Source: Conger conger (lineage: Eukaryota). Taken from it: DNA of 64,000 nt. The notes below the pieces were generated by a model. It did not search any database and was not told the origin of the DNA. It was given only the letters and a program-made list of their open reading frames with translations. The stretch lies in NCBI RefSeq assembly GCF_963514075.1, contig NC_083776.1, forward strand, positions 18,758,415 to 18,822,414. Reading direction: 5' to 3'. Numbering within the stretch: position 1 is the stretch's first letter; each line of letters opens with the position of its first letter. Positions 1 through 64,000 of the stretch are shown here, one piece after another. The translations under genes were made by a program, and so were the position numbers.

Positions 1-344
1 GTAACAGGGATCCTGCTGGGAGCCCAGGGCAAAAACATCAGACACAGCACCAGGACAAACCGCACCACAAATCAATCCTGGTCTTGTACTGGCTGTTATG
101 TAAGTGATATGTATTGTTATTGGTGAATACCAGTGGTAACCAACCCTGTTCCTGGAGATCTACTGTCCTGCAGGTTTTCATTTCAATCTTATTTTGGCAC
201 AACTGACTCTACTAATTAGCAGCTCAACAAGATCTTTAGCCATTGAATGAGGTGGGATGAGCTTTAATCTAAATATCACTCACTGGTCAACCCAGCCCAC
301 TAGAACTGCTGGTTATGACAACACAAGTTCACTTACATTATATT

Positions 345-500
345 ATTCCTGGCTCCATCCATACATCCATCCATCCATTATCTTAACCTGCTTATCCTGA
401 ACAGGGTCGCAGGGGGGCTGGAGCCTATCCCAGCATGCATTGGGCGAAAGGCAGGAATACATCCTGGACAGGTTGCTAGTCCATCGCAGGGCACATATTC
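345..500. mobile_element. Fragment of a widespread teleost SINE-like repeat (family C).
   Basis: The motif ..ccatccatccattatcttaacctgcttatcctgaacagggtcgcaggggggctggagcctatcccagcatgcattgggcgaaaggcaggaatacatcctggacaggttgctagtccatcgcagggcac.. recurs at 39465-39800. Confidence 0.6.
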
Positions 501-1149
501 CTAACTCCATAGTAATATTATAACTTAATTTTAAAAGCACATCTTCTGTGCTTGTAAAACAAGAAATTCACAACTGGGTGCATGATCAAAGTAAGATGTG
601 ATCAGCCATGCAAAAACTGTACCAGACAAAGCTGTATAAAGTAACGATGTGTTATGTGAACAGTTATTCGAGGTTTCAGATTTTATCATTAACAGTTGGC
701 CAGAGGGCTAGGGAGGAGACATAGACACTTCTGTTGCAGAGGATCTGAAAATGGCATTCTTCTGAAGTCAGGTATCTCTACCCCCAGGCTATGTCTTCAC
801 CACAAACAGCTGCGGGTTTGCTTTTAAAAGCATATCTTTCCTGAAGGATCTGCATGGGTCTTGTATTACATAACAAGGACATACCACATAGCATCCCTGT
901 GTCTTTGTGGACCAGTGTGTTACAGGTCTGTACTATGTTAGCCCTGGTGGAAATCCTAGCTGCCAGCCTAAGATGGAATCTCATGGAATCAGCTTCTAGT
1001 CTAGCTGGATAAACCTTTCATTTGGACCAACTGGACATGATTTAGCCAGCATGGTTGCGGTCTGAACCATCTTGTTGCAAGCTTGACAATCTACAGCTAC
1101 AAACCACTGGATCAGCTTAAAACCAGACTAGAACCAAGCTGGAATTTCC

Positions 1150-1350
1150 ACCAGCTATAACCATGCCAGGCACCAACCAGCTTGTCGAGAGCAATAGGTG
1201 GTTAGGTGTCTTGCTCAGGGACATTTCGACACACACAGGGCAGGGTATAGCAACTCTCCGTCTACCTCTTTCATTACCTCCGGAGCTAATGTCGCCCCAC
1301 TTTTAAGCACTTTGTTGCATGTTGCTCTGGATAAGAGCATCTACCAAATG
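1150..1350 (+). mobile_element. tRNA-derived SINE, family A.
   Basis: It contains ..ccatgccaggcaccaaccagcttgtcgagagcaataggtggttaggtgtcttgctcagggacatttcgacacac..ctccggagctaatgtcgcccc.. and the shared tail ..ttgctctggataagagcatctaccaaatgac. Confidence 0.7.
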
Positions 1351-4300
1351 ACGGTAATGTAACAGCTATTGGTGTGATGGTGTGAATGATTGTAAAGCAA
1401 CAGCTATTGATGCGATGATGTGAATGATGCTTTAGGTTACACACTGGTTGTGTCACTGTCTCTCAGGGAGCAGTAGAGCACTGCGGTTGAAGTTGTGGTG
1501 GGAATGATGTTGAATGAACTGATTGAGGATGTCACTCTGTGCAGGGATCCGCTGCAGAGACAGTGCTGGTCTTTAATCCCGTCGACAGAGAAGGAAGAAG
1601 GTTTAGGACAGGAGGTTCCCCACGTGGGCGTTGGAGTTAGGCGATGCGTGCCAATAGCCACACGAACCTCTCCAGGAGCTTTTCAACAGAGAGTGGGAGG
1701 GCACGGGGGACTCCAGGGGGACGGGGGGCAAGGGGGACGGGGGGTCAAATCCCTTTCTTCTGAAGGTGGGAAAGGTCAGGAACCTGCCAGGCTCTGACGC
1801 TCACATGAAAAAGAAATCCCTGGCCCTCTTTGGCGAAATGTCAGCTTTGAAGGCGGGTAAATCCGTACGGGTTCTCGCTGCTCTGATCCCCAGAATATCC
1901 GGGAGTCCTGATGAGGTGGTCAGGTGGCTGTTCTTTCCATAAGAGTACAGTACATGCTGTGCCAGGCCAGGTTTTAAAGGTCAGAGACACCCGGCAACAC
2001 CCTGGCAACGGTCGACGTACACAGGTCTCCATGGGTACCTAGAGGAGCTTCTGTGCCCCTCTTTCGCTTCACCTTTCTGCCCAAGGGGGTTCCCTGCCTG
2101 AGGAGTAGCCAGTCTGGTGAGAAAAGTAGTCAGCTAGGGGTGTTTGCAATCGGGATATTTTTTTATCAAAATTCATTTTTACTAAATGAATTGGCAGACC
2201 TTAAAGATTTTCTGGTTGTCTGTAGTCGCCCATTAACCGACAGCAAGCACTTGGGGAACTCCCTGTATCCCCTCCATGAATCTCCTAATATTGAGTAACT
2301 GCTGCCGTTCTGTTGTTTGTGAGTTATGTAACTTGCTTAGGGGAGCAGGACTGGAAAAGATGAAACTGTCATGTTGCTGCTATCAAGCTATTTGTTTTCT
2401 CTACACAAAACAGGTGTAAGACCACAAAGAAATGTAATCTTTCATCCTTAAAAGCACGGGCCATCGGTTTCTAAAAAATATTTGTGAGTGTGCAATTCTA
2501 AGAAAAAAGTTAATGGTTTTCCTGCTGTTAGGTGAGAGTTCATTTTTACGGAGTTAGCCTGATAACTGCACTGAGTAAAAAGGAGTAATTCTCCAAAATC
2601 AACACTATCCAGCAGTTTCTACTACTGAAGCTAAAGACAGCAGCACTTTGCTTAACTCAGACCGATGAGAAACGTCCACCAGTTTTTCAAAGCCATCCCT
2701 TACCTGCCATTCTTCACTCATTTAGTTTTCTTCCTTGGTGCCCAAGATCGTATCTGGCATTTGTTAAGGAATTAATGAGAATTAATTAATTCATTTTAAA
2801 TCACCATTCATTCATGTCGATATTTCACAAGTGTGATGTTTTATTATATTTGTTACAATTGTCATGTGCGTTACAGATCTGATATACACAATGTAGAAAT
2901 GCTGCACTATTGCAGCAGACAGACTATCATAGACAGCAGCGGGATTGGCATGTACAAAAATACACATTCACTTCCTTACAAACTACCACTCCAGAATCAT
3001 ACTAATGTACATATAAAACTATACACAATAAACAAATGGAGGTTATGGAAATATATTATATATAAAGTTTTTGCATTATACATGTATGAAGTATTGGCAG
3101 CAAAGTGACAGCATAAACATTTTAAAAATACCAACAATACATAAATATACTATGTACACCTGTGACTACACATATACCTACACAAACATACTCCCCACGT
3201 TTTTGCCACTGTGTCTTCTCTATTATAAACAGAGACTGGGATAGGATGAAAGTGCTGCAACATTTTTGTATTCCTACATTCCTGCCGGGACCTTTAAATC
3301 ATTCCCTATAAGCTGTCCTTCATTGACAGCAACTACTGGCTAAAATGGAATGCTGAGAATAGGCTAATTCACTTTTTATTGGGATATAATCGGGATTGCC
3401 ACTTTGATAGCTATGGTGATGGCACAGTTCTTTAACTTGCTCAAAAGGGTATTGCTCCAAGTAGCTACATAGTGCTGTATTAAAACCACTAAGTGTGTTT
3501 TCAAAGAAAGTCTAACACAAAATAAGAAATACCATTAGCTCATGAACAGTATTTCCTTCATACAAGATCTCTATTTTCAAAGGTTTTTGCCAATTTTACT
3601 ACTGCCAATGCCAACATAAAAAATAGCATAGCATATTGTCAATGACAATGATAACTGACTATAGCAAATACACACAGATGTATACTGTGGCTTGTGTGTT
3701 ATAATATATTTATGAAACACTGGCACATAATAGGTTACCTTTAAGGGGGTATAATCTCCACCTGGCTATTCTGTATCAGAGATAAAAGACCGATATCACA
3801 GTTCTCACACGCCTACAACAGTACACATACAGTAGGCCTAAAATTATTACTTGAATTAAAGTCCTACAGTAATTGTCTTATCTTTTATTACAAAATACAT
3901 ACATGGACACAGTTACTCCCACACTTGACAACTGAAGTCGACAACTAGCTTGGAGTCTAGCTTTAACACCTGTTAATATCATTTATTATGCAGCAGAAAC
4001 TAGTGCACAGTCTATTAGCTACATCAGTACTTTGTAAAGTACAGTATTTTTGTAAAGTTGTAAATGTAAATGCACAGAAACAGCACATTATATATCTAGA
4101 CAGCGTTTCTGCTAGTTCCATTGCTAGTTAATATATTTTTTACAAGAAATGGACCCTGTACAATACACTATACAGCTGTGACTGCTATATACTGTAGTGT
4201 AAATGCAAGCTGTTGGTTTGGGTGGGTAGCGTCTTTGTTCCTAGAAGGTGCATTAGTGTGGACACAAAAAGGAAAATAGTTTCATGGTGTGTCTGTGTGT

Positions 4301-4488
4301 GTAAGAGACCCTTATGTGAGGAAGATTTAGGACTGCGTGTTTGAGAATCGTTGTTTCAGTCCAGAGTGCTTTTCAAGGTCTGGGTGGGGCAGGATGGTGT
4401 GGACAGCACTGTACACAATGTACAGCTGGCTGCCAGAGAACCAGGAAGTAGACTCGACAGCAAGTCCATTTTGGAAATGATCCTCTTC

Positions 4489-6206
4489 TCACACGTAAGA
4501 CTCTTCAGCGAAAAGCATTTGGTCGAAGTCGTCGAACCTGGGGTCGCTGCACCTCCTGCTCTGCCACTCCCGCTTGGTCTGGACAATGGCCGAGGCCACC
4601 TCCTGTGTGCTTCTGCAGCAGGAATCGGGGTCTGTGTGGGTGTGCGAGAAGTAGTCCCTCACGGCCTGGCAGAACCTGGGCTCCGGGCCCAGCCCCTGGC
4701 TGCTGCGGAGAGGCTCCAGCGGCCCAGAGTCCTGGGGGCTCCTGCCCAGCGAGGCCTTGCCGTCCTGGCCCAGTACCTGCTTGTGCAGGCTCTCTAGGTC
4801 AGGGGTGGAGATCCGGCGCAAAACGCAGCGGCCTACCGAGGGTTCCGACGCCCGCCGGCCCATGCTGGAGGTCCTGTTTGAACCTTCCTTGGCTGGGATG
4901 AGGGAGTGGGAATTTTGCCTCTGGAGAGTCAAGCTGGAGGAGGCTTGTCCAAAGAACACTGACTGGGGCAGACCGCCTCTTACCGACGACGCGTTCTTCT
5001 GAGTGACGTCACTTCCTGCGCTCCTTGCCGACGCCTGGTCATGCAGCTGCCTCAGTTCCTTCACGGTCAGCACTTTATCTGTGGCCTTGCAGACGGGGGA
5101 CCTGGGGTCCTGCATTTGCAGCATGGCTTGTTGGTAGGAGGGAGGGCTGTTGGCCCTCTTCCTAGAAGGTTCTCCAAGTCCATGGGCTTTCCTGTCATTG
5201 CTCAGTGACAACCCATTGGAGGGGAGGGACTTGTTGTTCTGCCCATTGCCCAGCTCCCAAGGTTCTTCCTCATCCCAGCCAGTCATGTCCTGCTGCCGTA
5301 GCGACAGTCGCCGGTCCCTCTTCAGCCACGTGTTGGGGTGCAGGCCATGGGCGATCTTGTGTTGGCCCCACTCGCAGGGCTCCCTGGGGGCTGAACTAGG
5401 GGTGATGGCGTTGCCATGGGAGAGCGGAGAGGTGGTGACAGGGGAACGAGGGGAAGTTGGGGCAGGGGTTTTGGGGGAGGAGGTCCCCCGAGCACCCGAG
5501 GGCTCGACGGGGGCAGGGGCCGTGCAGTCCATGGAGCACTGGGAGAAGGCGCTGTCCAGCGAGCTCATGGATGAGCCTGAGGGGGACGTGGCGGGGGAGG
5601 ACAGGCTGGAGCAGCTGACGTCCAGACGCAGCGGCGAGGGGAGCTTGTGTTTCCGCCGCAGGACGTCCCGCAAAGTCCGCTTGTCCGGCTCGACCTCCCT
5701 GCCCCCGTCCCCTGGACCCGTTTGCCCGGCCCGGGTAAGTGAGTCACCCAGGCATTGCACAAAAACATCACCCTCGCCTTGTCCGCCGCACATCACACCG
5801 TCGTAGCTGGTTTTGCGGACCGCCATGTTGTGCTGCCCGAGGTTTGGCACCAGGCTGGAGGCGGGGTGCCGGATGGCGGGTTCAGAACATCGCCGGAGCC
5901 AGCGGCCCCCCTGGCAAGCCCGGGCGTCCTGCTCGGAAGGAGGGTCGGGCTGGTGCCCGGACTGGGTGAACTTCCTGGGGTTGACCGCCTGTCGGCGGAC
6001 GGGTGTATGGGGCACGGGGTCAGGGTCATGGTCGGGGTCGGGCTGGTCCAGGTCGCAGTCGCTCAGGGTGATGACGGAGTCACGGCTCCTGTTCTCCTGC
6101 TTGTCCTTGCAGCCCCGCAAGTCCTGGAAGGGCGACTCGGTGTCCTCGTTCAACTCGTTCTCCAGACTGTCATAGGACGAGTCGTTCAGCTGGACGGTGG
6201 ACACAT
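4489..6206 (-). CDS. arhgap20: arhgap20 terminal coding exon (exon n). It encodes about 572 aa of Ser/Pro-rich disordered C-terminal tail. The stop TGA is at 4489-4491.
   Basis: The exon is an uninterrupted 1.7-kb ORF. The acceptor ctacctgcag| lies at 6207-6209. The tail begins DVSTVQLNDSSYDSLENELNED...SVITLSDCDLDQP, which matches my recall of the ARHGAP20 (RA-RhoGAP) family tail. The protein ends ...RRCSDPRFDDFDQMLFAEESYV*. Phase is continuous with the upstream exon (G+AT gives Asp). Confidence 0.85.
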
Positions 6207-6224
6207 CTGCAGGTAGAGACACAA

Positions 6225-6410
6225 TGTCATTACATTATACTTATTTTAGATCACTTACAGTTGATTTGGCTTATCAGGGGACAATCCCGCCTGGAGCAAT
6301 GTTGGGTTAAGGGCCTCACTAAAGGGCCCACAAATCTTAGTGTGGTTACACTGGGGTTTGAATGACCAACCTTCCGGGTCCCAGTCAAGCAAATTAGCCA
6401 CCTGCACTCT
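6225..6410 (-). mobile_element. tRNA-derived SINE, family B, inserted in the arhgap20 intron.
   Basis: It contains ..cttatcaggggacaatcccgcctggagcaatgttgggttaagggcctcactaaagggcc..ggtttgaatgaccaaccttccgggtcccagtc.. and is homologous to 14565-14795. Confidence 0.65.
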
Positions 6411-6413
6411 CCT

Positions 6414-7012
6414 GTCAGTCTCATATATACTCAGTGACCACTTCATTAGGTATTTATTTGACTCATATCTTTGTCATATCTATTTGACTTATTGGTCTTC
6501 TGCTGCTGAAGCCCATCTACTTCAAGGTTCGATGTGTTGTGTTTTTGGAGATGCACTTCTGCATACTACTGTTGTAGAAGTAAATGAAAGAAATTACTGT
6601 TCATGCAGCTTCCAACGGTGTTGAAATCTCAACAGCTAATGGCTTTTGGCCAGTAACTTAGATCACATTTCTTCTCCATTCTAATATGATGTTTGATATG
6701 AACAACTGAGTCTATAGACCAGAGGTCATCAATTCACGGTCCTCAAGGTCCAAGAACTGCTGGTTTTCCACCATCCCTTTACCTGGGAGTCAGGTGTGAG
6801 GACAGTCTGGCCAATCAGTAACACCAATTGTTGAGCTAATCACTTGGGAGAAAAGAAAACCAGGGACGGATTTGGATTCGAGGTCCAGATTTGATGATGG
6901 CTGCTGTAGACCATGTCTGCATGCTTTTTTGCACTGAGTTGCTGCCACTTGGCTGATCAGAAATTTGCATTGAGGAGCTGGTGTGTACCTAATAAAGTGG
7001 TCACTGTGTGAA
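6414..7012. mobile_element. Non-autonomous TIR DNA transposon (MITE, family D) with a nested insertion of another repeat (R2, 6720-6905). It lies in the arhgap20 intron.
   Basis: The TIRs are tactcagtgaccacttcattaggtatttat... and ...tacctaataaagtggtcactgtgtga. The second copy at 52858-53155 has no insert, so its sequence is collinear with the regions flanking the insert here. Confidence 0.65.
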
Positions 7013-7796
7013 TGTGGCACATGTAGCCAATGGTCCATTCATCAGCATAAGGAGAGCTGGAATGGGAGCAGTGTGTTGAAATGGCCTCAAACACGACTGT
7101 AATTAAGCCCGTAATTACAGGGGGCAGAATTTGATAATGAGAGGTGATTGTCTGAACGAGCCACTGAATAGCAGTGTGTTGTGACACCACTCCACAGAGC
7201 TTTGGCTGTGCAGAGAGTACAACACCTCCTTTCTCCCTCCACTGTGGGCTCTTTAGCACCGGGAAATGGCCACCGGTCAAAAAATAAAAAACGCTGTTGT
7301 TTCAGCCACAAGCCATTGGCCCGCTCTCTCTCTCTCAGACACTCGACCCTGTAGACCTTTACACAGGACAGTGGCCAATGAGATCACCAGCAGGCCGTTC
7401 CTGTTTGGCTCTGTTTCATGATGGAGGCATTCCAATGGAAATGGACAAACTGACCAATTCACAGGATAATCACACCAATGAACTTGATATCCTCGGTACA
7501 AACACACAAACTAACAGACGTGGCTAACAGGCCTATTCACTGTGTAAGTGCACCAACATATTGTGTGTGTGTGTATGTGTGTGTGTACTTGCACGCACGT
7601 GCATGTCTGTAGGAGTGGGTTCCCAATCCCACAAGTCCTAAAAGGAATACCTATTATAATGAAAACAGGGAAAAGTGTTTGGTTGGCAGCACAAATAAAT
7701 AGCTAGTGATCTTTATAAAGCTAATGAACAATTATTTATACATCCAATCAAACAGTTATCCCTCAACTCATTTTAGTCAGAAGACATGATGTTTAC

Positions 7797-7905
7797 CAGA
7801 TATGTGGCTGCTGCCCTTATGTGGGAATCCACCAAACAAGGAAGTGACATCATCTCCCAGCACCTCACAGCAGTGTTCAATCATGAAGCGGACCACCTCG
7901 GACAC
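7797..7905 (-). CDS. arhgap20: arhgap20 exon m, post-GAP segment (VSEVVRFMIEHCCEVLGDDVTSLFGGFPHKGSSHIS).
   Basis: Acceptor tgtcctcag| and donor G|gtaaac. The exon is 109 bp (36 codons + 1). It aligns with the ARHGAP20/TAGAP motif V..LV.FLI.NC..IFGE.I. Phase is consistent with the flanking exons. Confidence 0.75.
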
Positions 7906-8320
7906 CTGAGGACAGAGCGGGGGTCATCAGAGCGTTTACAACAACAACAACCCAGTAGCTCCAGCAGGATTCCATTTTTTGGAACACAGAGAATATACAG
8001 TCCAAGCTTCTGTCTCATCTTAATTAAGATAAAAATATGCAGTAAAATAAAACACTGTTGGACATTCAGTCACACAATCATATAAATCTGCAAGGGGACC
8101 TGGAGCTGTCATTTCTCAACTGTCATTTTGTCTGAAGGCCAAAAAGAGACCACAGTTTGGCTGCTGTCATAGGCGTTTGAAAAGCTCTTTTTATTTTTAC
8201 CCTGCCAGCCAGACACTCATTGCGCTGTTTATCCTAAAAAAAGAATCTAAATTATATCTGTGGGTTGTGTGGGAAACAAATGGAAGAAGAGAAGAGCTCT
8301 TGTGTGATCTGAGGTCTCGG

Positions 8321-8445
8321 AGAGTCACCTACACTTCACCATACAGGCTGTGATTGGCTTTGAGAGTCCCATACACTTCACCACACAGGCTGTGATTGGC
8401 CCTTAGAGTCCCCTACACTTCACCACACAGGCTGTGATTGGTTCT
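8321..8445. repeat. Tandem repeat of 3 x 42 bp. Each unit carries GATTGG, an inverted CCAAT box.
   Basis: The unit is agagtc.c.tacacttcaccacacaggctgtgattgg...., repeated three times at more than 90% identity. It lies in the arhgap20 intron between exons l and m. Confidence 0.7.
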
Positions 8446-8754
8446 TTCCTGTGGAATGTCTACATCTCATGTTTTTATGTCTGCGCTGAGCTAATGGAAA
8501 GCCAGTACATACACAAACAAACAAACTAGGCTAGAAGACTAAAAACTCCAGTTTTCACAAAGAGAGCTGCCCTCAGGAATCTAAAGGAAAAGCTTTGGTT
8601 TTTCTCTGTTGGGGAAAAGCAAAACTCAATGCTCACATCTTTTCTGGTCAACTGAAAGTGTAACAATTTGTATTCTTTTACAGGAGTTAGGAAAACAGAT
8701 TTATGACAATCCACCATAACTTTACTATTGTGCAGATGGCCTGGTGAGCTATCA

Positions 8755-8990
8755 CAAACACACACAGACACACACACAAACACACCCACAAACACACACA
8801 GACACACACACAAACACACATGGACACATACACAAACACACACGGACACACACAGACACAAACACGCACATGAACACACTCACACGAACATGTACACTAA
8901 AACATGCATATGGACACACACAAGCATGCACAGGGCCACGCGCACACATACACACACAAATACTCAAGGACACACAATTGCAATACCAAT
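8755..8990. repeat. Compound CA-rich microsatellite, (CA)n/(CACG)n.
   Basis: cacacagacacacacacaaacacaccc... The His/Thr-rich and Cys/Val-rich six-frame ORFs here are artefacts of the repeat. Confidence 0.9.
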
Positions 8991-9358
8991 TAGCCAAGCC
9001 AGCACGGCTTTGGACTGTGGAAGGAAAACTAGGGCACTGTACACTGAATTAAACCTGAGAACCCCTTAGGTTACACAGCTAAGGTACCTCATTGTCAATC
9101 ATAGAATGATGACGTTTATTCTACATACAGCATATTCACACCTAGCCTGTCTGACTGACTACAGCTAAAGATTCAAGGTAATTCCAAGTTACCTTTCAAG
9201 AGTATAGCTGTGGTTTATACACTTTCATCCTAAGCAAAAAAACAGCAGAAACAGTCAGAGGGATTGAAAACGCTCATGAAAAATGGAGCATTGATTGGCT
9301 GGAATAATGAAAGGCAGTGGTATCAATGGCGATTGCAGCCTGGAGCCTGTGGCCTCAC

Positions 9359-9548
9359 CTTCTTGGTGCCTTCACTCTCCACGTCCGGGCTGCAGGGGGC
9401 GGGAGCCCAGAGCATGCTGGGAGCGATGCAGACGGAGAGGTTGAAGCTGTTCATCTGGTTGTCCTGAGCGTGGCGCTGGATGCAGTGCAGCACAGCCAGC
9501 ATGTGCCTCAGGAGCGACTGGTTCTCCCGCGGCAGGCTCTGCACCAAC
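9359..9548 (-). CDS. arhgap20: arhgap20 exon l, third RhoGAP-domain exon (...LVQSLPRENQSLLRHMLAVLHCIQRHAQDNQMNSFNLSVCIAPSMLW...PDVESEGTKK).
   Basis: The RhoGAP signature M..NLAVC..P.LL is present as MNSFNLSVCIAPSML. Acceptor cctcccag| and donor AAG|gtgagg. The exon is 190 bp and phase is consistent. Confidence 0.85.
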
Positions 9549-10066
9549 CTGGGAGGGGTCAGAGGTCAAGGGACAATCATTCTGTGACCTCCCCATTTAT
9601 TATTTTTAATTCTCCTTTACCTTTGGTACAAGTGTCCTCTCTTTTAGAGATGGGACGGTATGTACCCTGTTATTTTTTGCTTCTAGGAAATAGTTTGTGG
9701 GGCTAACACACTTCAATTGTTGCTCGTTCTGTATATTTTGTTTTTTTTTGGGGAGACTGACAAGAATTTATTTTCCTATTAGAACCTTTGCAACCTCTCT
9801 CTGTATCTCCCCTCATTCTCTCTCTCTCCTCTCCCCTTCCCCCCTCTCTCTTGGTGCGGTGCCTCGGTTTCAGGGGGCAGCAACTGAGCCTGTGAGAAAA
9901 GAACCCTGGAAATAAACAAGACTGTGGGTGGTTTGGGGTTTTAGAACTCCTGTGATCTGGATATTTTTTTCCATTGACCAAAGAAACACCTAACTGTAGC
10001 TGAGTCAGCTGGACTGTTATGATGTACTAAGCTAGCCTGGAAGCCAAAATGCATCTGTACTGGTAC

Positions 10067-10173
10067 CTCTGGACTGCCTGCACCTTGTCCTCCTCGCAGT
10101 CACCCGCCAGCCCCACCCACTGCTCATAGAGGTCCTGGGACAGCAGGCTGCCTGGGATGTGCCTCAGGAAGTC
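10067..10173 (-). CDS. arhgap20: arhgap20 exon k, second RhoGAP-domain exon (DFLRHIPGSLLSQDLYEQWVGLAGDCEEDKVQAVQR).
   Basis: The motif KDFLR.IPGSL.SSDLY..W is typical of the ARHGAP20/TAGAP GAP domain. Acceptor tctccgctcag| and donor CAGAG|gtacca. The exon is 107 bp. Confidence 0.85.
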
Positions 10174-10219
10174 CTGAGCGGAGACATGTTACTGTATGAA
10201 CAGGGCTGTATAAATAAGC

Positions 10220-10223
<4 letters not shown>

Positions 10224-10257
<34 letters not shown>

Positions 10258-10258
10258 T
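10224..10258. repeat. (TTGA)n microsatellite.
   Basis: gattgattgattgattgattgattgattgatt. Confidence 0.9.
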
Positions 10259-10294
10259 CCACCATACAGTTTATCATGCACTGTACTGCATCCA

Positions 10295-10395
10295 CGCAAT
10301 AGGCCATACAGGTCAAAGCAATGGAGTTCTAGAACACTGACTGACTAAATTAGAAAGAAACCATCCCAAAAAACCTCTTCAGAGGGTTTAATGAT
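10295..10395. repeat. Interspersed repeat family E (the ggagttctagaacac... palindrome-containing element).
   Basis: It is homologous to 26935-27100 and 37480-37680 (..cattggagttctagaacaccgac...ccaaaaaaccctactcttcaaagggtta..). Confidence 0.5.
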
Positions 10396-10790
10396 ACGAT
10401 GTGTGAGGAATAAGAGTTCACACTGACTAGTGTGGGGAAGGCAGGCTAGATAACTCACTGAATAGTCACTAAGCCCCATATGTCGCTATACTATATGTGA
10501 GCTTGTTTGCCACAACCTAAGCTGTGGAACTCTAATAAAGACATGTGTGGTTGATAAAAAGTCACAAATATACTTGGTTTGGCTTAAATCTGTTTTAAGA
10601 CACACAGGAGACTGCACATGTCATGCTGAACTCATGCTGGGAAGTCATCCTAAGATATGCATAATTGTACCAATAGCAATAGTTTTACTTGGATCATGGA
10701 ACACAAATGGAAAGCTCTAGGATGATATGAGAAGCTCTAAAACATGATAAATATGCGTGAGGGCTTTTAAACACCCAGCCCCCGTTCTAC

Positions 10791-10955
10791 CTTGAAGACG
10801 GCGGCGGTGACGAAGATGGTCTCGCAGGTGAGAGGGAGGGTTTCGGTCCCAGTGTTCAGCCGCTCCTTCATCTCACGGCAGGCCTTCGCACTCGCTGAGC
10901 GCCGGAATATTCCGCGGGTGAACGGGCCCTCCCGGAAGAGAAACGCCAACATATC
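10791..10955 (-). CDS. arhgap20: arhgap20 exon j, first RhoGAP-domain exon (DMLAFLFREGPFTRGIFRRSASAKACREMKERLNTG...IFVTAAVFK). It contains the catalytic arginine finger (GIFRRS).
   Basis: The GIFR(R/Q)SAN...C.ELKE.LN.G motif is present. The acceptor ctctctctgtag| follows a roughly 140-nt polypyrimidine tract. Donor AAG|gtagaa. The exon is 165 bp and in frame. Confidence 0.85.
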
Positions 10956-11125
10956 CTACAGAGAGAGAGGGGGGAAGGGGGGAGGGAGTGAGAGAGAGGG
11001 AAAGGGAGAGGGGGAGGGAGCGAGAGAGAGGGACAGAGAGAGAGAGGGGGGGGAAAGGGAGAGGGGGTGGGAGCGAGAGAGAGGGAAAAAGAGTGAGTGA
11101 CTGACTGACTGACTGACTGACTATG
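10955..11125. repeat. Polypurine/polypyrimidine tract of about 140 nt (GAGAGGGA-like) followed by (CTGA)7.
   Basis: gagagagaggggggaaggggggagggagtgagagagagggaaaggg...gactgactgactgactgactgact. On the minus strand this forms the polypyrimidine tract directly 5' of the arhgap20 exon j acceptor at 10955. Confidence 0.85.
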
Positions 11126-11488
11126 TCTAAATGAGTGACTGAGTGTGTGTGTGTATGTGTGTCCATGTACAAGCTGGCTGTGAGAGTGCCTTACAAAAAC
11201 AGACTCTAATGGCATTCCTTCAGAATTATAAGGACTTGTCTGAGGACTATTTTGAATGGAGATTCTCCATACAAGACTCAATTTAGTCCAGGACTTAACC
11301 TGTGTGTATGAAACCAGCTCATACAGTATTACAGTAGTTTTCTTGAATTATTTTAAAGTACAACAACCCTAGTCTGCTGTTTTTTCCATTGGTAACTGTG
11401 AGTGTTGCTCAGGCTTTCTGGCAGGGGTGTCCAGTCTGATCTGCACAGGGCCGGTATGGGTGCAGGCAGCTGGGGGCGGGGCACTCAC

Positions 11489-11667
11489 CATCACCGGTTT
11501 GGGGAGGGCGTCGCCCTGGCACACGGCGGTCAGCGGCAGGCCGAAGAGACGCCCCGAGGCGGGCGACGTGGGCGAGGGGGGCGGGCAGTCCAGCTGGGGG
11601 CTGGACCCGCGCCAGAAGGCCCAGTTTATAAGGGAGCGTTTCCTCCGCAGGGGCTTCTGCGCTGGCT
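11489..11667 (-). CDS. arhgap20: arhgap20 exon i (PAQKPLRRKRSLINWAFWRGSSPQLDCPPPSPTSPASGRLFGLPLTAVCQGDALPKPVM).
   Basis: It matches the ARHGAP20 segment ..KRRRSIINWAFWRGSS.HLD..PSSPTSP.PGQLFG..L......LPKPV almost residue for residue. Acceptor ccccctcag| and donor ATG|gtgagtg. The exon is 179 bp and phase is consistent. Confidence 0.85.
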
Positions 11668-12164
11668 CTGAGGGGGAGAGAGAGGGCTTTGACTGGGGGG
11701 GAACACGTCCGGACCCCCCCTGGGTCGCAGACGGGAGACAGACACACTGCTCTGTGTGAGAGTCTGGTCTGCAGAGCGGCGGTTTGTGCGCTAGGGGAGC
11801 AAGCCGGCCTGCTGGCTGTTTTTAGACGCTGTGTCTGTTTGTGTTCAGCTGGCTGGGGGAAGGGGGGGGGGGGTTTGTCCAAAAAGCACACGCCCAACAA
11901 CTCACGCATTCCACTGTGAAAGCACAAAACAAGCCGCGCCTGAAACGCATTCTATATTGTCCGTTCTATAATGTCGTTCTCGTGAAATGTTTAACTACAT
12001 TGTTCTCCCAAGTGTAATCCCTATTAATATTTAATATGTAGTGAGTCACAGGTTAAACAGCTTGGGGGACTGCTGATTTGGTGATTATATGCACATCGAA
12101 CCAGGTGCAGGGCTGGGCAATTATAACAGGGACCATACAGCACACTGGGACTCCATATCCACAC

Positions 12165-12260
12165 AGTGAAATGTTCAGTGTTAATTCAACTCTAACAGAG
12201 TACTTGTCATCCCTAATATACTTATATGTACTCTGTTAGGAGTTGAATTAACACACATTA
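12165..12260. repeat. Small foldback MITE (family F).
   Basis: It contains ..aattcaactctaacagagtacttgtcatccctaatatacttatatgtactctgttaggagttgaatt.. with inverted arms ctaacagagtac and gtactctgttag. The second copy is at 15528-15620. Confidence 0.55.
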
Positions 12261-12867
12261 GACATTTTAATATGCACCTTCATTAACCCATTATGGACTT
12301 AGGTGCCCTATAGAAAACCCACAGAAAGGCCTAGGAATCACAATGCATTCCAACGGTCATGTGTCTTGAAAGACGGTCATATGATCAAATACGACACTGC
12401 CGTCACATCCGTCTGTTAAGGGCGATGTAACACGCAGGTCACATCTGCCCGTAATGGGTTAAACAATGCTTTGATCGCGTGCGGGGTTGTCAGGTCTTCC
12501 TGTTGAAGATGCACAGGAGACTGAAACGCTGGTTAATAAAGTTGTGTATTGGGTTCCAGCGTGTGAGCTCTACTGAATTGTCCCTAACATTACAGGTACA
12601 GCCCATCAACACAGACAAGTTCAGGGGAAACTGAATGATAGATAGGTGAGTTCAGATAACAGTAAACAGCCAGGTGTCCTGTGACCTGTAACACTGATTA
12701 TTAAAAAGCCATGAAGTACAGAGAAATATGCAATGTATAATTATCTTTAAAAATGTAAAAAAAGACTGATCTAATTATGTGACTTATACTAGAAGGAATT
12801 TGAGTCGAGGCTTGTGGTTACATCTGCAATGCCCTGTGGTCCCTGAAAAATATGCAAAAAGATCTCA

Positions 12868-12945
12868 CTCTCTCCCTCTCTCTCTCGCTCTCTCTCTCTC
12901 CCTGTCACTCTCTCTCTCTCTCTCTCTTCCTCTCATCTTACCTTT
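12868..12945. repeat. (CT)n microsatellite.
   Basis: ctctctccctctctctctcgctctctctctctccctgtcactctctctctctctctctc. Confidence 0.9.
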
Positions 12946-13437
12946 TGTCACCCTTAATGTATTGTGGATTGTGAATCATTGAATTTAACTGAATAATGTG
13001 CCAATAAAGGTGTGTCAAAACTAAAATAATGAAACTCTTTGTCTTTCTCCCTCTCAATCTATCACCTCTCTTTTTCTGAATCCCTCTCTCCCTTATCCCT
13101 CTTTGCCCATCTCTTGTCTCTATCTCAAGAAGGTGCTTGCTAGCACTTTGAGATTGATGAGATAAGAAATACTTTATTAAACCCTGTGGTGTCATTTGTG
13201 ATTGTAATTTGTCCTCTGCATTGGACCCATCCTAGCTACTTAGGTGCAGTGGGCAGCCAGAGTGCAGCGCCCGGGGACAAACTCCAGCTCTGAGGCCAGC
13301 GCCATGGGCAAGGGCAACGGCAGGAGCACACCTAACCTGACACGCATGTTCACTCAATGAAAAGCGCATAATAAATGTGATATATTATTATTATTGTTTT
13401 TATCGTGATCTTGTGGGGGTGCAGTGCGGGGCCGTAC

Positions 13438-13611
13438 CCAGTATGGCCTGCTCCAGGGCCACGCGGCTGGGCTTCAGGATGAACTGGCACTGAGAGTCCA
13501 GAGGAGGCTGCTCCAGCAGGTCCCGAGGGCTGAGCGGCTCCTTGGCTCTCCCCGTCTGTGAGGCCTTCCCCCGGATGTGGCTCATTTTGATGCTGAAGGG
13601 GAACTCGTGCC
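13438..13611 (-). CDS. arhgap20: arhgap20 exon h (HEFPFSIKMSHIRGKASQTGRAKEPLSPRDLLEQPPLDSQCQFILKPSRVALEQAIL).
   Basis: It matches ARHGAP20 ..HEYPYGIKMSHLRD...MQCQFILKPSRLAAAQ. Acceptor cccctgaaag| and donor CTGG|gtacgg. The exon is 174 bp and its phase links the exons on either side (G+GG, G+AG). Confidence 0.8.
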
Positions 13612-13815
13612 CTTTCAGGGGTCAGAGGTCAAAGGTCAGTCATGTTTCAGTCACACTCGCCTTAAACAGCCCTTTGTTTTCAATGCAGCGTGCAGAGGTA
13701 GTGGTGCATTATGTTACGAGAGTCATTTCTATTCAAATAAAGATTTCAATTCACAAGAAGCTTAAGCTGCTAATAGGAAAAGGCTTATTTTTATTTCATG
13801 CTAAATGCTATTCAC

Positions 13816-13882
13816 CGATGAGAGGGTAGGGAGGGTCATCCTTTCGGGAGCTCACCCACAGCTGGTAGTCTTTCACACAGCC
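13816..13882 (-). CDS. arhgap20: arhgap20 exon g (GCVKDYQLWVSSRKDDPPYPLIG), the end of the RA-like region.
   Basis: It matches ARHGAP20 ..RDYQLWVNSGKEEAPYPLIG. Acceptor tgtcctgcacag| and donor ATCG|gtgaat. The exon is 67 bp. Confidence 0.8.
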
Positions 13883-13924
13883 CTGTGCAGGACAGACACA
13901 GACAGAAACATTAAACAGTGCCCC

Positions 13925-13931
13925 TGTGCAT

Positions 13932-13972
<41 letters not shown>

Positions 13973-14215
13973 TGTACACAAACACACATACACACACACA
14001 GACACACACACAACACACACGTACACACACATACATACATACACACACAACACACACGCACACACACATACATACATACACACACAACACACACGCACAC
14101 ACACATACATACACACAGACATACACATCCTTGCATGTGCACACACACAAATGTACAGGTGTGTGCGCACATATACACACATACTGTACACACACACGCA
14201 TGTTATATTGCCAAC
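13925..14215. repeat. Compound (CA)n / (CATA)n microsatellite in the arhgap20 intron.
   Basis: cacacacacacacacacacacacacacagacatgtacacaaacacacatacacacacacag... Confidence 0.9.
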
Positions 14216-14471
14216 TCAGCAAGGTGTGCTTGTTATGGTTGACTCAGTGACTGCTAGAAGCGTGAAGATTCCCACTCTGAATTCCCACTCCTTCTCAACT
14301 GGACAAGCAGCAAACACCTTCCAGACTATAGAGTAACACCAGTCCTGGCACCATTGTTCAGATGACTGTATTAGACCAGGCTTTCACAGAGTCTGCTGCT
14401 ACAGTTCAGTAATGAGGACCTGAACAGGGACTGGATCACGGTGTAAATAAGGCACACTGGGGTAAGCTTAC

Positions 14472-14549
14472 CACAACCCCAAACTGCCGCAGTGCAATGG
14501 CGATGACCTCTGTAGTGCAGTCTGATTGGCTGACCGTCAGGGTCTTGGC
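14472..14549 (-). CDS. arhgap20: arhgap20 exon f, Ras-association (RA) domain segment (AKTLTVSQSDCTTEVIAIALRQFGVV).
   Basis: It matches ARHGAP20 SKTITVMNSDTANEVINMSLPMLGI. Acceptor ttttcccccag| and donor GTG|gtaagc. The exon is 78 bp (26 codons). Confidence 0.75.
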
Positions 14550-14564
14550 CTGGGGGAAAACCAT

Positions 14565-14795
14565 ATTACATTACATTATTGGCATTTGGCAGACGCTCTT
14601 ATCCAGAGCGACATACAGTCGATTAGACTAAGCAGGAGACAATCCTCCCCTGGAGCAATGCAGGGTTAAGGGCCTTGCTCAAGGGCCCAACGGCTGTGCG
14701 GATCTTATTATGGCTACATTGGGATTCGAACCACCGACCTTGCGTGTCCCAGTCCTTTACCTTAACCACTATGCTACAGGCTGCCCGTTATGGCA
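14565..14795 (-). mobile_element. SINE family B, the most complete copy, inserted in the arhgap20 intron.
   Basis: It contains ggcagacgctcttatccagagcgacatacag...ggagcaatgcagggttaagggccttgctcaagggcccaac...gggattcgaaccaccgaccttgcgtgtcccagtcctttaccttaaccactatgctacaggctgccc. The tRNA-like head lies at the right end on the reverse strand. Confidence 0.75.
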
Positions 14796-14835
14796 AAAAA
14801 ACACTTAAATAATCTGTGTGGGAGTAACAGTGTTT

Positions 14836-15165
14836 GGTTATTATGGTATATACAGATGTACGTGCATGTTGTTATAGTCACTGACACTATTGTAGTGGGG
14901 TTGGAGCAGAGTTACCGTTGATGGATGACCACATAACGTTGGACACCTCTGAATTCCTACCTCAGGGTTTTAAATCTGTATAACAGTCACTTTCACGGAA
15001 AGCCCCTATTGTGTTTGGTTATCAAATGCAGATGTAAGAGCATGTTGCTATTGTGATTAACTCTACTCTAGTGAGTGTAGGTAGTTAAGATAGCATTGAT
15101 GGATTACAGCATAACGTTACACACCACTGCATTTAAACCTCAGCTCTCAAAGTAAAGTAGACGTA
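14836..15165. repeat. Local tandem duplication of a roughly 165-170-bp unit, 2 copies at about 75% identity.
   Basis: The first unit is ..ggttattatggtatatacagatgtacgtgcatgttgttatagtcactgacactattgtagtgg..gttaccgttgatggatgaccacataacgttggacacctctgaattcctacctcag.. and the second is ..ggttatcaaatgcagatgtaagagcatgttgctattgtgattaactctactctagtgag..cattgatggattacagcataacgttacacaccactgcatttaaacctcag.. Confidence 0.6.
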
Positions 15166-15527
15166 CTCATGTTCATAAGATTCTCATGTACGGTATGTTC
15201 AACCAGAGCGATGTTGCCATGATACCTGGCTTATACGGTCAATATTTATAATAAATGAGAATATTGGAATATATAACCGAAACATTTCATTCTGATCACC
15301 AGCTGTGGCTATCAAGTACACACACCCATCAACTAAAATAAGTTTTACAAGGGGTCCAGTCTAATCCAGATCAGGGTCCAGTCCACCAACTAGATGTATG
15401 CCTAGTCTGATATATAATTAAATATAGCTGAAATCATGTGAAATATTTACAAACTCACATACCTTATGTTATACCCAGGCATAAAACCTCCTTACCTACT
15501 CTTTTATTAGGAGCAAAGAAGTACTTT

Positions 15528-15620
15528 TCAACAGTGTTAAATCAAGTCTAACAGAGTACATACAGTATGGCTCCTTTTGAACTCATATGTACTCTGTTAG
15601 AGTCGAATGAACACTGGAAA
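15528..15620. repeat. Small foldback MITE (family F) copy.
   Basis: It contains ..caagtctaacagagtacatacagtatggctccttttgaactcatatgtactctgttagagtcgaatg. Confidence 0.55.
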
Positions 15621-16631
15621 TTTTAGTGCATGGGGGCATAAACATGGGCACACAAATTACACTTCATCAGTTCACAAGTCAGTTTTTAAAAATCTCCCTG
15701 AGGGTATATAAACGCATACCTGTGTCTGCTGAAAGCCCAGTGAGGCAGCTGGCTAGCTCATGTAAGAGAAAATCTGGGGCCTGTACAGCCTGTAGGGATT
15801 ATGAGCGCTTTACTTTGGGTTCACACACAGCTGGTGAAGAGAGTGATAGGGCGGTGCCTTTATTTAATTACATTGCAAAAGTACCTGTGTTTTACAAAAA
15901 TGACAAAATTACAAAAATCTCATAAATAAAAACAAAATCTATGTTCTGGAGATTTTTAAAAAGAGAATAATTCCATGTGGGGATTAACTTCTGAACTGAT
16001 ACTACTGATAGTGATACTACAACAGGGCTCTGCAGAGACTTTTTCAGGGGCAGGTGCTCCAAGTGAATCCCGAAAAACCAATGCAGTCTAGAAAAACTGT
16101 TTTACGAAAGCTAGTTATTGTACACAATATATTTAACCAAAATGAATGAACAAAAATTAATGTCTGCCACAATAATAATGCACTTAAAAAAAAAAATCAA
16201 ATCAAAGGGGCAAATCTAACACTTGAAGGCAAAAGGGGTAGGTACTGTACTGCATCCAGAGCGCCCCAACACCTCCCACCCCCCTATATGTGCCTGCTGT
16301 TCACACATTGACCTAGAATGTTCTCTATCACACAGGCATAAGGGTGTTGCTATGGGGGGCAGATTGCGTTTGGATGGTCCAGTCTGTCCTCCGATGACAA
16401 GGCCAAGGACAGTAGTGTGAAGGGACAGATTAAGCTACTGGGACATCCTGCCCTCGAACCAGGCCCTGGGATAATCACAGACAGGTCTGGATATTGCTTT
16501 GCTGCAGTGTGAGAGAGCTAGAACACACACCCGATACATACACATGACACGATACATACAGTACACGCATGTGCACACCTACACACTGAAATAGAAACAG
16601 AGACGCCGAAAAGAAGTTTAAAAATACCTAC

Positions 16632-16716
16632 ACATGCACAGTTCCCAACGTCCTTCGCGAATATTCTGAGAGCGATCGTTTTGGGTTCTTCTTTTTCTCG
16701 CTCTTCTTTTATTCGG
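16632..16716 (-). CDS. arhgap20: arhgap20 exon e, start of the RA domain (RIKEEREKEEPKTIALRIFAKDVGNCAC).
   Basis: It matches ARHGAP20 ..INLEKEKDYPKSIPLKIFAKDIGNCAY. Acceptor tgttttccag| and donor TGT|gtaggt. The exon is 85 bp. Confidence 0.8.
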
Positions 16717-17162
16717 CTGGAAAACAAACATTAAAAAATCAGTGCCAGGAAAATCAGAGAACAAACATGATGAAATATATAAGCAAAAAGATGTACAAAA
16801 TAAACAATACACAGTATATTTCATTTCTAGACACAACACCAATCTTAGAGTCTTGTGAGTTCAAAAAACTACTGTAAGAAATTATGGTTCTGATGGAAAA
16901 AAAACTAAAGCTTGTATTTGTGAGTTCCAATAATATAACATGCTGAATCAGTCCAGCGATTAGATATTGTACAGATGACACACACAACCACTATAACAAT
17001 TTACTTTCTGAGTAATGAATTGGGGCACATCATAAGCGTGATTCTAAAATGGGTCAAATAAGAATATAAGATTTGTTGATATTAATGACTCAGTTGAGAA
17101 CAAAGGGTCATGAGAGTAGGGTGATGCGGCCAGAGGCTGTATGAGATCACACAGAAATAAGA

Positions 17163-17215
17163 GAAATCGTGATGATGATGATGATGATGATGACGATGAA
17201 GATGATGATGATGAA
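17163..17215. repeat. (GAT)n microsatellite.
   Basis: gatgatgatgatgatgatgatgacgatgaagatgatgatgatg. Confidence 0.9.
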
Positions 17216-17311
17216 GCAGTGCAGAAGTGTGAAAGTACATCCTAAACACCTGAGTAGAAACCTTACTGAGAGTGCCTTTGAGCTGCTTATGTTATATTCG
17301 CAGTTGATTAC

Positions 17312-17353
17312 CTTTTTATGAAGGAGAGCCACCTCTCTTTCTGTTCCACCGAA
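17312..17353 (-). CDS. arhgap20: arhgap20 exon d, a 42-bp exon (SVEQKERWLSFIK).
   Basis: It matches ARHGAP20 SSPEQKDKWLSLLQRY. Acceptor ttctctcag| and donor AAAAG|gtaatc. Phase joins exon c (AG+T) to exon e (AG+C). Confidence 0.65.
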
Positions 17354-17583
17354 CTGAGAGAAGGAAAATATATATTTAGGAAAATAAACACTGGCAGTTT
17401 CTCTTGCCGGCTTACATAAGTTGTAAAAGAGTGATCCTTCGACTTAAATTATCGAGGAATGACAATCAGTCTTGAGTCTCAAAACTGCAGATACACAAGA
17501 CTGGAAAAGGCAAGACAAGGCACAGAACAGAAGTGATATTTTACCGTTGAATTATTTTATATCATGGACATCATAGTGAAGGT

Positions 17584-18153
17584 GTGCCCAGGTCTATTAT
17601 AGTACAGTTGGGCCCAAGTGTTATACAGTGCAGGTGTTCACAGGTCCTATACAGTACAGGTGTTCACAGGTGTTATACAGTGCAGGTGTTCACAGGTCCT
17701 ATACAGTGCTGGTGTACACAGGTGTTCTACAGTGCAGGTGTTCACAGGTGTTGTGCAGTGCAGGTGTTTCCAGGTGTTATACAGTGCAGATGTTTCCAGG
17801 TCCTATACAGTGCAGGTGTTCACAGGTGTTGTGCAGTGCAGGTGTTCACAGGTGTTATACAGTGCAGGTGTTTCCAGGTGTTATACAGTGCAGATGTTTC
17901 CAGGTCCTATACAGTGCAGGTGTTCACAGGTGCTGTGCTGTGCAGTGCAGGTGTTCACAGGTGTTATACTGTGCAGGTGTTCACAGGTGTTATACAGTGC
18001 AGGTGTTTCCAGGTGTTATACAGTGCAGGTGTTCACAGATGTTGTGCAGTGCAGGTGTTTCCAGGTGTTATACAGTGCAGGTGTTCACAGGTGTTATACA
18101 GTGCAGGTGTTCACAGGTGTTGTGCAGTGCAGGTGTTTGCACGGCCTACCTGA
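17584..18153. repeat. Minisatellite of about 22 copies of a 26-bp unit (caggtgttcacaggtgttatacagtg) with a 13-bp sub-period.
   Basis: Visible periodicity with variants such as caggtgtttccaggtcctatacagtg. It explains the six-frame ORFs at 17584..18153, 17618..18571 and 17628..18347. It abuts the arhgap20 exon c donor at 18150. Confidence 0.9.
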
Positions 18154-18299
18154 AGGTTGCCACGCAGTTGCAGGTGGGCCAGCCCATGACGAAGCTCCTC
18201 TCTGGGTGCATGCTGCCCTCACACACCTCCTCCACACAGCTGGCCGTCCACACCTCACACACACGCACCTGGGCCTTCAGCTTGAAGTGCGTGGAGGAC
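18150..18299 (-). CDS. arhgap20: arhgap20 exon c, second half of the PH domain (SSTHFKLKAQVRVCEVWTASCVEEVCEGSMHPERSFVMGWPTCNCVATF).
   Basis: It matches ARHGAP20 ..KIKLTDMWTASCVDEVGEG.TNAMKSFVLGWPTVNFVATF. Acceptor cacgttcag| and donor TTCAG|gtaggc. The exon is 150 bp. The donor lies 3 bp from the 17584-18153 minisatellite. Confidence 0.8.
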
Positions 18300-18749
18300 C
18301 TGAACGTGACAGGGGACCGTTACACACCCTCAGAGCACTCCAAGTAGAAAAACACTTGCCTTTTTTGGGGGGTTATAGGGGAGTTGAAATGTATAAGGAA
18401 ACCCCTGCACACTACTCTTTAATGCTCCTCTTTATTGAGCTACATATACACAATGGTTTGGACTTCATCAGCTCTCAATCTGTCACAATGTCACACCATG
18501 TGAAATTTAACCCAGTAACATCTCTTTTTTTCCCCATAGACACAAGTGGACGGAACAAACAGCATTACTGAGCCCAACATTCATAATAACAGGGATCGAC
18601 CAGTTGACCCCAGAACCTTGTGAACAATAAAAAAATCACTGCAAAAAAAGGCTGCCTTATAAAGTCTTATAAAGACTTAAAATCTTATTTCTTCAAGAGT
18701 GCATTCGCACATGTCTCTCTCTGTCTCTCGCTCTCTGTGACAGACGTAC

Positions 18750-18920
18750 TTGGCTTTGGCGATGAGGAGGATATCGTCAAAGAGGAAGAGGCAGCGCTCC
18801 TGCGTCTGCAGGCCAGTCTTCAGCTGGGCATGGCCGTGTGTGACGAACGTCCGAGACGGGGTCAGAAACGACTGGACCAGGGGACACGACTCCGGGCTGA
18901 CGGGCGACAGGCAGTTCTCC
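18750..18920 (-). CDS. arhgap20: arhgap20 exon b, first half of the PH domain (ENCLSPVSPESCPLVQSFLTPSRTFVTHGHAQLKTGLQTQERCLFLFDDILLIAKAK).
   Basis: It matches ARHGAP20 ..DSPSASVDTCTFLSSLVCSNRTLLIDGRAELKRGLQRQERHLFLFNDLFVVAKIK. Acceptor tttttcag| and donor CCAA|gtacgtc. The exon is 171 bp. Confidence 0.8.
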
Positions 18921-19074
18921 CTGAAAAACAAACACCCCTTAACATCACCAATCAGGGTCATCCTCAAAATCTGGATCTCTTACGCAACAGATGAGAGAAT
19001 GTACCTGGGGCTTACGCAGATTAAAACAGAGGACAGTATTACATTCTGAAAATAAAAGCCTTGCGTGTAGGTAC

Positions 19075-19128
19075 TGTTTTAATGCCATCACCTCTAAATC
19101 AAACGCAAGTCCTCCCTTAATGAGGGAA
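19075..19128 (-). CDS. arhgap20: Candidate upstream arhgap20 coding exon (..SSLIKGGLAFDLEVMALKQ). It contains an in-frame ATG at 19086-19088, which may be an alternative start.
   Basis: Donor CA|gtacct gives CA+G (Gln) in phase with exon b. Acceptor cctgattcag| at 19129-19131. It is only weakly similar to human ..SAPSLILDKALQK, and an in-frame stop lies just 5' of the acceptor. The ATG has Kozak context gtgATGG. Confidence 0.35.
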
Positions 19129-20384
19129 CTGAATCAGGTAATTTACAGGCACGCAGGGACTAAACCACCATTGTAGCGTACTGACAGATCTGCTTTAACA
19201 AGGTTACTCGTATCCGAGGACTTAGCATGTTAAATCCCTGTGTATATTTAGACTGATTATCCTTGATATTCAGAAGCTCTGATCAACATTGTGAGGCTCA
19301 GCTGGTTCTGGTACTGGTTCAAGTGCAGTAGTAGAGTCATTTAAAATGTTTAAGTGCTTAATATACTTATGCACCTGCAACACAGCGCAACGCAGGGTTA
19401 GCGTGGTAGCTATCAGCGGGGCAGGAGACATCCAATCAGAACCAAAAACAACACTGCTTATACCACATCAATCATTATCCCTGTGTGACATTATGCAACG
19501 ATGATCAAGGCAAGATCAATTAAGCACAGAAAAGTATTTGACAGATATACAACTATTATACAGTTATATGGAAAAGCATGGTGCCCCGAATTAAGTTATT
19601 GCAAGATTATGACATGATGTATAATATGAGGTTAGAGCATATAGTCAGGCTATCACATGAGGTTATAGCATACAGTTATGATATTATGTGTCGTTGTTTG
19701 TTAAAGAGCTTGTAGGCAATGCTCCATCTGCTCTACACATTTCAGGGAAGATGTCATCTCAGAAATGGGTCATTCGGGAAGAAAAATGTGTCCCTCCAGA
19801 CACAAACCAATTTTCAGAAAAAACAGCTCATAAGATAACTCCACAAACTGAACCAACATCTGTCAGCCGCAACGGTTTTCCCTGCAATCAAAGGGCTCTT
19901 CTGGAAGGTTCTGAATGACTTCATGGGAAGTCAAAGAGACCCTTCATCAGCTTAACAGCCATAATACATCCTGAATACCCCTCCGACAAGGTTGAAAAGG
20001 CAAACCAAGGGTATATATGGCTTCAGGAACAGGAGACCTCAATCTCAGCTATGGGTGGACTGCAGGGGGAAAAAAGGGCATTTTTCTGAAGAAGGAAGGA
20101 AATAATTTGAGGGCACTGTCCCTTCCTGTTTATGGACTGCACCATGACACGTCCCCACACACACGCTTCCAAGCGATAAAGGTCTAATCCCTGGGAGAAT
20201 TCCTTTTAAAACCACTGTTGATCAGAGAAACTGGTCCACAGTTAACCAGCAGAATCTGCACAAATTATAAAACTTGACCATTTTATTATGTATACTGTAC
20301 ACTAACTAATTAATCACTTGTTTTTTGGGGTTCATAATCACGACGAAACTACACCGCCTCACTAAATTATCCCACAAGCACACA

Positions 20385-20745
20385 CTGACACTCGCACCCA
20401 CACATGCTCACACACACAAACACACACACATATACAGCTCATACACACAAACACACACACATATACAGCGCATACACACAAACACACACATATACAGCGC
20501 ATACACACAAACACACACACATATACAGTGCATACACACAAACTCACGCACATATACAGCGCATACACACAAACACACACACATATACAGTGCATACACA
20601 CAGGAGCACGCACACACATACATACATTCATACATTCGCATACACACAAACACACACACATATATAGCGCATACACACAGGAGCACGCACACACATACAT
20701 ACATTTATACATACACACAAACACACACACCCCTTCATACAGTAG
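20385..20745. repeat. Compound CA-rich minisatellite (unit about 30 bp: acacacaaacacacacacatatacagcgcat).
   Basis: About 10 tandem units. The ORFs at 20325..20810, 20362..20730, 20404..20667, 20408..20704, 20528..20962 and 20628..20885 are translation artefacts of it. Confidence 0.9.
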
Positions 20746-21477
20746 GAATCTGGCGCCACATCTACGGCATGCCTGTAAACAACAGGAAGGAAGGCTCTCG
20801 CTTGAGATGAAAAATATATTCGAGACGTTGCATGAATGCGATTATCGGAGAGCAAGAAGGGCCAAGAATCACATTGGGAAACCACATCGCCACTGCAAGG
20901 CCTTCTACATTCACCTCCACACTGAAACGGATCACTTCACATTCAGAGACGGAGGAAAGTAGGTTTCTGTGTCAATACTCCCGCAATTGGAGCCAGATGA
21001 GTTTTGTGGAGCACTGCATTATTTCCTTTGTAAGGGTGTATTTACTGATTACTGCCCAGCAAGTGGAACGTCCATGCGGGCTCGAGTTTCATTGTTCCAA
21101 GCAGAGGAATTGTATTTATTTTACAATTTAGTTTTTATTTGTGCTGACTCAAAGCGGTTTCTAGTAGCGTGGGCTAGCGCTGTTAGATTCCTGGTCTGAA
21201 GGAATTTCCAGTCTCTGTGCCTTTGTGCATGAATTGTAATGTGGCATAAATATTCTGCCTTTATTACTTGCACATTTATACAACTGACATTTATTTGATA
21301 TTTAGACCATGTTTGCGAGATTTCATTGTTCTACTGTGGTTTCTATTCACTAACAGCACCACAGCAACACGAGGGCTTTCTTCAGTGAGGGTAGTGTGTG
21401 CTGTGGATTATCCAAGATAGTCTGACACACTTCTGGAGGCTGAAATGGCTCATCTTAATGTAAAGTACTTTCAGATC

Positions 21478-21830
21478 ATAAAACATATAAAATGTACAGT
21501 ACTGTGCAGAAGTCTAACGCACCCTAGACTTTATTATATATATGTTTTTTTGTGTGCTAGTATAAAAGAACACATTTGAGATTTCCAAATTTTCATTGTC
21601 CAAAAGATGTAATTTTACAGAGACATTTTTGTATTTAATAAAAGTAACATTTTACTGTAAGCAATTTACTACTTTTTACATAAAAACTTGATCAAGGCTG
21701 TCTGAGATCAGAAGCATGGAGCCAACCAAAGTCTGCAGAAGAACTGTGGCAAGTTCTCCAACATGCTTGGAACAACCTCCCTGCTGATTGTCTTGGCCAA
21801 CGCTGTCCCGCAGTTCTATATCTCAGAGAA
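21478..21830 (+). mobile_element. Degenerate Tc1-like transposon fragment with the TIR start TACAGTACTGTGCAGAAGTCT and part of the internal 3' region.
   Basis: It shares TIR and internal sequence (ggctgtctgagatcagaagc...caagttctccaacatgcttgg) with the copies at 25567-25935 and 54845-54975. Confidence 0.6.
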
Positions 21831-21844
21831 GTGATGCAGTTTTA

Positions 21845-22100
21845 ACACTGAATATTTATTTAAACTGCATTTATATCGTGCCTTTATCCAAGGTGCTTTA
21901 CAATGAATGTCTCTAATTCACCCATCCACACATACTCACATGCCATTAGCGAAAGGCTGCAATCAGCTTGTTGGGAGCAATTTTGGGTTAGGTGTCTTGT
22001 TCAGGGACACTTCGACACACCCAGGGTAGGGGAACAAACTGGCAACCCTGACTGCCAGCCGACTGCTCTTAACGCCTGAGCTAATGTCACCCCCTGTTGT
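21845..22100 (+). mobile_element. SINE family A copy.
   Basis: Its core ..gcaatcagcttgttgggagcaattttgggttaggtgtcttgttcagggacacttcgacacaccc..gcctgagctaatgtcaccccc is shared with the other family-A copies. Confidence 0.7.
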
Positions 22101-22584
22101 ATCTAATCTGGACCATGCCAATGTCAGCTGCATTAGCAAGGGCGACCTTCAGGTCGATTTTAACTGTCAGCAGAGTTGGGCAGGGAATGAGGGCGTACAA
22201 TCAATAGGATGAAAGTGTCTCATTGCACCCCAGACCCATCTCCCCTTCCCCCCATGCCCCCGTTAACCCCCCAGAAACCACAAAATCCCCCTGGTCACCC
22301 CCCAGAAACCCCCCTGGTTGCCTCAGTATCTTTATGAGATCTGTGTGACCGCAGAATAAAAATTAGCAGGAAATGACGGAAAAGAGCGTTCTGTAGGCTG
22401 AGGTGTCCTGAACTGACACTGGATGCAGCAGTGAGCTCAAATGCAGCCAGACATTCAAGATTGAGATAGAAAATGTCAAATTTACATCAGTAAAATTCCT
22501 GATCATATACATATGCTGTGCACAGCCATTGGCATGGCATTAGCAGCTTGACAGTGTTGAGTTGCATGACATCAGCTATAATGA

Positions 22585-22695
22585 GGCCACAGAAGATAAC
22601 CAGAGTACCTGGCGGAAATCCCAGCGGACACGGGGAGAACATGCTAACTCCACACAGAAAGGCCCAGGCCGGGATTTCCATCCTTCCCTCTGCAC
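22585..22695. mobile_element. Family C repeat fragment (the ...ggggagaacatgctaactccacacagaaaggcccaggccgggatt... segment).
   Basis: It explains the six-frame ORFs at 22518..22916 (+) and 22487..22681 (-) as SINE-derived rather than genic. Confidence 0.6.
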
Positions 22696-23689
22696 AGCAA
22701 GCTCAGCACCCAAAAGCAAGCCATCTGAACCTTTATCCTAAGGCCATAAACAGCCCTCTCATTTTAATATCAGAAATGTATTTTTTACCAGAAACAGTGC
22801 ACTTCAGTCAAAGAACAGAGGTCGTTCAATTTCAGAGGTTAATCCAACACAATCGCAAATTAATCTCTATTTATCAGGCTCCCCTAGCCAAAAGAGAAGA
22901 GAAGCAGTGGCAATAAAAATAATCCTTCAAGATTATGTAACATATTAACAGACTTTGACAGGAAATTAATGCTCACAGCGCAGTACTATGTGGGTTATAA
23001 AGGTCCAGGCTCCAGTTACTTTAGCAGGGATTTGGGGGGTAAAAAAGATTCCAGAGAGAGACGGAGAGACAGAGTCGATGCCAGCAGGCAGCCAGGGGCG
23101 AGACAGGTCAGCAGTAATCTGAAAAGCACTTTAACGAGGCAAACACAGTCCAGACCGTCAGGTTTCTCCCATTGTGTACAGACCGCTGTGATTGATGGCC
23201 CAGAGACTCTGTGAGTACTGTCAGTCATCGTAAATCAGAAAGGAGACACGTCTTCCGAGTTTGCCTTAGGACAGAACGCTGGATGATTTACGGGGCCAGA
23301 CTTCCATGTGAACCATGCAACCAAAACAGGGAACTACCTACTTATGTATACACAGCGCTTTGCGGACTTAAAGCACGACATTATCCAGGAGACTCTACAC
23401 ATCACTCAACTTCAGATTTGAGATGCGCTGTAAGTAATAACTTTGGCCTCGGAGACTTTTATGTTCAACAACAGACAAACTTCAGAAGTCTGTCGGAAGC
23501 TTTGTCTTGGCAGATGCCGGCGATAGCAATGCGTGTAACCCCCACTGTAATTCTGTAATCGTCTGGATTCCGTAAAACTGGACAAATGCAGGGGTTACTT
23601 CAGGCGGGAAAGGCCTTTCAGAAAAAAAAAAAAAAAACTTTTAAAAGTTCCGAACAGACTCGGAAGCACAAAGCCACAGACGCCAGTCC

Positions 23690-24110
23690 CAATGCGGCAT
23701 CAGGAAATAACACGGCAATTACGCCGGGCCACTCCGAGGTCTGCGGCCGGACGAAGGGGTCACCATCTCCGCGGAGAAACGTCCCTACGCTTGGGCCTGA
23801 CGTGGCCGAGGAGATGGCGTCTCCCCACCCCCTCGTTAGCCGCGCCGCTCCGTGTTTACCGGGAGAGCGGCTGTGCTCCGGGAGAGCGGCTGGGCTCTGG
23901 AAGAGCGGCTGGGCTCCGGGAGAGCGGCTGGGCTCCGGAAGACTGCGGCCCTGCGACAGTGACGCGAGGACAGCTGGGGCGCGGGCCCAGTTCCGACGGA
24001 CCGCTGGGGGATAAACCCAATGCGCCATCCCGCCAACGGAAAGCAGGTCCCGTCACACAGCGCATTGTCAGACTAAGGAAAGTCCTGGCAGGTAATTGTC
24101 TGGTTGTTTG
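23690..24110. promoter_or_regulatory. CpG-island-like segment, a candidate promoter or 5' exon. A strong plus-strand splice donor lies at 24092 (GGCAG|gtaatt).
   Basis: CpG dinucleotides are very dense (gccgggcc, ccgcggag, cgcgccgctccg, ggcgcgggcc) against an otherwise CpG-depleted background. An Arg/Gly/Pro-rich ORF at 23692..24129 ends exactly at the donor, so it is probably 5' UTR or a low-complexity exon. Confidence 0.35.
23868..23945. repeat. 19-bp tandem repeat x 4 (gggagagcggctgggctcc) inside a CpG-rich segment.
   Basis: ccgggagagcggctgtgctccgggagagcggctgggctctggaagagcggctgggctccgggagagcggctgggctccgg. Confidence 0.85.
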
Positions 24111-25566
24111 CGCACCTAAAGCCACTTAGGATTTCACTGACATGATTGAGCTTCGACGACCAGACCGTTTCTATCAGGTGACCTTTGCCCCCAAGGAGGG
24201 GGTGGGGTCACATGAGCATCCAAGTCAATCCCAGCAAAGAATGGGGTGATGAACTCTGAGCCGAAGGCCTTGTCTAATGACCCCTGACTCCTTTCAACTG
24301 ACAAGAGTCAGTAATGATAAGAGCACAAAGACCAGCTCCTTCTCTGCAGAAAGCTCACCAACATCACTGACGTCTAGCAATTAGCAGCTCCTGAACAAGA
24401 AAACACACCTCTTTATGTAGTCCTTAACTGAATTGTAAGTGCACAGAGTAAAATAATGTTTGTAAAAAACCCATTTTACATCAAAAAATTAATATGAAAG
24501 AATTTATACAGTGAAGTCCATAAGTCTTAGACAAAGACATATTTTTTCTTGATTGGGCTCTGTACTTCACAAATTGTTAATGAAACAATTAAAGAGTGGT
24601 TAAAGAGTTTCAGCTTTTATGTTTTATAAAGAGTATTTTATATATTTTGGCTTTACCATGTAGAAGTTCCAATGCTTTTTTTATAAATAGCCCTCCCCCA
24701 TTTCAGGGAGTCATAACACTTGGGACAAATGGCATTATGTGCCAGTGAAAGTCAAGGAAGCCATTATGAGGCTGAGAAGAAAACAGTCAGAGACATAGGC
24801 TAAACAATAGGCTAACCAAGTAAACTGTTTATAACATGGAGCTCACTGTATTACTTTCATATGGGTCCATGCTAAAACATGTCGGTTTCATACTGGTCCA
24901 TGCTGAAATATGCTGGCTTCCCGTTGGGCCATGCCAACGTAATGCTGCTTCTGATTGGTCCATGGTGAAACTGGCTGACGTGTCGCCGTGCTACACAGTA
25001 CCTGGATAGGGTCCTGGATTTGGTGAGTGCCTTGCTGATGACCAGGGAAGGGGCGGACTGCCGTCGCAGCGTTTTCATTTTCTGCGTGAGAGAAACAGAG
25101 ACAGAGAGAGAGAGCGTGATTTTCAATATGCACTATGTCCCCCACAAACAATGAGCACTTACATTATTTAAGGGGTGGAAACCCGCCAAATTCTCAGAAA
25201 ACAATTTTAAGGATATTTTATAGGCTCAGATTTTCATTGTGCTTGGTTAATTGTCTTTAAAAAATGAATAAAGACACGCACCACTGTCTCTTGCAAGCAT
25301 ATGCTTGCAACATTCCCAGACGTAAGTAAACAACATAGTATAATACACTGGCATTGCACGCTGAAAGAATGGGAACTCTGTGCTGGAAAGAGTACGTGTT
25401 TGTCATTTATCATATTTCCCCAAGCATTCTAACCTCTACAACAATACCCAGAATTTGCATTAGCAAAAGGAATTTCTTTCATTGTAGGAACAGGCCCAAA
25501 AAGTCTGTGTCTTTCAAAGGGAGAACTGGTCAGAGAGTATTGCCGTTCTTATGCTATTGTGTGTAC

Positions 25567-25935
25567 ATGTTTACATAGCATCATATACAGTACTGTGCAA
25601 AAGTCTCAGGCACATGTAAAGAAAATTCTGCAAAACAGATTTAGCTTGTGACCACCCTTCACCTTTAAAACTGCATCAACTCTCTTAGGTACACTGCCCT
25701 GCAGTTTTATAAGAAAGTCAGCTGGTAGGTTGTACCAAATATTCTGAGAACGGGCCACAGTAATTCTGTAGGCTTTGGCCGTTTCGCTTGCTTCTGGCTC
25801 TCCAGATAATCTCCAGTAGTTTTTATATGAAAAGTGGTCTATTACTTAAGATTTAACTAAATTACATTTTTTGGAAAATTAAGGTTTGGAAATCACAAAT
25901 GCGTAAGAGGTACTTTTGCACAGTACTGTATGCAT
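25567..25935. mobile_element. Internally deleted (MITE-like) Tc1-family element that retains both TIRs.
   Basis: It starts atacagtactgtgcaaaagtctcagg and ends gaggtacttttgcacagtactgtatgc, which are reverse complements of each other. The internal sequence matches the 21.7-kb fragment in reverse orientation. Confidence 0.65.
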
Positions 25936-26934
25936 TAGTAACGCATACAAATGCATACAGGAAGAAAATGACCAAGCTGATATTGTGAAATTCAGAAAAG
26001 ACTTGTATAAGACTGAATGAAATGACAAGTCCTACAAGCCAAGCAAAGCCACACAAATTGCAGCTCTTCTCGAGGCCCTTATATTTCTCCTTATCACTGT
26101 GAAGTATCAACCGATTCGGGGAAATCTGAAATTCCCCTTTGATTGACCAATGGTGATTCGGAGAAGATATGACCTCAGTTTCCTCATGGTTAACTCCCCT
26201 GCCCATCAACGGAGCTGCCCCCCCCCCCCCCCCAGAGGGGCAAAACCACAGGGCTGTGGTGCAGAAATGATCTGAGCCGCACTGCCTTCCCTGGGCCATC
26301 GTCGAGAGTCTGGGAAACTGACTCTTCCCACTTCCAACAGGATGCCTCTGACGTTCCACGGCGTTGGTCTGACACAATCCCACAGGGAAGTCACGGATTT
26401 CCTTGTCACACAGCGTGACAGACCAAGATAATAGATCTACATGAAGATCTTATACATTTAAAGGACAATGCAAGGGAAATGTACGATGTCCACCTTGTTG
26501 GATGTCTACATGCTGGTACTAGTTGATGTCGTCTATTTTAATAAGCTTGTGGAATGGGGTAAATCACTAAGGGAAAACTTTACATGAAAATCTGGGTCAT
26601 TGAGAGAATTTTCAAGCTAGATATTAGAAGCATGAGTGTGAAAACACAACCTAAAACAGTTGGCAGTTGGCTTCAGACAATTTCCCAAAACATCTGAAAT
26701 AGACCGTCAATTAGTAGACACATTACTTTATAAAATTCTGCAGGTAAAAAATGCTGAGAAAATTCCTTCTAATAACCAGTAATCATCAAAGCAATGGCAT
26801 TAATACTGTCAATTTTTTCTGGGGTCCAAAACAATACAATTACTCATATTTAGAAAGAAGCTGAAACTGGGAGATATTGTTTGAGGAATCATGTGTGTGT
26901 GTTTTAAGATGAGTATTAAATGTGGGTTTAACGC

Positions 26935-27100
26935 TTTGAAGAGTAGGTTAGTAGGTTTTCCTTAAAAAATTCCTTAAAAGTCGGTGTTCTAGAACTGCAT
27001 TGCTTTCAATGCCAGTAGTTATTATTAGTTCAGCATTAGAATGTTCAGTTAAGAACATTCTAATCTCATATTTGTGACCTCACAACTCAAAGGGTTATGT
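26935..27100. repeat. Interspersed repeat family E copy.
   Basis: It contains ..gtcggtgttctagaactgcattgctttcaatgccagt..ttagaatgttcagttaagaacattctaatc..cacaactcaaagggtta. Confidence 0.5.
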
Positions 27101-28149
27101 GGGATTAAGTGTGGGAAAATACTGACTCCACAGATTTCTCATCTCCACTCTATAGATGTCCATTTGAGGAAAGGCATATGCACATCTGACCTGGAACAAA
27201 TCTAAAGAACAAAAAGCACAGACTACACACTGCCATACCATATAATAATAATAAAATGAAGTCCAACTGTGAAACAATTGCAGAGATTAGGGTCTCTTCT
27301 TGATTTACCATGGTCAGGTATATGGATTTTAATGTCCATTACAACGCAGCTCATTTTCAATTTTCAATGTTTGCATGAAGGCAGAATATGGCAACCAGCA
27401 ATTTGCCATTGCAGCATTTTCTATGGAATGCATAAATTGCAATATCAACTTCTCACCACACAATCAGCACGGCGCTGTTTGACTTCGATATGAAGCACGC
27501 CCACCTGTTTCACTGCACAAATGCAAGCGTAAATATATAAAAAAAACATGAACAATTTTTAAATACTATGATTATATCACAGTAAAACGATCATTTATTT
27601 TATTGTGGCCAGTTTCCTTACTTCACAAGCAGTTGCAACTCTAATTAACTACATTTTCCCAGTGTGCACATGCACTGATTTCCCTGTGCTGCATACAGTA
27701 ACTAGCATTATTTGAACAGGTGAACTTGCGCATTTAAGATGCAGCAGATGCGCTAATCAGAAGGCTGAGAGTCAGAGATCCAGCAAGACAAATTTCATGG
27801 CAAATCTGTCTAAACATCTTGTAGAATAGTCAAATTGAGTCTCTTCAAAAGCAGAAGCCGCTCATATAATTCAAAACATAGCTTGAGCTGGTCAAACAAT
27901 GTAGAGCCGGTCTAACTGGCCAACCAGCGACCAGCTGTTTCAAAACCTCAAACAGCACAGCACCTCTGGCATCGGACAGCTGCTACAAATCCTCCATGCG
28001 GGAGATAGCCTGCCCCTAAATGCCGGGGAAAGCTCGTCCCGGCCCCCTCCTTTTACGCACAGAGCCTGGCACGTGCCGGCGGAGGTACCACAGCTGCCCC
28101 AGCCAGGGACGGCACACAGCGCAGAGGGAGAGTCTGCACACTGCGAGGG

Positions 28150-28157
28150 TTTTTCTT

Positions 28158-28215
<58 letters not shown>
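28150..28215. repeat. (CA)33 perfect dinucleotide microsatellite.
   Basis: cacacacacaca... uninterrupted for about 66 bp. Confidence 0.95.
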
Positions 28216-28217
<2 letters not shown>

Positions 28218-29099
28218 GTCTCCTCTGCCCATTCTGCATCACCGTCACTTCAATGAACCTCTGAATGCTCTAGTCCAGCAAAAGCACACTGCGCCTCTTT
28301 TGTCCCCGATTGGGTAACAGTAACCATACTGTCCAGCTTTCATACACCCCTTTACGGCGCTTCTTAATCGTTTTTTTCTTTTCACTTTCAATAAACGATT
28401 GTTTTAAGATACTGTTGCAATGAGAAACAAATACATATATAGGCAATGCACTGTTTGCAGCAGCAGTTATATATGGAAGAGCTGAGTCGTTTTTGAAAGC
28501 GATACCCAGGGCCACGGTATTCAGGCTAGACATCGTCCTGAAGGTAAAGCATCGTTTTCGTTTGCTCGTTGTAAGCAATCTGTTTATTGAAAAGGGGACG
28601 ACTACCTAACTACAGGTGACTGCGCTTTAGTAGGCTATGCCCCCTAACTGTAGGAATCTACGGTCTACAAAGAAAGTTGAAAGTCGCCAAGACAATTTAT
28701 TTCCTAAATCAAAGTTTAATTTTCCTATATGATCGCCAACAACATTACAGATTCAAATAGCATTTTGAAGTGTAGTCAGCATTCTTAGACGCTCAATTTT
28801 AGGTATATGGCTACGCGTCCAGTACAAAACGGAGTTGATTCTGCAGCAACGAATGAAGTGGTTATCTAGCCCACATCATGTCGTTATCTTATTAAAGGAT
28901 GCCGATGCAAGGGTTCTCTTTGAATCTGATGCATTCCTTTAGGGTAGACTCTGTCAGATATACGCATATCATTTTCTACAGTTACTGGTCTGAGTAAATA
29001 TTACCTGCAAATAACACAGTGTTATACATTAAACAGTGAAATGCTAATACTAAATTATGCAGCATTGTGACAATTACGCAAATATCCAGCATACATATA

Positions 29100-29900
29100 T
29101 ATATATTACATTATCGTCGGCTCAGGCTAACGACGCTCAAATACAACCAGGAGACAAACTTTTCCGCGTACCTTTTTGTTCTCAGGTAAGGAACAGATCT
29201 TGGCTTCTCCTGTCAAAGATGCAGACCGACTCTGACCAGAATTCTCCTGCTTGGGTGACATGGTTTCCATTAAAGCTGATATACCCAAGATAATTCGAGA
29301 CACCGTGCGCGCTTATTTCCACAACCATCCAAAATGTCAAGCCACAAAAAAATCACAAAACAGTCAGGAGCTGTCGGAATCTTCGTTTAATTGGGACATT
29401 TCGGACGCGCAGCCAGTCCCGTGTAGCTGCAGCAGCGACCACTGTAAATAAGTGCAAGTGCAGCGTCCTTTTAGTCCCAGTTTGACGATGAGAGAGACCA
29501 GCTGTCTACGCTGCCTTCCGCATCCCGCTCGTTACTCGCACTGAATGACTACGCAGGCTGTGCTCCTTCTCTCGCTTACAGCGACAGAGGAATGCGCCTC
29601 AGCGATTCGCAGCAGGCACAGGTTTCTATAATGACGCCCTCGTCGGGTCGTATTTGGAGCGCTGTTCCAATTTCAATTTTAGTCTTCAGATTAGCTGGAG
29701 GAGTCAAAATAAACAGAACTCACCCCAGATAATTCCTCACGATTTATCCACCTATGACATATGGTTTCTGTGCCAACATTTATCGGCAACGTTTGATTTA
29801 CCGTGGCGTTTTTGTACGAGTTCTGTGATTCCCAATGCAATTACATTATGTTCAATTTAGCATAATACGGATTTTCCGGCATATGCTTATTCTAAAATAT
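29100..29900. promoter_or_regulatory. CpG-rich segment with a TATA-like run (tatatatatatt, 29095-29108) and a consensus plus-strand donor CTCAG|gtaagg (exon end 29185). It is a candidate first exon of an unannotated plus-strand transcript.
   Basis: Local CpG enrichment (cgtcggctc, cgacgctc, ccgcgtacc, gtgcgcgc, tcggacgcgcagcc, ccgcatcccgctcgttactcgc, gacgccctcgtcgggtcg). A second acceptor/donor pair lies at ctccttctctcgcttacag|CGACAG...GGCACAG|gtttct (29575-29620). Confidence 0.3.
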
Positions 29901-30564
29901 ATATGTCTACTGAATCCTTCTCAAGTGCAATATTCTATTGTTCGACTGGTGAATGTAATCTATTGTGCACAAAGTGGGAATTAGGCTTCACGTGTCACGA
30001 GACAAATAGTGAATCCAATAAAACCGAATCCAAACAAAATTCACAGAAATGACCCTGTGGACAGAAGTGAAAACAAACAATACTGACACTAGAAAGCGTT
30101 TTACTCAAGCTAAATATTATGAAGGCATGAACAAATTACTTACGGGACTATGACTCTGGGATATAAAACAACAAGTATAAACATAGTGACAGATTCACTC
30201 AGGGTTATTGAAAAGCAATAAGCTCAAATGGACTGAAAGTCCTGTTCTTGTTATTACACGTTTTCAAATTCTTTTTTGTACTTGTCTCATTTCAAAGAGT
30301 TTAAAGATAAATATTTATACGGTTGAGCCCGTGTTCAACTCTAGCCTTTCATAAACTTCTCTTCTTGTCCTGGATAGACTGAAGGGCAGACTTACAGCAG
30401 CTTCCAGTTAAGATGTACTACAATAGGAAAGAATGTGAAATAGACTTGGCTAGCGCCGCACCTATCTTTCACAACAGGCAAAAACAAGCACCACCGCACC
30501 AAAGACAGTGACCCGAGACATTTGCACGAAGAGGGGGACGTGTTGCTGTCTTCATAACATGGGC

Positions 30565-30790
30565 CATTAGATATATGGGCTCTTACCGCTCAGGAGGTAA
30601 GAGCGGTCGTCTGGCAGTTGGAGGTTTGGCGGTTCGATCCCGCCCTGGGCGAAGTGATACTGAGCAAGACATCTAACCCACAAATGCTCCTGACGAGCTG
30701 GTTCGTGCCTTGCATGGCAACCAATCGCTGTTCGTGTGTGAATGGGTGAATGAGAAGCATCAATGCACATCTAAATTTAAGGAATCTTTA
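30565..30790 (-). mobile_element. SINE family A copy in reverse orientation. The tRNA-like head is visible (box B ggttcgatccc).
   Basis: The reverse complement contains ..ggttgccatgcaaggcacgaaccagctcgtcaggagcatttgtgggttagatgtcttgctcagtatcacttcgcccagggcgggatcgaaccgcc.. Confidence 0.7.
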
Positions 30791-31384
30791 CTTATCCAGA
30801 TAAAGCTAATTGTACTTTTGGAAGATAAGAATTAGTTTGGTGAAATAAGTGAGAGTACATTTGTCAGGTAGTTTTACAGACCATAGCCTGATCATTAACA
30901 AGTAAAACATGTTGTTCCTGTGGGGTTATGTTTAGCTCCATTGCTGCACCCAAAATTCTAGACATACCCTGAATTTATTCAGTAAATATTTGCTTCTGTA
31001 AATGGATAATTATATGCAATGTGGTTCTCGGAAAAACAACAAGAAAGGAAATGAGGACAAAGTAAAAACATATCATAAAAAGTCACAATTTATTTTGTGA
31101 AATGCTGATAGTATTTTACAACTGAAATGAGTTACAGGTTTGTTATGAATTCAAGTACTCAGTAATAAGCAGCAATGGTCGTAGGTAGCCGGGTGATTGG
31201 CCAGCCGACAGCCCCTATCGTTCTGTACGGCTGTGGAACAGCTCATAGCTGCCAACAATTACGAGCATTTCACTGTTGGGTGGGCCATCCAAGAACTACC
31301 ACTGCCTTGCCAGATAGTTTTTCCCCATTTTTGCATTTAAGAACAATTTTATGCATTCACTAAACTTACTGTAGGAGCAGTAAA

Positions 31385-31590
31385 TGGTAAATGGACAGTA
31401 TTTAAATAGCGCTTTTATTGATGCCTCTCATTCACCCATTCGCACACGCACACACACACCAATGGCGACTTGCTGCCATGCAAGGTACCAATCAGCTCGT
31501 CGAGAGCATTTGGGGTTTGGATGTCATGCTCAGGGATACTTCGACACCGCTCTTACCTCCTGAGCTAATGTCGCCACTCAGTAATATTAA
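31385..31590 (+). mobile_element. SINE family A copy.
   Basis: It contains ..ctcattcacccattcgcacacgcacacacacaccaatggcgacttgctgccatgcaaggtaccaatcagctcgtcgagagcatttggggtttgg...cctgagctaatgtcgcc. Confidence 0.7.
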
Positions 31591-32559
31591 TTACACTTGA
31601 CTCTGATAATGAATTCAGGAACTCATATTTTGCCAAGGCAGTTATAGGAGACTTGTGTACCAGGTTTAGAGGAGAGAATTCACTTGAAATCATGAGGCAG
31701 TTAACCCTTTTCACCCTGGAACGGTCAACAATGTTCCCGTATAATGGGGATGCGTGGCTGTTAGCACGAGGTAGCACTTGGGAAAAGTCGCTCAGGGAAC
31801 TGACTGCCTCCAGAACTTGTACCGTTAACAGAAATCTTTGTCTAATGTCTGCATTGACATTAGTGAAAACAAATATTAAAGATCTCCTGCATACGCACAT
31901 CCAGTTTAGTAAGGTGTTGGGATGAAAAGCACATAAGCAGGAAGCATAAAGCCCACAGACTGAGATGCTTCTTACACACCTTTAATAAAGACAACGTTTC
32001 CATCCCAGTGGGTTTTCTAAAGGTGTGTGAGGAGCATATCAGTGTGCGGGCTTCCATTCATTAGTGAGAACAAAGCCATTATCAGTATCAAATCAAACAT
32101 GCAAAACTCAACTTGATTTGCAATGACATCCATCCAGCTGTGTTGTTTCTTATTACTGCATAAAAATAAGAAAGTAACAGAGCATATATTATGTATTATA
32201 TCATATTAACTAGATACACAGTTAATATTGTCCCTATCACACATCCAAATCATATACTTATACAAAAGTTCCCCTAGGTGTACGTGCACATTGCAACGTG
32301 GCAGACATAAGGTGTTATGATTGATTCACTTGTTCATTATTAGCCAGCTACATGCTTTAGTTTCTCTGGCAAATACACCAGAGTTAACAGAATCAGACCT
32401 CTTTGGAACTGTGTACAGTACTGGTTATGCTCTTGACCTACTTCCAGCGCATTGTCAGTATTTGACAGGCACTTGTTTCAACAACAATTAGGTTCTGGCA
32501 CCATCATGTGTGAATGCTATCAATCCGTTAAAATAAGAAATAGCCATTGCTTCTATGAA

Positions 32560-33000
32560 CAAGAGAAGCCGCTAGCTTTTCTGGGAACGTTAATGCGGTA
32601 GTGTTCAGCGTTCCGCGCCCGAAAGCAGTTTTAAATGTTATAAATGAAGGACCTCTGAAGAGAGATTTCGTTTAAAGACACTGCACCAGCTGCACAAAGT
32701 CTTTGGTGAACACTGCTGACAGGGTTTTATCTGTGCCGGTTTATGACCGCAGCTATCCAGCGCTGATTGCCTTGTGCTTGATTTGCGGTCTGTTGAGAAT
32801 GCTGTGTGGCTATTTTTTTTTTTATCTCATCTTCGGCCTGTTATTCTGAGTGCGAGGCCGTACTCCCACTCACGGGAGACCCCGGAATTCCCAACGGCGT
32901 TCCTTCACCGCTGAGGAAGACCGCTGGCTCGTGTTGTACCTAGATATGGTAATGCTGCGGGAAATGTCACACACCCCAGACACGCGGACACACACACAGC
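32560..33000. promoter_or_regulatory. CpG-rich, non-repetitive segment. It is a candidate CpG island or promoter of unknown strand.
   Basis: ..gccgctagc..gcggtagtgttcagcgttccgcgcccgaaagc..gaccgcagc..cagcgctg..tgcggtc..gcgaggccgtactcccactcacggg..aacggcgttcc..accgctgg..cgcggac. ATG|gtaatg sits at 32946-32954. Confidence 0.25.
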
Positions 33001-33334
33001 AAGAGGAACTCCATATTGGGAAAGAATTTTAGAAATGCTTCAGTCCGATTACTTTCTCAACCTCATAACTGTAAATCCAATCTTAACCTTAAACCTCTCC
33101 ACGCCAAAAGGCACAAAAGGCCGTCCAACACTTTTGGTCTCTGAAACAAGGTGCTTTTACAATACAGGGTCTTTAGCCCCCATGCCTAACCCCCAATCCA
33201 AGGTAACGATCCAAAGCCTCTTCAAATAAAAACAATGATTATTATGGTGGCAAGTTGTAAATCTCTTGGTTTGTTTGAAGCTGAAAGCAGGACGCCTCCT
33301 CTCCACACAGGGTAATGAATTAAGGGGCCCTGTA

Positions 33335-33510
33335 GGACAGGGGTCGTCATCTCATGCTCCTCGAGGGCCGAGAACTGCTGGTTCTACCCCCTGTTACCTG
33401 GGAGTCTGGGGTGAACACAGTCTGGCCAATCAGTAGCACTACTTGTTCAGGTAATTACCCGGGAATGAAGAAAACCAGGGCTGGATTTGGATTCAAGGGC
33501 CATGATCGAT
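33335..33510. repeat. Interspersed repeat R2, the second copy of the element nested at 6720-6905.
   Basis: It contains ..gaggg..gaactgctggtt.tacc.cc.t.tacctgggagtc.gg.gtga..acagtctggccaatcagta.cac....gaagaaaaccaggg..ggatttggattc.agg.cca.gat.gatgat. The two copies are about 80% identical. Confidence 0.6.
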
Positions 33511-34789
33511 GATATCTGCTAGAGGGAATAGACAATGGGCTCCCACTAGCATTTATATTCCACAGAATTCCTACATCTGGGATGACCTCACTAGCCCTTC
33601 TCCTGCAGCTGTGGATGGGGTGACATCATCATGACGGGATTCCGTGTTTGTCACGGTAACAAGACGGCAATAGTATGTAAAGGTAAAGTTATTATGCCAA
33701 ATATATTATTACAGGAATCCTCAACAGGCAGCGAGACTAGCCAGTGACCTCGAGATGGAGGGAGAGAAACAGGAATGAGCGATGAATCAGAAGGAATACA
33801 GCCAGGGTCAGCAGACATTTTGCGGCTGTCCAGAGCGGGGGCCCTAGCAGTATATATGTACACATCTCTGTGAATGGCCAACATTCTGCAGATCCTCAGT
33901 ACAGAGAAGTCCTACAGGTAACCTACAGAAAGGTTAATTGGCTCCAGATAATGATTAGCTTAACGGTTATGTAGGGCAGACCCTGCTGGATCTGCAGGAT
34001 GCTGAGCTGTCATACAGAGTGTGTGTACATCTCCTCCGTGGTGGGGGAAGGGAGGGGGAATGGGGCTTCCTGGGGTTACAGTGCACTCTGGGAAATAAAG
34101 GTAAGAACAGTGCCTAAAATGCCGGTACTCTATGGTACATAAAATTGTACCCCTAGCAATATATAATTAATTTGGACCTTCTTTTGCTTGGAAAATGTAC
34201 TCATGTGTACCCAAGGAGAACATTACTGCACTTTAACGGTACATTTGGGAAATCCTTGAAGAACAACAAATGTACCTCCACTGTCACTTCATTACTGAGT
34301 GTGCTGTGTCCATCGCTCCCCTGTTTACTCCCGCCCTTTCTCCTTCTTCCCCCCCGTTTTCTTCCTCTTCCTCCTCTTTCTCTCCTAAGGTGAGCTCCAG
34401 ACACCTGTCAGATGGGATTTCTCCAATTTAACCCCCCACCCCCACCCCCCTGCTCACCATCACTTCCTGCCAGTACCCGTAATGATGACACAGTCTGAGC
34501 ACTCCCCCACTAAAGCTCCTGTGATTTCATTAAGCCCCAAACAAAGGACTGCTGTGCCTGCTGGAATGTGTTGATGAGCCCTCCCCCCAGGCCTGCAGTA
34601 CCTGGAGCTGTGTGACATCTCTACCTATACCGAGACAGACAGAGAAGTGCTCCAGACAGACACACTTCTGAGAGGGACATGAAATTGCTGCATGTTTTCA
34701 GCATTGCGCAACTTGCGTGTCAGACGCATGCGAATCCATCAAAATACAAAAAGACCTGTCTTTTTTCTTTGTTCGGTACAGCATGTGTG

Positions 34790-34835
34790 TACAGTATGTG
34801 TGTGTGTGTGTGTGTGATAGAGAGCATGTGTGTAC

Positions 34836-34872
<37 letters not shown>

Positions 34873-34890
34873 TAGAGAGCATGTGTGTAC

Positions 34891-34922
<32 letters not shown>

Positions 34923-34941
34923 ATAGAGAGCATGTGTGTAC

Positions 34942-34975
<34 letters not shown>

Positions 34976-35086
34976 TGTGAGATAGAGAGCATGTATGTAC
35001 ACTTTGTGTGTGTGTGAGATAGAGAGCATGTGTGTACTATATGTGTGTGTGTGTGTGTGTGTGCGCGATAGAGAGCATGTGTGTAC

Positions 35087-35123
<37 letters not shown>

Positions 35124-35141
35124 TAGAGAGCATGTGTGTAC

Positions 35142-35178
<37 letters not shown>

Positions 35179-35546
35179 TAGAGAGCATGTGTGTACTGTA
35201 TGTGTGTGTGTGTGTGTGTGAGATAGAGAGCATGTATGTACTGTATGTGTGTGTGTGTGATAGAGAGCATGTGTGTACTGTATGTGTGTGTGTGTGTGTG
35301 TGTGTGAGATAGAGAGCATGTATGTACACTTTGTGTGTGTGTGAGATAGAGAGCATGTGTGTACTGTATGTGTGTGTGTGTGTGTGTGTGCGATAGAGAG
35401 CATGTGTGTACTGTATGTGTGTGTGTGTGTGTGTGTGTGTGATAGAGAGCATGTGTGTACTGTATGTGTGTGTGGGTGTGTGTGTGAGATAGAGAGCATG
35501 TATGTACACTTTGTGTGTGTGTGTGAGATAGAGAGCATGTGTGTAC

Positions 35547-35581
<35 letters not shown>

Positions 35582-35648
35582 TAGAGAGCATGTGTGTACT
35601 GTATGTGTGTGTGTGTGTGTGTGTGTGTGATAGAGAGCATGTGTGTAC

Positions 35649-35683
<35 letters not shown>

Positions 35684-35922
35684 TAGAGAGCATGTGTGTA
35701 CTGTATGTGTGTGTGTGTGTGTGTGTGAGATAGAGAGCATGTATGTACTGTATGTGTGTGTGTGTGATAGAGAGCATGTGTGTACTGTATGTGTGTGTGT
35801 GTGTGTGTGTGTGTGAGATAGAGAGCATGTATGTACACTTTGTGTGTGTGTGAGATAGAGAGCATGTGTGTACTGTATGTGTGTGTGTGTGTGTGTGTGT
35901 GCGATAGAGAGCATGTGTGTAC

Positions 35923-35954
<32 letters not shown>

Positions 35955-35973
35955 ATAGAGAGCATGTGTGTAC

Positions 35974-36016
<43 letters not shown>

Positions 36017-36360
36017 TAGAGAGCATGTGTGTACTGTATGTGTGTGTGTGTGTGTGTGTGTGTGATAGAGAGCATGTGTGTACTGTATGTGTGTGTGTGT
36101 GTGTGTGTGAGATAGAGAGCATGTATGTACACTTTGTGTGTGTGTGAGATAGAGAGCATGTGTGTACTATGTGTGTGTGTGTGTGCGCGCGCGATAGAGA
36201 GCATGTGTGTACTATATGTGTGTGTGTGTGTGTGCGCGATAGAGAGCATGTGTGTACTATATGTGTGTGTGTGCGCGCGCGATAGAGAGCATGTGTGTAC
36301 TATATGTGTGTGTGTGTGTGTGTGTGTGATAGAGAGCATGTGTGCACTGTATGTGTGTGT
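34790..36360. repeat. About 1.6-kb compound minisatellite of roughly 30 units (45-62 bp each). Each unit is gatagagagcatgtgtgtactgtat followed by (GT)8-18.
   Basis: Regular recurrence of gatagagagcatgtgtgtactgtatgtgtgtgtgtgtgtg, with variants gagatagagagcatgtatgtacactttgtg and gcgatagagagc. It explains the 575-aa ORF at 34720..36447 and the other His/Thr/Cys/Val ORFs here. Confidence 0.95.
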
Positions 36361-36642
36361 ATCTCTAAGGCTTATGAGCTGTAATAATATCCCCATGCTT
36401 TGAAGGTGGGTGTAATTACAGGGTCTTCCGCTGAGAGACAGGTTCATTGTCCATGTGCTCCTGTGACCCAGGCCCCCTCAGAATACCCCTTAGTGAGCGA
36501 GAAACGATGTCCACATTCACAGGGAGCGCGACTCCAGAGATCGGACAGATAAAACATTCCCTCGGAAAACAGCTTTCCCCTCCACACTCCCGGCATCCGC
36601 CAAGACGAGCAAGCAGCTGCTCAACACCTCAGACCCAGTATA

Positions 36643-37035
36643 TCCATGACTACTGTTACCTCACAGTACATCCATGACTACTGTTACCTCACAGTACATC
36701 CATGACTACTGTTACCTCACAGTACATCCATGACTACTGTTACCTCACAGTACATCCATGACTACTGTTACCTCAAAGTACATCCATGACTACTGTTACC
36801 TCACAGTACATCCATGACTACTGTTACCTCACAGTACATCCATGACTACTGTTACCTCACATTACATCCATGACTACTGTTACCTCACAGTACATCCATG
36901 ACTACTGTTACCTCACAGTACATCCATGACTACTGTTACCTCACATTACATCCATGACTACTGTTACCTCACAGTACATCCATGACTACTGTTACCTCAC
37001 ATTACATCCATGACTACTGTTACCTCACATTACAT
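36643..37035. repeat. Minisatellite of about 14 copies of a 28-bp unit (acagtacatccatgactactgttacctc).
   Basis: Near-perfect tandem copies with occasional acagta to acatta or aaagta variants. Confidence 0.95.
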
Positions 37036-37479
37036 CCTATTTAGCATACTAACAAAGAAGTGCATACCAAGGTCCTCAGAAGAAACTGTAGAACAGGTTG
37101 GATAAGGTAGAATTCATGTAGAATCAGTTGTACAGCGGGGAACATTATGTCTAGTACACATAGTTCTCTTTCTGTGTCTATTCCTGGTTAATTAGGTATT
37201 GCATCTGCTGCAGATCCATAGTTATCTGCACACACATACCACAGGCCAGTGTACATGAATTAAGTTATTAACACACTGACACTGACAATCTTTTCCTTTC
37301 TCACATTTTATATATCTCTTATTTAGTCTTTTTCCACAGCTCTTTGCCATCACTATATAGTGTACATCATGCAGGCTGCCACCGTACAACTCTGACTAGA
37401 AGCTTCTGCAAAGGCTAATTAACACACTTATGAAGAGAACTCAATAGATGATCATTTCAGAGACATGCAAGGCTTTTTG

Positions 37480-37680
37480 AAGGTGTGAGATCACAAACGT
37501 GCAATTAGAATGTTCTTAACTGAAGAACATTGTTCTTAACTGAATGTTCTTAACTGAACATTCTAACGCTGATGTAACAACCATCACTGGCAATTAAAAA
37601 CATTGGAGTTCTAGAACACCGACTTCGAATTTTGAAAAAATAAAACATTCCAAAAAACCCTACTCTTCAAAGGGTTAAGG
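37480..37680. repeat. Interspersed repeat family E copy with an internal ttaagaacattgttcttaactgaatgttcttaactgaacattctaa foldback.
   Basis: It is shared with 26935-27100 and 10295-10395. Confidence 0.5.
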
Positions 37681-38139
37681 AAGCAACATGGTTATTGATA
37701 AATCACATTGGCTATCGCTATCCCTGCCTCCGTTCTATAAGATTAAATATGGACAGAAGTTTCCTTGGGGCAGGTACTTACACTGGGCTGGTAGAAGTCC
37801 CCACAGCTTCCTGTCCTGGATATCTGTGCCCCGCGGGGCAGGCTGTCACCCCCAAGCACAGGCTCCATGCCTGAGAGCTGCACACAGGCGAAACACGGCT
37901 GTTAAAAGTGTGGTCCCCCCACAGGTACAGAGTCCAGGCTGGACAGAGGGGTGGGGATGCTGCAGGTGGAGATGGCGTAGGGTATGGCACGGTGCTCAGA
38001 CACACACTGCATACACACACCACACACCCACACACTGCAGTATCTGCAACACTCAGGTCAAGTGGAAGAAACTTCTCTCAGACAAGAGGGGGGGCGGAGC
38101 TAGAAAAAAGAGAGAACAGCAATCCTCCCACAGTCCTGT

Positions 38140-38395
38140 TAGTGTGTGTGTGTGTGTGTGTGTATGTGTGTGTGTGTGTGTGTGTGCATGTGTGTGCTGT
38201 GTGTGGGTATATGTATGCGTGTGTGCATGTGTATGCATGTACATGCGTGTGTGCATGTGTGTGTATGTGTATGCATGCGTGTATTCATGCATGCATGTGT
38301 GCGTGTGTGTGTGTGAGTGTGTGTGTGCTCATTCGTGCATGTGCATGTGCATGTGTGTGTTCAGGCGCGCAAGTGTGTGTGTGCCACTCAAATAG
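38140..38395. repeat. GT-rich compound microsatellite, (GT)n/(GCAT)n.
   Basis: gtgtgtgtgtgtgtgtgtgtatgtgtgtgtgtgtgtgtgtgcatgtgtgtgctgtg... Confidence 0.9.
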
Positions 38396-38649
38396 GCAAG
38401 CTCAGCTGTATCAGAGTACCTTTTACTTCTGAGGGTCTCCTCGATTCCTAATTTTCTCAATCTCCTCTTTTTATAACAGAATCAAAAATAAAGAATATAA
38501 CAGGTTTACTTTATGATGCAGTGCTCTGACAAAAGGAGGACACAACAGATCACCTGATCCTCCTTCTTCTGTTGTTGCCTAAACACCAATGTCAACGAGC
38601 CATGCAGCAAGATTAGCCAAACAAACAAACACCTCTCAAGACATTTAAA

Positions 38650-38900
38650 CTTAAATGGTAAATGGTTGGCATTTATATAGCGCCTTTATCCAAAGCGCTG
38701 TACAATTGATGCTTCTCATTCACCCATTCATACACACACTCACACACCAACTGCGATTGGCCGCCATGCAAGGCACCAACCAGCTTGTCAGGAGCATTTG
38801 GGGGTTAGGTGACACTTCGACACAGCCTGGGCGGGGGATCAAACCGGCAACCCTCTGACTGCCAGACGACTGCTCTTACTGCCTAAGCCATATCGCCCCA
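38650..38900 (+). mobile_element. SINE family A copy.
   Basis: It contains ..gcgcctttatccaaagcgctgtacaattgatgcttctcattcacccattcatacacac..gccgccatgcaaggcaccaaccagcttgtcagg..ctgccagacgactgctcttactgcc. Confidence 0.7.
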
Positions 38901-39464
38901 ACTTAAGCCTTACCTCTCCGCATCACCAGCACCAGCAACATCCAATCACAACGTCCCAATGTGAAACGTCTCACACTCCAGCCAATCACTGGCTTGACCT
39001 CCGAGTCAAACAGGGCTACACACACAAAAAAACAAAACATCAATCTTAACAACTTATTTTAGTCTTACATTTGAGACTTAAATCTCATTACCGCTACTTG
39101 TTTGGTAACTATGATACAAAGATGACCAATTAAGTGAGACACATGAAATGAGACAAACTAAGACAATTTCACTTGTTAAGCATAAATAACTTAAAACAAG
39201 CAAATACTTTCTATCTGAGAGAAGAAAATGATATTTCCAGTACAAGCCCAAAACAATATCTGCCAGGATATTCACATCACAGTGGGATGACTCACCTACC
39301 AGGCCTGAGTCATTTTTACTGTTCATCCAAATTAAATTATCCAGCAGTGCTTTGTCCAGTCACATTTCCAGTCACAACTTCACATTTCCAGTACCTACAC
39401 TGTGAGGAAGAGGACTGCCGTTTTGGAAAGACTACCTGTAGGTCGAATGGTGCTGAGCAAGTTA

Positions 39465-39800
39465 TCCATCCATCCACTCATTACCTCACGCGCTTACTCC
39501 TGGTAAGGGTCGTGGTGGGGCTGTAGCCTATCCCAGCATGCATTGGGCAAGAGGCATACACTCTGGACATGTCACCAATCCATCAGAGGGGGTGCACTAC
39601 ATTCACTCACACACACATCCAGGGGCTATTTAGACTCTCCAACTGGCCTAACCTGCATGTCTTTGGATTGTTGGAAGAAACCAGAGTACCCAGAGGAGAC
39701 CCACATGGACCAGTGAGATGTATAAGAAGTAGAGATAGCTTCACGTACCGGTTCCATGGATTCCTATGGGAGCCGCTCAATGGAGTGAGAAGCCACTTCA
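39465..39800. mobile_element. Family C repeat, the longest copy.
   Basis: It contains ..gggctgtagcctatcccagcatgcattgggcaagaggcatacactctggacatgtcaccaatccatcagagggg..cctaacctgcatgtctttggattgttggaagaaaccagagtacccagaggagacccacatggacc.. Confidence 0.65.
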
Positions 39801-40310
39801 TGGAGGCTGTCATGTTTGACTATGAGGCTTTTTCGGTGCCATAGCTTGCACACTGGGCACCTAAACAGGAAGGAATTAATAGAAATGATTCTGTGCAGCT
39901 CAGATAAAATAGGTCCCTGGAGAGTAATTAGTTCAGTGTGAAGACATTTTATAATAGAAAAGTACTGTCCAAAATAATAGACATTTGCCAGGGTAAAGTC
40001 ATACTTTTTAATGGACTTCAATGGGGATGCTTTCTGGCACCAGATACTTATTTATGACTGTATTTATGCACTTAAATCATTTTTTAGTTAAAACCAGTGC
40101 AAATCCCTTCCTATCGTTGAAAAAGACTCACTGATATGTGGACCCACGCTCTGCATGTGTTATCGTCCTTAAATTCTGGTTTCAAATTATACACTTGACA
40201 GGCCGTCACTCTGTACCAAAACATTGTACAGCTATAAAATAATTCAAGCTCATTGGTTGAAAATTGATTCTAATTGTCACAGCCAATGGCGTGGGGGCTT
40301 ATTTGGATAG

Positions 40311-40512
40311 CCTGCCCAAATTGCACTCTCGACAAGCTATCGCTGAAACTACGCTGTATACTATTGCTTATTATCCAGGCGAACACTACATAACTAGATA
40401 ATACCGATAACGAACTGGTATCGTTTTATAACTAGATATGTATTCTTCGTTTGGATAATAAGCAGTAGTATACAGTTTCAGTGGTCGCTTGTCTAGAGTG
40501 CAATTTGGGCAG
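40311..40512. repeat. Large imperfect palindrome (foldback) of about 200 bp, with arms of roughly 70 bp matching at about 85%.
   Basis: The left arm is cccaaattgcactctcgacaagctatcgctgaaactacgctgtatactattgcttattatccaggcgaa. The right arm is ttcgtttggataataagcagtagtatacagtttcagtggtcgcttgtctagagtgcaatttggg. Confidence 0.7.
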
Positions 40513-42054
40513 CTATACGTTCCTTTTATCCCTTGTTGAATCATGCGTGATTAGCTATACTTTTATTTGTCTCAAACTGTAAGTTGCAGTTGCATCGTTT
40601 GTGGTACACTATCATATCTTAGTTATAGAGCCAGCTAGTTCCATAGCCAAATAGGTTGCTTGCTCATAATATAGTTGGTTTGCTAAAGTGAAAACTTCAA
40701 AAAGACAAAACATAAATAGTGTTGTGCAGCACACAAAAGTCAACATTTCATAAAGTCACCTGTTCGGGGAACATTTTCTTACTAGAATACTTTGAAAAGA
40801 CGGCAGTCGCGTTTGTCACTGTCAATTTTCCAAAACAGTGCATGTTGTGGTTTGAGGGAGTTCATTGCTGCAATTCCTCTCTTGACCGTTAGGAGTCCGA
40901 AATTACCTATTGTACCTTCAAGCGATTGAGACAGAGATTAGAAGAATTAGAAAATGTCATTCTCTTCAATCCAGAGAAAAAAATAGAGAGTCAAGAATTA
41001 CCTTAACAACACAATAAAAATGTCATGAAAACATTTCAAAGTAACTTGCGTTTGTACTTACTAAAACAAACAATAAGCCTTTTATTAAGATGAGTACAGA
41101 TCATATTAATACTAAAGATCATAAAATGTATTGTAAAGTTACCCTTTAATTGAGGTATGATTCATCTCAAACAGCCAGCCGCCCACACAAGACCCTCAAC
41201 CTAAAGATAATATCATCAATTCAGAGGAAGAAAAAAACCATCCAATTATTTTGTGTCTTGCTTTAGTCATTATCTTATTAAATACGGCACATTCAAATCT
41301 CACATGATTCTCCTGAAGCCCACCCTTAATCTTAGCTTGTCTAAAGACAGAAGGTAATTGTTATCATAGGGCTTTTGTGCACATTACGGCAAATTATGTG
41401 CTCCTTTCTTCTCTCAATCTGGTCAGGTTCACACACAGTACAATGCACAACAAATGAATAGGGCCGTTGAAAAACAGTTTAAAAGCACAGAAAAAATATA
41501 GATATCCTATTCAGTAAATATCTTAAATAAGACAGATTTAAGCTCCTCTGTGTTGAATCAACTTCAGCAAAGTATTCCATACTTTCTGAGAAAGATGGAA
41601 TATGTTATGGAAGATAGCAACATTATGGAAGCTAACAGAACACAATTGTGCTTCCACGTTGACATGGGTCCAAGGCACTCTGTGCACTTGATGTTTCATT
41701 TGTCAGTTGCATTAGCACTCTTTTCCAAAGAGCACCTGGCATCAATCTGAAAGTTAACATTTAGCCCTTTCATTTCCTTGAGTACTCTTGGGTTCAATTC
41801 TTCCACACTTTATTTTGGATTGTTAACACAAAGAATTGACCTCCTTTGTGTTACAGTCAATGCCCAGCTTTCAAAACACTTACTCTGCATTTCTGTTCAT
41901 GTTACTGAGTATCAGTGGGTTGAAATATTCAGTCAAAATTTACAGGAATTTCAGGTTGAACCAAATTCCTGAAAACTAAACAACAGGGGTGTCTCACAAT
42001 GTCATACAGCTATTCAACTGGGTTAATCAATCAATCATGAATTTCTTAATATGA

Positions 42055-42055
<1 letters not shown>

Positions 42056-42108
<53 letters not shown>
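42056..42108. repeat. (ATT)n microsatellite.
   Basis: attattattattattattatt... Confidence 0.9.
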
Positions 42109-42110
<2 letters not shown>

Positions 42111-42229
42111 CATACTTGTAATAGCAGTAATACTGATATCATATTAAATAATATAAAGACATGTTTTTAAATGTCTGAAATGGTTATGAAAGGGAGTGTT
42201 CTGCAGAGTTGTCACCGCTCTTCATAAAC

Positions 42230-42700
42230 ACTGCATTATTGCAGGAGACTGTGCTTTCCTCCCCAGTCGCCCCTCCTAGCCGGTGAAAACAATGAGGCCT
42301 TGTGTTACTCATGGCAGATGCCCTGACCCCCTCCGACTGGCAACTCTCTGCTGTCTGCCACAGGTAAACACCGCCGGGGTGACGGGAAAGGGGGGGTGGG
42401 GGTGGGGGGTCACGTCTCCACGGAGACACTGAGGAGGCACAAGCCCTGGCATAAACAGCGAGTGAAATTCCTCGCCTTGATCAACAGCTGCTTTCAGAGT
42501 TCAGCAGTTTCACAACAGAAGCGCAGCGCAACAACGTCATTGCGAAATGTTTGCCGCTTACCGATGGGGGGTTTGCCGGGAGCTCATCCAGAACGTTCCG
42601 GCAACATTTTTTCTGACGTGGTCCGCCACTTCATTACATCACAGTCCTATTGCAGGAGGATTCTCACGTGCTCGCTGTAGGTAGTTTGAGTAAAATGATA
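42230..42700 (+). promoter_or_regulatory. CpG-island-like segment with a candidate plus-strand first coding exon (ATG 42292, or ATG 42311, to 42363) ending at the strong donor CACAG|gtaaac. CRE-like (TGACGTGG, about 42612) and E-box (CACGTG, about 42665) motifs are present.
   Basis: aaaacaATGAGG has a Kozak -3 A. The 24-codon ORF is in phase 0 at the donor. CpG density is high (ccgccggggtgacggg, gtcacgtctccacgg, cagcgcaacaacgtcattgcg, ccgatgggggg, ccggcaac, ctgacgtggtccgcc). Confidence 0.3.
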
Positions 42701-43289
42701 GGTCTCTGAAGCATGACCCAGATTAAGTCAGATGCACAGTTCCCCTCTGTTATCCGAGTACGTCCCACGCCAGGGTGATTCCAGCAATTTCTAGCTGATG
42801 GTGGTGAGTGAAGATCACAGGGCTGACTTCACTGGGAGGTTGTGACCTTTCTTAATAATATCACATAGACTTTTTTCCCCCCCGCCAAAACACGTGATGC
42901 AGTTCCACTGACCTAGTTTTCAGGACCCTTGCTTCACTCCGCCACAGATGTTGCGCACATATTCAGAATTCCTTCAGACTGTACGAGTGAACAGAAAAGC
43001 CTGTTTAAAATGTTTTAAGTGTTCAAGGGATTTGAAACAGAAGTGTAAATGTTGACTACTACACCCACTCTACTGTTCAACAAGGCAAACACAATGGACA
43101 GGAAGTAGACAGATCAGTAGTGTGACAGGCTTGAGAGACGTTATAATTGATTCATCAGACGTGTGGTGTGGATTTGAATTGGGCAGTCATTTTCTTTGTA
43201 ATCAGAGATTAAATCATTGCATGCTAGGATTAAGCAATCGGGTGAGGCGATTGTGACTGCACTGATTACGTCTTAGAATTATTGTACAC

Positions 43290-43525
43290 AGCTGAGAAAT
43301 GTGATAGCTCTTTTTGCATTTCAGACAAGTTATGACTCTATACCTAGCTACACCTGAGCACTTAGGACGAGTGGGCAACCGTAGTACAGCACCTATGGAC
43401 CAGAAGGTTGGTGGTTCAAGCCCCAGTGTAGCCATAGTATGATCAGTGCAGCTGCTGGGTCCTTGAGCAAGACCCTAAACCCCACATTGCTCCAGGGGGA
43501 TTGGCCCCTGCTTAAGTCCCTTTGG
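43290..43525 (+). mobile_element. SINE family B copy in the opposite orientation.
   Basis: It contains ..gtgggcaaccgtagtacagcacctatggaccagaaggttggtggttcaagccccagtgtagcc...ttgagcaagaccctaaaccccacattgctccagggggattggcccctgcttaagtccctttggataaaatc. Confidence 0.65.
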
Positions 43526-43867
43526 ATAAAATCAAATAACTAATTATTATCATAACCTGACAAACATTTCTTTCAGTAAACAGAGGTGGAAATGTAATGT
43601 CAACCCCTGCCATTAATTATATTAATTCACATGAATTAACATGTTAATCATGTCAGAGCTCGCAACCCCATCCACACACCTATCCACTTATTTTGCAATT
43701 CTGAACACAATGTTGCGGTGGAAAATTAGATCAGATCCTGCCATGAAAAGTTTCTAGTACAGTATGCATGAGAAAATAACATACCCTGGAGAAGTCCTTC
43801 CGTTACTAAGGCTACATAACAGTTGTCTGAAGAATATTCCCGGCTATCTGTGTCCTGACCCTTCTGG

Positions 43868-43905
43868 GTGTGTGTGTGTGAGGTAGAGAACATGTGTGTA
43901 CTGTA

Positions 43906-43958
<53 letters not shown>

Positions 43959-43962
43959 ATAT
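43868..43962. repeat. (GT)n-(GA)n compound microsatellite plus one isolated copy of the 35-kb minisatellite motif (gaggtagagaacatgtgtgtactgtatgtg).
   Basis: gtgtgtgtgtgaggtagagaacatgtgtgtactgtatgtgtgtgtgtgtgtgtgtgagagagagagagagagagagagagac. Confidence 0.85.
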
Positions 43963-44574
43963 CCCCTGCTATCTGTGTCCTGGCCCTTTTGGGTGTGTTG
44001 CCATTTTAGTAATGAAATATGAACCGTTTCATTAATTCCCCACGCTTGCTGAACTTGAAGACTCAGTCGCGTAAGCCCAATGTTTTCTTTTACTCCAGAG
44101 AATCCAAGAATCTGGAATAATACACCAACATTAGTTTTCATCATTTTTGTTTTATTATCAGTCATAACTGATATACTGCCAGAAGTATCGAAAGGCGGTT
44201 GTTTGGGTTCATCCAGCGACCTTTATATCCCAACACTGAGCCAAATCATTCGACACAATCTGGCGTATCTTGTTGTGATTTCTGCCTGTTTCTTATGGAC
44301 TGATAAATAGAGTATGACGTTATATGTGTAGAGGGACTGTTAGTGCTCTTGCCTAATTTAAGTCAGTGGTTACAGCTGCTCGTTGTTTTTAGCAGTAACT
44401 GGACAGATACTGTATGTTAGTTTTATACGTCCTTTGTAGCATATTTTTATGGCACATTTTCTTTTCTCCAGAATTTGTAATTGGAGGCCGATGTCATTGC
44501 TGTGAACTCCTCAGTGAAGTGAGGAGAGCATAGACAAGCACCTGTTCTACTGCGCTGCACGGGCAGGTGGTGCA

Positions 44575-44870
44575 CTGTGTGTGTGTGTGTGTGTGTGTGG
44601 GTGTGTGTGGGTGTGTGTGCATGGGTGTGCACTACGTGTGTGTGTGTGTGCATGAGTGTGCACTATGTGTGTTTGTTTGTGTGTGTGTGAGCATATGTGT
44701 CCATGCATGTGTGCGTATGTGTGTGTATGTGTTTGTATGCGTGTGCGCAAGTCTTGTGTGTGTTTATGTGTCCTGTATGGGTGTGCATGGGTGTGCGTGT
44801 GCGTGTGTGTGTATGTCCTGTTCCTGTGTATATACACATGTATACACATGCATACAGTATCTCCATAGAT
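44575..44870. repeat. GT-rich compound microsatellite.
   Basis: gtgtgtgtgtgtgtgtgtgtgggtgtgtgtgggtgtgtgtgcatgggtgtgcac... Confidence 0.9.
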
Positions 44871-45509
44871 GTGTACTGTATATGATGTTTTCTGTCTAAA
44901 AAAGAGCCCTGCCTGCTGTTTGGATCCATTATTACTGTATTTATCCATGTCCATGCTGCACCGATGACCTATTTTTCTGCCGTTGATGAATGCACTTCTG
45001 ATGAAGTGCACGTAATCAGTGACACATGACGTGGTGTTTATTGACCTAATTTAGAAGAGCGTTCACTTAATTAACTTGGCAGGAACTATTAAAGAATCTG
45101 TGACTCAATGATAACGGATGATCTTGTCATGAACTTTATTAGAACAGTATTTCAGCAGTATTACTAAGCTGACCTGCTTGTTATGAGACAACCCTATTTC
45201 AAATGGCCTTTGATATCACTGCGCCAAAACCGTGAAGCAGCGCGCTAATTATGAAATGCTAATGACCGAACATCCCAGAGACTGATCATACTGTAATTAT
45301 CCAGCACAGTAGGATGTGAAACAGGAAGGAAAACAAAGAGAGAGACCGGGGGGCATGCAGAGATGACACCGCACTGAATGTACTCCCATTATCCAACATA
45401 ATCCTTTCATTTCAACTTGTTTCAAATTAGCTGTACATGTCCCCACCAACCTGATTCCATATATTTCTAAAATGCATTTTCTTTTAATTCAGTTGCTGTA
45501 AAACATGAT

Positions 45510-45712
45510 GGGTCAATTGCACTGTGCCTGGCTGGAGTTCTAACCTCACGACTACAGATCTGCATTTAAACTGGAATAGCTTAATCTAAGTCCACAGCTT
45601 TGGATATCTGTTTCAGTTGAAATGAGATCTGTGGTCTAGAGGTTTGAACCTGCGGGTTTAAACTCCAGCTAAGCACACTGCAATTGACCCATTGAAACTC
45701 AGAAAATCAACA
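45510..45712. repeat. MITE-like element of about 200 bp with inverted termini.
   Basis: The left terminus is gggtcaattgcactgtgcctggctggagtt and the right terminus is aaactccagctaagcacactgcaattgacccat. The internal region has tctgtggtctagaggtttgaacctgcgggtttaaact mirroring ctggagttctaacctcacgactacagatc. Confidence 0.55.
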
Positions 45713-46792
45713 TAAGCAATATATTTTCTTTTTGTCTCTCTCTCTGCAGCTCTCTGTCTGACAAATACACACATACATACAAACGCACACACTGTGTGAT
45801 ATGAAGTCCTACTCCTGAAGCCCTCCCTCATTGGATGATGCTACAGGCAACCACAGGACATATTCACAGTCAGGATACAATACCAGACTGTCAGGCATAT
45901 CCACACACTGGAACACAGCTTGTTTCTTTATATGATGAGCCAACCAGTAGGCCCTCTGCAAATTTAAACTTTTATTCCCAACTTTAATAGTGTTTTTAGT
46001 TTCAACAATAGTTGAAAAGCCTGCCGGACTGTGACCGAGGGACATTTCAGTAATGTTACTGCACCAGACATCAAAAACTAATTTCCTCACCGGGTGAACG
46101 AAAGTGCAGATAAAATTACCTGCTCAAAAATGAAATGATGACCCCCACAGAGACACGTGTGTGTATGTCTAGATGGTGCATCTGATGGAACTGGGGAACA
46201 ACGGTGTCATTGTCTGTCATCTCGCTGTGGCAATCCAGCTGATGGAACTTCTGGGGGAAAATAAAGTCTGAATGTGTCCACAATATAAGCTCTTCAAAAT
46301 GGCTTTCCCCACATGGGCAGAAAAATGTACCATAATGCCCCTGCAATTCTGCTGCATTCATTATTCCCACCATTACAAGCATTTCATCACTACCCCACTC
46401 CTATTCTTAAAAACACTTTTCAACAGCGACGCATTCAGACGAGTTCAGAAACATTAGCAGGAAGAGGGAAGGAGTGGGGTGGGCTTCCGTTGCCATGGAA
46501 CTGCTCGCATCATAATGCAGTAATGACTTCATTGGTCTACTGGGTGCCAGCCATTCCATCCTGCAATGTAAAACACTATGAAGCAGGCGGACTGCGGAGT
46601 GACAGTAAACAACGTATCGCCACGCAAATTACGGAGGACAAAACAATGAGCAAATTAGAAAATTATGGGGGATTATGGAGCGCACCTTTCTTAAACTCAG
46701 GAGGACTCTGTCGAGAAGACCCAGCCCTGCAGAATAAATTCTGCATTTCGCAAGAGGATAAAATATAATAATAATAATGAGAACTTAAGGGC

Positions 46793-46922
46793 CGGTTTCC
46801 CAGACATGGATTAAGCCTAGTCCTTCACTAAAAGAAAAATCCAATGAAGATTTTTCTCCATTGAAAAAAAAAGCTTTTAGCCTAGGACTAGGCTTAATAC
46901 ATGTCTGAGAAACCAGCCATAA
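46793..46922. repeat. Foldback MITE.
   Basis: The arms ggtttcccagacatggattaagcctagtcct... and ...aggactaggcttaatacatgtctgagaaaccagcc are reverse complements around an A-rich loop. Confidence 0.55.
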
Positions 46923-47254
46923 GATAGAAATTGCATGTACAAGGGTTGGTGGTTTTAGGGTCACATAAGCACAAAGGTGTGTGAAAGCGTGGTTCCCATC
47001 TACCATGAGCACAAACACTCTCAGAAAACTTTCAAAACAGTACGCAGACAGTCCCCCGGAAAACAGGGTGGGGAAAACCTGGCAACCGAAAGCACAACAA
47101 GCCTCCTGCACCTCCCCCGGTTATTAAAAAGCAGCGTTTCTCTGACCATGACCACAGGCACCCAGTACACCAGCCAGGAAATGTGTGGCCGTTCTCAGTG
47201 AAGTCAGAGACCGATGGACCAGCAGGCAGCGGGGCAGATGGGCCATGTAACACG

Positions 47255-47475
47255 ATAACACTAATAATCTGTCATTTAGCTGACACTTTTATCCAAAGCA
47301 ACTCACAGTTGATTAGACTAAGCAGGGGAAAATCGCCCCCTGGAGCAATGTGGGGTGAAGGGCCTTGCTCAACGGGACAACAGCCATGTGGATCTCATTG
47401 TGGCTACCCTGAGGCTTAAACCACCAACCTTCCAGGTCCCAGTCATGTAGCTTAGCCACTAGGCTATAGCCTGTC
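47255..47475 (-). mobile_element. SINE family B copy.
   Basis: It contains ..tcatttagctgacacttttatccaaagcaactcacagttgattagactaagcagggg..ggagcaatgtggggtgaagggccttgctcaacggg..cttaaaccaccaaccttccaggtcccagtcatgtagcttagccactaggctatagcctg. Confidence 0.7.
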
Positions 47476-48654
47476 CCATAATGCAATGTAATGCTTCAGC
47501 GCCATCAGAGGTGGTTCAAGTTTGGCAGACCTTCCCCCCTCCTCATTGACTATACCCCAGCTTAACCCTGGAGCCTACATGAGAACCCAAAGATCCTCCC
47601 AGGGCTTTGAGCGGGTCCATTCAGTCCCACTGGTGCAACGCTGCTCCTGGGAATTTCCCCCTGCTCCCGAATCGTGGAATGTTGCGGAGAAACAAACTCA
47701 GAGGCAATGAGGTCATGAGGAGACTTGACTTCTGTCTCCCGGGCGGAGGGAAAGCTGCGTCCGCACACACTGAATAAGGTTACTCTGTTTCACACAGAGC
47801 TGCTGAGGCCAAGCATTTCACACAAATTCCACGAGTAGATGTCAGCGTTTTTTACTTCCCGCTGTTTGCGAGAGACTGACGCTTCGCTCCCATAAATCTT
47901 CTGAAGTAAAACAGTGAAACGGAGCCTGACTCGGCATTAAAAGCAAATTTAAAAAATCATTTTACTTCACAGCTCAGGATAATGATACAGCAAAAAAAAT
48001 ATGAACTATAAATTGCAGTTTGCTGTTAGTTGAACTTCCCCTGAGTGTGTGGCTCTTAGGACCGAACCAAAGGTACAGTTCATGTCAACACCTACACTGA
48101 CTTCACAGATCATTTTTAATTACTTTTACCAACTAATCAGACCAGATCAATACTGACACTACATCAAAGCCTTTATAATACCTTGTTAAATTAAATAATC
48201 GGGTGGTGCTAATGTTTTTTTTGTGTTTTCTGACATACCTTAATTGAAAAAAATCCCCTAATTATTATTAATGACAGTGTGTGACATTATAATAAATGTC
48301 AGCAGTTCTTCCAAGAGAAATGGGCGACGGCTTTTTTGAAGTCGGCATTAAATTCAGAGCTCTGGCAGATGCAGGAGTTTTAGTTGTCTAATTAGGCGGT
48401 TAGCTTGCCAAACATGGTAATGAACACACAAGCTCTTCTGTTGGATGCATGCGGCTCGTACAGATCCTGTCAGGGCAAGGGGACATCTCATGTTTTACTG
48501 CGATTTATTTGTTTTACATTCCTCAAAGCTGGGTGGCATGCAGCCATTTTCTTTTTTTTGCACTTGTCTGTCAGTTTTCGCTGGAGCGTTTGTGAAGAGA
48601 TGATAACTTCCAGCCCTGCCTGTGTTAATGCGGAGGCCCCAAACATGTCCATGA

Positions 48655-48920
48655 CCATCATCTCCAGCACCCAAACGACCAGACCAACCAGATCCCATAC
48701 CCAACCACCATCTCCAGCACCTCAACAACCAGACCCCATACCCAACCACCATCTCCAGCACCCAAGCAACCAGCAGAACAACCAGACCCCTTACCCAAAC
48801 ACCATCTCCAGCACCCCAACAACCAGACCCCATACCCAACCACCATCTCCAGCACCCCAACAACCAGACCCCATACCCAACCACCATCTCCAGCACCCAA
48901 ACAACGAGAACCATTATTAA
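48655..48920. repeat. Tandem repeat of about 6 copies of a roughly 41-bp unit (ccaccatctccagcacccaaacaaccagaccccatacccaa).
   Basis: Periodic ...caaccaccatctccagcacc(c/t)caacaaccagaccccatacc.... The 171-aa ORF at 48405..48920 (PTS/Q-rich) runs through it. Confidence 0.85.
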
Positions 48921-51900
48921 TATCTTGAAACATAAAACATCATGACATTATTCAACTACTGTAAATAACACTCAGCAAGCAATTGATATTATATTGAATT
49001 TTACTTTCTGCATTCATACAGTATGTTTGCTATTACATTTTGATGGAAAGTTTTTCAACCCCCACTTTTATTTGGTTAAATGGACTCAGTGTAAAAGTGT
49101 GTGTGTAAAGATGGAGTCGTGATGATAAACATTCACTCTCACTGTTTACGGGATAAGACAGCAATGTGGTCACAACGTTGTCACAACACCGCCTCAACAT
49201 TATGGCGCGAATGATATACGAGCGTTACATGCTAGCCGGGATGGTATGTAATTTTTCTAAAAATATCAGATTGCCTAGGAAATGGCTTTGGTGGATTTCC
49301 CTGAAAACACAAGGATGCAGCGGCGCAAGGTTATATTTTGAGTTTACTGTTTTAGAACAAATAGATACACACACGCACTGCTTAAGTCAGCCCGACCAAA
49401 ATCACTGACTGTCCCAGAATCCCGCAGTGTGGTCAGGGCTAAAAAGAGCTGGCGGTTTAGGGAGGGAAAAATATAGACTACTTAGGAATGATGGGAACTC
49501 TGCTATGTCAGGGATGATTGGTACTCTGCTTGTGTACTTGAAGACCACACTTCTTCCTCATGCTGCCTAGCCTGCAGACAATGCTACCATGCACTTGGGA
49601 GTTCACTTAAACATTCAGGTTGAGTTATGTTTGTAGAACGAAGGGGCATAAATGGAAATTAGCAAAGGATACATTTCGCACAGACATTAGGAAGTATTTT
49701 TTAACACAAAGTGGTCACTGTGTGGAATAGCTTGGCCAGACTTGATACAGTGCTAGATAGTATTTGGCTTTTAGGCAAACTAAGCAGTAGGTACACTTTA
49801 GTGGTGGGAAAAGGTAGGCATTGCTGGGCTGAATGGCCTGTTCTAGTCATTATGTTAGTGTATGTTATGTTACATGCTTCAAAGTCTCCATCCATGTACA
49901 GTCCATACAGGAAATTCATCCAATTCTACAAGATAACCAGGGTACATGGGTCAGCACATTAGGGAATTCAAGACTGGATAATCAGTTTAGCAATTACGTA
50001 CAAATTGAATGTCCAAATATCACATGAAATTGAAGGACCTTATGAAATAAAAACATATGAGGATTATGTTTAATTTCCAACAAAGCAGATATGTATATTT
50101 CAACAGCTGCTTGACTGCATGGAATTTAATATTTTGTCGACAAACTAGATATAAATACCACAGTCTCCTATTGCCAAAGTTGACCCAAAGGAACCCAAAG
50201 GAACACACAGAACTGCAACAATTTGCATTTAGCATGACCATCGTGATCTTCTTTATGTGCAACTCTCAAGTGTGCTTTTCTCCTGTGGCAATGACACCAT
50301 TTGTTTCCATTCATCAGAAATTCACATATTTCAAGAAGTTGAAAATTGGGTTTTAAGCTGAAACAGTCTTCTGGGTCAGCCGAAATTGTCGGCATTCACA
50401 TCGGTATTTTGAGTATTACCATATTTCTGTAATTCAGCTATCAATAAATACTTGTCCTCGATGTAGGGTTCATATCTTTTTGAGGGTTTATATTAAGCAC
50501 AAGAACATAATTGCTGAGGAAGTTCTCAGTCAGACGGTTGTGTATATCGGTGTGTACAGATGGTGGTTGCGCGGGGTCACAGAGCCATAGAGCCAGCCGA
50601 ATGGTCGAAGCAGGGGTTCATCACTCTGCTATTTTCCCACCAGTCTGTGGGTGCTTCAGAACACAAACATATGCAAGATGAACCCCAGAGCCCACCCCAT
50701 CCCCATTCCCACAATCCTTCACTCTGGCATGTGACAATGGCATTTCAAAGGGAGCCATGACAAATCTAATTTGAGCAATTGATCGCTGGATACCGTAGAC
50801 AGCATTTGAAGTTACCAAGGAGGTCCAAGAGGAGATTCTGTCAAGCGGCCTTATGGGTAATGATACGACTGGAAGAACATGAAAAGTTAATACAAGTTGA
50901 AACAGGGGGAAAAAAGTCCTACTGCGTCCTCCTTTAACCTTGAGCCATGCAGTTTCACAAGTCTCACAGGACTAAACTGTCAAACCAAAATCAGAAACAG
51001 TCCTTAAAGATCCGCTTTGACATGAGAAATGCAACTTGGCAAAATAACGGGGCGTTACAAAAATGAGAGAGAGCAATCAAAAAAACGATCTTCCGCAAAA
51101 TGCATTCCAAACACGCGGACCTTCTAATTGCATGCAGAGACACTAACTCCCAGCCACGGAGGTCAGATGAGCTGAGAGCCAATCCGTGCAGAGGATTCAG
51201 AAGCAGAGCAGGAGAGTGGTCAGAGAATTTCACATGGATCACATCAGCACGAATCTGCTGTTCTACCCATCAGTACTTAGCATGAAATATTTCAGAATAA
51301 AATGTCCAGCTGTTCAAGCAGATGATGCAAACATTTATATATATATTTTTAAATCTAAGAACAGAGGCCCCGATGACCATACAGAGCGTGGACATATTAA
51401 GATGAATCTTAAAATGCACTTTTTCAGTCTGGTTTTAAGTTAGGCTGCTTGCATTTTACCATCATATTCATTCAAATAATCGTATTTATCCACTTTTATT
51501 TGATTGTTTATCTTTAAATTGTGTTTCTTGTATTTATGTCCGTTTAATATGCATATAAACTTGTTTGATGTCCCGTATTTTATCAGCACTTTGCATCCTC
51601 TTCTCATCCTTTGCCTGAATTGTACTACTATATATAAATAAAGTTAGATTTTTTGATAGAAAAATTATCTGCAAAGCAAACACTCAATGGCTTTGCTTGT
51701 GTGTATGTGAGAGTTTTATGAAAAGCATTACAGGTGAAGTACTATTGATTGCACTTTCAGATTAGGATTAAGTAATAAAATGGGGGTTTTCTTTCCTTTT
51801 TTGGACAAAAAAAAAAACAAAACAGCTATGCAGGGCGTGACTGCCTATTCCAACCCAAGCCTTAAAAATCTTTTTCTTCTTTCTTTGAATGAGAGAAGGG

Positions 51901-52454
51901 GGTGAAATGAACAAACAAGTATTGCACAAGAAGGGATAAAGTGGGATTATAAAGCGTCCTCCCCCTCCATATTCCATCTGCAGAAGCTGTTGTGTTCCAG
52001 ATTTTGGGAATCTTGAGTTCATGACATATCGGCATGATTCCATAACATTCAGAACTGATACATCAGAAAGACAGGTGTCTCTTGTGGTTTCAACAAAGAA
52101 ACCAAAACACGCACCAGGAAATGTAGAAAACTGTAGAAATCGAGTTGGGGTGGTGGGGAGTTGGCAGTAAAACTTCCTTTTAGAGCCACGAACACAGATA
52201 GATACCACAGCAAACAACTCTGTTCTCAGAAAGCAATCTAAATAATCTCCTAATGGAAAAATTCATTCCCTGCTTCAAATGGATACCAGGCAGTGGGTTG
52301 AAAGCAGATCTGAAGGAGCATTTAAGTGTTTGTTGCACCAGTATATTAATATAGACACACAAAGTGGAAAAGTGTTCTCATCTCCGAGTGGAACCAGGTT
52401 AACTGGGGGAAAGGCTGACTCACGCAGTCTGTCCAAACTGCAAATGGAGTGGTG

Positions 52455-52625
52455 AGGCTCTCTGTGGTGGCAGCCTGTAGCATAGTGGCTAAGGTACATG
52501 ACTGGTTCAAGCCCTGGGGTATCCACCCTTAACCCCACGTTGCTCCGGGGGGGAATTGCCCCCTGTTTAGTCTAATCAACTGTAAGTCACTATGGATGAA
52601 AGCGTAAGCTAAATAACAAATTATT
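52455..52625 (+). mobile_element. SINE family B partial copy.
   Basis: It contains ggcagcctgtagcatagtggctaaggtacatgactggttcaagccctggggtatccacccttaaccccacgttgctccggggggg..tagtctaatcaactgtaagtcac. Confidence 0.6.
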
Positions 52626-52857
52626 ATGGTCATTCAGACCTTTATTCTCAGGTGAACGATGAAGCCTTTAAAAATCCGAGGCTGAAATAACTGTCCGTTT
52701 ATATTTCACCGTTTATAGTTTTTATTTTCGATTTTTATTCATCATATTTTCTTCAATATGTAAAAATGCAAGCATTGCATATTGACTTCCTGTAGCAGTA
52801 ATAATCAGCTATGTTGACATTGTGAAAGTTTTAGATTAACAAACATGCTGCACATAC

Positions 52858-53155
52858 CAATGTACACTCAGTGAGCGCTTTATTAGGTATTTATTAGACT
52901 TAGTAAACACATGAGCCTGTGTGCGGTAAACACCCTTGTTAAAAAAAGCAGAAAATCACAGGAGATTTCTGATATACTCAAACCAACACCAACAATCATC
53001 TCATGGTCAAAATCACTTAGATCACATTTCTTCTTCTTTGCCTGCTTTTATGCATTTAGTTGCTGCCACAAGTTTGGCTGATTAAATATTTGCATTAATA
53101 AGCTGGTGTACAGGTCCACCTAATAAATTGCTCACTGAGTGTATAAGTTTCATAT
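52858..53155. mobile_element. MITE family D, an uninterrupted copy of about 300 bp.
   Basis: It starts tacactcagtgagcgctttattaggtatttatt and ends tccacctaataaattgctcactgagtgtataag, which are reverse complements. The internal ..agatcacatttcttc..ttagttgctgccaca..ggctgat..aaatatttgcatt.. is shared with 6414-7012. Confidence 0.65.
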
Positions 53156-54844
53156 TAGCCTCTTTAAAATGTCAGGCTCTCTGTGTTGAATAATAAGGTA
53201 GTGCAACTAGATGATGCAGTTTCAGTAAACTGAAAGAAAAGCAGATCTCCTGTACCTCCATACTCACAGAGGAATTGGGGGCGCTCGAAGATGAGCCTCA
53301 TCGTTTCTGCACAAACACAGAGCAGATAAGCATGTAGTTTTTATTTAATCAAAACAAGAAATCTTCCAAATACTGAATATAATCTGCGTTGTTTTTGTGC
53401 TTTGGGAAATTATTTTGGGCACATGTTTACTTCATGGCAGCGCTGTATTTACTTCCTGAGAGGAAGAAGCGGGGCATTGTGGGAGATAAGGTGGAGAGTG
53501 ATGTGTTAAGGTGACAGCCGTGTTTACTCTGTGGGCCATTAGGGTCCCCCAGCTCTCCTTTACCCAGGGGCGGAGGTCAGCCCAATCACCACCCAAATCT
53601 CACTGTCCCTGGGGTACATAGTTCATATTCCCCCAGCTTTCAACAGTGCTTATGTGAATCAGCCCTGTGCCTGGAGATCTACCACCCTGCAGGTTTTCAC
53701 TCGCACCTTAACAAAGCAACACCTCACTCAACACTAAGAGATCTCCTCGAGCTGCTAATTAGCAGAATCAGGTGTGCCAAACTGAAACCTACAGGACGAT
53801 AGATCTGCAGGAAGAGGGCAGGAGCCACTGATGCAAATAGAGATATGCCACCACCCCCCCCCCCATCCCCCCACTTCTCAAAGTCAATAAGGAAATAGCT
53901 AAGGAGCACAGATGTGGACTTTCTGTCAGAATTTGAGTTTGGTTATGTAATATTTCTTTATTTACAGAACCATCCGTGCATCTCTGCTCATGTGCGCTTA
54001 CTGCTGCAGACATGTGAGTGGCATAGACCAGGCCTGCATTTCTCACAGCACATACTGCAGAGTATGCTGCTCATCACTTAGTGCACAGAATACAGACCTA
54101 CACCAGAGCACATATAGTATACTGCATATCTCTTAGTGCATAGAATATCACACAGACCTGACAGTGACAGCGTGCGTGTGCTTATGTGTGTGTGTGTGTG
54201 TGTATGTGTGTGTGTGTGGTGTGGAATATGCATGTAGGGTGTGTATAGTGTGGCACCTACATCCCAGTAGCATCTGCCAACTTGAAACTGAGCATGAGTG
54301 AGTTCTTAACCAGTGTTTAAAATGCTACTGTAGTGCTACTAACTGATGCTACTGTACATGGGTGCAGTATCATTACTGTAAGTGAGATTGAACATGGCCT
54401 GAATCTGTTTCAGAGTGACAGAGCTCCCTCCACATCCTGACACATCACTCTAGGGTGACACAGATGTGTTCCACCAAAAACACTCGGTTTGAGAACATGT
54501 CCCTCTACCTCTGATCTTCAACATGTTCAACAGTCCCCCCCCCAGGGCCCTGGGCTCTGCAGAGGAAAGGGGGGCGGGCTGAGTTCACACAACAAACATG
54601 GCCTCTTCCGTTCGCCTTTCAACACAAACATGGCTTTTCATGCAAAGCTCAGGTGTCAGTCACAGGGTGGGCTCTGTTAGCATCGCGGTCCAGTCTGTGT
54701 GAAGGGAGATCACTGCAGCTGTTCTATAACAGGGCCTATGACAAATTTGAGAATTCCAAACATAAATTTTCCAAAAAATGTCATGTTGCAGAGAATTTTT
54801 TTTATTTTGTTAAATAAACATATTAAGTAATAGGCCACTTTTCG

Positions 54845-54975
54845 GATAAAAAAAATAATCCAGGCTGTCTGGGATTACCTGGATAGCCAGAAGCAAGCGA
54901 GACTGCCAAAGTCTGCAGAAAAACTGCTGCAAGTTCTCCAATATGTTTGGAGATCAGGACAGTGTACCTAAAGTG
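54845..54975. mobile_element. Tc1-family fragment.
   Basis: The stretch ggctgtctgggattacctggatagccagaagcaagcgagactgccaaagtctgcagaaaaactgctgcaagttctccaatatgtttgg is homologous to 21690-21790. Confidence 0.5.
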
Positions 54976-56039
54976 TAAATCAATAATTGAACATTATTTA
55001 CCTTGGTATAATTTGACTGTGTGTCAGTTGTAATTCTACGTCAATTTACAACAAAGGTGGTGGTGACAAGAATCTTTCTTTTCAGTTCTGGTTGCATTCC
55101 ATGCTTGTTGGAGTTTCACTGAAGGAGTGGCTGTTACACAGCTGCTTGTTTGAGTGACTATAGTTTTAAAAACAAAGTGAACACATGTGCACAACCTCTG
55201 GAAAAGAGAAAATAACAGATGAGGGACTGGAGCTTGTAATGACCCACTAATGCCTCCGGGATGCAGGGATGGGATGCACAGAGAGGGGTGGATGTGGGGC
55301 ACTAATATCAGAGCGTCTGACTCCATAATACCAACAGATCCAGGGACCCACACCTTGCAAATGCATCCCGATTTAAAGGACCGTCATCAATTTCAATAGG
55401 GTTGAATGTCAAAAAAGGTAATGAATGGAAGGGGGGGAGGGGGGGGTTGAGATTATAATCACAGAACAGGGGTGGTGATGGGTAGGGGTGTTGAAAACCC
55501 AGGCTGAAATGTACCCTATTCCAATTTACAACATAACACAAGACATATTACTGTGCAAGGCGCTGATAAATGCTATTATTTTTGTAGCTGCAGCCGGTAC
55601 TCAGACACAGAGCTTTACAGTAATCTGCTGATCCGGTGTTGTGTCCCGGCCCTTGGTACAGGAGATGGGGGGGGTTGAGGGCCAGACTGAGGGCCAGTCT
55701 GGCCTGCATTATTACAGGTCCTACCCCCAGCACACAGGCATCATTAACGGGGGCAGTCTGCAGAGTAAACCCTACAGTGAGCTCTTAGTTCAGACTGAAC
55801 AGTCACTTCACTTCAATTTTATTTCTATAGCACTTTTCACAGAAGACTGACGGAAAGACACTTGACAGTGTAACATAAGGTAAAAGGGGAAAAACCAGAC
55901 CTGAGCCCCCGAGTAAGCTCAGGTCCAGTGGGAAACCCTGAAACAGGGGCGAGAAAAAACTCCCCAAAGGGGAGAAATCTCAGGATAGCCAGGATAGCAC
56001 CCACAGCCAGTGACGGCACGCGATGAGGGAGGAACAGGA

Positions 56040-56270
56040 TGGTAATGGTTATCAAAAGCACTTTATAGCTAATGACTCATTCACACATGCTCACACACCA
56101 ACTACAACTGGCTGCCATGCAGGCACAAACCAGCTCATCAGGAGCATTCGGGGGTTAGGTGTCTTGCTCAAGGACACTTCAACACACAACTGGCAACAAA
56201 CTGGCAACCCTCCGACTGCCAGACGACCGCTCTTACCTCCTGAGCCAATGTCGCCAGTTGGGGGGAGGAT
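56040..56270 (+). mobile_element. SINE family A copy.
   Basis: It contains ..tcattcacacatgctcacacaccaactacaactggctgccatgcaggcacaaaccagctcatcaggagcattcgggggttaggtgtcttgctcaaggacacttcaacacac..ctgccagacgaccgctcttacctcctgagccaatgtcgcc. Confidence 0.7.
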
Positions 56271-56570
56271 TGGGGGGTGGGCTGAGCTGTTCTGTCAATA
56301 GAAACAGAGACTATCCTCAGTGGAGTACAGGGGGCAGACAGGAAAAGTACCTGCATTCATTTCACTATGGAGGGCTGGGAAGGTTTTTCTGCTTTTTTTA
56401 ACAGGAGTGTTTACTGCACACAGGCTCATGTGTTTACTAAGCAGCCTCATGTTATTCAAGGATAGCTACTTTCTGTTTACAAATGCACACATTATTTCAT
56501 TTACAAGGCGTCTTTAGTCATAGGATGAAGCTTTGATTAGAGTGAAGTGTTGCTGTGAGATTATGGTTTG

Positions 56571-56574
<4 letters not shown>

Positions 56575-56603
<29 letters not shown>

Positions 56604-56677
56604 TGTGTCTTTGTGAGAGCATACTGTGTGTCTGTGCATGTGTAAGAGAGAGATAGAGAGCATACTGTTTGTCTGCG

Positions 56678-56720
<43 letters not shown>

Positions 56721-56880
56721 GAGCATTCTGTGTGTGTGAGCACACTGTTCGCATGTGTGTGTATGAGCATACGGTGTGCACGTGTTTGCGTGTGTGTGAG
56801 CATACTCTGTGTCTGTGCGTGTGTGTGTGAGAGAGCTTACGGTGTTTGCATGTGTGTGTGAACATACTGCATGTGCGTGT
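56575..56880. repeat. GT/GA-rich compound repeat with a roughly 45-bp unit (gagcatactgtgtgtctgtgcgtgtgtg..).
   Basis: gtgtgtgtgtgtgtgtgtgtgtgtggtgtgtctttgtgagagcatactgtgtgtctgtgcatgtgtaagagagagatagagagcatactg... Confidence 0.85.
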
Positions 56881-59084
56881 GTGTGTTTGTGTAGGTATGT
56901 ATTATTATTAAAATATTGGTCATAATTCAGCCTTTAAATTGATAACCGTGTTTATGAAGAGAAGATCATTTCTGAGATTGTTCTGCAGAAAGGGGTGATG
57001 GAGAGTGTACTTGAGCATTTGGGGTCAAGGCTTGCTCTTTTAATTTCATCTCACTGCTGATTCATGATCATTCCATGAAGGAATACACCATGCCAAAGCT
57101 TTTATAACAGCCTGCTCTGGAGTGTTGAATTAACCTGGTCACAATGGCAACATTATTCAAACTGAAATAAATGCAAGGTATGCAAGGTAAAGAGTTTGCC
57201 CATTAGAGTTCCCTTACAGGCTGGGCAGTCTAATAGCCTGGGACTGCAGGAAGAACTAAGAGCCAGAATTCCCACTGGATTTTCCATTGGTTTCCCTGAA
57301 GCTCTCCACATAGAATGTCCCTGTGCATGTCGCAAAACAGTTACAGTGGGGGAGGGGGGTATATCACAAAACATGAATACTGGAGTGAGTTAGCTGGATA
57401 ACTATGCTGAGCAAAACCCAGAACAGCTCTATTTACTTCAGCCCATGTTCCAGGTTTATGAGGGTTCCGGATTTTACAGTTATCCAGTTAACTCAGTATC
57501 CTGCTTTGTGAAACAGGACCTGGGACCCGAAAAGGACAGGGCTTGGACAGCCTGACATCACCGATTACCCGAGGACCAGTAACTAAATCATTCAGCAAAG
57601 GCAACACGCGCACTGCACTTTGTGTACCTGTCAGACAGCAAGAGCCATCATTCTTTCTTGTGCTTAGAGCAACCAAAAGCCTCACACACATACAAAAAAC
57701 AGCAAAATAAAATCCATGTTAAAAATCAGACATGACTGACCCCGTTTTACTGCTTGTGTTGCCTGTATGAGGTCATTGTTCTGCTTTCAGTTTGGGGCAT
57801 CTTTTTGTCTACCTTTTTAAGACCAATGTTCAGCTTCTAGCTAAACGCGAAATGACCCAGATGGGACCGCATCAGGATGTGGAATAAACATTGCTAATAA
57901 ACATCAGGCCGCTGTTTTCTGTGCTTTCGACATGCAGCCTTCATTTCCTGACCAGTGACTCCGCTAAACAATGGCAGCAGGACCACATTTAGGCCTGCTA
58001 TTGATCTTACACGGTTTACTGTAGCAGGAGATTAAGCTCAATTATACCCCTGCGTGCGTGAGCAGTCAAAATCAACCCATTCTTCATGGGTGCTGCTGGG
58101 GAACAATCCAGCAGGAGGTTAAAGTGTCAGGTGTTCAGTGTGACGAATGGACCAGCCCCATTCACCAGGGTTAATCATTGCTAAATCAGGCCTCGGTGTT
58201 GAATCAGGATGCAAGTCCTATTCCGCGTTACCTCCTCCCATTCCTAACTTTATTAAAGGGCAGTCTATATACTGCCTGCTATTGAGCTGACAGTCCAATG
58301 ACTCTGGGTTATTTCTGATTTTAAAAACTATACAAACACCAGTTAATTATTAAGCATTCTGCCCTTCAAATAAATGTGTACTGGGTGCTGTACGGCTGAC
58401 CTATATGCAATTTCCTATTAATAACTATTAATATCTTACAGAGACTGTAAATTCCTGTACAGTCTAAATGGAATAGCTAACTTCTGTGCTCATAAATATC
58501 ATTGAATAGCAGCTTGGCAGAGGTGTCAACATTGTTTAACCTGTGTAGATATGCAGAGCCCCAAGGTACGGGAACAATACGGGGTTTAAACTTTCACAGG
58601 TCTGCAGGTCTCTAACATGTCCCCTTGTTCCAGGAACAGTCAAAATATTCCAAACATTCTTGCTCTGTTTTGGAAAGCATAATTAATGCCTTTTTAAAAT
58701 ACTGGAATTCCTGGAAACATTGGATTTTATAAACTTGCACGTGGATAACCGGAGGTCAGTGTGGCCTTGGTGCAGACAGCTTTTGAGATGCTCAGGATGA
58801 GAAAAGGATACACCAATGGAGAAACTGTTTTACCAGACCTAGTCATTGAACGGAATATATTTCACCAAAAAGAATGAATGAAAGTTAATGAGAGCAGCAA
58901 TATTAATATGACTATTAATTGTTTTTATCAAATGAAAGGGGCACATCAGGCACCTACATTCAGACAGAGAGCAGAGGCCCAGAATGTGGCAGAAGTCTCA
59001 CATGGACATCACTCCTGCCAAATAAAAAACATTAAAGCAACACTCAAATATTTATAGTGTGACTCAGGACAGGGTGCGTTCTGA

Positions 59085-59295
59085 CGGGAAGCTTTAGTTG
59101 GCTTCACCTCTCTCCTCTCTCTGTGTGACCTGTGTGGCAGTCCACCAAAGCACACAGCACACAGCACACAGCCAGCCCTGCTGCTATGTTGAGTGACTCC
59201 ATTCCTCTCTCCTCTCTCTGTATGACCAGTGTGACAGTCCACCAAACACACAGCACACAGCCAGCCCTGCTGCTGTGTTGAGTGACCCTGTTCCT
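59085..59295. repeat. Tandem duplication of a roughly 105-bp unit, 2 copies.
   Basis: The first unit is ctctctcctctctctgtgtgacctgtgtggcagtccaccaaagcacacagcacacagcacacagccagccctgctgctatgttgagtgac. The second unit is the same with small indels. Confidence 0.8.
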
Positions 59296-60257
59296 CTCAC
59301 CTCACCCTTACAGAAACTCCCACCTTGGCCTCTACAGCGAGTCTACCGGACACACTGACCGGCACTGTGTCAGCACGTTACGTTACGGACCGAGTCAACC
59401 AGCGATTTTATCCAGAGTGAGTTACTGCGCTGGGCTTTACACGTGCTATTGATCTTCCGTACAGCTGGGTTTTCTACAAGAGCAAAAGCCCTTTTCGTTC
59501 CCTCCCTCCCCTGTAGGCAGCAAAGGCAGCGAGGAATTTAGGTCAGCGACTTACCTCAATGGTGACATCAACCTGCTATCAGCATATTACTCTGTTTTGC
59601 GATGTCACCGTAATAGGAGGAAATATGTGCTTTCTATTAAGACTCAGTTACAGTATATTGACTATGAATGATTGCATTGATTTTGTTTTTAACGTATCTT
59701 TGGCCGTATCTTTGGTGGGCTGTTTACATTAGCGCATACATCCATGTACATTTAAAAAGTTTAAACTGAAGCAGAAGAATAGCATTCAAACATCTTCACG
59801 ACTGTTGATGGATGACTGGCAGTCGTGAAAATAATAATGAATACATCTCCTCTTTTACATCGAGCTTACCAAATAAAACAAACAAATAAAATGATAAATA
59901 AATAGTCAAAATAGCACAGAGGCAGAATTCAGGTCATATATAAACAGATTATAACTGAGCGAGAGGATGAGAACTATGATTTTTAAACAGACTTTAAAAG
60001 GGTGAAAGACATTGCCCTGCTGATATTAGACCAACAAATGTTGCATTGGTACTCATTGGCATCAGACAAAAATAGGTTATAATCTGATCTAGTGATGTTT
60101 GGAAGCTTCCAGAAAGAAGGTCAGAGGAGCTCCGACTGAACTGCCCTGGATAAAGAGTAACTGCACTCGTTGTTTCAGCCTGGCCAATTTTGGGGTGGGT
60201 AGAGTAGGTGTGTCCATCTCATTTGAATAAAGTATCTTTTAAGTATTACGTTTTTTT

Positions 60258-60263
60258 AAATTT

Positions 60264-60294
<31 letters not shown>

Positions 60295-60319
60295 GATTAT
60301 TATTATTATTATTATTATA

Positions 60320-60358
<39 letters not shown>
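60258..60358. repeat. (ATT)n microsatellite of about 100 bp.
   Basis: tattattattattattattattattatgattattatt... Confidence 0.9.
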
Positions 60359-60359
<1 letters not shown>

Positions 60360-60361
<2 letters not shown>

Positions 60362-60565
60362 CAAGCGCGGCACGGATGGTGCAGTGGGTAGCACTGCCGC
60401 CTCACAGCAAGGAGGTCCTGGGTTCAAATCCCCGCCAGCCGGGCCTCTCTGTGCGGAGTTTGCATGTTCTCCCTGTGTCTGCGTGGCGTATGACATCAGG
60501 TTACGGTGAGGTCACGATTCGGGCGGGGCCAAGGTGCATTGCCGATCACATACAAAAAGTATATG
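60360..60565. mobile_element. Family C repeat fragment (..ggtagcactgccgcctcacagcaaggaggtcctgggttcaaatccc...gcggagtttgcatgttctccctgtgtctgcgtgg..). It lies immediately 5' of the Tc1 element.
   Basis: This is a characteristic teleost interspersed-repeat segment. It is preceded by a 100-bp (ATT)n tract. Confidence 0.6.
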
Positions 60566-60608
60566 CAGCAGAACCAGACACTCGACCAGTTTTTTAAGGC
60601 AAATCATA

Positions 60609-62202
60609 CAGTGGGAGCAATAATTATTTGATCCCTTGCTGATTTTGTAGGTTTGCCACCTTACAAATAATGGAACTGTGTAGAATTTTAATCATTTTAA
60701 CATTGAGAGACAGAATATCACAAAATAATCCACAATAACAACATCATATAAATTTTATAAATTTATTATCGTATTTTTGCATGAAATAAGTATTTGATCC
60801 CCTACCAATCAGCAATAATTCTGGCTCCCACAGACCAGTTAGTTTTCCATTAAGCACTCCTACTCTCCACTCATTACCCAAAACACCTGTGTCAACTCGT
60901 TACATTGTTATGTAGTTGTATAAAAGACACCTGTCCACACAATCAATCAGATTCCAACGTTCCACCATGGCCAAGACAAAGGAGCTGTCTAAGGACATCA
61001 GGGACAAAATTGTAGACCTGCACAAGGCTGGGATGGGCTACAAGAAAATAAGCAAGCAGCTTGGTGAGAAGTTAACAACTGTTGGAGCAATTATTAGAAA
61101 ATGGAAGAAACACAAAGTCACCGCCAATCTCCCTTGGTCTGGGGCTCCACGCAAGATCTCGCCTCGTGGGATATCAATGATCATGAGAAAGGTCAGGGAT
61201 CAGCCCAGTACTACACAGGAAGAGCTTGTTAATGACCTGAAGGCAGTTGGGACCACAGTCATGAAGAGAACCATCAGTAACACATTACACCATGAAGGAT
61301 TAAAATCCTGCTGCACGCGCAAGGTTCCTCTGCTGAAGAAGGCACATGTACAGGCCTGTCTGAAGTTTGCCAAAGAACACCTGGATGATCCAGAAGAGGC
61401 TTGGGAGAAGGTGATGTGGTCAGATGAGACCAAAATAGAGATATTTGGCATCAACTCAACTCGCCGTGTTTGGAGGAAGAGAAATGCTGAGTACAACCCC
61501 AAGAACACCATTGCCACTGTGAAGCATGGAGGTGGAAACCTTATGCTTTGGGGGTGTTTCTCAGCTAAGAGGACAGGACGACTTCACCGTATCGAGGGGA
61601 GGATGACTGGGGCCATGTACCAGGAACTTTTGGGCAACAACCTCGTTCCCTCAGTGAGAGCACTGAAAATGCGTCGTGGATGGGTCTTCCAACATGACAA
61701 TGACCCAAAACATACGGCCAAGGCAACAAAGGAGTGGCTCAAAAAGAAGCATATTAAGGTCCTGGAGTGGCCTAGCCAGTCTCCAGACCTAAATCCCATC
61801 GAAAATCTGTGGAGGGAGCTGAAGCTTCGAGTTGCCAAGCGACAGCCTCAGAACCTTAAGGATTTGGAGAGGATCTGCAAAGAGGAGTGGACCAAAATCC
61901 CTCCCAAGATCTGTGCAAACCTGGTGAAAAACTACAACAAACGTCTGACCTCTGTGCTTGCCAACAAAGGTTTCTCCACCAAGTATTAAGTCCTATTGTT
62001 CTATGGATCAAATACTTATTTCATGTGAAAATATGATATAAAATTGATCAAATTTATATCATGTTATTGTGGATTATTTTGTGATATTCTGTCTCTCAAT
62101 GTTAAAATGTACCTATGATTAAAATTCTACACAGTTCCATTCTTTGTAAGTGGGCAAACCTACAAAATCAGCAAGGGATCAAATAATTATTGCTCCCACT
62201 TC
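60609..62202 (+). mobile_element. Tc1/mariner (Tc1-like, Sleeping-Beauty-type) DNA transposon. It is full length at about 1.6 kb, has roughly 200-bp near-identical terminal inverted repeats, and has an intact transposase ORF.
   Basis: The left end is TA|CAGTGGGAGCAATAATTATTTGATCCCTTGCTGATTTTGTAGGTTTGCCAC.... The right end is ...GTGGGCAAACCTACAAAATCAGCAAGGGATCAAATAATTATTGCTCCCACttc. About 200 bp at each end are mutually reverse-complementary with few mismatches. The last 3 nt of the right terminus (TTC instead of TGTA) deviate from consensus. Confidence 0.85.
60967..61989 (+). CDS. Tc1-like transposase of 340 aa ([32 protein letters not shown]...). It carries a DD(34)E catalytic triad and paired-like HTH and GRPR-like motifs.
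   Basis: The ORF is uninterrupted. The DDE residues are DETKIE (first D), QHDNDPKH (second D) and [11 protein letters not shown] (E). The length equals the 340-aa SB/Tc1 transposases, and an NLS-like KWKKHK is present. The six-frame track extends the ORF to an upstream ATG at 60916, but MAKTKE at 60967 matches the family start. Confidence 0.85.
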
Positions 62203-64000
62203 ATTATTTCCTAAATGTCTAAATAATGGCATGGATTCAAATGCTTCACAATAAAGTAGGCATACAAACACTAACACTAACATCTACAGCTGAAAATGTT
62301 TGATTTGGGGTGTAATGACCCTTTAAACGCTATTCAAGCACCTTCACCCCAGTCTGGGTCAGATAATCCTGCCAGATTGTGCCCTTTTCAACATCATGGA
62401 GGTTGGAGGTAGTTGTGCACTCAAAGACAGGGCTGAGATCTCAGGAGATACACACATGGGAAGACGCAGGGCCCTGGCAGATATTTAGGGAAGCGTGTAA
62501 GATGTGACGTGATGGTCGCTCATGTGGACGGGATTGGGGGTTGGGGGAGGGGGCCTGGGGAGGTCAGCCCGTGGCAGGGGGGTGGGATGGAGGGTGGAAT
62601 AGCAGACAGGGTGAGATGGTCTACCATTTCCATAATCAGTCAGTGTAATCAGAGTAAAACAATGCTCTTTTTTGTCAGAAGGTCAAAAGAGAAAATGTTA
62701 TTACAGTGAACTACAGCTAATTTGAAAGTGCTGTCTAATAATGCCTTTGAGGACTTCCACAGGGCCCGGATGGGGAGAGATCCACCGGCACCCACCTAGA
62801 GGGCGAAAGTCAATCTCAATAGGTTTCAAGTGCTCTCAAAGGTGAGGAGGACTGTGGTACATATTCTCATTTTATTCACTGACTCTAATAACATGCTTCT
62901 GACTTTTTTACTTTTAAATTTCACCTGGGTCTAAGGTGACTTTATATCAGCTAATTCGTCAATTTGCATTTGCTCCCTTAAAATGGGGGGACCGTGTACA
63001 GAAAGGGATGTAATTCCTACACAGATCACCCACAATATGGATATAAATATCCTGTTACGACCTCGTAAGTTTTGTGTTTACATCAGTTTGTTTCTGCTAC
63101 ACCGCACGCGCGGACCGATTCGTAACGACCCTTAAATTAAAGCTGACAGTCTGCACTTTAAACGCACGTTCGCTGTTTTACTTCAAATCCAATTTGCTGG
63201 AGTACAGAGCCAAAACAACAAAAAATGTGCCACCGTCCCAATGCTTTTGCACTTGACTGTATAATGTTCAGGAGTGTCGAGGAGACACCGGACAGACACC
63301 CGATAAATTGCCAAAGTGCTGTTCTTCACTGTGTTATAGCCTCAGGCCGTACATCTGGAAATCACTTCAATGTCAAAAGGTCTCTGGGTTGTTTCTGGAC
63401 TTGGCGATTTTGAACGATGCATCTCATTTTGCAAGCCAAGGGTTTCATACAGGAACCTGCTGGCTTTACTCAGGCTCAAACACGTCAAACTACATTTATA
63501 GCGAAACAGCCAACTGTGACAAAATAAGAACACTCTCTCACTGCCTGGAAGCGGTTTCAGTCCTCAGTCTGCACATATTTTTGGTCATTCACTGTCACAA
63601 GCACCAACTGTCATTACAGTCAAACTCATCATCGCCACACTAAACATACATTTGAAGGATTGCTATTTTTCACATCTTATTTTGCATTACTGTTTTTGAA
63701 TTCATTTTCTATCGATTAATATAACATTAACATGCTTATAATAAATTCTTATAATGATGACATGAAAGGGGCTCAGACAAGGAGAATAATTTTGGTTGGA
63801 GAATAACAAGGAGAATAATTTCTGACTGGCATAGTTTGGTATCACCCACACATGGCTAATTAAACCCGTCTTAATAAGAACACTACTTAATAAGAACGGT
63901 CCCTTCCTTCACCTCCACAGTTACAAAGCTTAACCCAACAACAACAACCCCACACTCTGATTGGACCGAAAGCTAGCCCACACAAAACCCCCCACACTCT

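Follow-up and report, generated by a model that had tools for sequence, protein, structure and literature searches.

An ARHGAP20 co-orthologue in the genome of Conger conger, with a predicted coding region of 15 exons

Introduction

Which gene lies on the minus strand of this stretch of the Conger conger genome (all 64,000 nucleotides analysed, hereafter the window), and where does its coding region begin? A preliminary description, reconstructed by hand from the raw sequence, had given a complete arhgap20 (RA-RhoGAP) coding region of 14 exons between 4489 and 19128, as the only host gene of a repeat-rich window. In this work, the locus is almost certainly recognised as the gene that NCBI names 'rho GTPase-activating protein 20-like', with 15 coding exons running on the minus strand from 29270 to 4489, two of which were missed by the hand-made model.

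Results

The protein encoded at the locus carries three Pfam domains in the order PH, RA and RhoGAP: an ARHGAP20-type PH domain (PF22286, RHG20_PH; residues 85-177, E=2.1e-40, 137 bits, full profile 1-93), an RA domain between it and the GAP domain (PF00788; residues 196-272, E=1.9e-12, 48 bits) and a RhoGAP domain (PF00620; residues 371-515, E=4.5e-36). Beyond them comes a long tail of low complexity whose last residues, ESYV, also close 119 of the 120 listed homologues, so that the domain order and long tail first described by hand are confirmed. The top match among those listed is P0001, 'rho GTPase-activating protein 20-like [Conger conger]' (2469 bits, 99% identity, 100% coverage), a similarity well outside anything due to chance; PF22286 is present in all 120 listed matches, and all the descriptively named ones are ARHGAP20 or ARHGAP20-like. 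The best solved structure is the GAP domain of human ARHGAP20 (3msx_B, 250 bits), the next RhoGAP being ARHGAP1 with 92 bits. The arginine finger (GIFRRS) aligns with GIFRRS of p50RhoGAP and GIFRQS of human ARHGAP20, the lysine of FKDFLR is aligned too, and the equivalent of p50RhoGAP Asn194 is a serine (APSML), the same change being seen in human ARHGAP20 in the structure alignment. Judged by sequence, the window gene is a co-orthologue of vertebrate ARHGAP20, and the identity proposed by hand is upheld. The six peptides that had been quoted as diagnostic of the family are all in the protein, five of them intact on the minus strand (16632-16676, 11600-11647, 10848-10913, 9410-9454 and 6142-6192) and the sixth across the splice junction 13816/13611, contiguous once spliced.

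The 15-exon model has 14 GT-AG introns and a frame open over 1137 codons (1137 aa). Coding exon 1 (29172-29270, all exons being on the minus strand) opens with the ATG at 29270-29268, encodes METMSPKQENSGQSRSASLTGEAKICSLPENKK and ends at the donor AAG/gtacgc; coding exon 2 (25002-25081), between the acceptor cacgcag/ and the donor CAG/gtactg, encodes KMKTLRRQSAPSLVISKALTKSRTLS plus the AG of a split Arg codon, which is completed by the first base, G, of exon 3. The PH domain starts in exon 3 (18750-18920; ENCLSPV...LLIAKAK), which was the second exon of the hand-made model, continues in exon 4 (18150-18299; SSTHFKLKAQVRVCEVW...CVATF) and ends in exon 5 (17312-17353; SVEQKERWLSFIK). The RA domain starts in exon 6 (16632-16716; RIKEEREKEEPKTIALRIFAKDVGNCAC) and extends over exon 7 (14472-14549; AKTLTVSQSDCTTEVIAIALRQFGVV) and exon 8 (13816-13882; GCVKDYQLWVSSRKDDPPYPLI(G)), to be followed by exon 9 (13438-13611; HEFPFSIKMSH...SRVALEQAIL). 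Exon 10 (11489-11667) holds the linker RRKRSLINWAFWRGSS and then the start of the RhoGAP domain, which runs through exon 11 (10791-10955), where the arginine finger (GIFRRSAS) was aligned to p50RhoGAP and human ARHGAP20, exon 12 (10067-10173; DFLRHIPGSLLSQDLYEQW...) and exon 13 (9359-9548; ...NQMNSFNLSVCIAPSMLW...GTKK), and ends in exon 14 (7797-7905; VSEVVRFMIEHCCEVLG...). Exon 15 (4489-6206) encodes the tail in 572 codons, beginning with DVSTVQLNDSSYDSLENELNED and finishing in ...AEESYV at the C-terminus, and closes with the stop TGA at 4491-4489, which makes the left boundary of the preliminary description exact. Candidate polyadenylation signals (AATAAA) were seen at 3987, 3889, 3380 and 2845. 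From 18920 to 4489, the AG acceptors, GT donors and unbroken phase that had been claimed for all 14 exons of that model do hold for 13 of them (i.e., exons 3-15 of the present one).

The 5′ end is where the two models part. The first 60 residues of the protein (METMSP...KMKTLRRQSAPSLVISKALTKSRTLSR) are encoded by 29270-29172 and 25081-25002, 6 to 10 kb upstream of the hand-made model; neither the completeness nor the exon count claimed for the latter therefore stands. A tblastn search with the 60-residue N-terminus of P0001 finds it in the window at 29270-29172 (residues 1-33, 100% identity) and at 25084-25001 (residues 33-60, 96% identity), both exons have canonical splice sites, and their phases fit exon 3 at 18920. 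The motif R[RK]QSAPS lies close to the N-terminus in 109 of the 120 listed homologues, including the proteins of gar, bowfin and sturgeon, and the conserved segment with ME[TSA]MSP... and R[RK]QSAPS, which precedes the PH domain, appears in the protein only with these two exons and is lacking from the hand-made model. The stretch 18921-19128 (minus strand), where exon 1 had been placed, is sequence of intron 2 with no homology to any ARHGAP20: P0001 has no tblastn match there, no homologue matches it, and there is no ATG at the proposed right boundary, 19128. That exon is spurious. The in-phase options for a first exon upstream of 18920 are short open reading frames (e.g., the five-codon MALKQ at 19088-19075), MALKQ being the one candidate left within 4489-19128. 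A 47-codon first exon at 19088-18949 was also considered and rejected, since the remaining intron would be of 28 nt only.

It could be argued that the 14-exon model describes a genuine alternative isoform, transcribed from a promoter inside intron 2 and starting either with MALKQ spliced to 18920 or with the in-frame read-through MTLIGDVKGCLFFR just upstream of 18920. A GT donor (ACA/gtacct) and the AG acceptor at 18921 do preserve the phase, no stop codon breaks the frame from 18979 on into exon 3, and N-terminally shorter isoforms exist among the homologues, e.g., P0012, which starts with MKMKTL. However, P0012 retains exon 2 sequence, which the 14-exon model does not, a start with MALK or similar is absent from all 120 listed homologues, and thirteen ATG...GT combinations that keep the phase occur within 480 nt, which is the number expected by chance. 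With the missing ATG at 19128 added to these, such an isoform seems very improbable; MALKQ is a chance open reading frame, and the protein is predicted to start at 29270.

Two further readings concern the gene as a whole, and both appear vanishingly unlikely. That it might be TAGAP or another RhoGAP paralogue is suggested by the GAP domain common to both and by a similar C-terminal motif; a comparison with TAGAP, to be taken as a lead only, shows the GAP domains to be 39% identical and the C-termini to align weakly. However, TAGAP shows no alignment to the model before residue 322, and the window protein has PH and RA domains upstream of its GAP domain, which TAGAP is not known to have. No match among the 120 listed is named as another RhoGAP, all of them carrying the ARHGAP20-type PH domain, and human ARHGAP20 shares 52.5% identity with the model across residues 1-587 and scores 635 bits, where TAGAP reaches 180 bits; the best match is thus neither TAGAP nor another RhoGAP. 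The locus could, on the other hand, be seen as a decaying duplicate (i.e., a pseudogene) of the other ARHGAP20 copy of elopomorph fishes, which do have two, and NCBI labels the window copy '-like'. Against such decay, all 1137 codons are open, all 14 introns canonical, and the arginine finger and three domains intact, whilst in a bootstrapped neighbour-joining tree (Kimura distance) the branches of the window copy are the shorter ones, with representatives from Conger, Anguilla, Gymnothorax, Synaphobranchus, Aldrovandia, Albula and Megalops. An intact ARHGAP20 co-orthologue is what the evidence points to.

The 15-exon model and P0001 (1131 aa) are identical at all 1131 shared residues, their sole difference being six extra residues, VGNCAC, in the former. 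In the NCBI model, exon 6 is cut short at a donor inside it, after 16650 (GAT/gtggga) and 18 nt upstream, and so these residues are omitted. The motif xGNCAxx is kept in 92 of the 93 homologues having the FAKD motif, and the RA domain scores 48.1 bits with VGNCAC versus 39.7 bits without it, the match to the domain being more complete when the six residues are kept. An exon 6 ending in ...VGNCAC thus agrees more closely with the homologues than the version of NCBI. Less probably, the choice between donors 18 nt apart might be a genuine, regulated switch that would remove the first strand of the RA domain, the part expected to bind Rap. The exon-6 donor, like the intron positions, transcription start and untranslated exons, should be read as predicted from homology and splice consensus.

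Outside the gene, the window contains microsatellites, minisatellites, SINE and LINE fragments and one Tc1-like transposon. Repeats are abundant, as first described, and the claim that arhgap20 is the only host gene is not contradicted by a limited check, in which filtered six-frame open reading frames were viewed by eye and the ten longest non-gene ones searched against Pfam: these ten gave no match other than Tc1 transposase, a check that short vertebrate exons could escape. ARAGORN found no tRNAs or tRNA-like SINE heads. A match to the eel LINE UnaL2 (Rfam) lies in intron 6, which fits an anguilliform genome. In vertebrates, ARHGAP20 has FDX1 and RDX on one side and a gene-poor 5′ side; FDX1 had no tblastn match in the window, just 4.5 kb of which lies 3′ of the gene, too short a flank for this absence to tell for or against such a neighbourhood.

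Discussion

These results carry little biological weight, since the public Conger conger genome already has an annotation for this gene and its family has been described well. Their value is methodological: a reconstruction by hand from raw sequence got the right gene and 13 of the 15 coding exons exactly, and at one exon, where VGNCAC was kept, it came closer to the family than the automated NCBI model. Its failure at the 5′ end illustrates that exons which are short and far away easily escape the eye, and that a chance ATG...GT can mimic a first exon.

As to function, ARHGAP20 is presented as a RhoA-specific GAP downstream of Rap1 in a passage of PMC13419509 (citing Yamada et al. 2005, J Biol Chem 280:33026). 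Rap1 binding and RhoA GAP activity, which are known for the mammalian protein only, may by analogy extend to the fish protein. If so, GTP-bound Rap1 would bind the RA domain and thereby activate or position the GAP domain, whose arginine finger (GIFRRS) would speed up GTP hydrolysis on RhoA, the PH domain probably aiding in membrane targeting; local Rho activity would then fall during neurite outgrowth, cell adhesion or migration.

The two elopomorph copies are sister clades in the neighbour-joining tree, with 100% bootstrap, and therefore neither of them is 'the' arhgap20; both are co-orthologues. The second copy (P0012 of Anguilla anguilla, named 'rho GTPase-activating protein 20', and P0007 of Megalops) resembles the window gene in its domain set and its N- and C-terminal motifs, and yet is only 58-64% identical to it. 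It is tempting to speculate, though this is a tentative reading with the balance against it, that the pair are duplicates from the teleost whole-genome duplication, kept only by eels, tarpons and their relatives. Their grouping as sisters, without separate 'a' and 'b' clades, could mean that the region was rediploidised only after elopomorphs had split from the other teleosts, and if this were true, arhgap20 would be one more marker of delayed rediploidisation.

Compared to the systems already known, the window gene stands closest to the NCBI Conger model, with which it shares start and stop and from which it differs in VGNCAC. The similarity to TAGAP is much lower: the RhoGAP domain and the C-terminal motif are related, and TAGAP is not known to have a PH or RA domain. 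Mammalian ARHGAP20 has the same order of PH, RA and RhoGAP domains and a long tail, which is poorly conserved and in the fish proteins ends in ESYV. The motifs RRxSAPSL, RRKRSxINWAFWRGSS and QLNDSSYDSLENELNED are common to the window protein and full-length human ARHGAP20, and the two GAP domains align end to end (PDB 3MSX).

Results

The gene in the window is genuine and intact, a co-orthologue of arhgap20 that has already been annotated. The preliminary description, which had called a complete 14-exon coding region on the minus strand at 4489-19128, was right about the gene and about 13 exons (splice sites, phases, Pfam and database matches all agree). Five of the six peptides it gave as diagnostic lie intact in minus-strand frames (16632-16676, 11600-11647, 10848-10913, 9410-9454 and 6142-6192), and the sixth, DYQLWVSS...SIKMSH, is divided between 13870-13816 and a part running from 13611 on, becoming contiguous once spliced. 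With exon limits set by reading the flanks of each conserved open segment, 13 exons fall within 18920-4489 (minus strand), each with an AG acceptor, a GT donor and compatible phases, and the joined sequence stays open as far as the TGA at 4491-4489, which matches the proposed left boundary exactly.

The 5′ end is where that model fails. Its right boundary, 19128, has no ATG, and tblastn of P0001 (the 1131 aa NCBI protein ‘rho GTPase-activating protein 20-like [Conger conger]’) finds no match anywhere in 18921-19128. In P0001, 60 residues precede ENCLSP, and this protein-to-genome alignment, the kind of check suggested for exon placement, puts residues 1-33 at 29270-29172 (100% identity) and residues 33-60 at 25084-25001, outside the interval said to be complete. 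Coding exon 1 (minus strand) starts with the ATG at 29270 and ends at the donor AAG/gtacgc; coding exon 2 (minus strand, 25081-25002) has the acceptor cacgcag/AAAATG and, after 25002, the donor CAG/gtactg, its terminal AG forming with the G at 18920 the Arg codon of TLSR/ENCLSP. The resulting 15-exon coding region, 29270-4489, is 3414 nt long and encodes 1137 aa, identical to P0001 at all 1131 of the latter's residues. The N-terminal segment missing from the 14-exon model is a feature of the family: R[RK]QSAPS occurs within the first 150 residues of 109 of the 120 listed homologues, gar, bowfin and sturgeon proteins among them; 61 of the 120 begin with ME[TSA]MSP and none with MALK. The most plausible candidate for the first exon of the 14-exon model is MALKQ, at 19088-19075. 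The 480 nt upstream of 18920 hold 13 phase-keeping ATG...GT combinations, all but one short, so that the claim of GT/AG and continuous phase at every junction can hold literally and the first exon still be a chance construct. An option with a 47-codon first exon was rejected, the intron it leaves being just 28 nt.

In coding exon 6 (minus strand), two donors that both keep the frame lie 18 nt apart, at 16632-16650. The NCBI Conger model takes the upstream, internal one (GAT/gtggga), so VGNCAC is lost, whereas the 14-exon model and the present one use TGT/gtaggt, 18 nt downstream. Both homologue counts and RA scores favour the latter: xGNCAxx is kept in 92 of the 93 listed homologues having the FAKD motif, P0001 being the sole exception, and Pfam gives the RA domain 48.1 bits (profile positions 4-80) with VGNCAC, which maps to its first strand region, and 39.7 bits (positions 18-80) without it. 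Either the NCBI annotation slipped here or the exon has an alternative 5′ splice site.

The 13-exon product (1077 aa) carries, in the order previously described, the ARHGAP20-type PH domain PF22286 (6.7e-40), RA (4.7e-12) and RhoGAP (1.1e-35). A search of 5.8 billion proteins (E < 1e-20) gave 852 matches, of which the 120 listed all have PF22286; their descriptive names are rho GTPase-activating protein 20 or 20-like only, the rest being ‘hypothetical’, ‘unnamed’ or nameless. The related RhoGAP TAGAP had been named as an alternative identity, but the top database match is P0001 (99% identity, 100% query coverage) and the best solved structure by far is 3msx_B, the human ARHGAP20 GAP domain (250 bits over 200 residues), followed by ARHGAP1/p50RhoGAP (92 bits). 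Two further queries are to be taken as leads only: a human ARHGAP20 N-terminal sequence aligned over residues 1-587 with 52.5% identity and 635 bits, and TAGAP gave 39% and 180 bits in the GAP domain and otherwise a weak C-terminal match. Of the 120 listed homologues, 119, this protein among them, end in ESYV (4492-4503 in the window), the other having ESFV; a conserved RRCSDPRFDDF motif precedes this end in ARHGAP20 homologues, and the tail resembles a class I PDZ-binding one.

The picture of a repeat-rich window with no other recognisable host gene is not contradicted by a coarse test (ten longest non-gene ORFs, TRF, self-comparison). Pfam found no domains in those ORFs apart from one Tc1/Sleeping-Beauty-type transposase, uninterrupted and complete (60916-61986, plus strand, ~340 aa; HTH_SB 9e-26, HTH_Tnp_Tc3_2 1.5e-21, DDE_3 5e-16). 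Inverted repeats of ~200 bp, 86-100% complementary, flank it at 60601-60800 and 62005-62209, delimiting an element of about 60601-62209. Its left end reads TA followed by CAGTGGGAGC and its right end GA followed by AGTGGGAGC, so one terminus seems damaged.

TRF reports numerous (CA)n-type arrays and minisatellites, including 17618-18137 in intron 4 (26 bp x 20, 84% matches), 34797-36146 (49 bp x 28, TG-rich unit, strong GC skew) and 36636-37037 (28 bp x 14, very regular, 97% matches). Self-comparison reveals short interspersed repeats of 80-220 bp in no fewer than 14 copies, at 1168-1245, 6253-6386, 21658-22081, 25746-25848, 30588-30764, 31417-31533, 38669-38888, 43403-43514, 47270-47459, 52526-52614, 54745-54938 and 56076-56255; translated, they give recurrent pseudo-peptides (e.g., ...AAMQGTNQLVRSIWGLG...TSTQ...), and ARAGORN found no tRNA-like heads. 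Intron 6 holds a full-length (1-54) UnaL2 LINE 3′ element at 14576-14629, minus strand (Rfam gathering-score match, 60.5 bits), and the sequence around it, 14584-14754, recurs in other parts of the window; UnaL2 is the eel LINE whose 3′ tail is common to eel SINEs. The top match, P0001, places the origin of the window in the European conger or something indistinguishable from it, and the UnaL2 element is consistent with this. In intron 2, about 1 kb past coding exon 2 in the direction of the gene, 23559-24126 is GC-rich and contains a 19-bp tandem repeat (23859-23942); each strand has long open frames there, but Pfam gave no match.

Discussion

Elopomorph fishes have two ARHGAP20 copies, P0002 (‘20-like’) and P0012 (‘20’) in Anguilla, 79% and 58% identical to the window gene, and P0006 and P0007 (copies 1 and 2) in Megalops. 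In a neighbour-joining tree (31 proteins, 1074 columns, Kimura distances, 200 bootstraps, rooted on sturgeons and paddlefish) the window copy groups with Anguilla ‘20-like’, Gymnothorax, Synaphobranchus, Aldrovandia, Albula and Megalops-1 (100% bootstrap). The sister of this clade is Anguilla ‘20’ plus Megalops-2, all elopomorph sequences stand together (100%), and neither copy pairs with one from other teleosts. As sisters, the two copies are both co-orthologues of ARHGAP20, so that calling one of them ‘-like’ is arbitrary. The pattern matches that of many eel paralogue pairs, for which the explanation given is delayed rediploidisation following the teleost duplication (PMC6561569, PMC9528989); it fits a lineage-specific duplication equally well.

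As to function, PMC13419509 describes ARHGAP20 as a RhoA-specific GAP acting downstream of Rap1 (citing Yamada et al. 2005), with phosphoinositide association proposed for its PH domain. Since the conger protein retains every ARHGAP20 module and the catalytic arginine, our best guess is that it would likewise link Rap1 to RhoA. In the structure-match comparison its arginine finger (GIFRRS) aligns, as does the FKDFLR lysine. At the position of Asn194 of p50RhoGAP it has Ser, just as human ARHGAP20 does.

Follow-up and report, generated by a model that had tools for sequence, protein, structure and literature searches.

We demonstrate that the repeat-rich block lying upstream of an ARHGAP20 homologue contains a nested, variable-length tandem repeat (array A, positions 34781-36361, forward strand, 1,581 bp), in which a 25-bp anchor alternates with GT tracts of changing length. 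We further show that the units of array A are arranged in a higher-order repeat (HOR) with a period of 11 units, that the two full HOR copies are nearly identical in everything except the length of their GT tracts, and that coding and transposon signatures are lacking. All positions refer to the window, by which we mean the whole stretch of 64,000 nucleotides that was analysed. We consider it probable that the block consists of tandem-repeat DNA that is neutral and non-coding, and that the nested form and the HOR of array A derive from unequal exchange between GT tracts. The DNA comes from an eel-like teleost, and the biological weight of the finding is small in that it describes another hypervariable tandem repeat from a fish genome rich in repeats.

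Unit structure and higher-order period of array A

Array A is composed of 33 anchored units preceded by one truncated unit, which bears out the original prediction of a GT-anchored minisatellite at this locus. In each unit, the 25-bp anchor GATAGAGAGCATGTGTGTACTGTAT precedes a (GT)4-18 tract, and the unit length of 33-61 bp varies through the GT tract only. The longest pure (GT) run per unit ranges from 4 to 18 with a median of 10; the (GT)8-18 proposed earlier was right in its upper bound and too high in its lower one. At no more than three mismatches, the anchor is found 28 times between 34816 and 36352, where shuffled sequences are expected to give no match, and the core ATAGAGAGCATGT occurs 33 times within the array. 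Read in dinucleotide steps (GA-TA-GA-GA-GC-AT, then GT-GT-GT, then AC-TG-TA-T), the anchor is a mutated (GA)n(GT)n, a degenerate sequence in its own right. The most divergent units sit at the edges of the array: the truncated leading unit (34781-34816, forward strand, AGCATGTGTGTACAGTAT(GT)9G) carries ACAGTAT, the degenerate terminal unit (36329-36361, forward strand) carries GTGCAC, and a run of variant units is present at the 3' end. The sub-variant GAGATAGAGAGCATGTATGTACACTTT was found in five copies, at units 4, 11, 15, 22 and 28. Such a recurring sub-variant had been predicted with a spacing of 4-6 units, and the recurrence holds, but the spacing has to be corrected to 7, 4, 7 and 6 units.

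The order of unit classes along array A, AABCDAAEFECGABCHAAEFECGAAAECIDJKL, displays a higher-order period of 11 units (about 515 bp), with two full copies and partial ones. At a lag of 11 units, 11 of 22 class comparisons match, compared with at most five at all other lags; this count was reached in 74 of 100,000 permutations of the unit order, and the exact repeated run of eight classes in none of 20,000. In addition, the mean edit distance between units falls to 6.1 at lag 11, compared with 8.5-10.9 at the other lags from 1 to 16, and when all GT tracts are set to one length the autocorrelation peaks at 387 bp (equal to 11 collapsed units) with a value of 0.689. The higher-order structure that had been suspected is established by this combination of unit-level class matching, permutation and collapsed-tract autocorrelation. 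The raw, ungapped autocorrelation yields just diffuse peaks near 509-513 and 887, and TRF, run with a maximum period of 2000, reported periods of 2, 49 and 51 only; nor did TRF report the 11-unit period when applied to the GT-collapsed sequence. The long period is hidden from TRF because the lengths of the GT tracts vary. The original prediction had proposed TRF as the means of defining the higher-order period and had taken its silence as grounds for refutation, and since TRF was silent although the period is real, this is an unreliable test. More generally, TRF alone misses higher-order structure where monomers hold variable microsatellites.

HOR copy 1 (34923-35441, units 3-13, 519 bp), whose first unit is marked by a GGG interrupting the GT tract, is followed by copy 2 (35442-35954, units 14-24, 513 bp) and by a partial third copy with its tail (35955-36361, units 25-29 with two extra standard units), all on the forward strand. 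Units of the ACTATAT/(CG)n type then form a local run (36149-36328, forward strand) after the partial third copy. When copies 1 and 2 are aligned with each other they give 498 matches, 1 substitution and 34 gap columns (499 aligned bases). The lone substitution (35064 C versus 35577 T) lies at a CpG, and the gaps are whole GT dinucleotides throughout, located in 9 of the 11 tracts. Identity between the 11-unit blocks is far greater than identity between neighbouring monomers. The GT tracts of array A are demonstrably unstable, as nine of eleven have changed in length between HOR copies that differ by one substitution, and the pair of copies provides an internal comparison of mutation modes, with a single CpG substitution set against length change in these nine tracts. 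Array A probably offers a highly polymorphic marker adjoining ARHGAP20.

Coding potential, array B and further anchor-like loci

The (AC)n strand of array A can be translated into a His/Thr-rich open reading frame (ORF) of 575 aa (34720-36447, minus strand), which exists because this strand has no stop codons; overlapping ORFs leave all three minus-strand frames open across the array. The 575-aa ORF has no Pfam family, and its comparison with a collection of 5.8 billion proteins (Logan/ENA/NCBI ORF sets) returned seven weak, generic H/T low-complexity matches. The anchor peptide was absent from all five match sequences inspected of these seven, in a collection that seemingly does not include the source species. 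We rejected a protein-coding reading on the basis of the missing Pfam family, the low-complexity character of all matches and the three open frames, in agreement with the original view of the ORF as an artefact. Assemblers and ORF callers are easily misled by array A, which yields a phantom protein of this length.

Array B is a 28-bp minisatellite with the unit CAGTACATCCATGACTACTGTTACCTCA (36636-37037, forward strand, 14.4 copies, 97% identity) that is unrelated to the unit of array A. No regular higher-order pattern was seen in array B, and a CATTAC variant is present at copies 9, 12, 14 and 15. The two arrays are separated by a spacer of 274 bp (36362-36635) that shows no similarity to either flank and has no second copy within the window. 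Since these 274 bp are unique, the block is composite only in the sense of two adjacent arrays; the 28-mer in 14 copies was correctly recognised, and the notion of one composite repeat has to be given up. A link between arrays A and B was considered and discarded: they have no common sequence, and 8 of the 27 inter-array gaps in the window, which contains 28 TRF arrays and is 7.8% tandem repeat, measure 500 bp or less. Array B is an independent minisatellite, and its position 274 bp from array A is coincidental.

A solitary copy of the array A unit was located at 43865-43949 on the forward strand, as had been noticed before, and reads (GT)6 GAG GTAGAGAACATGTGTGTACTGTAT (GT)10, running into (GA)16. 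Its anchor (43882-43906) is identical to the array A consensus at 23 of 25 positions and scores above all 5,000 low-complexity controls. The unit is flanked by a 43-nt direct repeat, the left (43831-43873) and right (43956-43998) copies of which both lie on the forward strand, are 91% identical and have a start-to-start spacing of 125 bp; homology to array A ends at the unit itself. A degenerate GT/GA-anchored array that may be related occupies 56573-56892 (forward strand) and holds ATAGAGAGCATACTGT at 56653, corresponding to the anchor minus its internal GTGTGT. The exact 11-mer ATAGAGAGCAT is found once more at this position, within what is another GT-anchored array. Moreover, the related eel Synaphobranchus kaupii has, near ARHGAP20, an array of (GT)n and GAGAGAGTATGTATGTTAGTGCAT with longer superimposed periods, which falls within the annotated range of the ARHGAP20 gene and has the orientation towards the gene that is seen in the window. 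The S. kaupii locus is collinear with the window over 1586-11086 only, and because collinearity ends at 11086 the position of its array is not demonstrably orthologous. Arrays of this build are common, given the similar ones in a related eel genome. Among mutated (GA)5(GT)8 controls, 8.5% match the array A anchor as well as the 56.6-kb and S. kaupii anchors do. Anchor homology with the 56.6-kb array, with a further array at 20.4 kb and with the S. kaupii anchor was not accepted, because relatedness could not be told apart from convergent evolution of degenerate (GA)n(GT)n sequences. In the window, the 43.9-kb unit is the only convincing second copy.

Origin of array A and alternative explanations

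We infer the following sequence of events and mechanism of exchange. At the start, point mutations in a compound, imperfect (GT)n(GA)n microsatellite would have given rise to the 25-bp anchor, after which out-of-register pairing of the flanking GT tracts, whether by replication slippage, by unequal exchange between sister chromatids or homologues, or by gene conversion, may have multiplied the anchor together with its (GT)n as a unit of 33-61 bp. Variant units would then have emerged, including those with GTATGTAC, ACACTTT or ACTATAT, with GGG-interrupted tracts, or with GAG or CGCG at the tract ends. The HOR presumably goes back to a later duplication, in one piece, of 11 neighbouring units (about 515 bp), and following this duplication the GT tracts probably kept slipping while the edges of the array decayed.

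An alternative is that the unit, or the whole block, belongs to a mobile or microsatellite-seeding element such as a SINE, a MITE, a Helitron or the tail of a LINE, that this element would scatter (GT)n-anchored units through the genome, and that the array represents its expanded internal repeat. We regard this as unlikely. It is consistent with the close match of the solitary anchor, which no low-complexity control equals, with the presence of transposons in the window (a Tc1 element and a UnaL2 tail) and with the recurrence of ATAGAGAGCAT...ACTGT on the same strand in the 56.6-kb array, and the 43-nt direct repeat around the solitary unit might represent a long target-site duplication (TSD) accompanied by the (GA)16 tail. 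However, DNA transposons and SINEs are usually flanked by TSDs far shorter than 43 bp, and the likeness of the 56.6-kb and S. kaupii anchors is within reach of random degenerate sequence, as described above. In addition, no TIRs bracket the block, local alignments of one flank against the other score like shuffles and reveal no TSD-like similarity, and we detected neither a tRNA-like sequence anywhere in the window nor an Rfam family at the block. The left flank, the spacer and the 28-mer are single-copy in the window, the homology of the solitary copy is confined to the unit, and the probe of the 5.8 billion proteins with the artefactual ORF yielded no anchor words in the five match sequences inspected. 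The suggestion that the motif is mobile, or seeded by a SINE or MITE, is not sustained by a block at which TIRs, TSD-like flanks, a tRNA-like head and an Rfam match are all lacking. Exact-pattern searches of metagenome contigs, in which fish DNA is not expected, gave 0 matches each for the anchor and the 28-mer.

Array A and the second copy of its unit are 7.5 kb apart, and the second copy has the 43-nt direct repeat at its sides. Purely local slippage does not account for such a copy, which calls for an older duplication or for some copying to an ectopic site. It is conceivable, and in our judgement improbable, that the anchored unit was copied ectopically and that the 43.9-kb unit is a templated insertion or a retro-copy derived from array A. 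Template switching primed by GT tracts in the course of break repair is one possible route, and LINE-mediated copying after a long staggered cut at the target is another. If this were true, array A would seed new GT-anchored repeats nearby, of which the 56.6-kb array is perhaps one.

The ARHGAP20 homologue (best protein match of its exon, 83%) has its coding exons on the minus strand, from 29261 to 4492. The block is situated upstream of them, some 5.5 kb from the first one that can be recognised (29172-29261, minus strand). This location, together with the S. kaupii GT-anchored array in the ARHGAP20 range in matching orientation, could be taken to mean that the block works in cis on ARHGAP20 or on a neighbouring gene, tuning transcription through Z-DNA or nucleosome exclusion, or that it acts as a recombination hotspot. 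Array A contains 69 alternating purine-pyrimidine runs of at least 12 nt, the longest of 42 nt, which cover 1,303 of its 1,581 bases (82%); as judged from this composition, array A would indeed be prone to Z-DNA formation, as originally proposed, and a block this rich in (GT)n could, at such a distance upstream of a gene, affect chromatin or transcription. We nevertheless believe that a cis-regulatory or hotspot function is quite improbable. There are no promoter-like features and no CpG island at the block, in contrast to CpG-island-like windows elsewhere (for example at 23.6-24.0 kb, at 42.2 kb and at the ARHGAP20 exons), the S. kaupii array is not demonstrably orthologous and has an anchor similarity within chance, and the fast turnover inside array A speaks against sequence constraint. 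A cis-element of this kind is compatible with a neutral origin of the repeat.

Finally, assemblies are prone to errors at long, nearly identical repeats that contain dinucleotide tracts, but an assembly artefact in which a mis-expanded repeat created the higher-order duplication or the whole length of the array is very improbable, as the HOR copies are non-identical and their differences, nine tract lengths in whole GT units and one substitution, look like biological divergence and not like a duplicated consensus.

Comparison with known repeat systems

Array A can be compared with several described systems. It bears some likeness to microsatellite-carrying SINEs and MITEs, such as zebrafish DANA and Drosophila mini-me, in that GT tracts are accompanied by a recurring non-microsatellite motif at more than one locus. 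In contrast to these elements, we found at array A no terminal repeats, no pol III head (tRNA-, 5S- or 7SL-like) and no short TSDs, and in the window no common non-repeat body sequence. The anchor itself is similar to the interruptions of compound or interrupted (GT)n microsatellites and to their 'cryptically simple' flanks; convergent evolution of (AC)n flanks has been described (Vowles & Amos, 2004; PMC509290), and similar anchors elsewhere may arise in this way. Array A differs from compound microsatellites in that interruption and tract together have become the repeating unit.

Minisatellites have tandem units of 10-100 bp in euchromatic arrays of about 0.1 to several kb (PMC5615363). Both arrays conform to this description, array A with units of 33-61 bp over 1.58 kb and array B with a 28-bp unit over 0.40 kb, and both lie beside ARHGAP20 exons. 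The derivation of longer units from short repeats through duplication and divergence is standard in satellites, and HORs that result from the joint amplification of adjacent monomers are likewise standard satellite biology (PMC5615363). As in the HORs of primate alpha satellite (PMC5615363), a block of diverged adjacent monomers has been amplified as one unit in array A, and its blocks, with one substitution in 499 aligned bases, are far more alike than neighbouring monomers. The scale is different: alpha satellite forms megabase centromeric arrays of 171 bp monomers, whereas array A measures 1.6 kb, has monomers of 33-61 bp in about 2.5 HOR copies and lies in euchromatin by a gene.

The closest formal description is that of nested tandem repeats (NTRs), also called variable-length tandem repeats (VLTRs), which take the form x^s0 X x^s1 X ... 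with n > 1, variable s_i of at least 1 and some s_j of at least 2 (PMC3273788). In array A, x = GT alternates with 33 copies of X = GATAGAGAGCATGTGTGTACTGTAT, the GT copy number differs between occurrences (4-18), and the X copies alone are approximately tandem, since collapsing the GT tracts leads TRF to report a period of 33 with 33.7 copies and 85% matches. The arrangement of variable GT between recurring 25-bp anchors is the same as in described NTRs (Hauth & Joseph, 2002; Matroud, Hendy & Tuffley, 2012, NTRFinder, PMC3273788). Examples such as the taro rDNA IGS have longer x motifs, whereas array A combines a dinucleotide x with an X that is itself a degenerate microsatellite and, in contrast to described NTRs, carries an additional 11-unit higher-order layer on top.

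Anatomy and higher-order structure of the array

The repeat block described in the original prediction is confirmed here, and its interpretation is partly supported. Direct reading of the sequence at 34500-37400 reveals two tandem arrays with unique DNA between them, essentially at the coordinates and counts predicted. The first, array A (34781-36361; 1,581 bp), consists of a 25-bp anchor, GATAGAGAGCATGTGTGTACTGTAT, alternating with GT tracts; the core ATAGAGAGCATGT occurs 33 times, and the anchor has 28 array matches at ≤3 mismatches, compared with 0 expected from dinucleotide-preserving shuffles. Array A starts at 34781 with a unit, AGCATGTGTGTACAGTAT(GT)9G, that is truncated and differs slightly from the rest, and its units measure 33-61 bp, with the GT tract accounting for most of the variation. 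Per unit, the longest pure GT run extends from (GT)4 to (GT)18 (median 10), which agrees with the upper limit of the predicted 8-18 repeats and lowers the other. Written as dinucleotides, the anchor reads GA-TA-GA-GA-GC-AT-GT-GT-GT-AC-TG-TA-T and is a mutated (GA)n(GT)n sequence. Of array A, 82% falls within stretches of ≥12 nt in which purines and pyrimidines alternate, and this supports the proposed Z-DNA proneness at the sequence level only.

We classed the units by anchor variant and by tract interruptions and ends, disregarding GT number, which gives the string AABCDAAEFECGABCHAAEFECGAAAECIDJKL. Units lying 11 positions apart match in class in 11/22 comparisons, and no other lag between 1 and 19 gives more than 5 matches; when unit order was shuffled, ≥11 matches at any lag arose in 74 of 100,000 permutations and an exact repeated run of eight classes in 0 of 20,000. 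The two copies of this higher-order repeat, units 3-13 (BCDAAEFECGA; 34923-35441) and units 14-24 (BCHAAEFECGA; 35442-35954), align base by base with 498 matches and a single substitution (35064 C / 35577 T, within a CpG), and the 34 gapped columns are all whole GT dinucleotides, spread over 9 of the 11 tracts. Together, the period in unit classes, the permutations and the near-identical copies demonstrate the predicted higher-order structure, and the altered tract lengths bear out the predicted instability. Units 1-2 and 25-29 represent partial further copies, and ACTATAT/(CG)n-type units cluster locally at the 3' end of the array, which also has a degenerate last unit. Sub-variants do recur, at a spacing slightly different from the four to six units originally reported: the ACACTTT variant occupies units 4, 11, 15, 22 and 28, alternating at intervals of seven and four because it occurs twice per higher-order copy.

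TRF reports only periods of 2 and 49 on array A (73% matches, 16% indels). The ~515-bp period is absent from its output even with a maximum period of 2000, as is the 11-unit period after all GT tracts were collapsed to one length. In the collapsed array, plain autocorrelation has a peak of 0.689 at 387 bp, the length of 11 units, compared with 0.714 for one unit. Since TRF is blind to this period in raw and collapsed sequence alike, the TRF run proposed for refuting the higher-order structure would give a false negative.

A 274-bp spacer (36362-36635) separates array A from array B (36636-37037), a 28-bp minisatellite of 14.4 copies (97% matches; consensus CAGTACATCCATGACTACTGTTACCTCA) that is unrelated to array A in sequence. 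The window contains 28 separate TRF arrays, making up 7.8% of its sequence, and 8 of the 27 inter-array gaps are ≤500 bp; in DNA so rich in closely set arrays, a distance of 274 bp between two of them calls for no particular explanation.

Related repeats and the mobile-element question

The predicted isolated copy of the unit is real. It lies at 43865-43949, its anchor is 23/25 identical to the array, and its local alignment score of 21 exceeds those of all 5,000 low-complexity controls ((GA)5(GT)8 with 25% random substitution). Homology to array A ends at the unit boundary, and the unit runs into (GA)16. A 43-nt direct repeat (43831-43873 / 43956-43998; 91% identical, 125 bp apart) brackets it, with a divergence (4/43) similar to that between its anchor and the array (2/25). 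This locus may be either a partial tandem duplication of 125 bp, that is, a 1.3-copy proto-minisatellite, or an 82-bp insertion with an unusually long 43-bp target duplication; the solitary unit and its flanking duplication form the sole loose end of our analysis.

Outside array A, the 11-mer ATAGAGAGCAT is found in the window solely in a degenerate GT/GA-anchored array (56573-56892) that contains ATAGAGAGCATACTGT; 8.5% of the low-complexity controls equal or exceed the overall alignment score of this locus (13). This array also carries several GAGCATAC motifs. In the Synaphobranchus kaupii locus near ARHGAP20 (L002; CM056380.1), which is collinear with the window over 1586-11086 only, we found a strikingly similar array, (GT)n GAGAGAGTATGTATGTTAGTGCAT (GT)n, with >20 units (L002 13278-13949 and 14506-14700; TRF periods 38-46, 80, 100 and 114 bp), and its anchor likeness is likewise within the range of the controls (8.5%). 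Because both likenesses fall within controls and the flanks of (AC)n repeats are documented to evolve convergently (PMC509290), we accept only the 43.9-kb unit as a demonstrated second copy. The S. kaupii blocks are parted by a ~190-bp near-perfect, MITE-like palindrome (L002 14200-14390), and both finish in GTGTGTGACTCTACTCCAGTTGGCAGAGGGACACT (L002 13278/14495), a shared end which shows that they belong to a ~1.2-kb segmental duplication; a 17-bp x 95 minisatellite (28912-30591) is present in this 37-kb locus as well. Within an ARHGAP20 intron of the window, 20379-20730 is a GT/AC-anchored variable-unit array on the CA strand, with periods of 31, 60 and 77 bp. Nested GT repeats recur in this region.

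The suggestion that the motif is mobile or element-seeded fared less well. The left flank of the block, the spacer and the 28-mer are single-copy within the window, no inverted repeats were found bracketing the block, and its flank-versus-flank alignments score no higher than shuffles, whereas the 43.9-kb locus, as positive control, scored 33 and its shuffles no more than 10. ARAGORN detected no tRNA-like sequence in the window, and metagenome scans for the anchor and the 28-mer were empty, as expected of a collection unlikely to contain fish DNA. On this within-window evidence, a mobile-element origin of the block is not supported.

Open reading frames and genomic setting

The 575-aa ORF on the minus strand (34720-36447) is H/T-rich, has no Pfam family and yields only 7 weak, low-complexity matches in a 5.8-billion-protein collection; anchor peptides are absent from the five matched sequences inspected. 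The other two minus-strand frames hold overlapping ORFs across the same array DNA, because the AC-strand of tract and anchor lacks stop codons, and the ORF is an artefact, as had been proposed. Elsewhere, a 41/94-bp tandem repeat (48654-48909) lies inside a 171-aa plus-strand ORF (48405-48920), a P/Q/T/H-rich repeat with no Pfam family that could be exon or artefact.

Searches with fish ARHGAP20 proteins (tblastn) mapped at least 12 coding exons of an ARHGAP20 homologue on the minus strand, from 29261 down to 4492, with a 577-aa ORF (4489-6222) as its large terminal exon; the best match of this ORF overall is 83%, and the closest named protein, from the arrowtooth eel S. kaupii, 58%, which marks the host as an eel-like teleost. 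The block precedes the first recognisable coding exon by ~5.5 kb, which places it in the 5' flank of the gene or within a 5' intron. CpG-island-like windows are absent at the block and occur at several places elsewhere in the window, the strongest at 23600-24100 (GC 0.63; CpG observed/expected 0.85-1.0), between the exons at ~25.0 kb and 18.9 kb; this segment, which includes a 19-bp x 4.4 repeat (23859-23942), may serve as an alternative or internal promoter. A 26-bp minisatellite (17618-18137; 19.8 copies, 84% matches), which gives rise in three frames to artefactual ORFs no longer than 317 aa, begins the intron downstream of exon 18152-18301, beside the splice donor and 14 bp from the exon. 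The single Rfam family recognised in the window is the UnaL2 LINE 3' element (14576-14629, minus; 60.5 bits, E=1.6e-9), 27 bp from exon 14472-14549. UnaL2 was first described in eel, and a UnaL2-like sequence is also present in the S. kaupii locus (L002 ~30915-30964). An apparently intact Tc1/Sleeping-Beauty-type transposon occupies 60601-62209, with ~200-bp terminal inverted repeats (60601-60800 / 62005-62209; 86-100% complementary) and an uninterrupted transposase ORF (60916-61989; 357 aa if started at TTG, 341 aa if at the first ATG) with HTH_SB, HTH_Tnp_Tc3_2 and DDE_3 domains.

Proposed history and repeat class

The anatomy of array A and the relative extent of its changes are shown directly by the sequence; the succession of events and the mechanism of exchange we infer from standard tandem-repeat biology, and we consider the following history the most economical. 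An imperfect compound GT/GA microsatellite would have mutated to give the anchor, whereupon flanking GT tracts may have paired out of register and multiplied anchor and tract as a unit. Variants would then have built up among the units before an 11-unit block was duplicated, and the single substitution among the 499 aligned bases of the two copies points to a recent duplication; the GT tracts would have kept slipping after the duplication (9/11 changed) as the edge units decayed. By the published definition (PMC3273788), array A is a variable-length, or nested, tandem repeat, and the block is an unexceptional example of a known repeat class, common in eel-like genomes. Its higher-order layer resembles those described for satellites (PMC5615363).

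Follow-up and report, generated by a model that had tools for sequence, protein, structure and literature searches.

A full-length but probably ageing Tc1-like transposon with an uninterrupted transposase reading frame in the genome of Conger conger

Fish are already known to harbour Tc1 elements of the architecture described here that are native, intact and even active in experiments, ZB of the zebrafish being the example. Zebrafish ZB has 19 intact copies, with mutual identities above 99% and arms that are 100% identical (PMC7913693), and zebrafish families in which intact copies are recorded also include Mariner-15_DR, the named element closest to the one reported here. In a survey where 'intact' meant the presence of repeats, duplications and an open reading frame (ORF) of at least 300 amino acids, intact copies of ZB, ZB-like, SB and SB-like elements were recorded in 105, 183, 26 and 36 genomes respectively, with more than 100 intact copies in some species (PMC9777934). 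The first-pass annotation of our locus had treated an intact vertebrate Tc1 ORF as a rarity; in the light of these counts that view is outdated. The demands placed on the ends of such an element are described for SB, which needs at least one TA and at least one CAG (preprint by Z. Cui, Hackett and colleagues, bioRxiv 10.1101/659086). When the TA is deleted and CAG is changed to CAA at the same end of SB, excision footprints are no longer detectable, and a change of the first or third CAG base markedly reduces both excision and transposition (bioRxiv 10.1101/659086). With one intact end, some aberrant excision of SB is still possible.

Here we describe one full-length Tc1-like DNA transposon at positions 60609-62201 of a 64-kb stretch of Conger conger DNA (the window, by which we mean the whole stretch analysed). 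The element is a Tc1/mariner, DD34E, IR/DR-type cut-and-paste transposon of the SB/ZB type. Its family, which carries no name, is akin to zebrafish Mariner-15_DR and has ZB as a more distant relative. Place and class agree with the first-pass annotation, which had set the right end at 62202; the family consensus described below moves that end to 62201 and identifies position 62202 as the first base, now mutated, of a former TA duplication. The identity, anatomy and mutation pattern of the element are matters of direct observation, and together they lead us to regard it as probably a full-length but ageing copy that has not been recently active.

The surroundings of the element differ in part from what had been proposed. 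A (TAT)n tract at 60265-60359 is followed by a SINE-like fragment, in agreement with the tract reported earlier as (ATT)n. The element had also been placed directly beside this fragment, and here we find about 128 nt of other sequence between the two. Comparison of the flanks with the window and with related loci gave one weak SINE match only and no empty site, while self-BLAST of the 64-kb window returned no second copy or fragment of the element or of its protein. Elsewhere in the window, an ARHGAP20-like gene is represented by one large exon, a 577-aa ORF on the minus strand (4489-6222), with its best named match in the cutthroat eel Synaphobranchus kaupii (58%), matches of about 45% in other teleosts and 83% identity to one ENA protein; by these matches the DNA is probably that of an eel-like (elopomorph) teleost.

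Thousands of Tc1 transposases from fish and frogs came up in a protein search; the closest of them, 88-94% identical, are ORFs of a single ENA assembly, ERZ26222911. A look-up among approximately 15 billion sequences found the exact protein of the Conger ORF to be absent, and metagenome scans with a subfamily-specific 25-mer and a family-wide 31-mer of the repeat gave no match. Eight ERZ26222911 loci, 92-95% identical to the Conger element at the nucleotide level, were fetched and aligned, and a 1608-bp majority consensus was built from these eight copies with the Conger copy left out; its source is another genome or subfamily than that of the Conger copy. Two further loci, L010 and L011, were retrieved once the consensus had been built, and were set against it without entering it. 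The consensus contains an intact 340-aa ORF, its arms are 100% identical across the outer 146 nt, and it ends in CAGTG...CACTG, with a TA adjoining the preserved ends in L001, L002, L006, L008 and L011. Identity to the consensus is 99.75% for L010, and T99M is the only change that separates the protein of its ORF, P0131, from that of the consensus; for L011, which has TA on both sides, identity is 98%. The ERZ26222911 genome has much better candidates for autonomy in L010/P0131 and L011 than the Conger copy, and a search for an active element in this family should begin with these near-consensus sequences rather than with the Conger copy.

The repeats and junctions of the Conger element comprise the following features (a slash marks the boundary between element and flank).

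60607..60608, no strand: left TA target-site duplication; a TA adjoins the same termini in the five sister copies named above.
60609..60801, plus strand: left terminal inverted repeat (TIR), IR/DR type, about 193 nt, starting CAGTGGGAGC; recognised from inverted-repeat pairs I1-I4 and from alignments to the right arm and to Mariner-15_DR.
60619..60635, plus strand: outer direct-repeat core of the left arm, AATAATTATTTGATCCC, a putative transposase binding site by analogy; repeat family D2.
60658..60659, plus strand: CA>AC, in the left arm only, found neither in the right arm nor in either consensus arm.
60692..60693, plus strand: 8 nt (CATAGGTA) deleted from the left arm alone; the element's own right arm retains them, as does the left arm of every sister copy.
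60785..60801, plus strand: inner direct-repeat core of the left arm, AATAAGTATTTGATCCC; D2, I4.
62005..62201, minus strand: right TIR, about 197 nt, from the inverted-repeat search and arm alignments.
62005-62020 (inner) and 62176-62191 (outer), minus strand: direct-repeat cores of the right arm, from the repeat search.
62201..62203, no strand: damaged right junction, TCA against G/TA in the family; sister copies L001, L002, L006, L008 and L011 read ...GCTCCCACTG/TA and the Conger copy ...GCTCCCACTTCA.

With arms of 193 and 197 nt that each hold two direct repeats, the element has the IR/DR layout, the binding roles of the repeats being putative. The 17-nt core, AATAA(T/G)TATTTGATCCC, occurs twice per arm, at 60619 and 60785 and, inverted, at 62005 and 62176, and the outer core at 60619..60635 matches the inner one at 16 of 17 positions. 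A binding-site role for the outer core is suggested by analogy with the IR/DR arrangement of SB (PMC4820933). The arms had been called almost identical; we find 88.9% identity over 199 nt by blastn, and 178 of 201 positions (88.6%) with 13 gap columns by global alignment, the gaps including the 8-nt deletion on the left and a 3-nt deletion on the right. Over the central 48 nt of the arms, complementarity is perfect (pair I3). A G>T change at 60668 is confined to the left arm of the Conger copy, and the right arm alone carries the 3-nt deletion and several inner changes.

The two ends of the element have fared differently. At the left, the sequence reads TA/CAGTGGGAGCAATAATTATTTGATCCC and the terminus is CAGTG. 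At the right, the terminus is CACTT in place of CACTG, and the junction reads ...GCTCCCACT-T-C-A (CACTT/CA), against ...GCTCCCACT-G/T-A (CACTG/TA) in five sister copies; CAGTG, CACTG and TA are the family consensus. The deviation of the outermost three or so nucleotides of the right terminus, already reported in the first-pass annotation, is borne out by this comparison. The terminal base and the flanking TA have been lost here, either by two adjacent substitutions or by a single 3-bp deletion of GTA, and of the TA duplication the left copy is present while the right one is CA, or nothing if GTA was deleted. As SB loses excision with a comparable lesion of a single end, the Conger copy is most probably immobile in cis, although the end requirements established for SB may differ in part for this family. 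As a side possibility, the scar of an abortive single-end cleavage might account for a lesion that has its centre at the very cleavage site of the right end.

The interior of the element is occupied by the transposase.

60967..61989, plus strand: transposase ORF, uninterrupted, 340 aa plus stop (ATG at 60967, stop at 61987-61989).
60967..61122, plus strand: PAI-like helix-turn-helix, HTH_SB, aa 1-52 (Pfam E 8e-26; 2m8e, SB PAI subdomain).
61177..61386, plus strand: RED-like helix-turn-helix, HTH_Tnp_Tc3_2, aa 71-140 (Pfam E 1e-21).
61411..61866, plus strand: DDE catalytic domain, DDE_3, aa 149-300 (Pfam E 5e-16; 5cr4 alignment).
61423..61425, plus strand: catalytic D153 (GAT), aligned to the SB100X residue.
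61696..61698, plus strand: catalytic D244 (GAC), aligned to the SB100X residue.
61801..61803, plus strand: catalytic E279 (GAA), 34 residues past D244, aligned to the SB100X residue.

The earlier description of this ORF has proved accurate as regards frame and triad: it is open from its ATG to its stop, all catalytic residues (D153/D244/E279, DD34E) are present, and a check for an inactivating substitution in the DDE triad found none. The GRPR-like motif described earlier corresponds to an SGAPRK stretch, as in the RSGAPRK of ZB. A bipartite, paired-like helix-turn-helix DNA-binding domain is present, both halves of which score well over the Pfam cut-offs, and, for the putative NLS proposed earlier, basic clusters are seen at K100-R101 and R118-K119/K124-K125. 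By analogy with SB and ZB, such a transposase would bind the outer and inner direct repeats of the approximately 200-bp arms through its PAI and RED helix-turn-helix motifs, pair the ends and cut with its DDE site at the TA/CAGTG junctions, after which the element would reinsert at a TA that is then duplicated. Within this open frame, four codons stand out when the protein is set against 75 full-length homologues.

61135..61137, plus strand: codon 57, TGG, R57W, a CpG transition; 66 of 75 homologues have R, as do the family consensus, Mariner-15_DR and ZB.
61357..61359, plus strand: codon 131, TGT, R131C, a CpG transition; R in 67 of 75 homologues, the family consensus, Mariner-15_DR, ZB and SB100X.
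61513..61515, plus strand: codon 183, GCC, P183A; 74 of 75 homologues have P, as do the family consensus, Mariner-15_DR, ZB and SB100X.
61570..61572, plus strand: codon 202, AGG, G202R; G in 73 of 75 homologues and all four reference transposases.

At position 57, SB presumably also has R, in its SB10 version. The glycine-rich strip of SB (aa 183-198) begins with P183 (PMC4820933). The other replacements include some that are probably harmless: at the positions of G236R and R109H the active ZB transposase has K and H. The Conger transposase protein is probably impaired.

Relative to the consensus, the Conger copy carries 53 substitutions (3.33%) and 4 indels, and so ranks with the most divergent members of the set of nine. 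Twelve of the 31 consensus CpGs (39%) are gone, 11 of them as TpG or CpA, a loss that is the joint highest of the nine. Within the ORF there are 25 nucleotide differences, 10 of which are CpG transitions, and these produce 18 amino-acid differences with a pN/pS of 0.73 that does not differ from 1 (binomial p = 0.32). It would be wrong, however, to read all 53 differences as decay that followed insertion, a possibility that we rejected in view of the mirrored arm changes and of shared or outgroup-assigned amino-acid states. At three places the two arms depart from the consensus in mirrored fashion (60683/62127, 60726/62076 and 60733/62069-70), a pattern that independent decay cannot yield, so that the Conger copy descends from a source slightly unlike the ERZ26222911 consensus, that is, from a sister lineage. 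The figure of 3.3% therefore overestimates the copy's own decay. Among the amino-acid states, I72 and V320 arose on the ERZ26222911-consensus lineage by outgroup polarisation. A2, N224 and Q295 are frequent among the 75 full-length homologues; despite this frequency, A2 and N224 polarise as Conger-derived and Q295 is ambiguous.

In view of this sister-lineage origin, the 25 ORF differences were polarised with zebrafish Mariner-15_DR as outgroup, four of them proving ambiguous. The Conger lineage received 15 changes, 14 nonsynonymous and 1 synonymous, of which 7 are CpG transitions and which include R57W, R131C, P183A and G202R. The ERZ26222911-consensus lineage received 6, of which 2 are nonsynonymous and 4 synonymous. 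We therefore see no purifying selection on the Conger lineage, while the other lineage looks constrained. Divergence of the ORF on the Conger lineage amounts to 15-19 changes per 1023 nt, or 1.5-1.9%. If the zebrafish rate adopted in the ZB paper is applied (4.13e-9 per site per year; PMC7913693), a divergence of 1.5-3.3% translates into some 2-8 million years, according to the formula chosen; this is an order of magnitude only, given that the rate is that of the zebrafish. This range of divergence argues against a young insertion age.

How can a frame remain open in a copy that decays in this way? In simulations that placed 25 substitutions of the observed classes on the consensus ORF and ignored indels, the frame was still open in 26% of 20,000 runs. 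Two frameshifting indels, of 8 nt and 1 nt, fell outside the ORF, and with these taken into account the joint chance of an open ORF drops to a few per cent per copy, which is unremarkable for a multi-copy family. Other decayed copies also have 340-aa ORFs, namely P0006 (88% identical to the Conger protein) and P0123. Since its insertion, the Conger copy has probably been mutating without constraint, losing its right terminal base and TA, 8 nt of the left repeat and 39% of its CpGs and gaining about 14 amino-acid replacements, with a reading frame that has stayed open by chance. Counting against decay are the intact triad and three intact domains, the absence of any stop or frameshift, and the fact that none of the four indels lies in the ORF. 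A young, near-identical subfamily may also exist in the host genome, the comparisons made here being with the ERZ26222911 copies and the 64-kb window.

Three other readings of the locus deserve consideration alongside that of an ageing copy. The first is that of an intact autonomous element that moved recently and can still excise and reinsert alone, in keeping with the recent transposition and possible autonomy put forward in the first-pass annotation. Its open 340-aa ORF, DD34E triad, paired-like DNA-binding domain and GRPR-like motif all speak in its favour, as do two repeats with their direct repeats and complementary middle 48 nt, and several of these are signs that the ZB paper looked for when judging activity (a full-length ORF with DNA-binding domain, GRPR-like motif and DDE domain; PMC7913693). 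The same paper also looked for very high arm identity, and here the Conger copy, at 88.6-88.9% with indels, falls well short of the 97-100% of zebrafish families judged potentially active. Two further signs in that paper are a young insertion age and several copies with more than 99% identity within one genome. Furthermore, arms that differ by about 11%, a right cleavage site and TA that have been destroyed and a ratio of 14 nonsynonymous changes to 1 synonymous speak against recent transposition, as does the loss of 39% of the CpGs; no identical protein was found among the approximately 15 billion sequences, the best relative is 94% identical, and the 64-kb window holds no second copy. An element that is still autonomous is on this evidence highly improbable. 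A second proposal is that the right end is dead and the transposase still mobilises sister or non-autonomous copies in trans; the Conger ORF would then encode a Tc1 transposase that is both native to an eel-like fish and active. In its favour, triad and domains are undamaged, L159I, I221L and the G236R/R109H pair (K/H in ZB) are conservative or seen in active relatives, and the 18 amino-acid differences are counted against a consensus whose own ORF is intact. Against this stand R57W, R131C, P183A and G202R, which are radical and lie at nearly invariant positions, together with a ratio of changes that bespeaks no selection for function, and we regard activity in trans as unlikely.

Selection by the host could in principle also have kept the ORF while the ends decayed, in which case the transposase would have been domesticated. 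An ORF that is open despite damaged ends, and four of four indels that lie outside it, speak for domestication. It sits poorly, however, with a pN/pS of 0.73 and 14 nonsynonymous changes to 1, which give no sign of purifying selection, and with the replacement of conserved residues; the same substitution load leaves the ORF open by chance in 26% of simulations, the repeats are still largely present, no conserved orthologous locus was found, and the exact protein is absent from the sequence collection. Without purifying selection on the Conger lineage we rejected domestication, which is more improbable still than autonomy. An ageing copy remains our preferred reading. More generally, an open ORF with an intact DDE triad does not amount to evidence of activity: at this locus, the family consensus, the decay of CpGs, the balance of nonsynonymous against synonymous changes and the precise form of the termini all point the other way.

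Of the elements already described, Mariner-15_DR, a zebrafish Repbase consensus that is DD34E/Tc1 despite its name, is the closest relative. Its sequence was taken with other zebrafish Repbase consensus sequences from Supplemental Dataset 1 of PMC7913693. The two align end to end (1-1592 against 1-1594) and share repeats of about 200 bp, CAGTG termini (degraded on the right in the Conger copy) and TATTTGATCCC cores; Mariner-15_DR is 1595 bp long, and its 340-aa transposase aligns without gaps. They differ in sequence, with 74.9% nucleotide identity overall, 78% in the CDS and 74% at the amino-acid level, as well as in the state of their ends, the 201-bp arms of Mariner-15_DR being 97% identical with TA on both sides, and in the GRPR-like motif, which is RSGAPQK in Mariner-15_DR and SGAPRK in the Conger copy. 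The 80-80-80 rule, which is said to go back to Wicker et al. in 2007, asks members of one family to be at least 80% identical in nucleotides across no less than 80% of their length, and the 74.9% found here lies below that mark. The Conger family is on these comparisons a homologous sister family of Mariner-15_DR; a further sister family in another teleost adds one entry to repeat libraries and matters little beyond that.

SB (SB10/SB100X), the reconstructed salmonid Tc1, is likewise 340 aa long with D153/D244/E279 at the same positions, and shares the HTH_SB PAI subdomain, the IR/DR arrangement and, at the level of the family, CAGTG-type ends and the TA target. The SB100X catalytic domain (5cr4, residues 116-340) aligns to the Conger protein without gaps (E 9e-85), and overall amino-acid identity to SB is 52%, with SB10 as the sequence compared. 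Its repeats, in contrast, are unrelated in sequence, and it has GRRR where the Conger family has GAPRK.

ZB (Tc1-8B_DR), the native active zebrafish Tc1, shares a length of about 1.6 kb, 201-bp IR/DR arms, a DD34E transposase of 340/341 aa and the RSGAPRK motif (PMC7913693). Its outer repeat, AATAAGTATTTGA, is related to that of the Conger family, while the repeats as a whole cannot be aligned to those of the Conger element by blastn. The Conger element and ZB are 60% identical in amino acids, 63% in the CDS, 56% in the DNA-binding domain and 62-65% in the catalytic domain, levels that match the 61% (CDS), 54% (DNA-binding domain) and 68% (catalytic domain) reported between ZB and 'ZB-like' elements (PMC9777934, Jia et al. 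2022); placement in that clade goes by these identity levels and is provisional. Sequence motifs of the Conger family did not occur in the supplements of PMC9777934. The contrast with ZB lies above all in preservation, since copies of ZB are more than 99% alike, with 100% identical arms, TA duplications and an age below 1 My (PMC7913693), whereas the Conger copy has arms of 89% identity, a broken end and a divergence of 1.5-3.3%.

The two inverted-repeat arms of the Tc1-like transposon (window 60609-62201) share some of their differences from the related-genome consensus, a majority sequence built from eight ENA ERZ26222911 loci with the window copy excluded. Arm alignment revealed three mirror-image differences present on both arms (60683/62127, 60726/62076 and 60733/62069-70), and the arms can therefore be said to co-vary. 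The occurrence of these changes on both arms rules out independent decay as their source; they instead mark the window transposon as a member of a sister subfamily. According to the repeat finder, the arms are also perfectly complementary along their central 48 nt.

The sole lesion at the right end lies at window 62200-62203, exactly on the transposase cleavage site. The junction here reads TCA (62201-62203), against G|TA in sister copies, and the lesion could be accounted for by one 3-bp deletion that removed the G together with the TA. Its coincidence with the cleavage site may be due to chance, or may be the scar of an abortive cleavage at a single end.

Relatives of the transposon were recovered from two other assemblies:

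L010:1631-3215 (ENA ERZ26222911, ctg927962), L010 copy, 99.75% identity to the family consensus
L009:2360-3540 (NCBI GCA_977065575.1, contig CDRUOC010005399.1), L009 copy, a more distant family relative

The L010 copy encodes a consensus-like 340-aa ORF (P0131). On the right, the copy breaks off 23 nt before the expected end, where another Tc1-like coding sequence takes over, and its left flank is GA, not TA. Nesting, rearrangement or a mistake in a 2x-coverage assembly may explain this structure. The L009 copy shares 79% identity with the family consensus, carries an internal deletion, and is flanked by ORFs with matches to the interferon regulatory factor (IRF) domain.

To the left of the window transposon lie two further elements:

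60265-60359, (TAT)n microsatellite, ~32 units
60362-~60480, tRNA-like SINE fragment, directly after the microsatellite

Around 128 nt of non-repeated sequence separates the SINE fragment from the transposon, and the fragment's only further trace within the window is a 57-nt match (82%) at 22624-22677.

Elsewhere, the window contains several minisatellites, which are responsible for most of its long spurious ORFs, and part of one gene:

4489-6222, minus strand, ARHGAP20-like (Rho GTPase-activating protein 20) gene, large exon as a 577-aa ORF
8320-8441, minisatellite, 42-nt unit x3
17618-18137, minisatellite, 26-nt unit x20
34797-36146, minisatellite, 49-nt unit x28, TG-rich, 1.35 kb long
36636-37037, minisatellite, 28-nt unit x14, 97% matches
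48654-48909, minisatellite, 94/41-nt unit, proline-codon-rich

Protein matches to the 577-aa ARHGAP20-like ORF point to a probable eel-like (elopomorph) teleost as host: the top named match came from Synaphobranchus kaupii (58%), compared with ~45% for other teleosts and 83% for an ENA protein.
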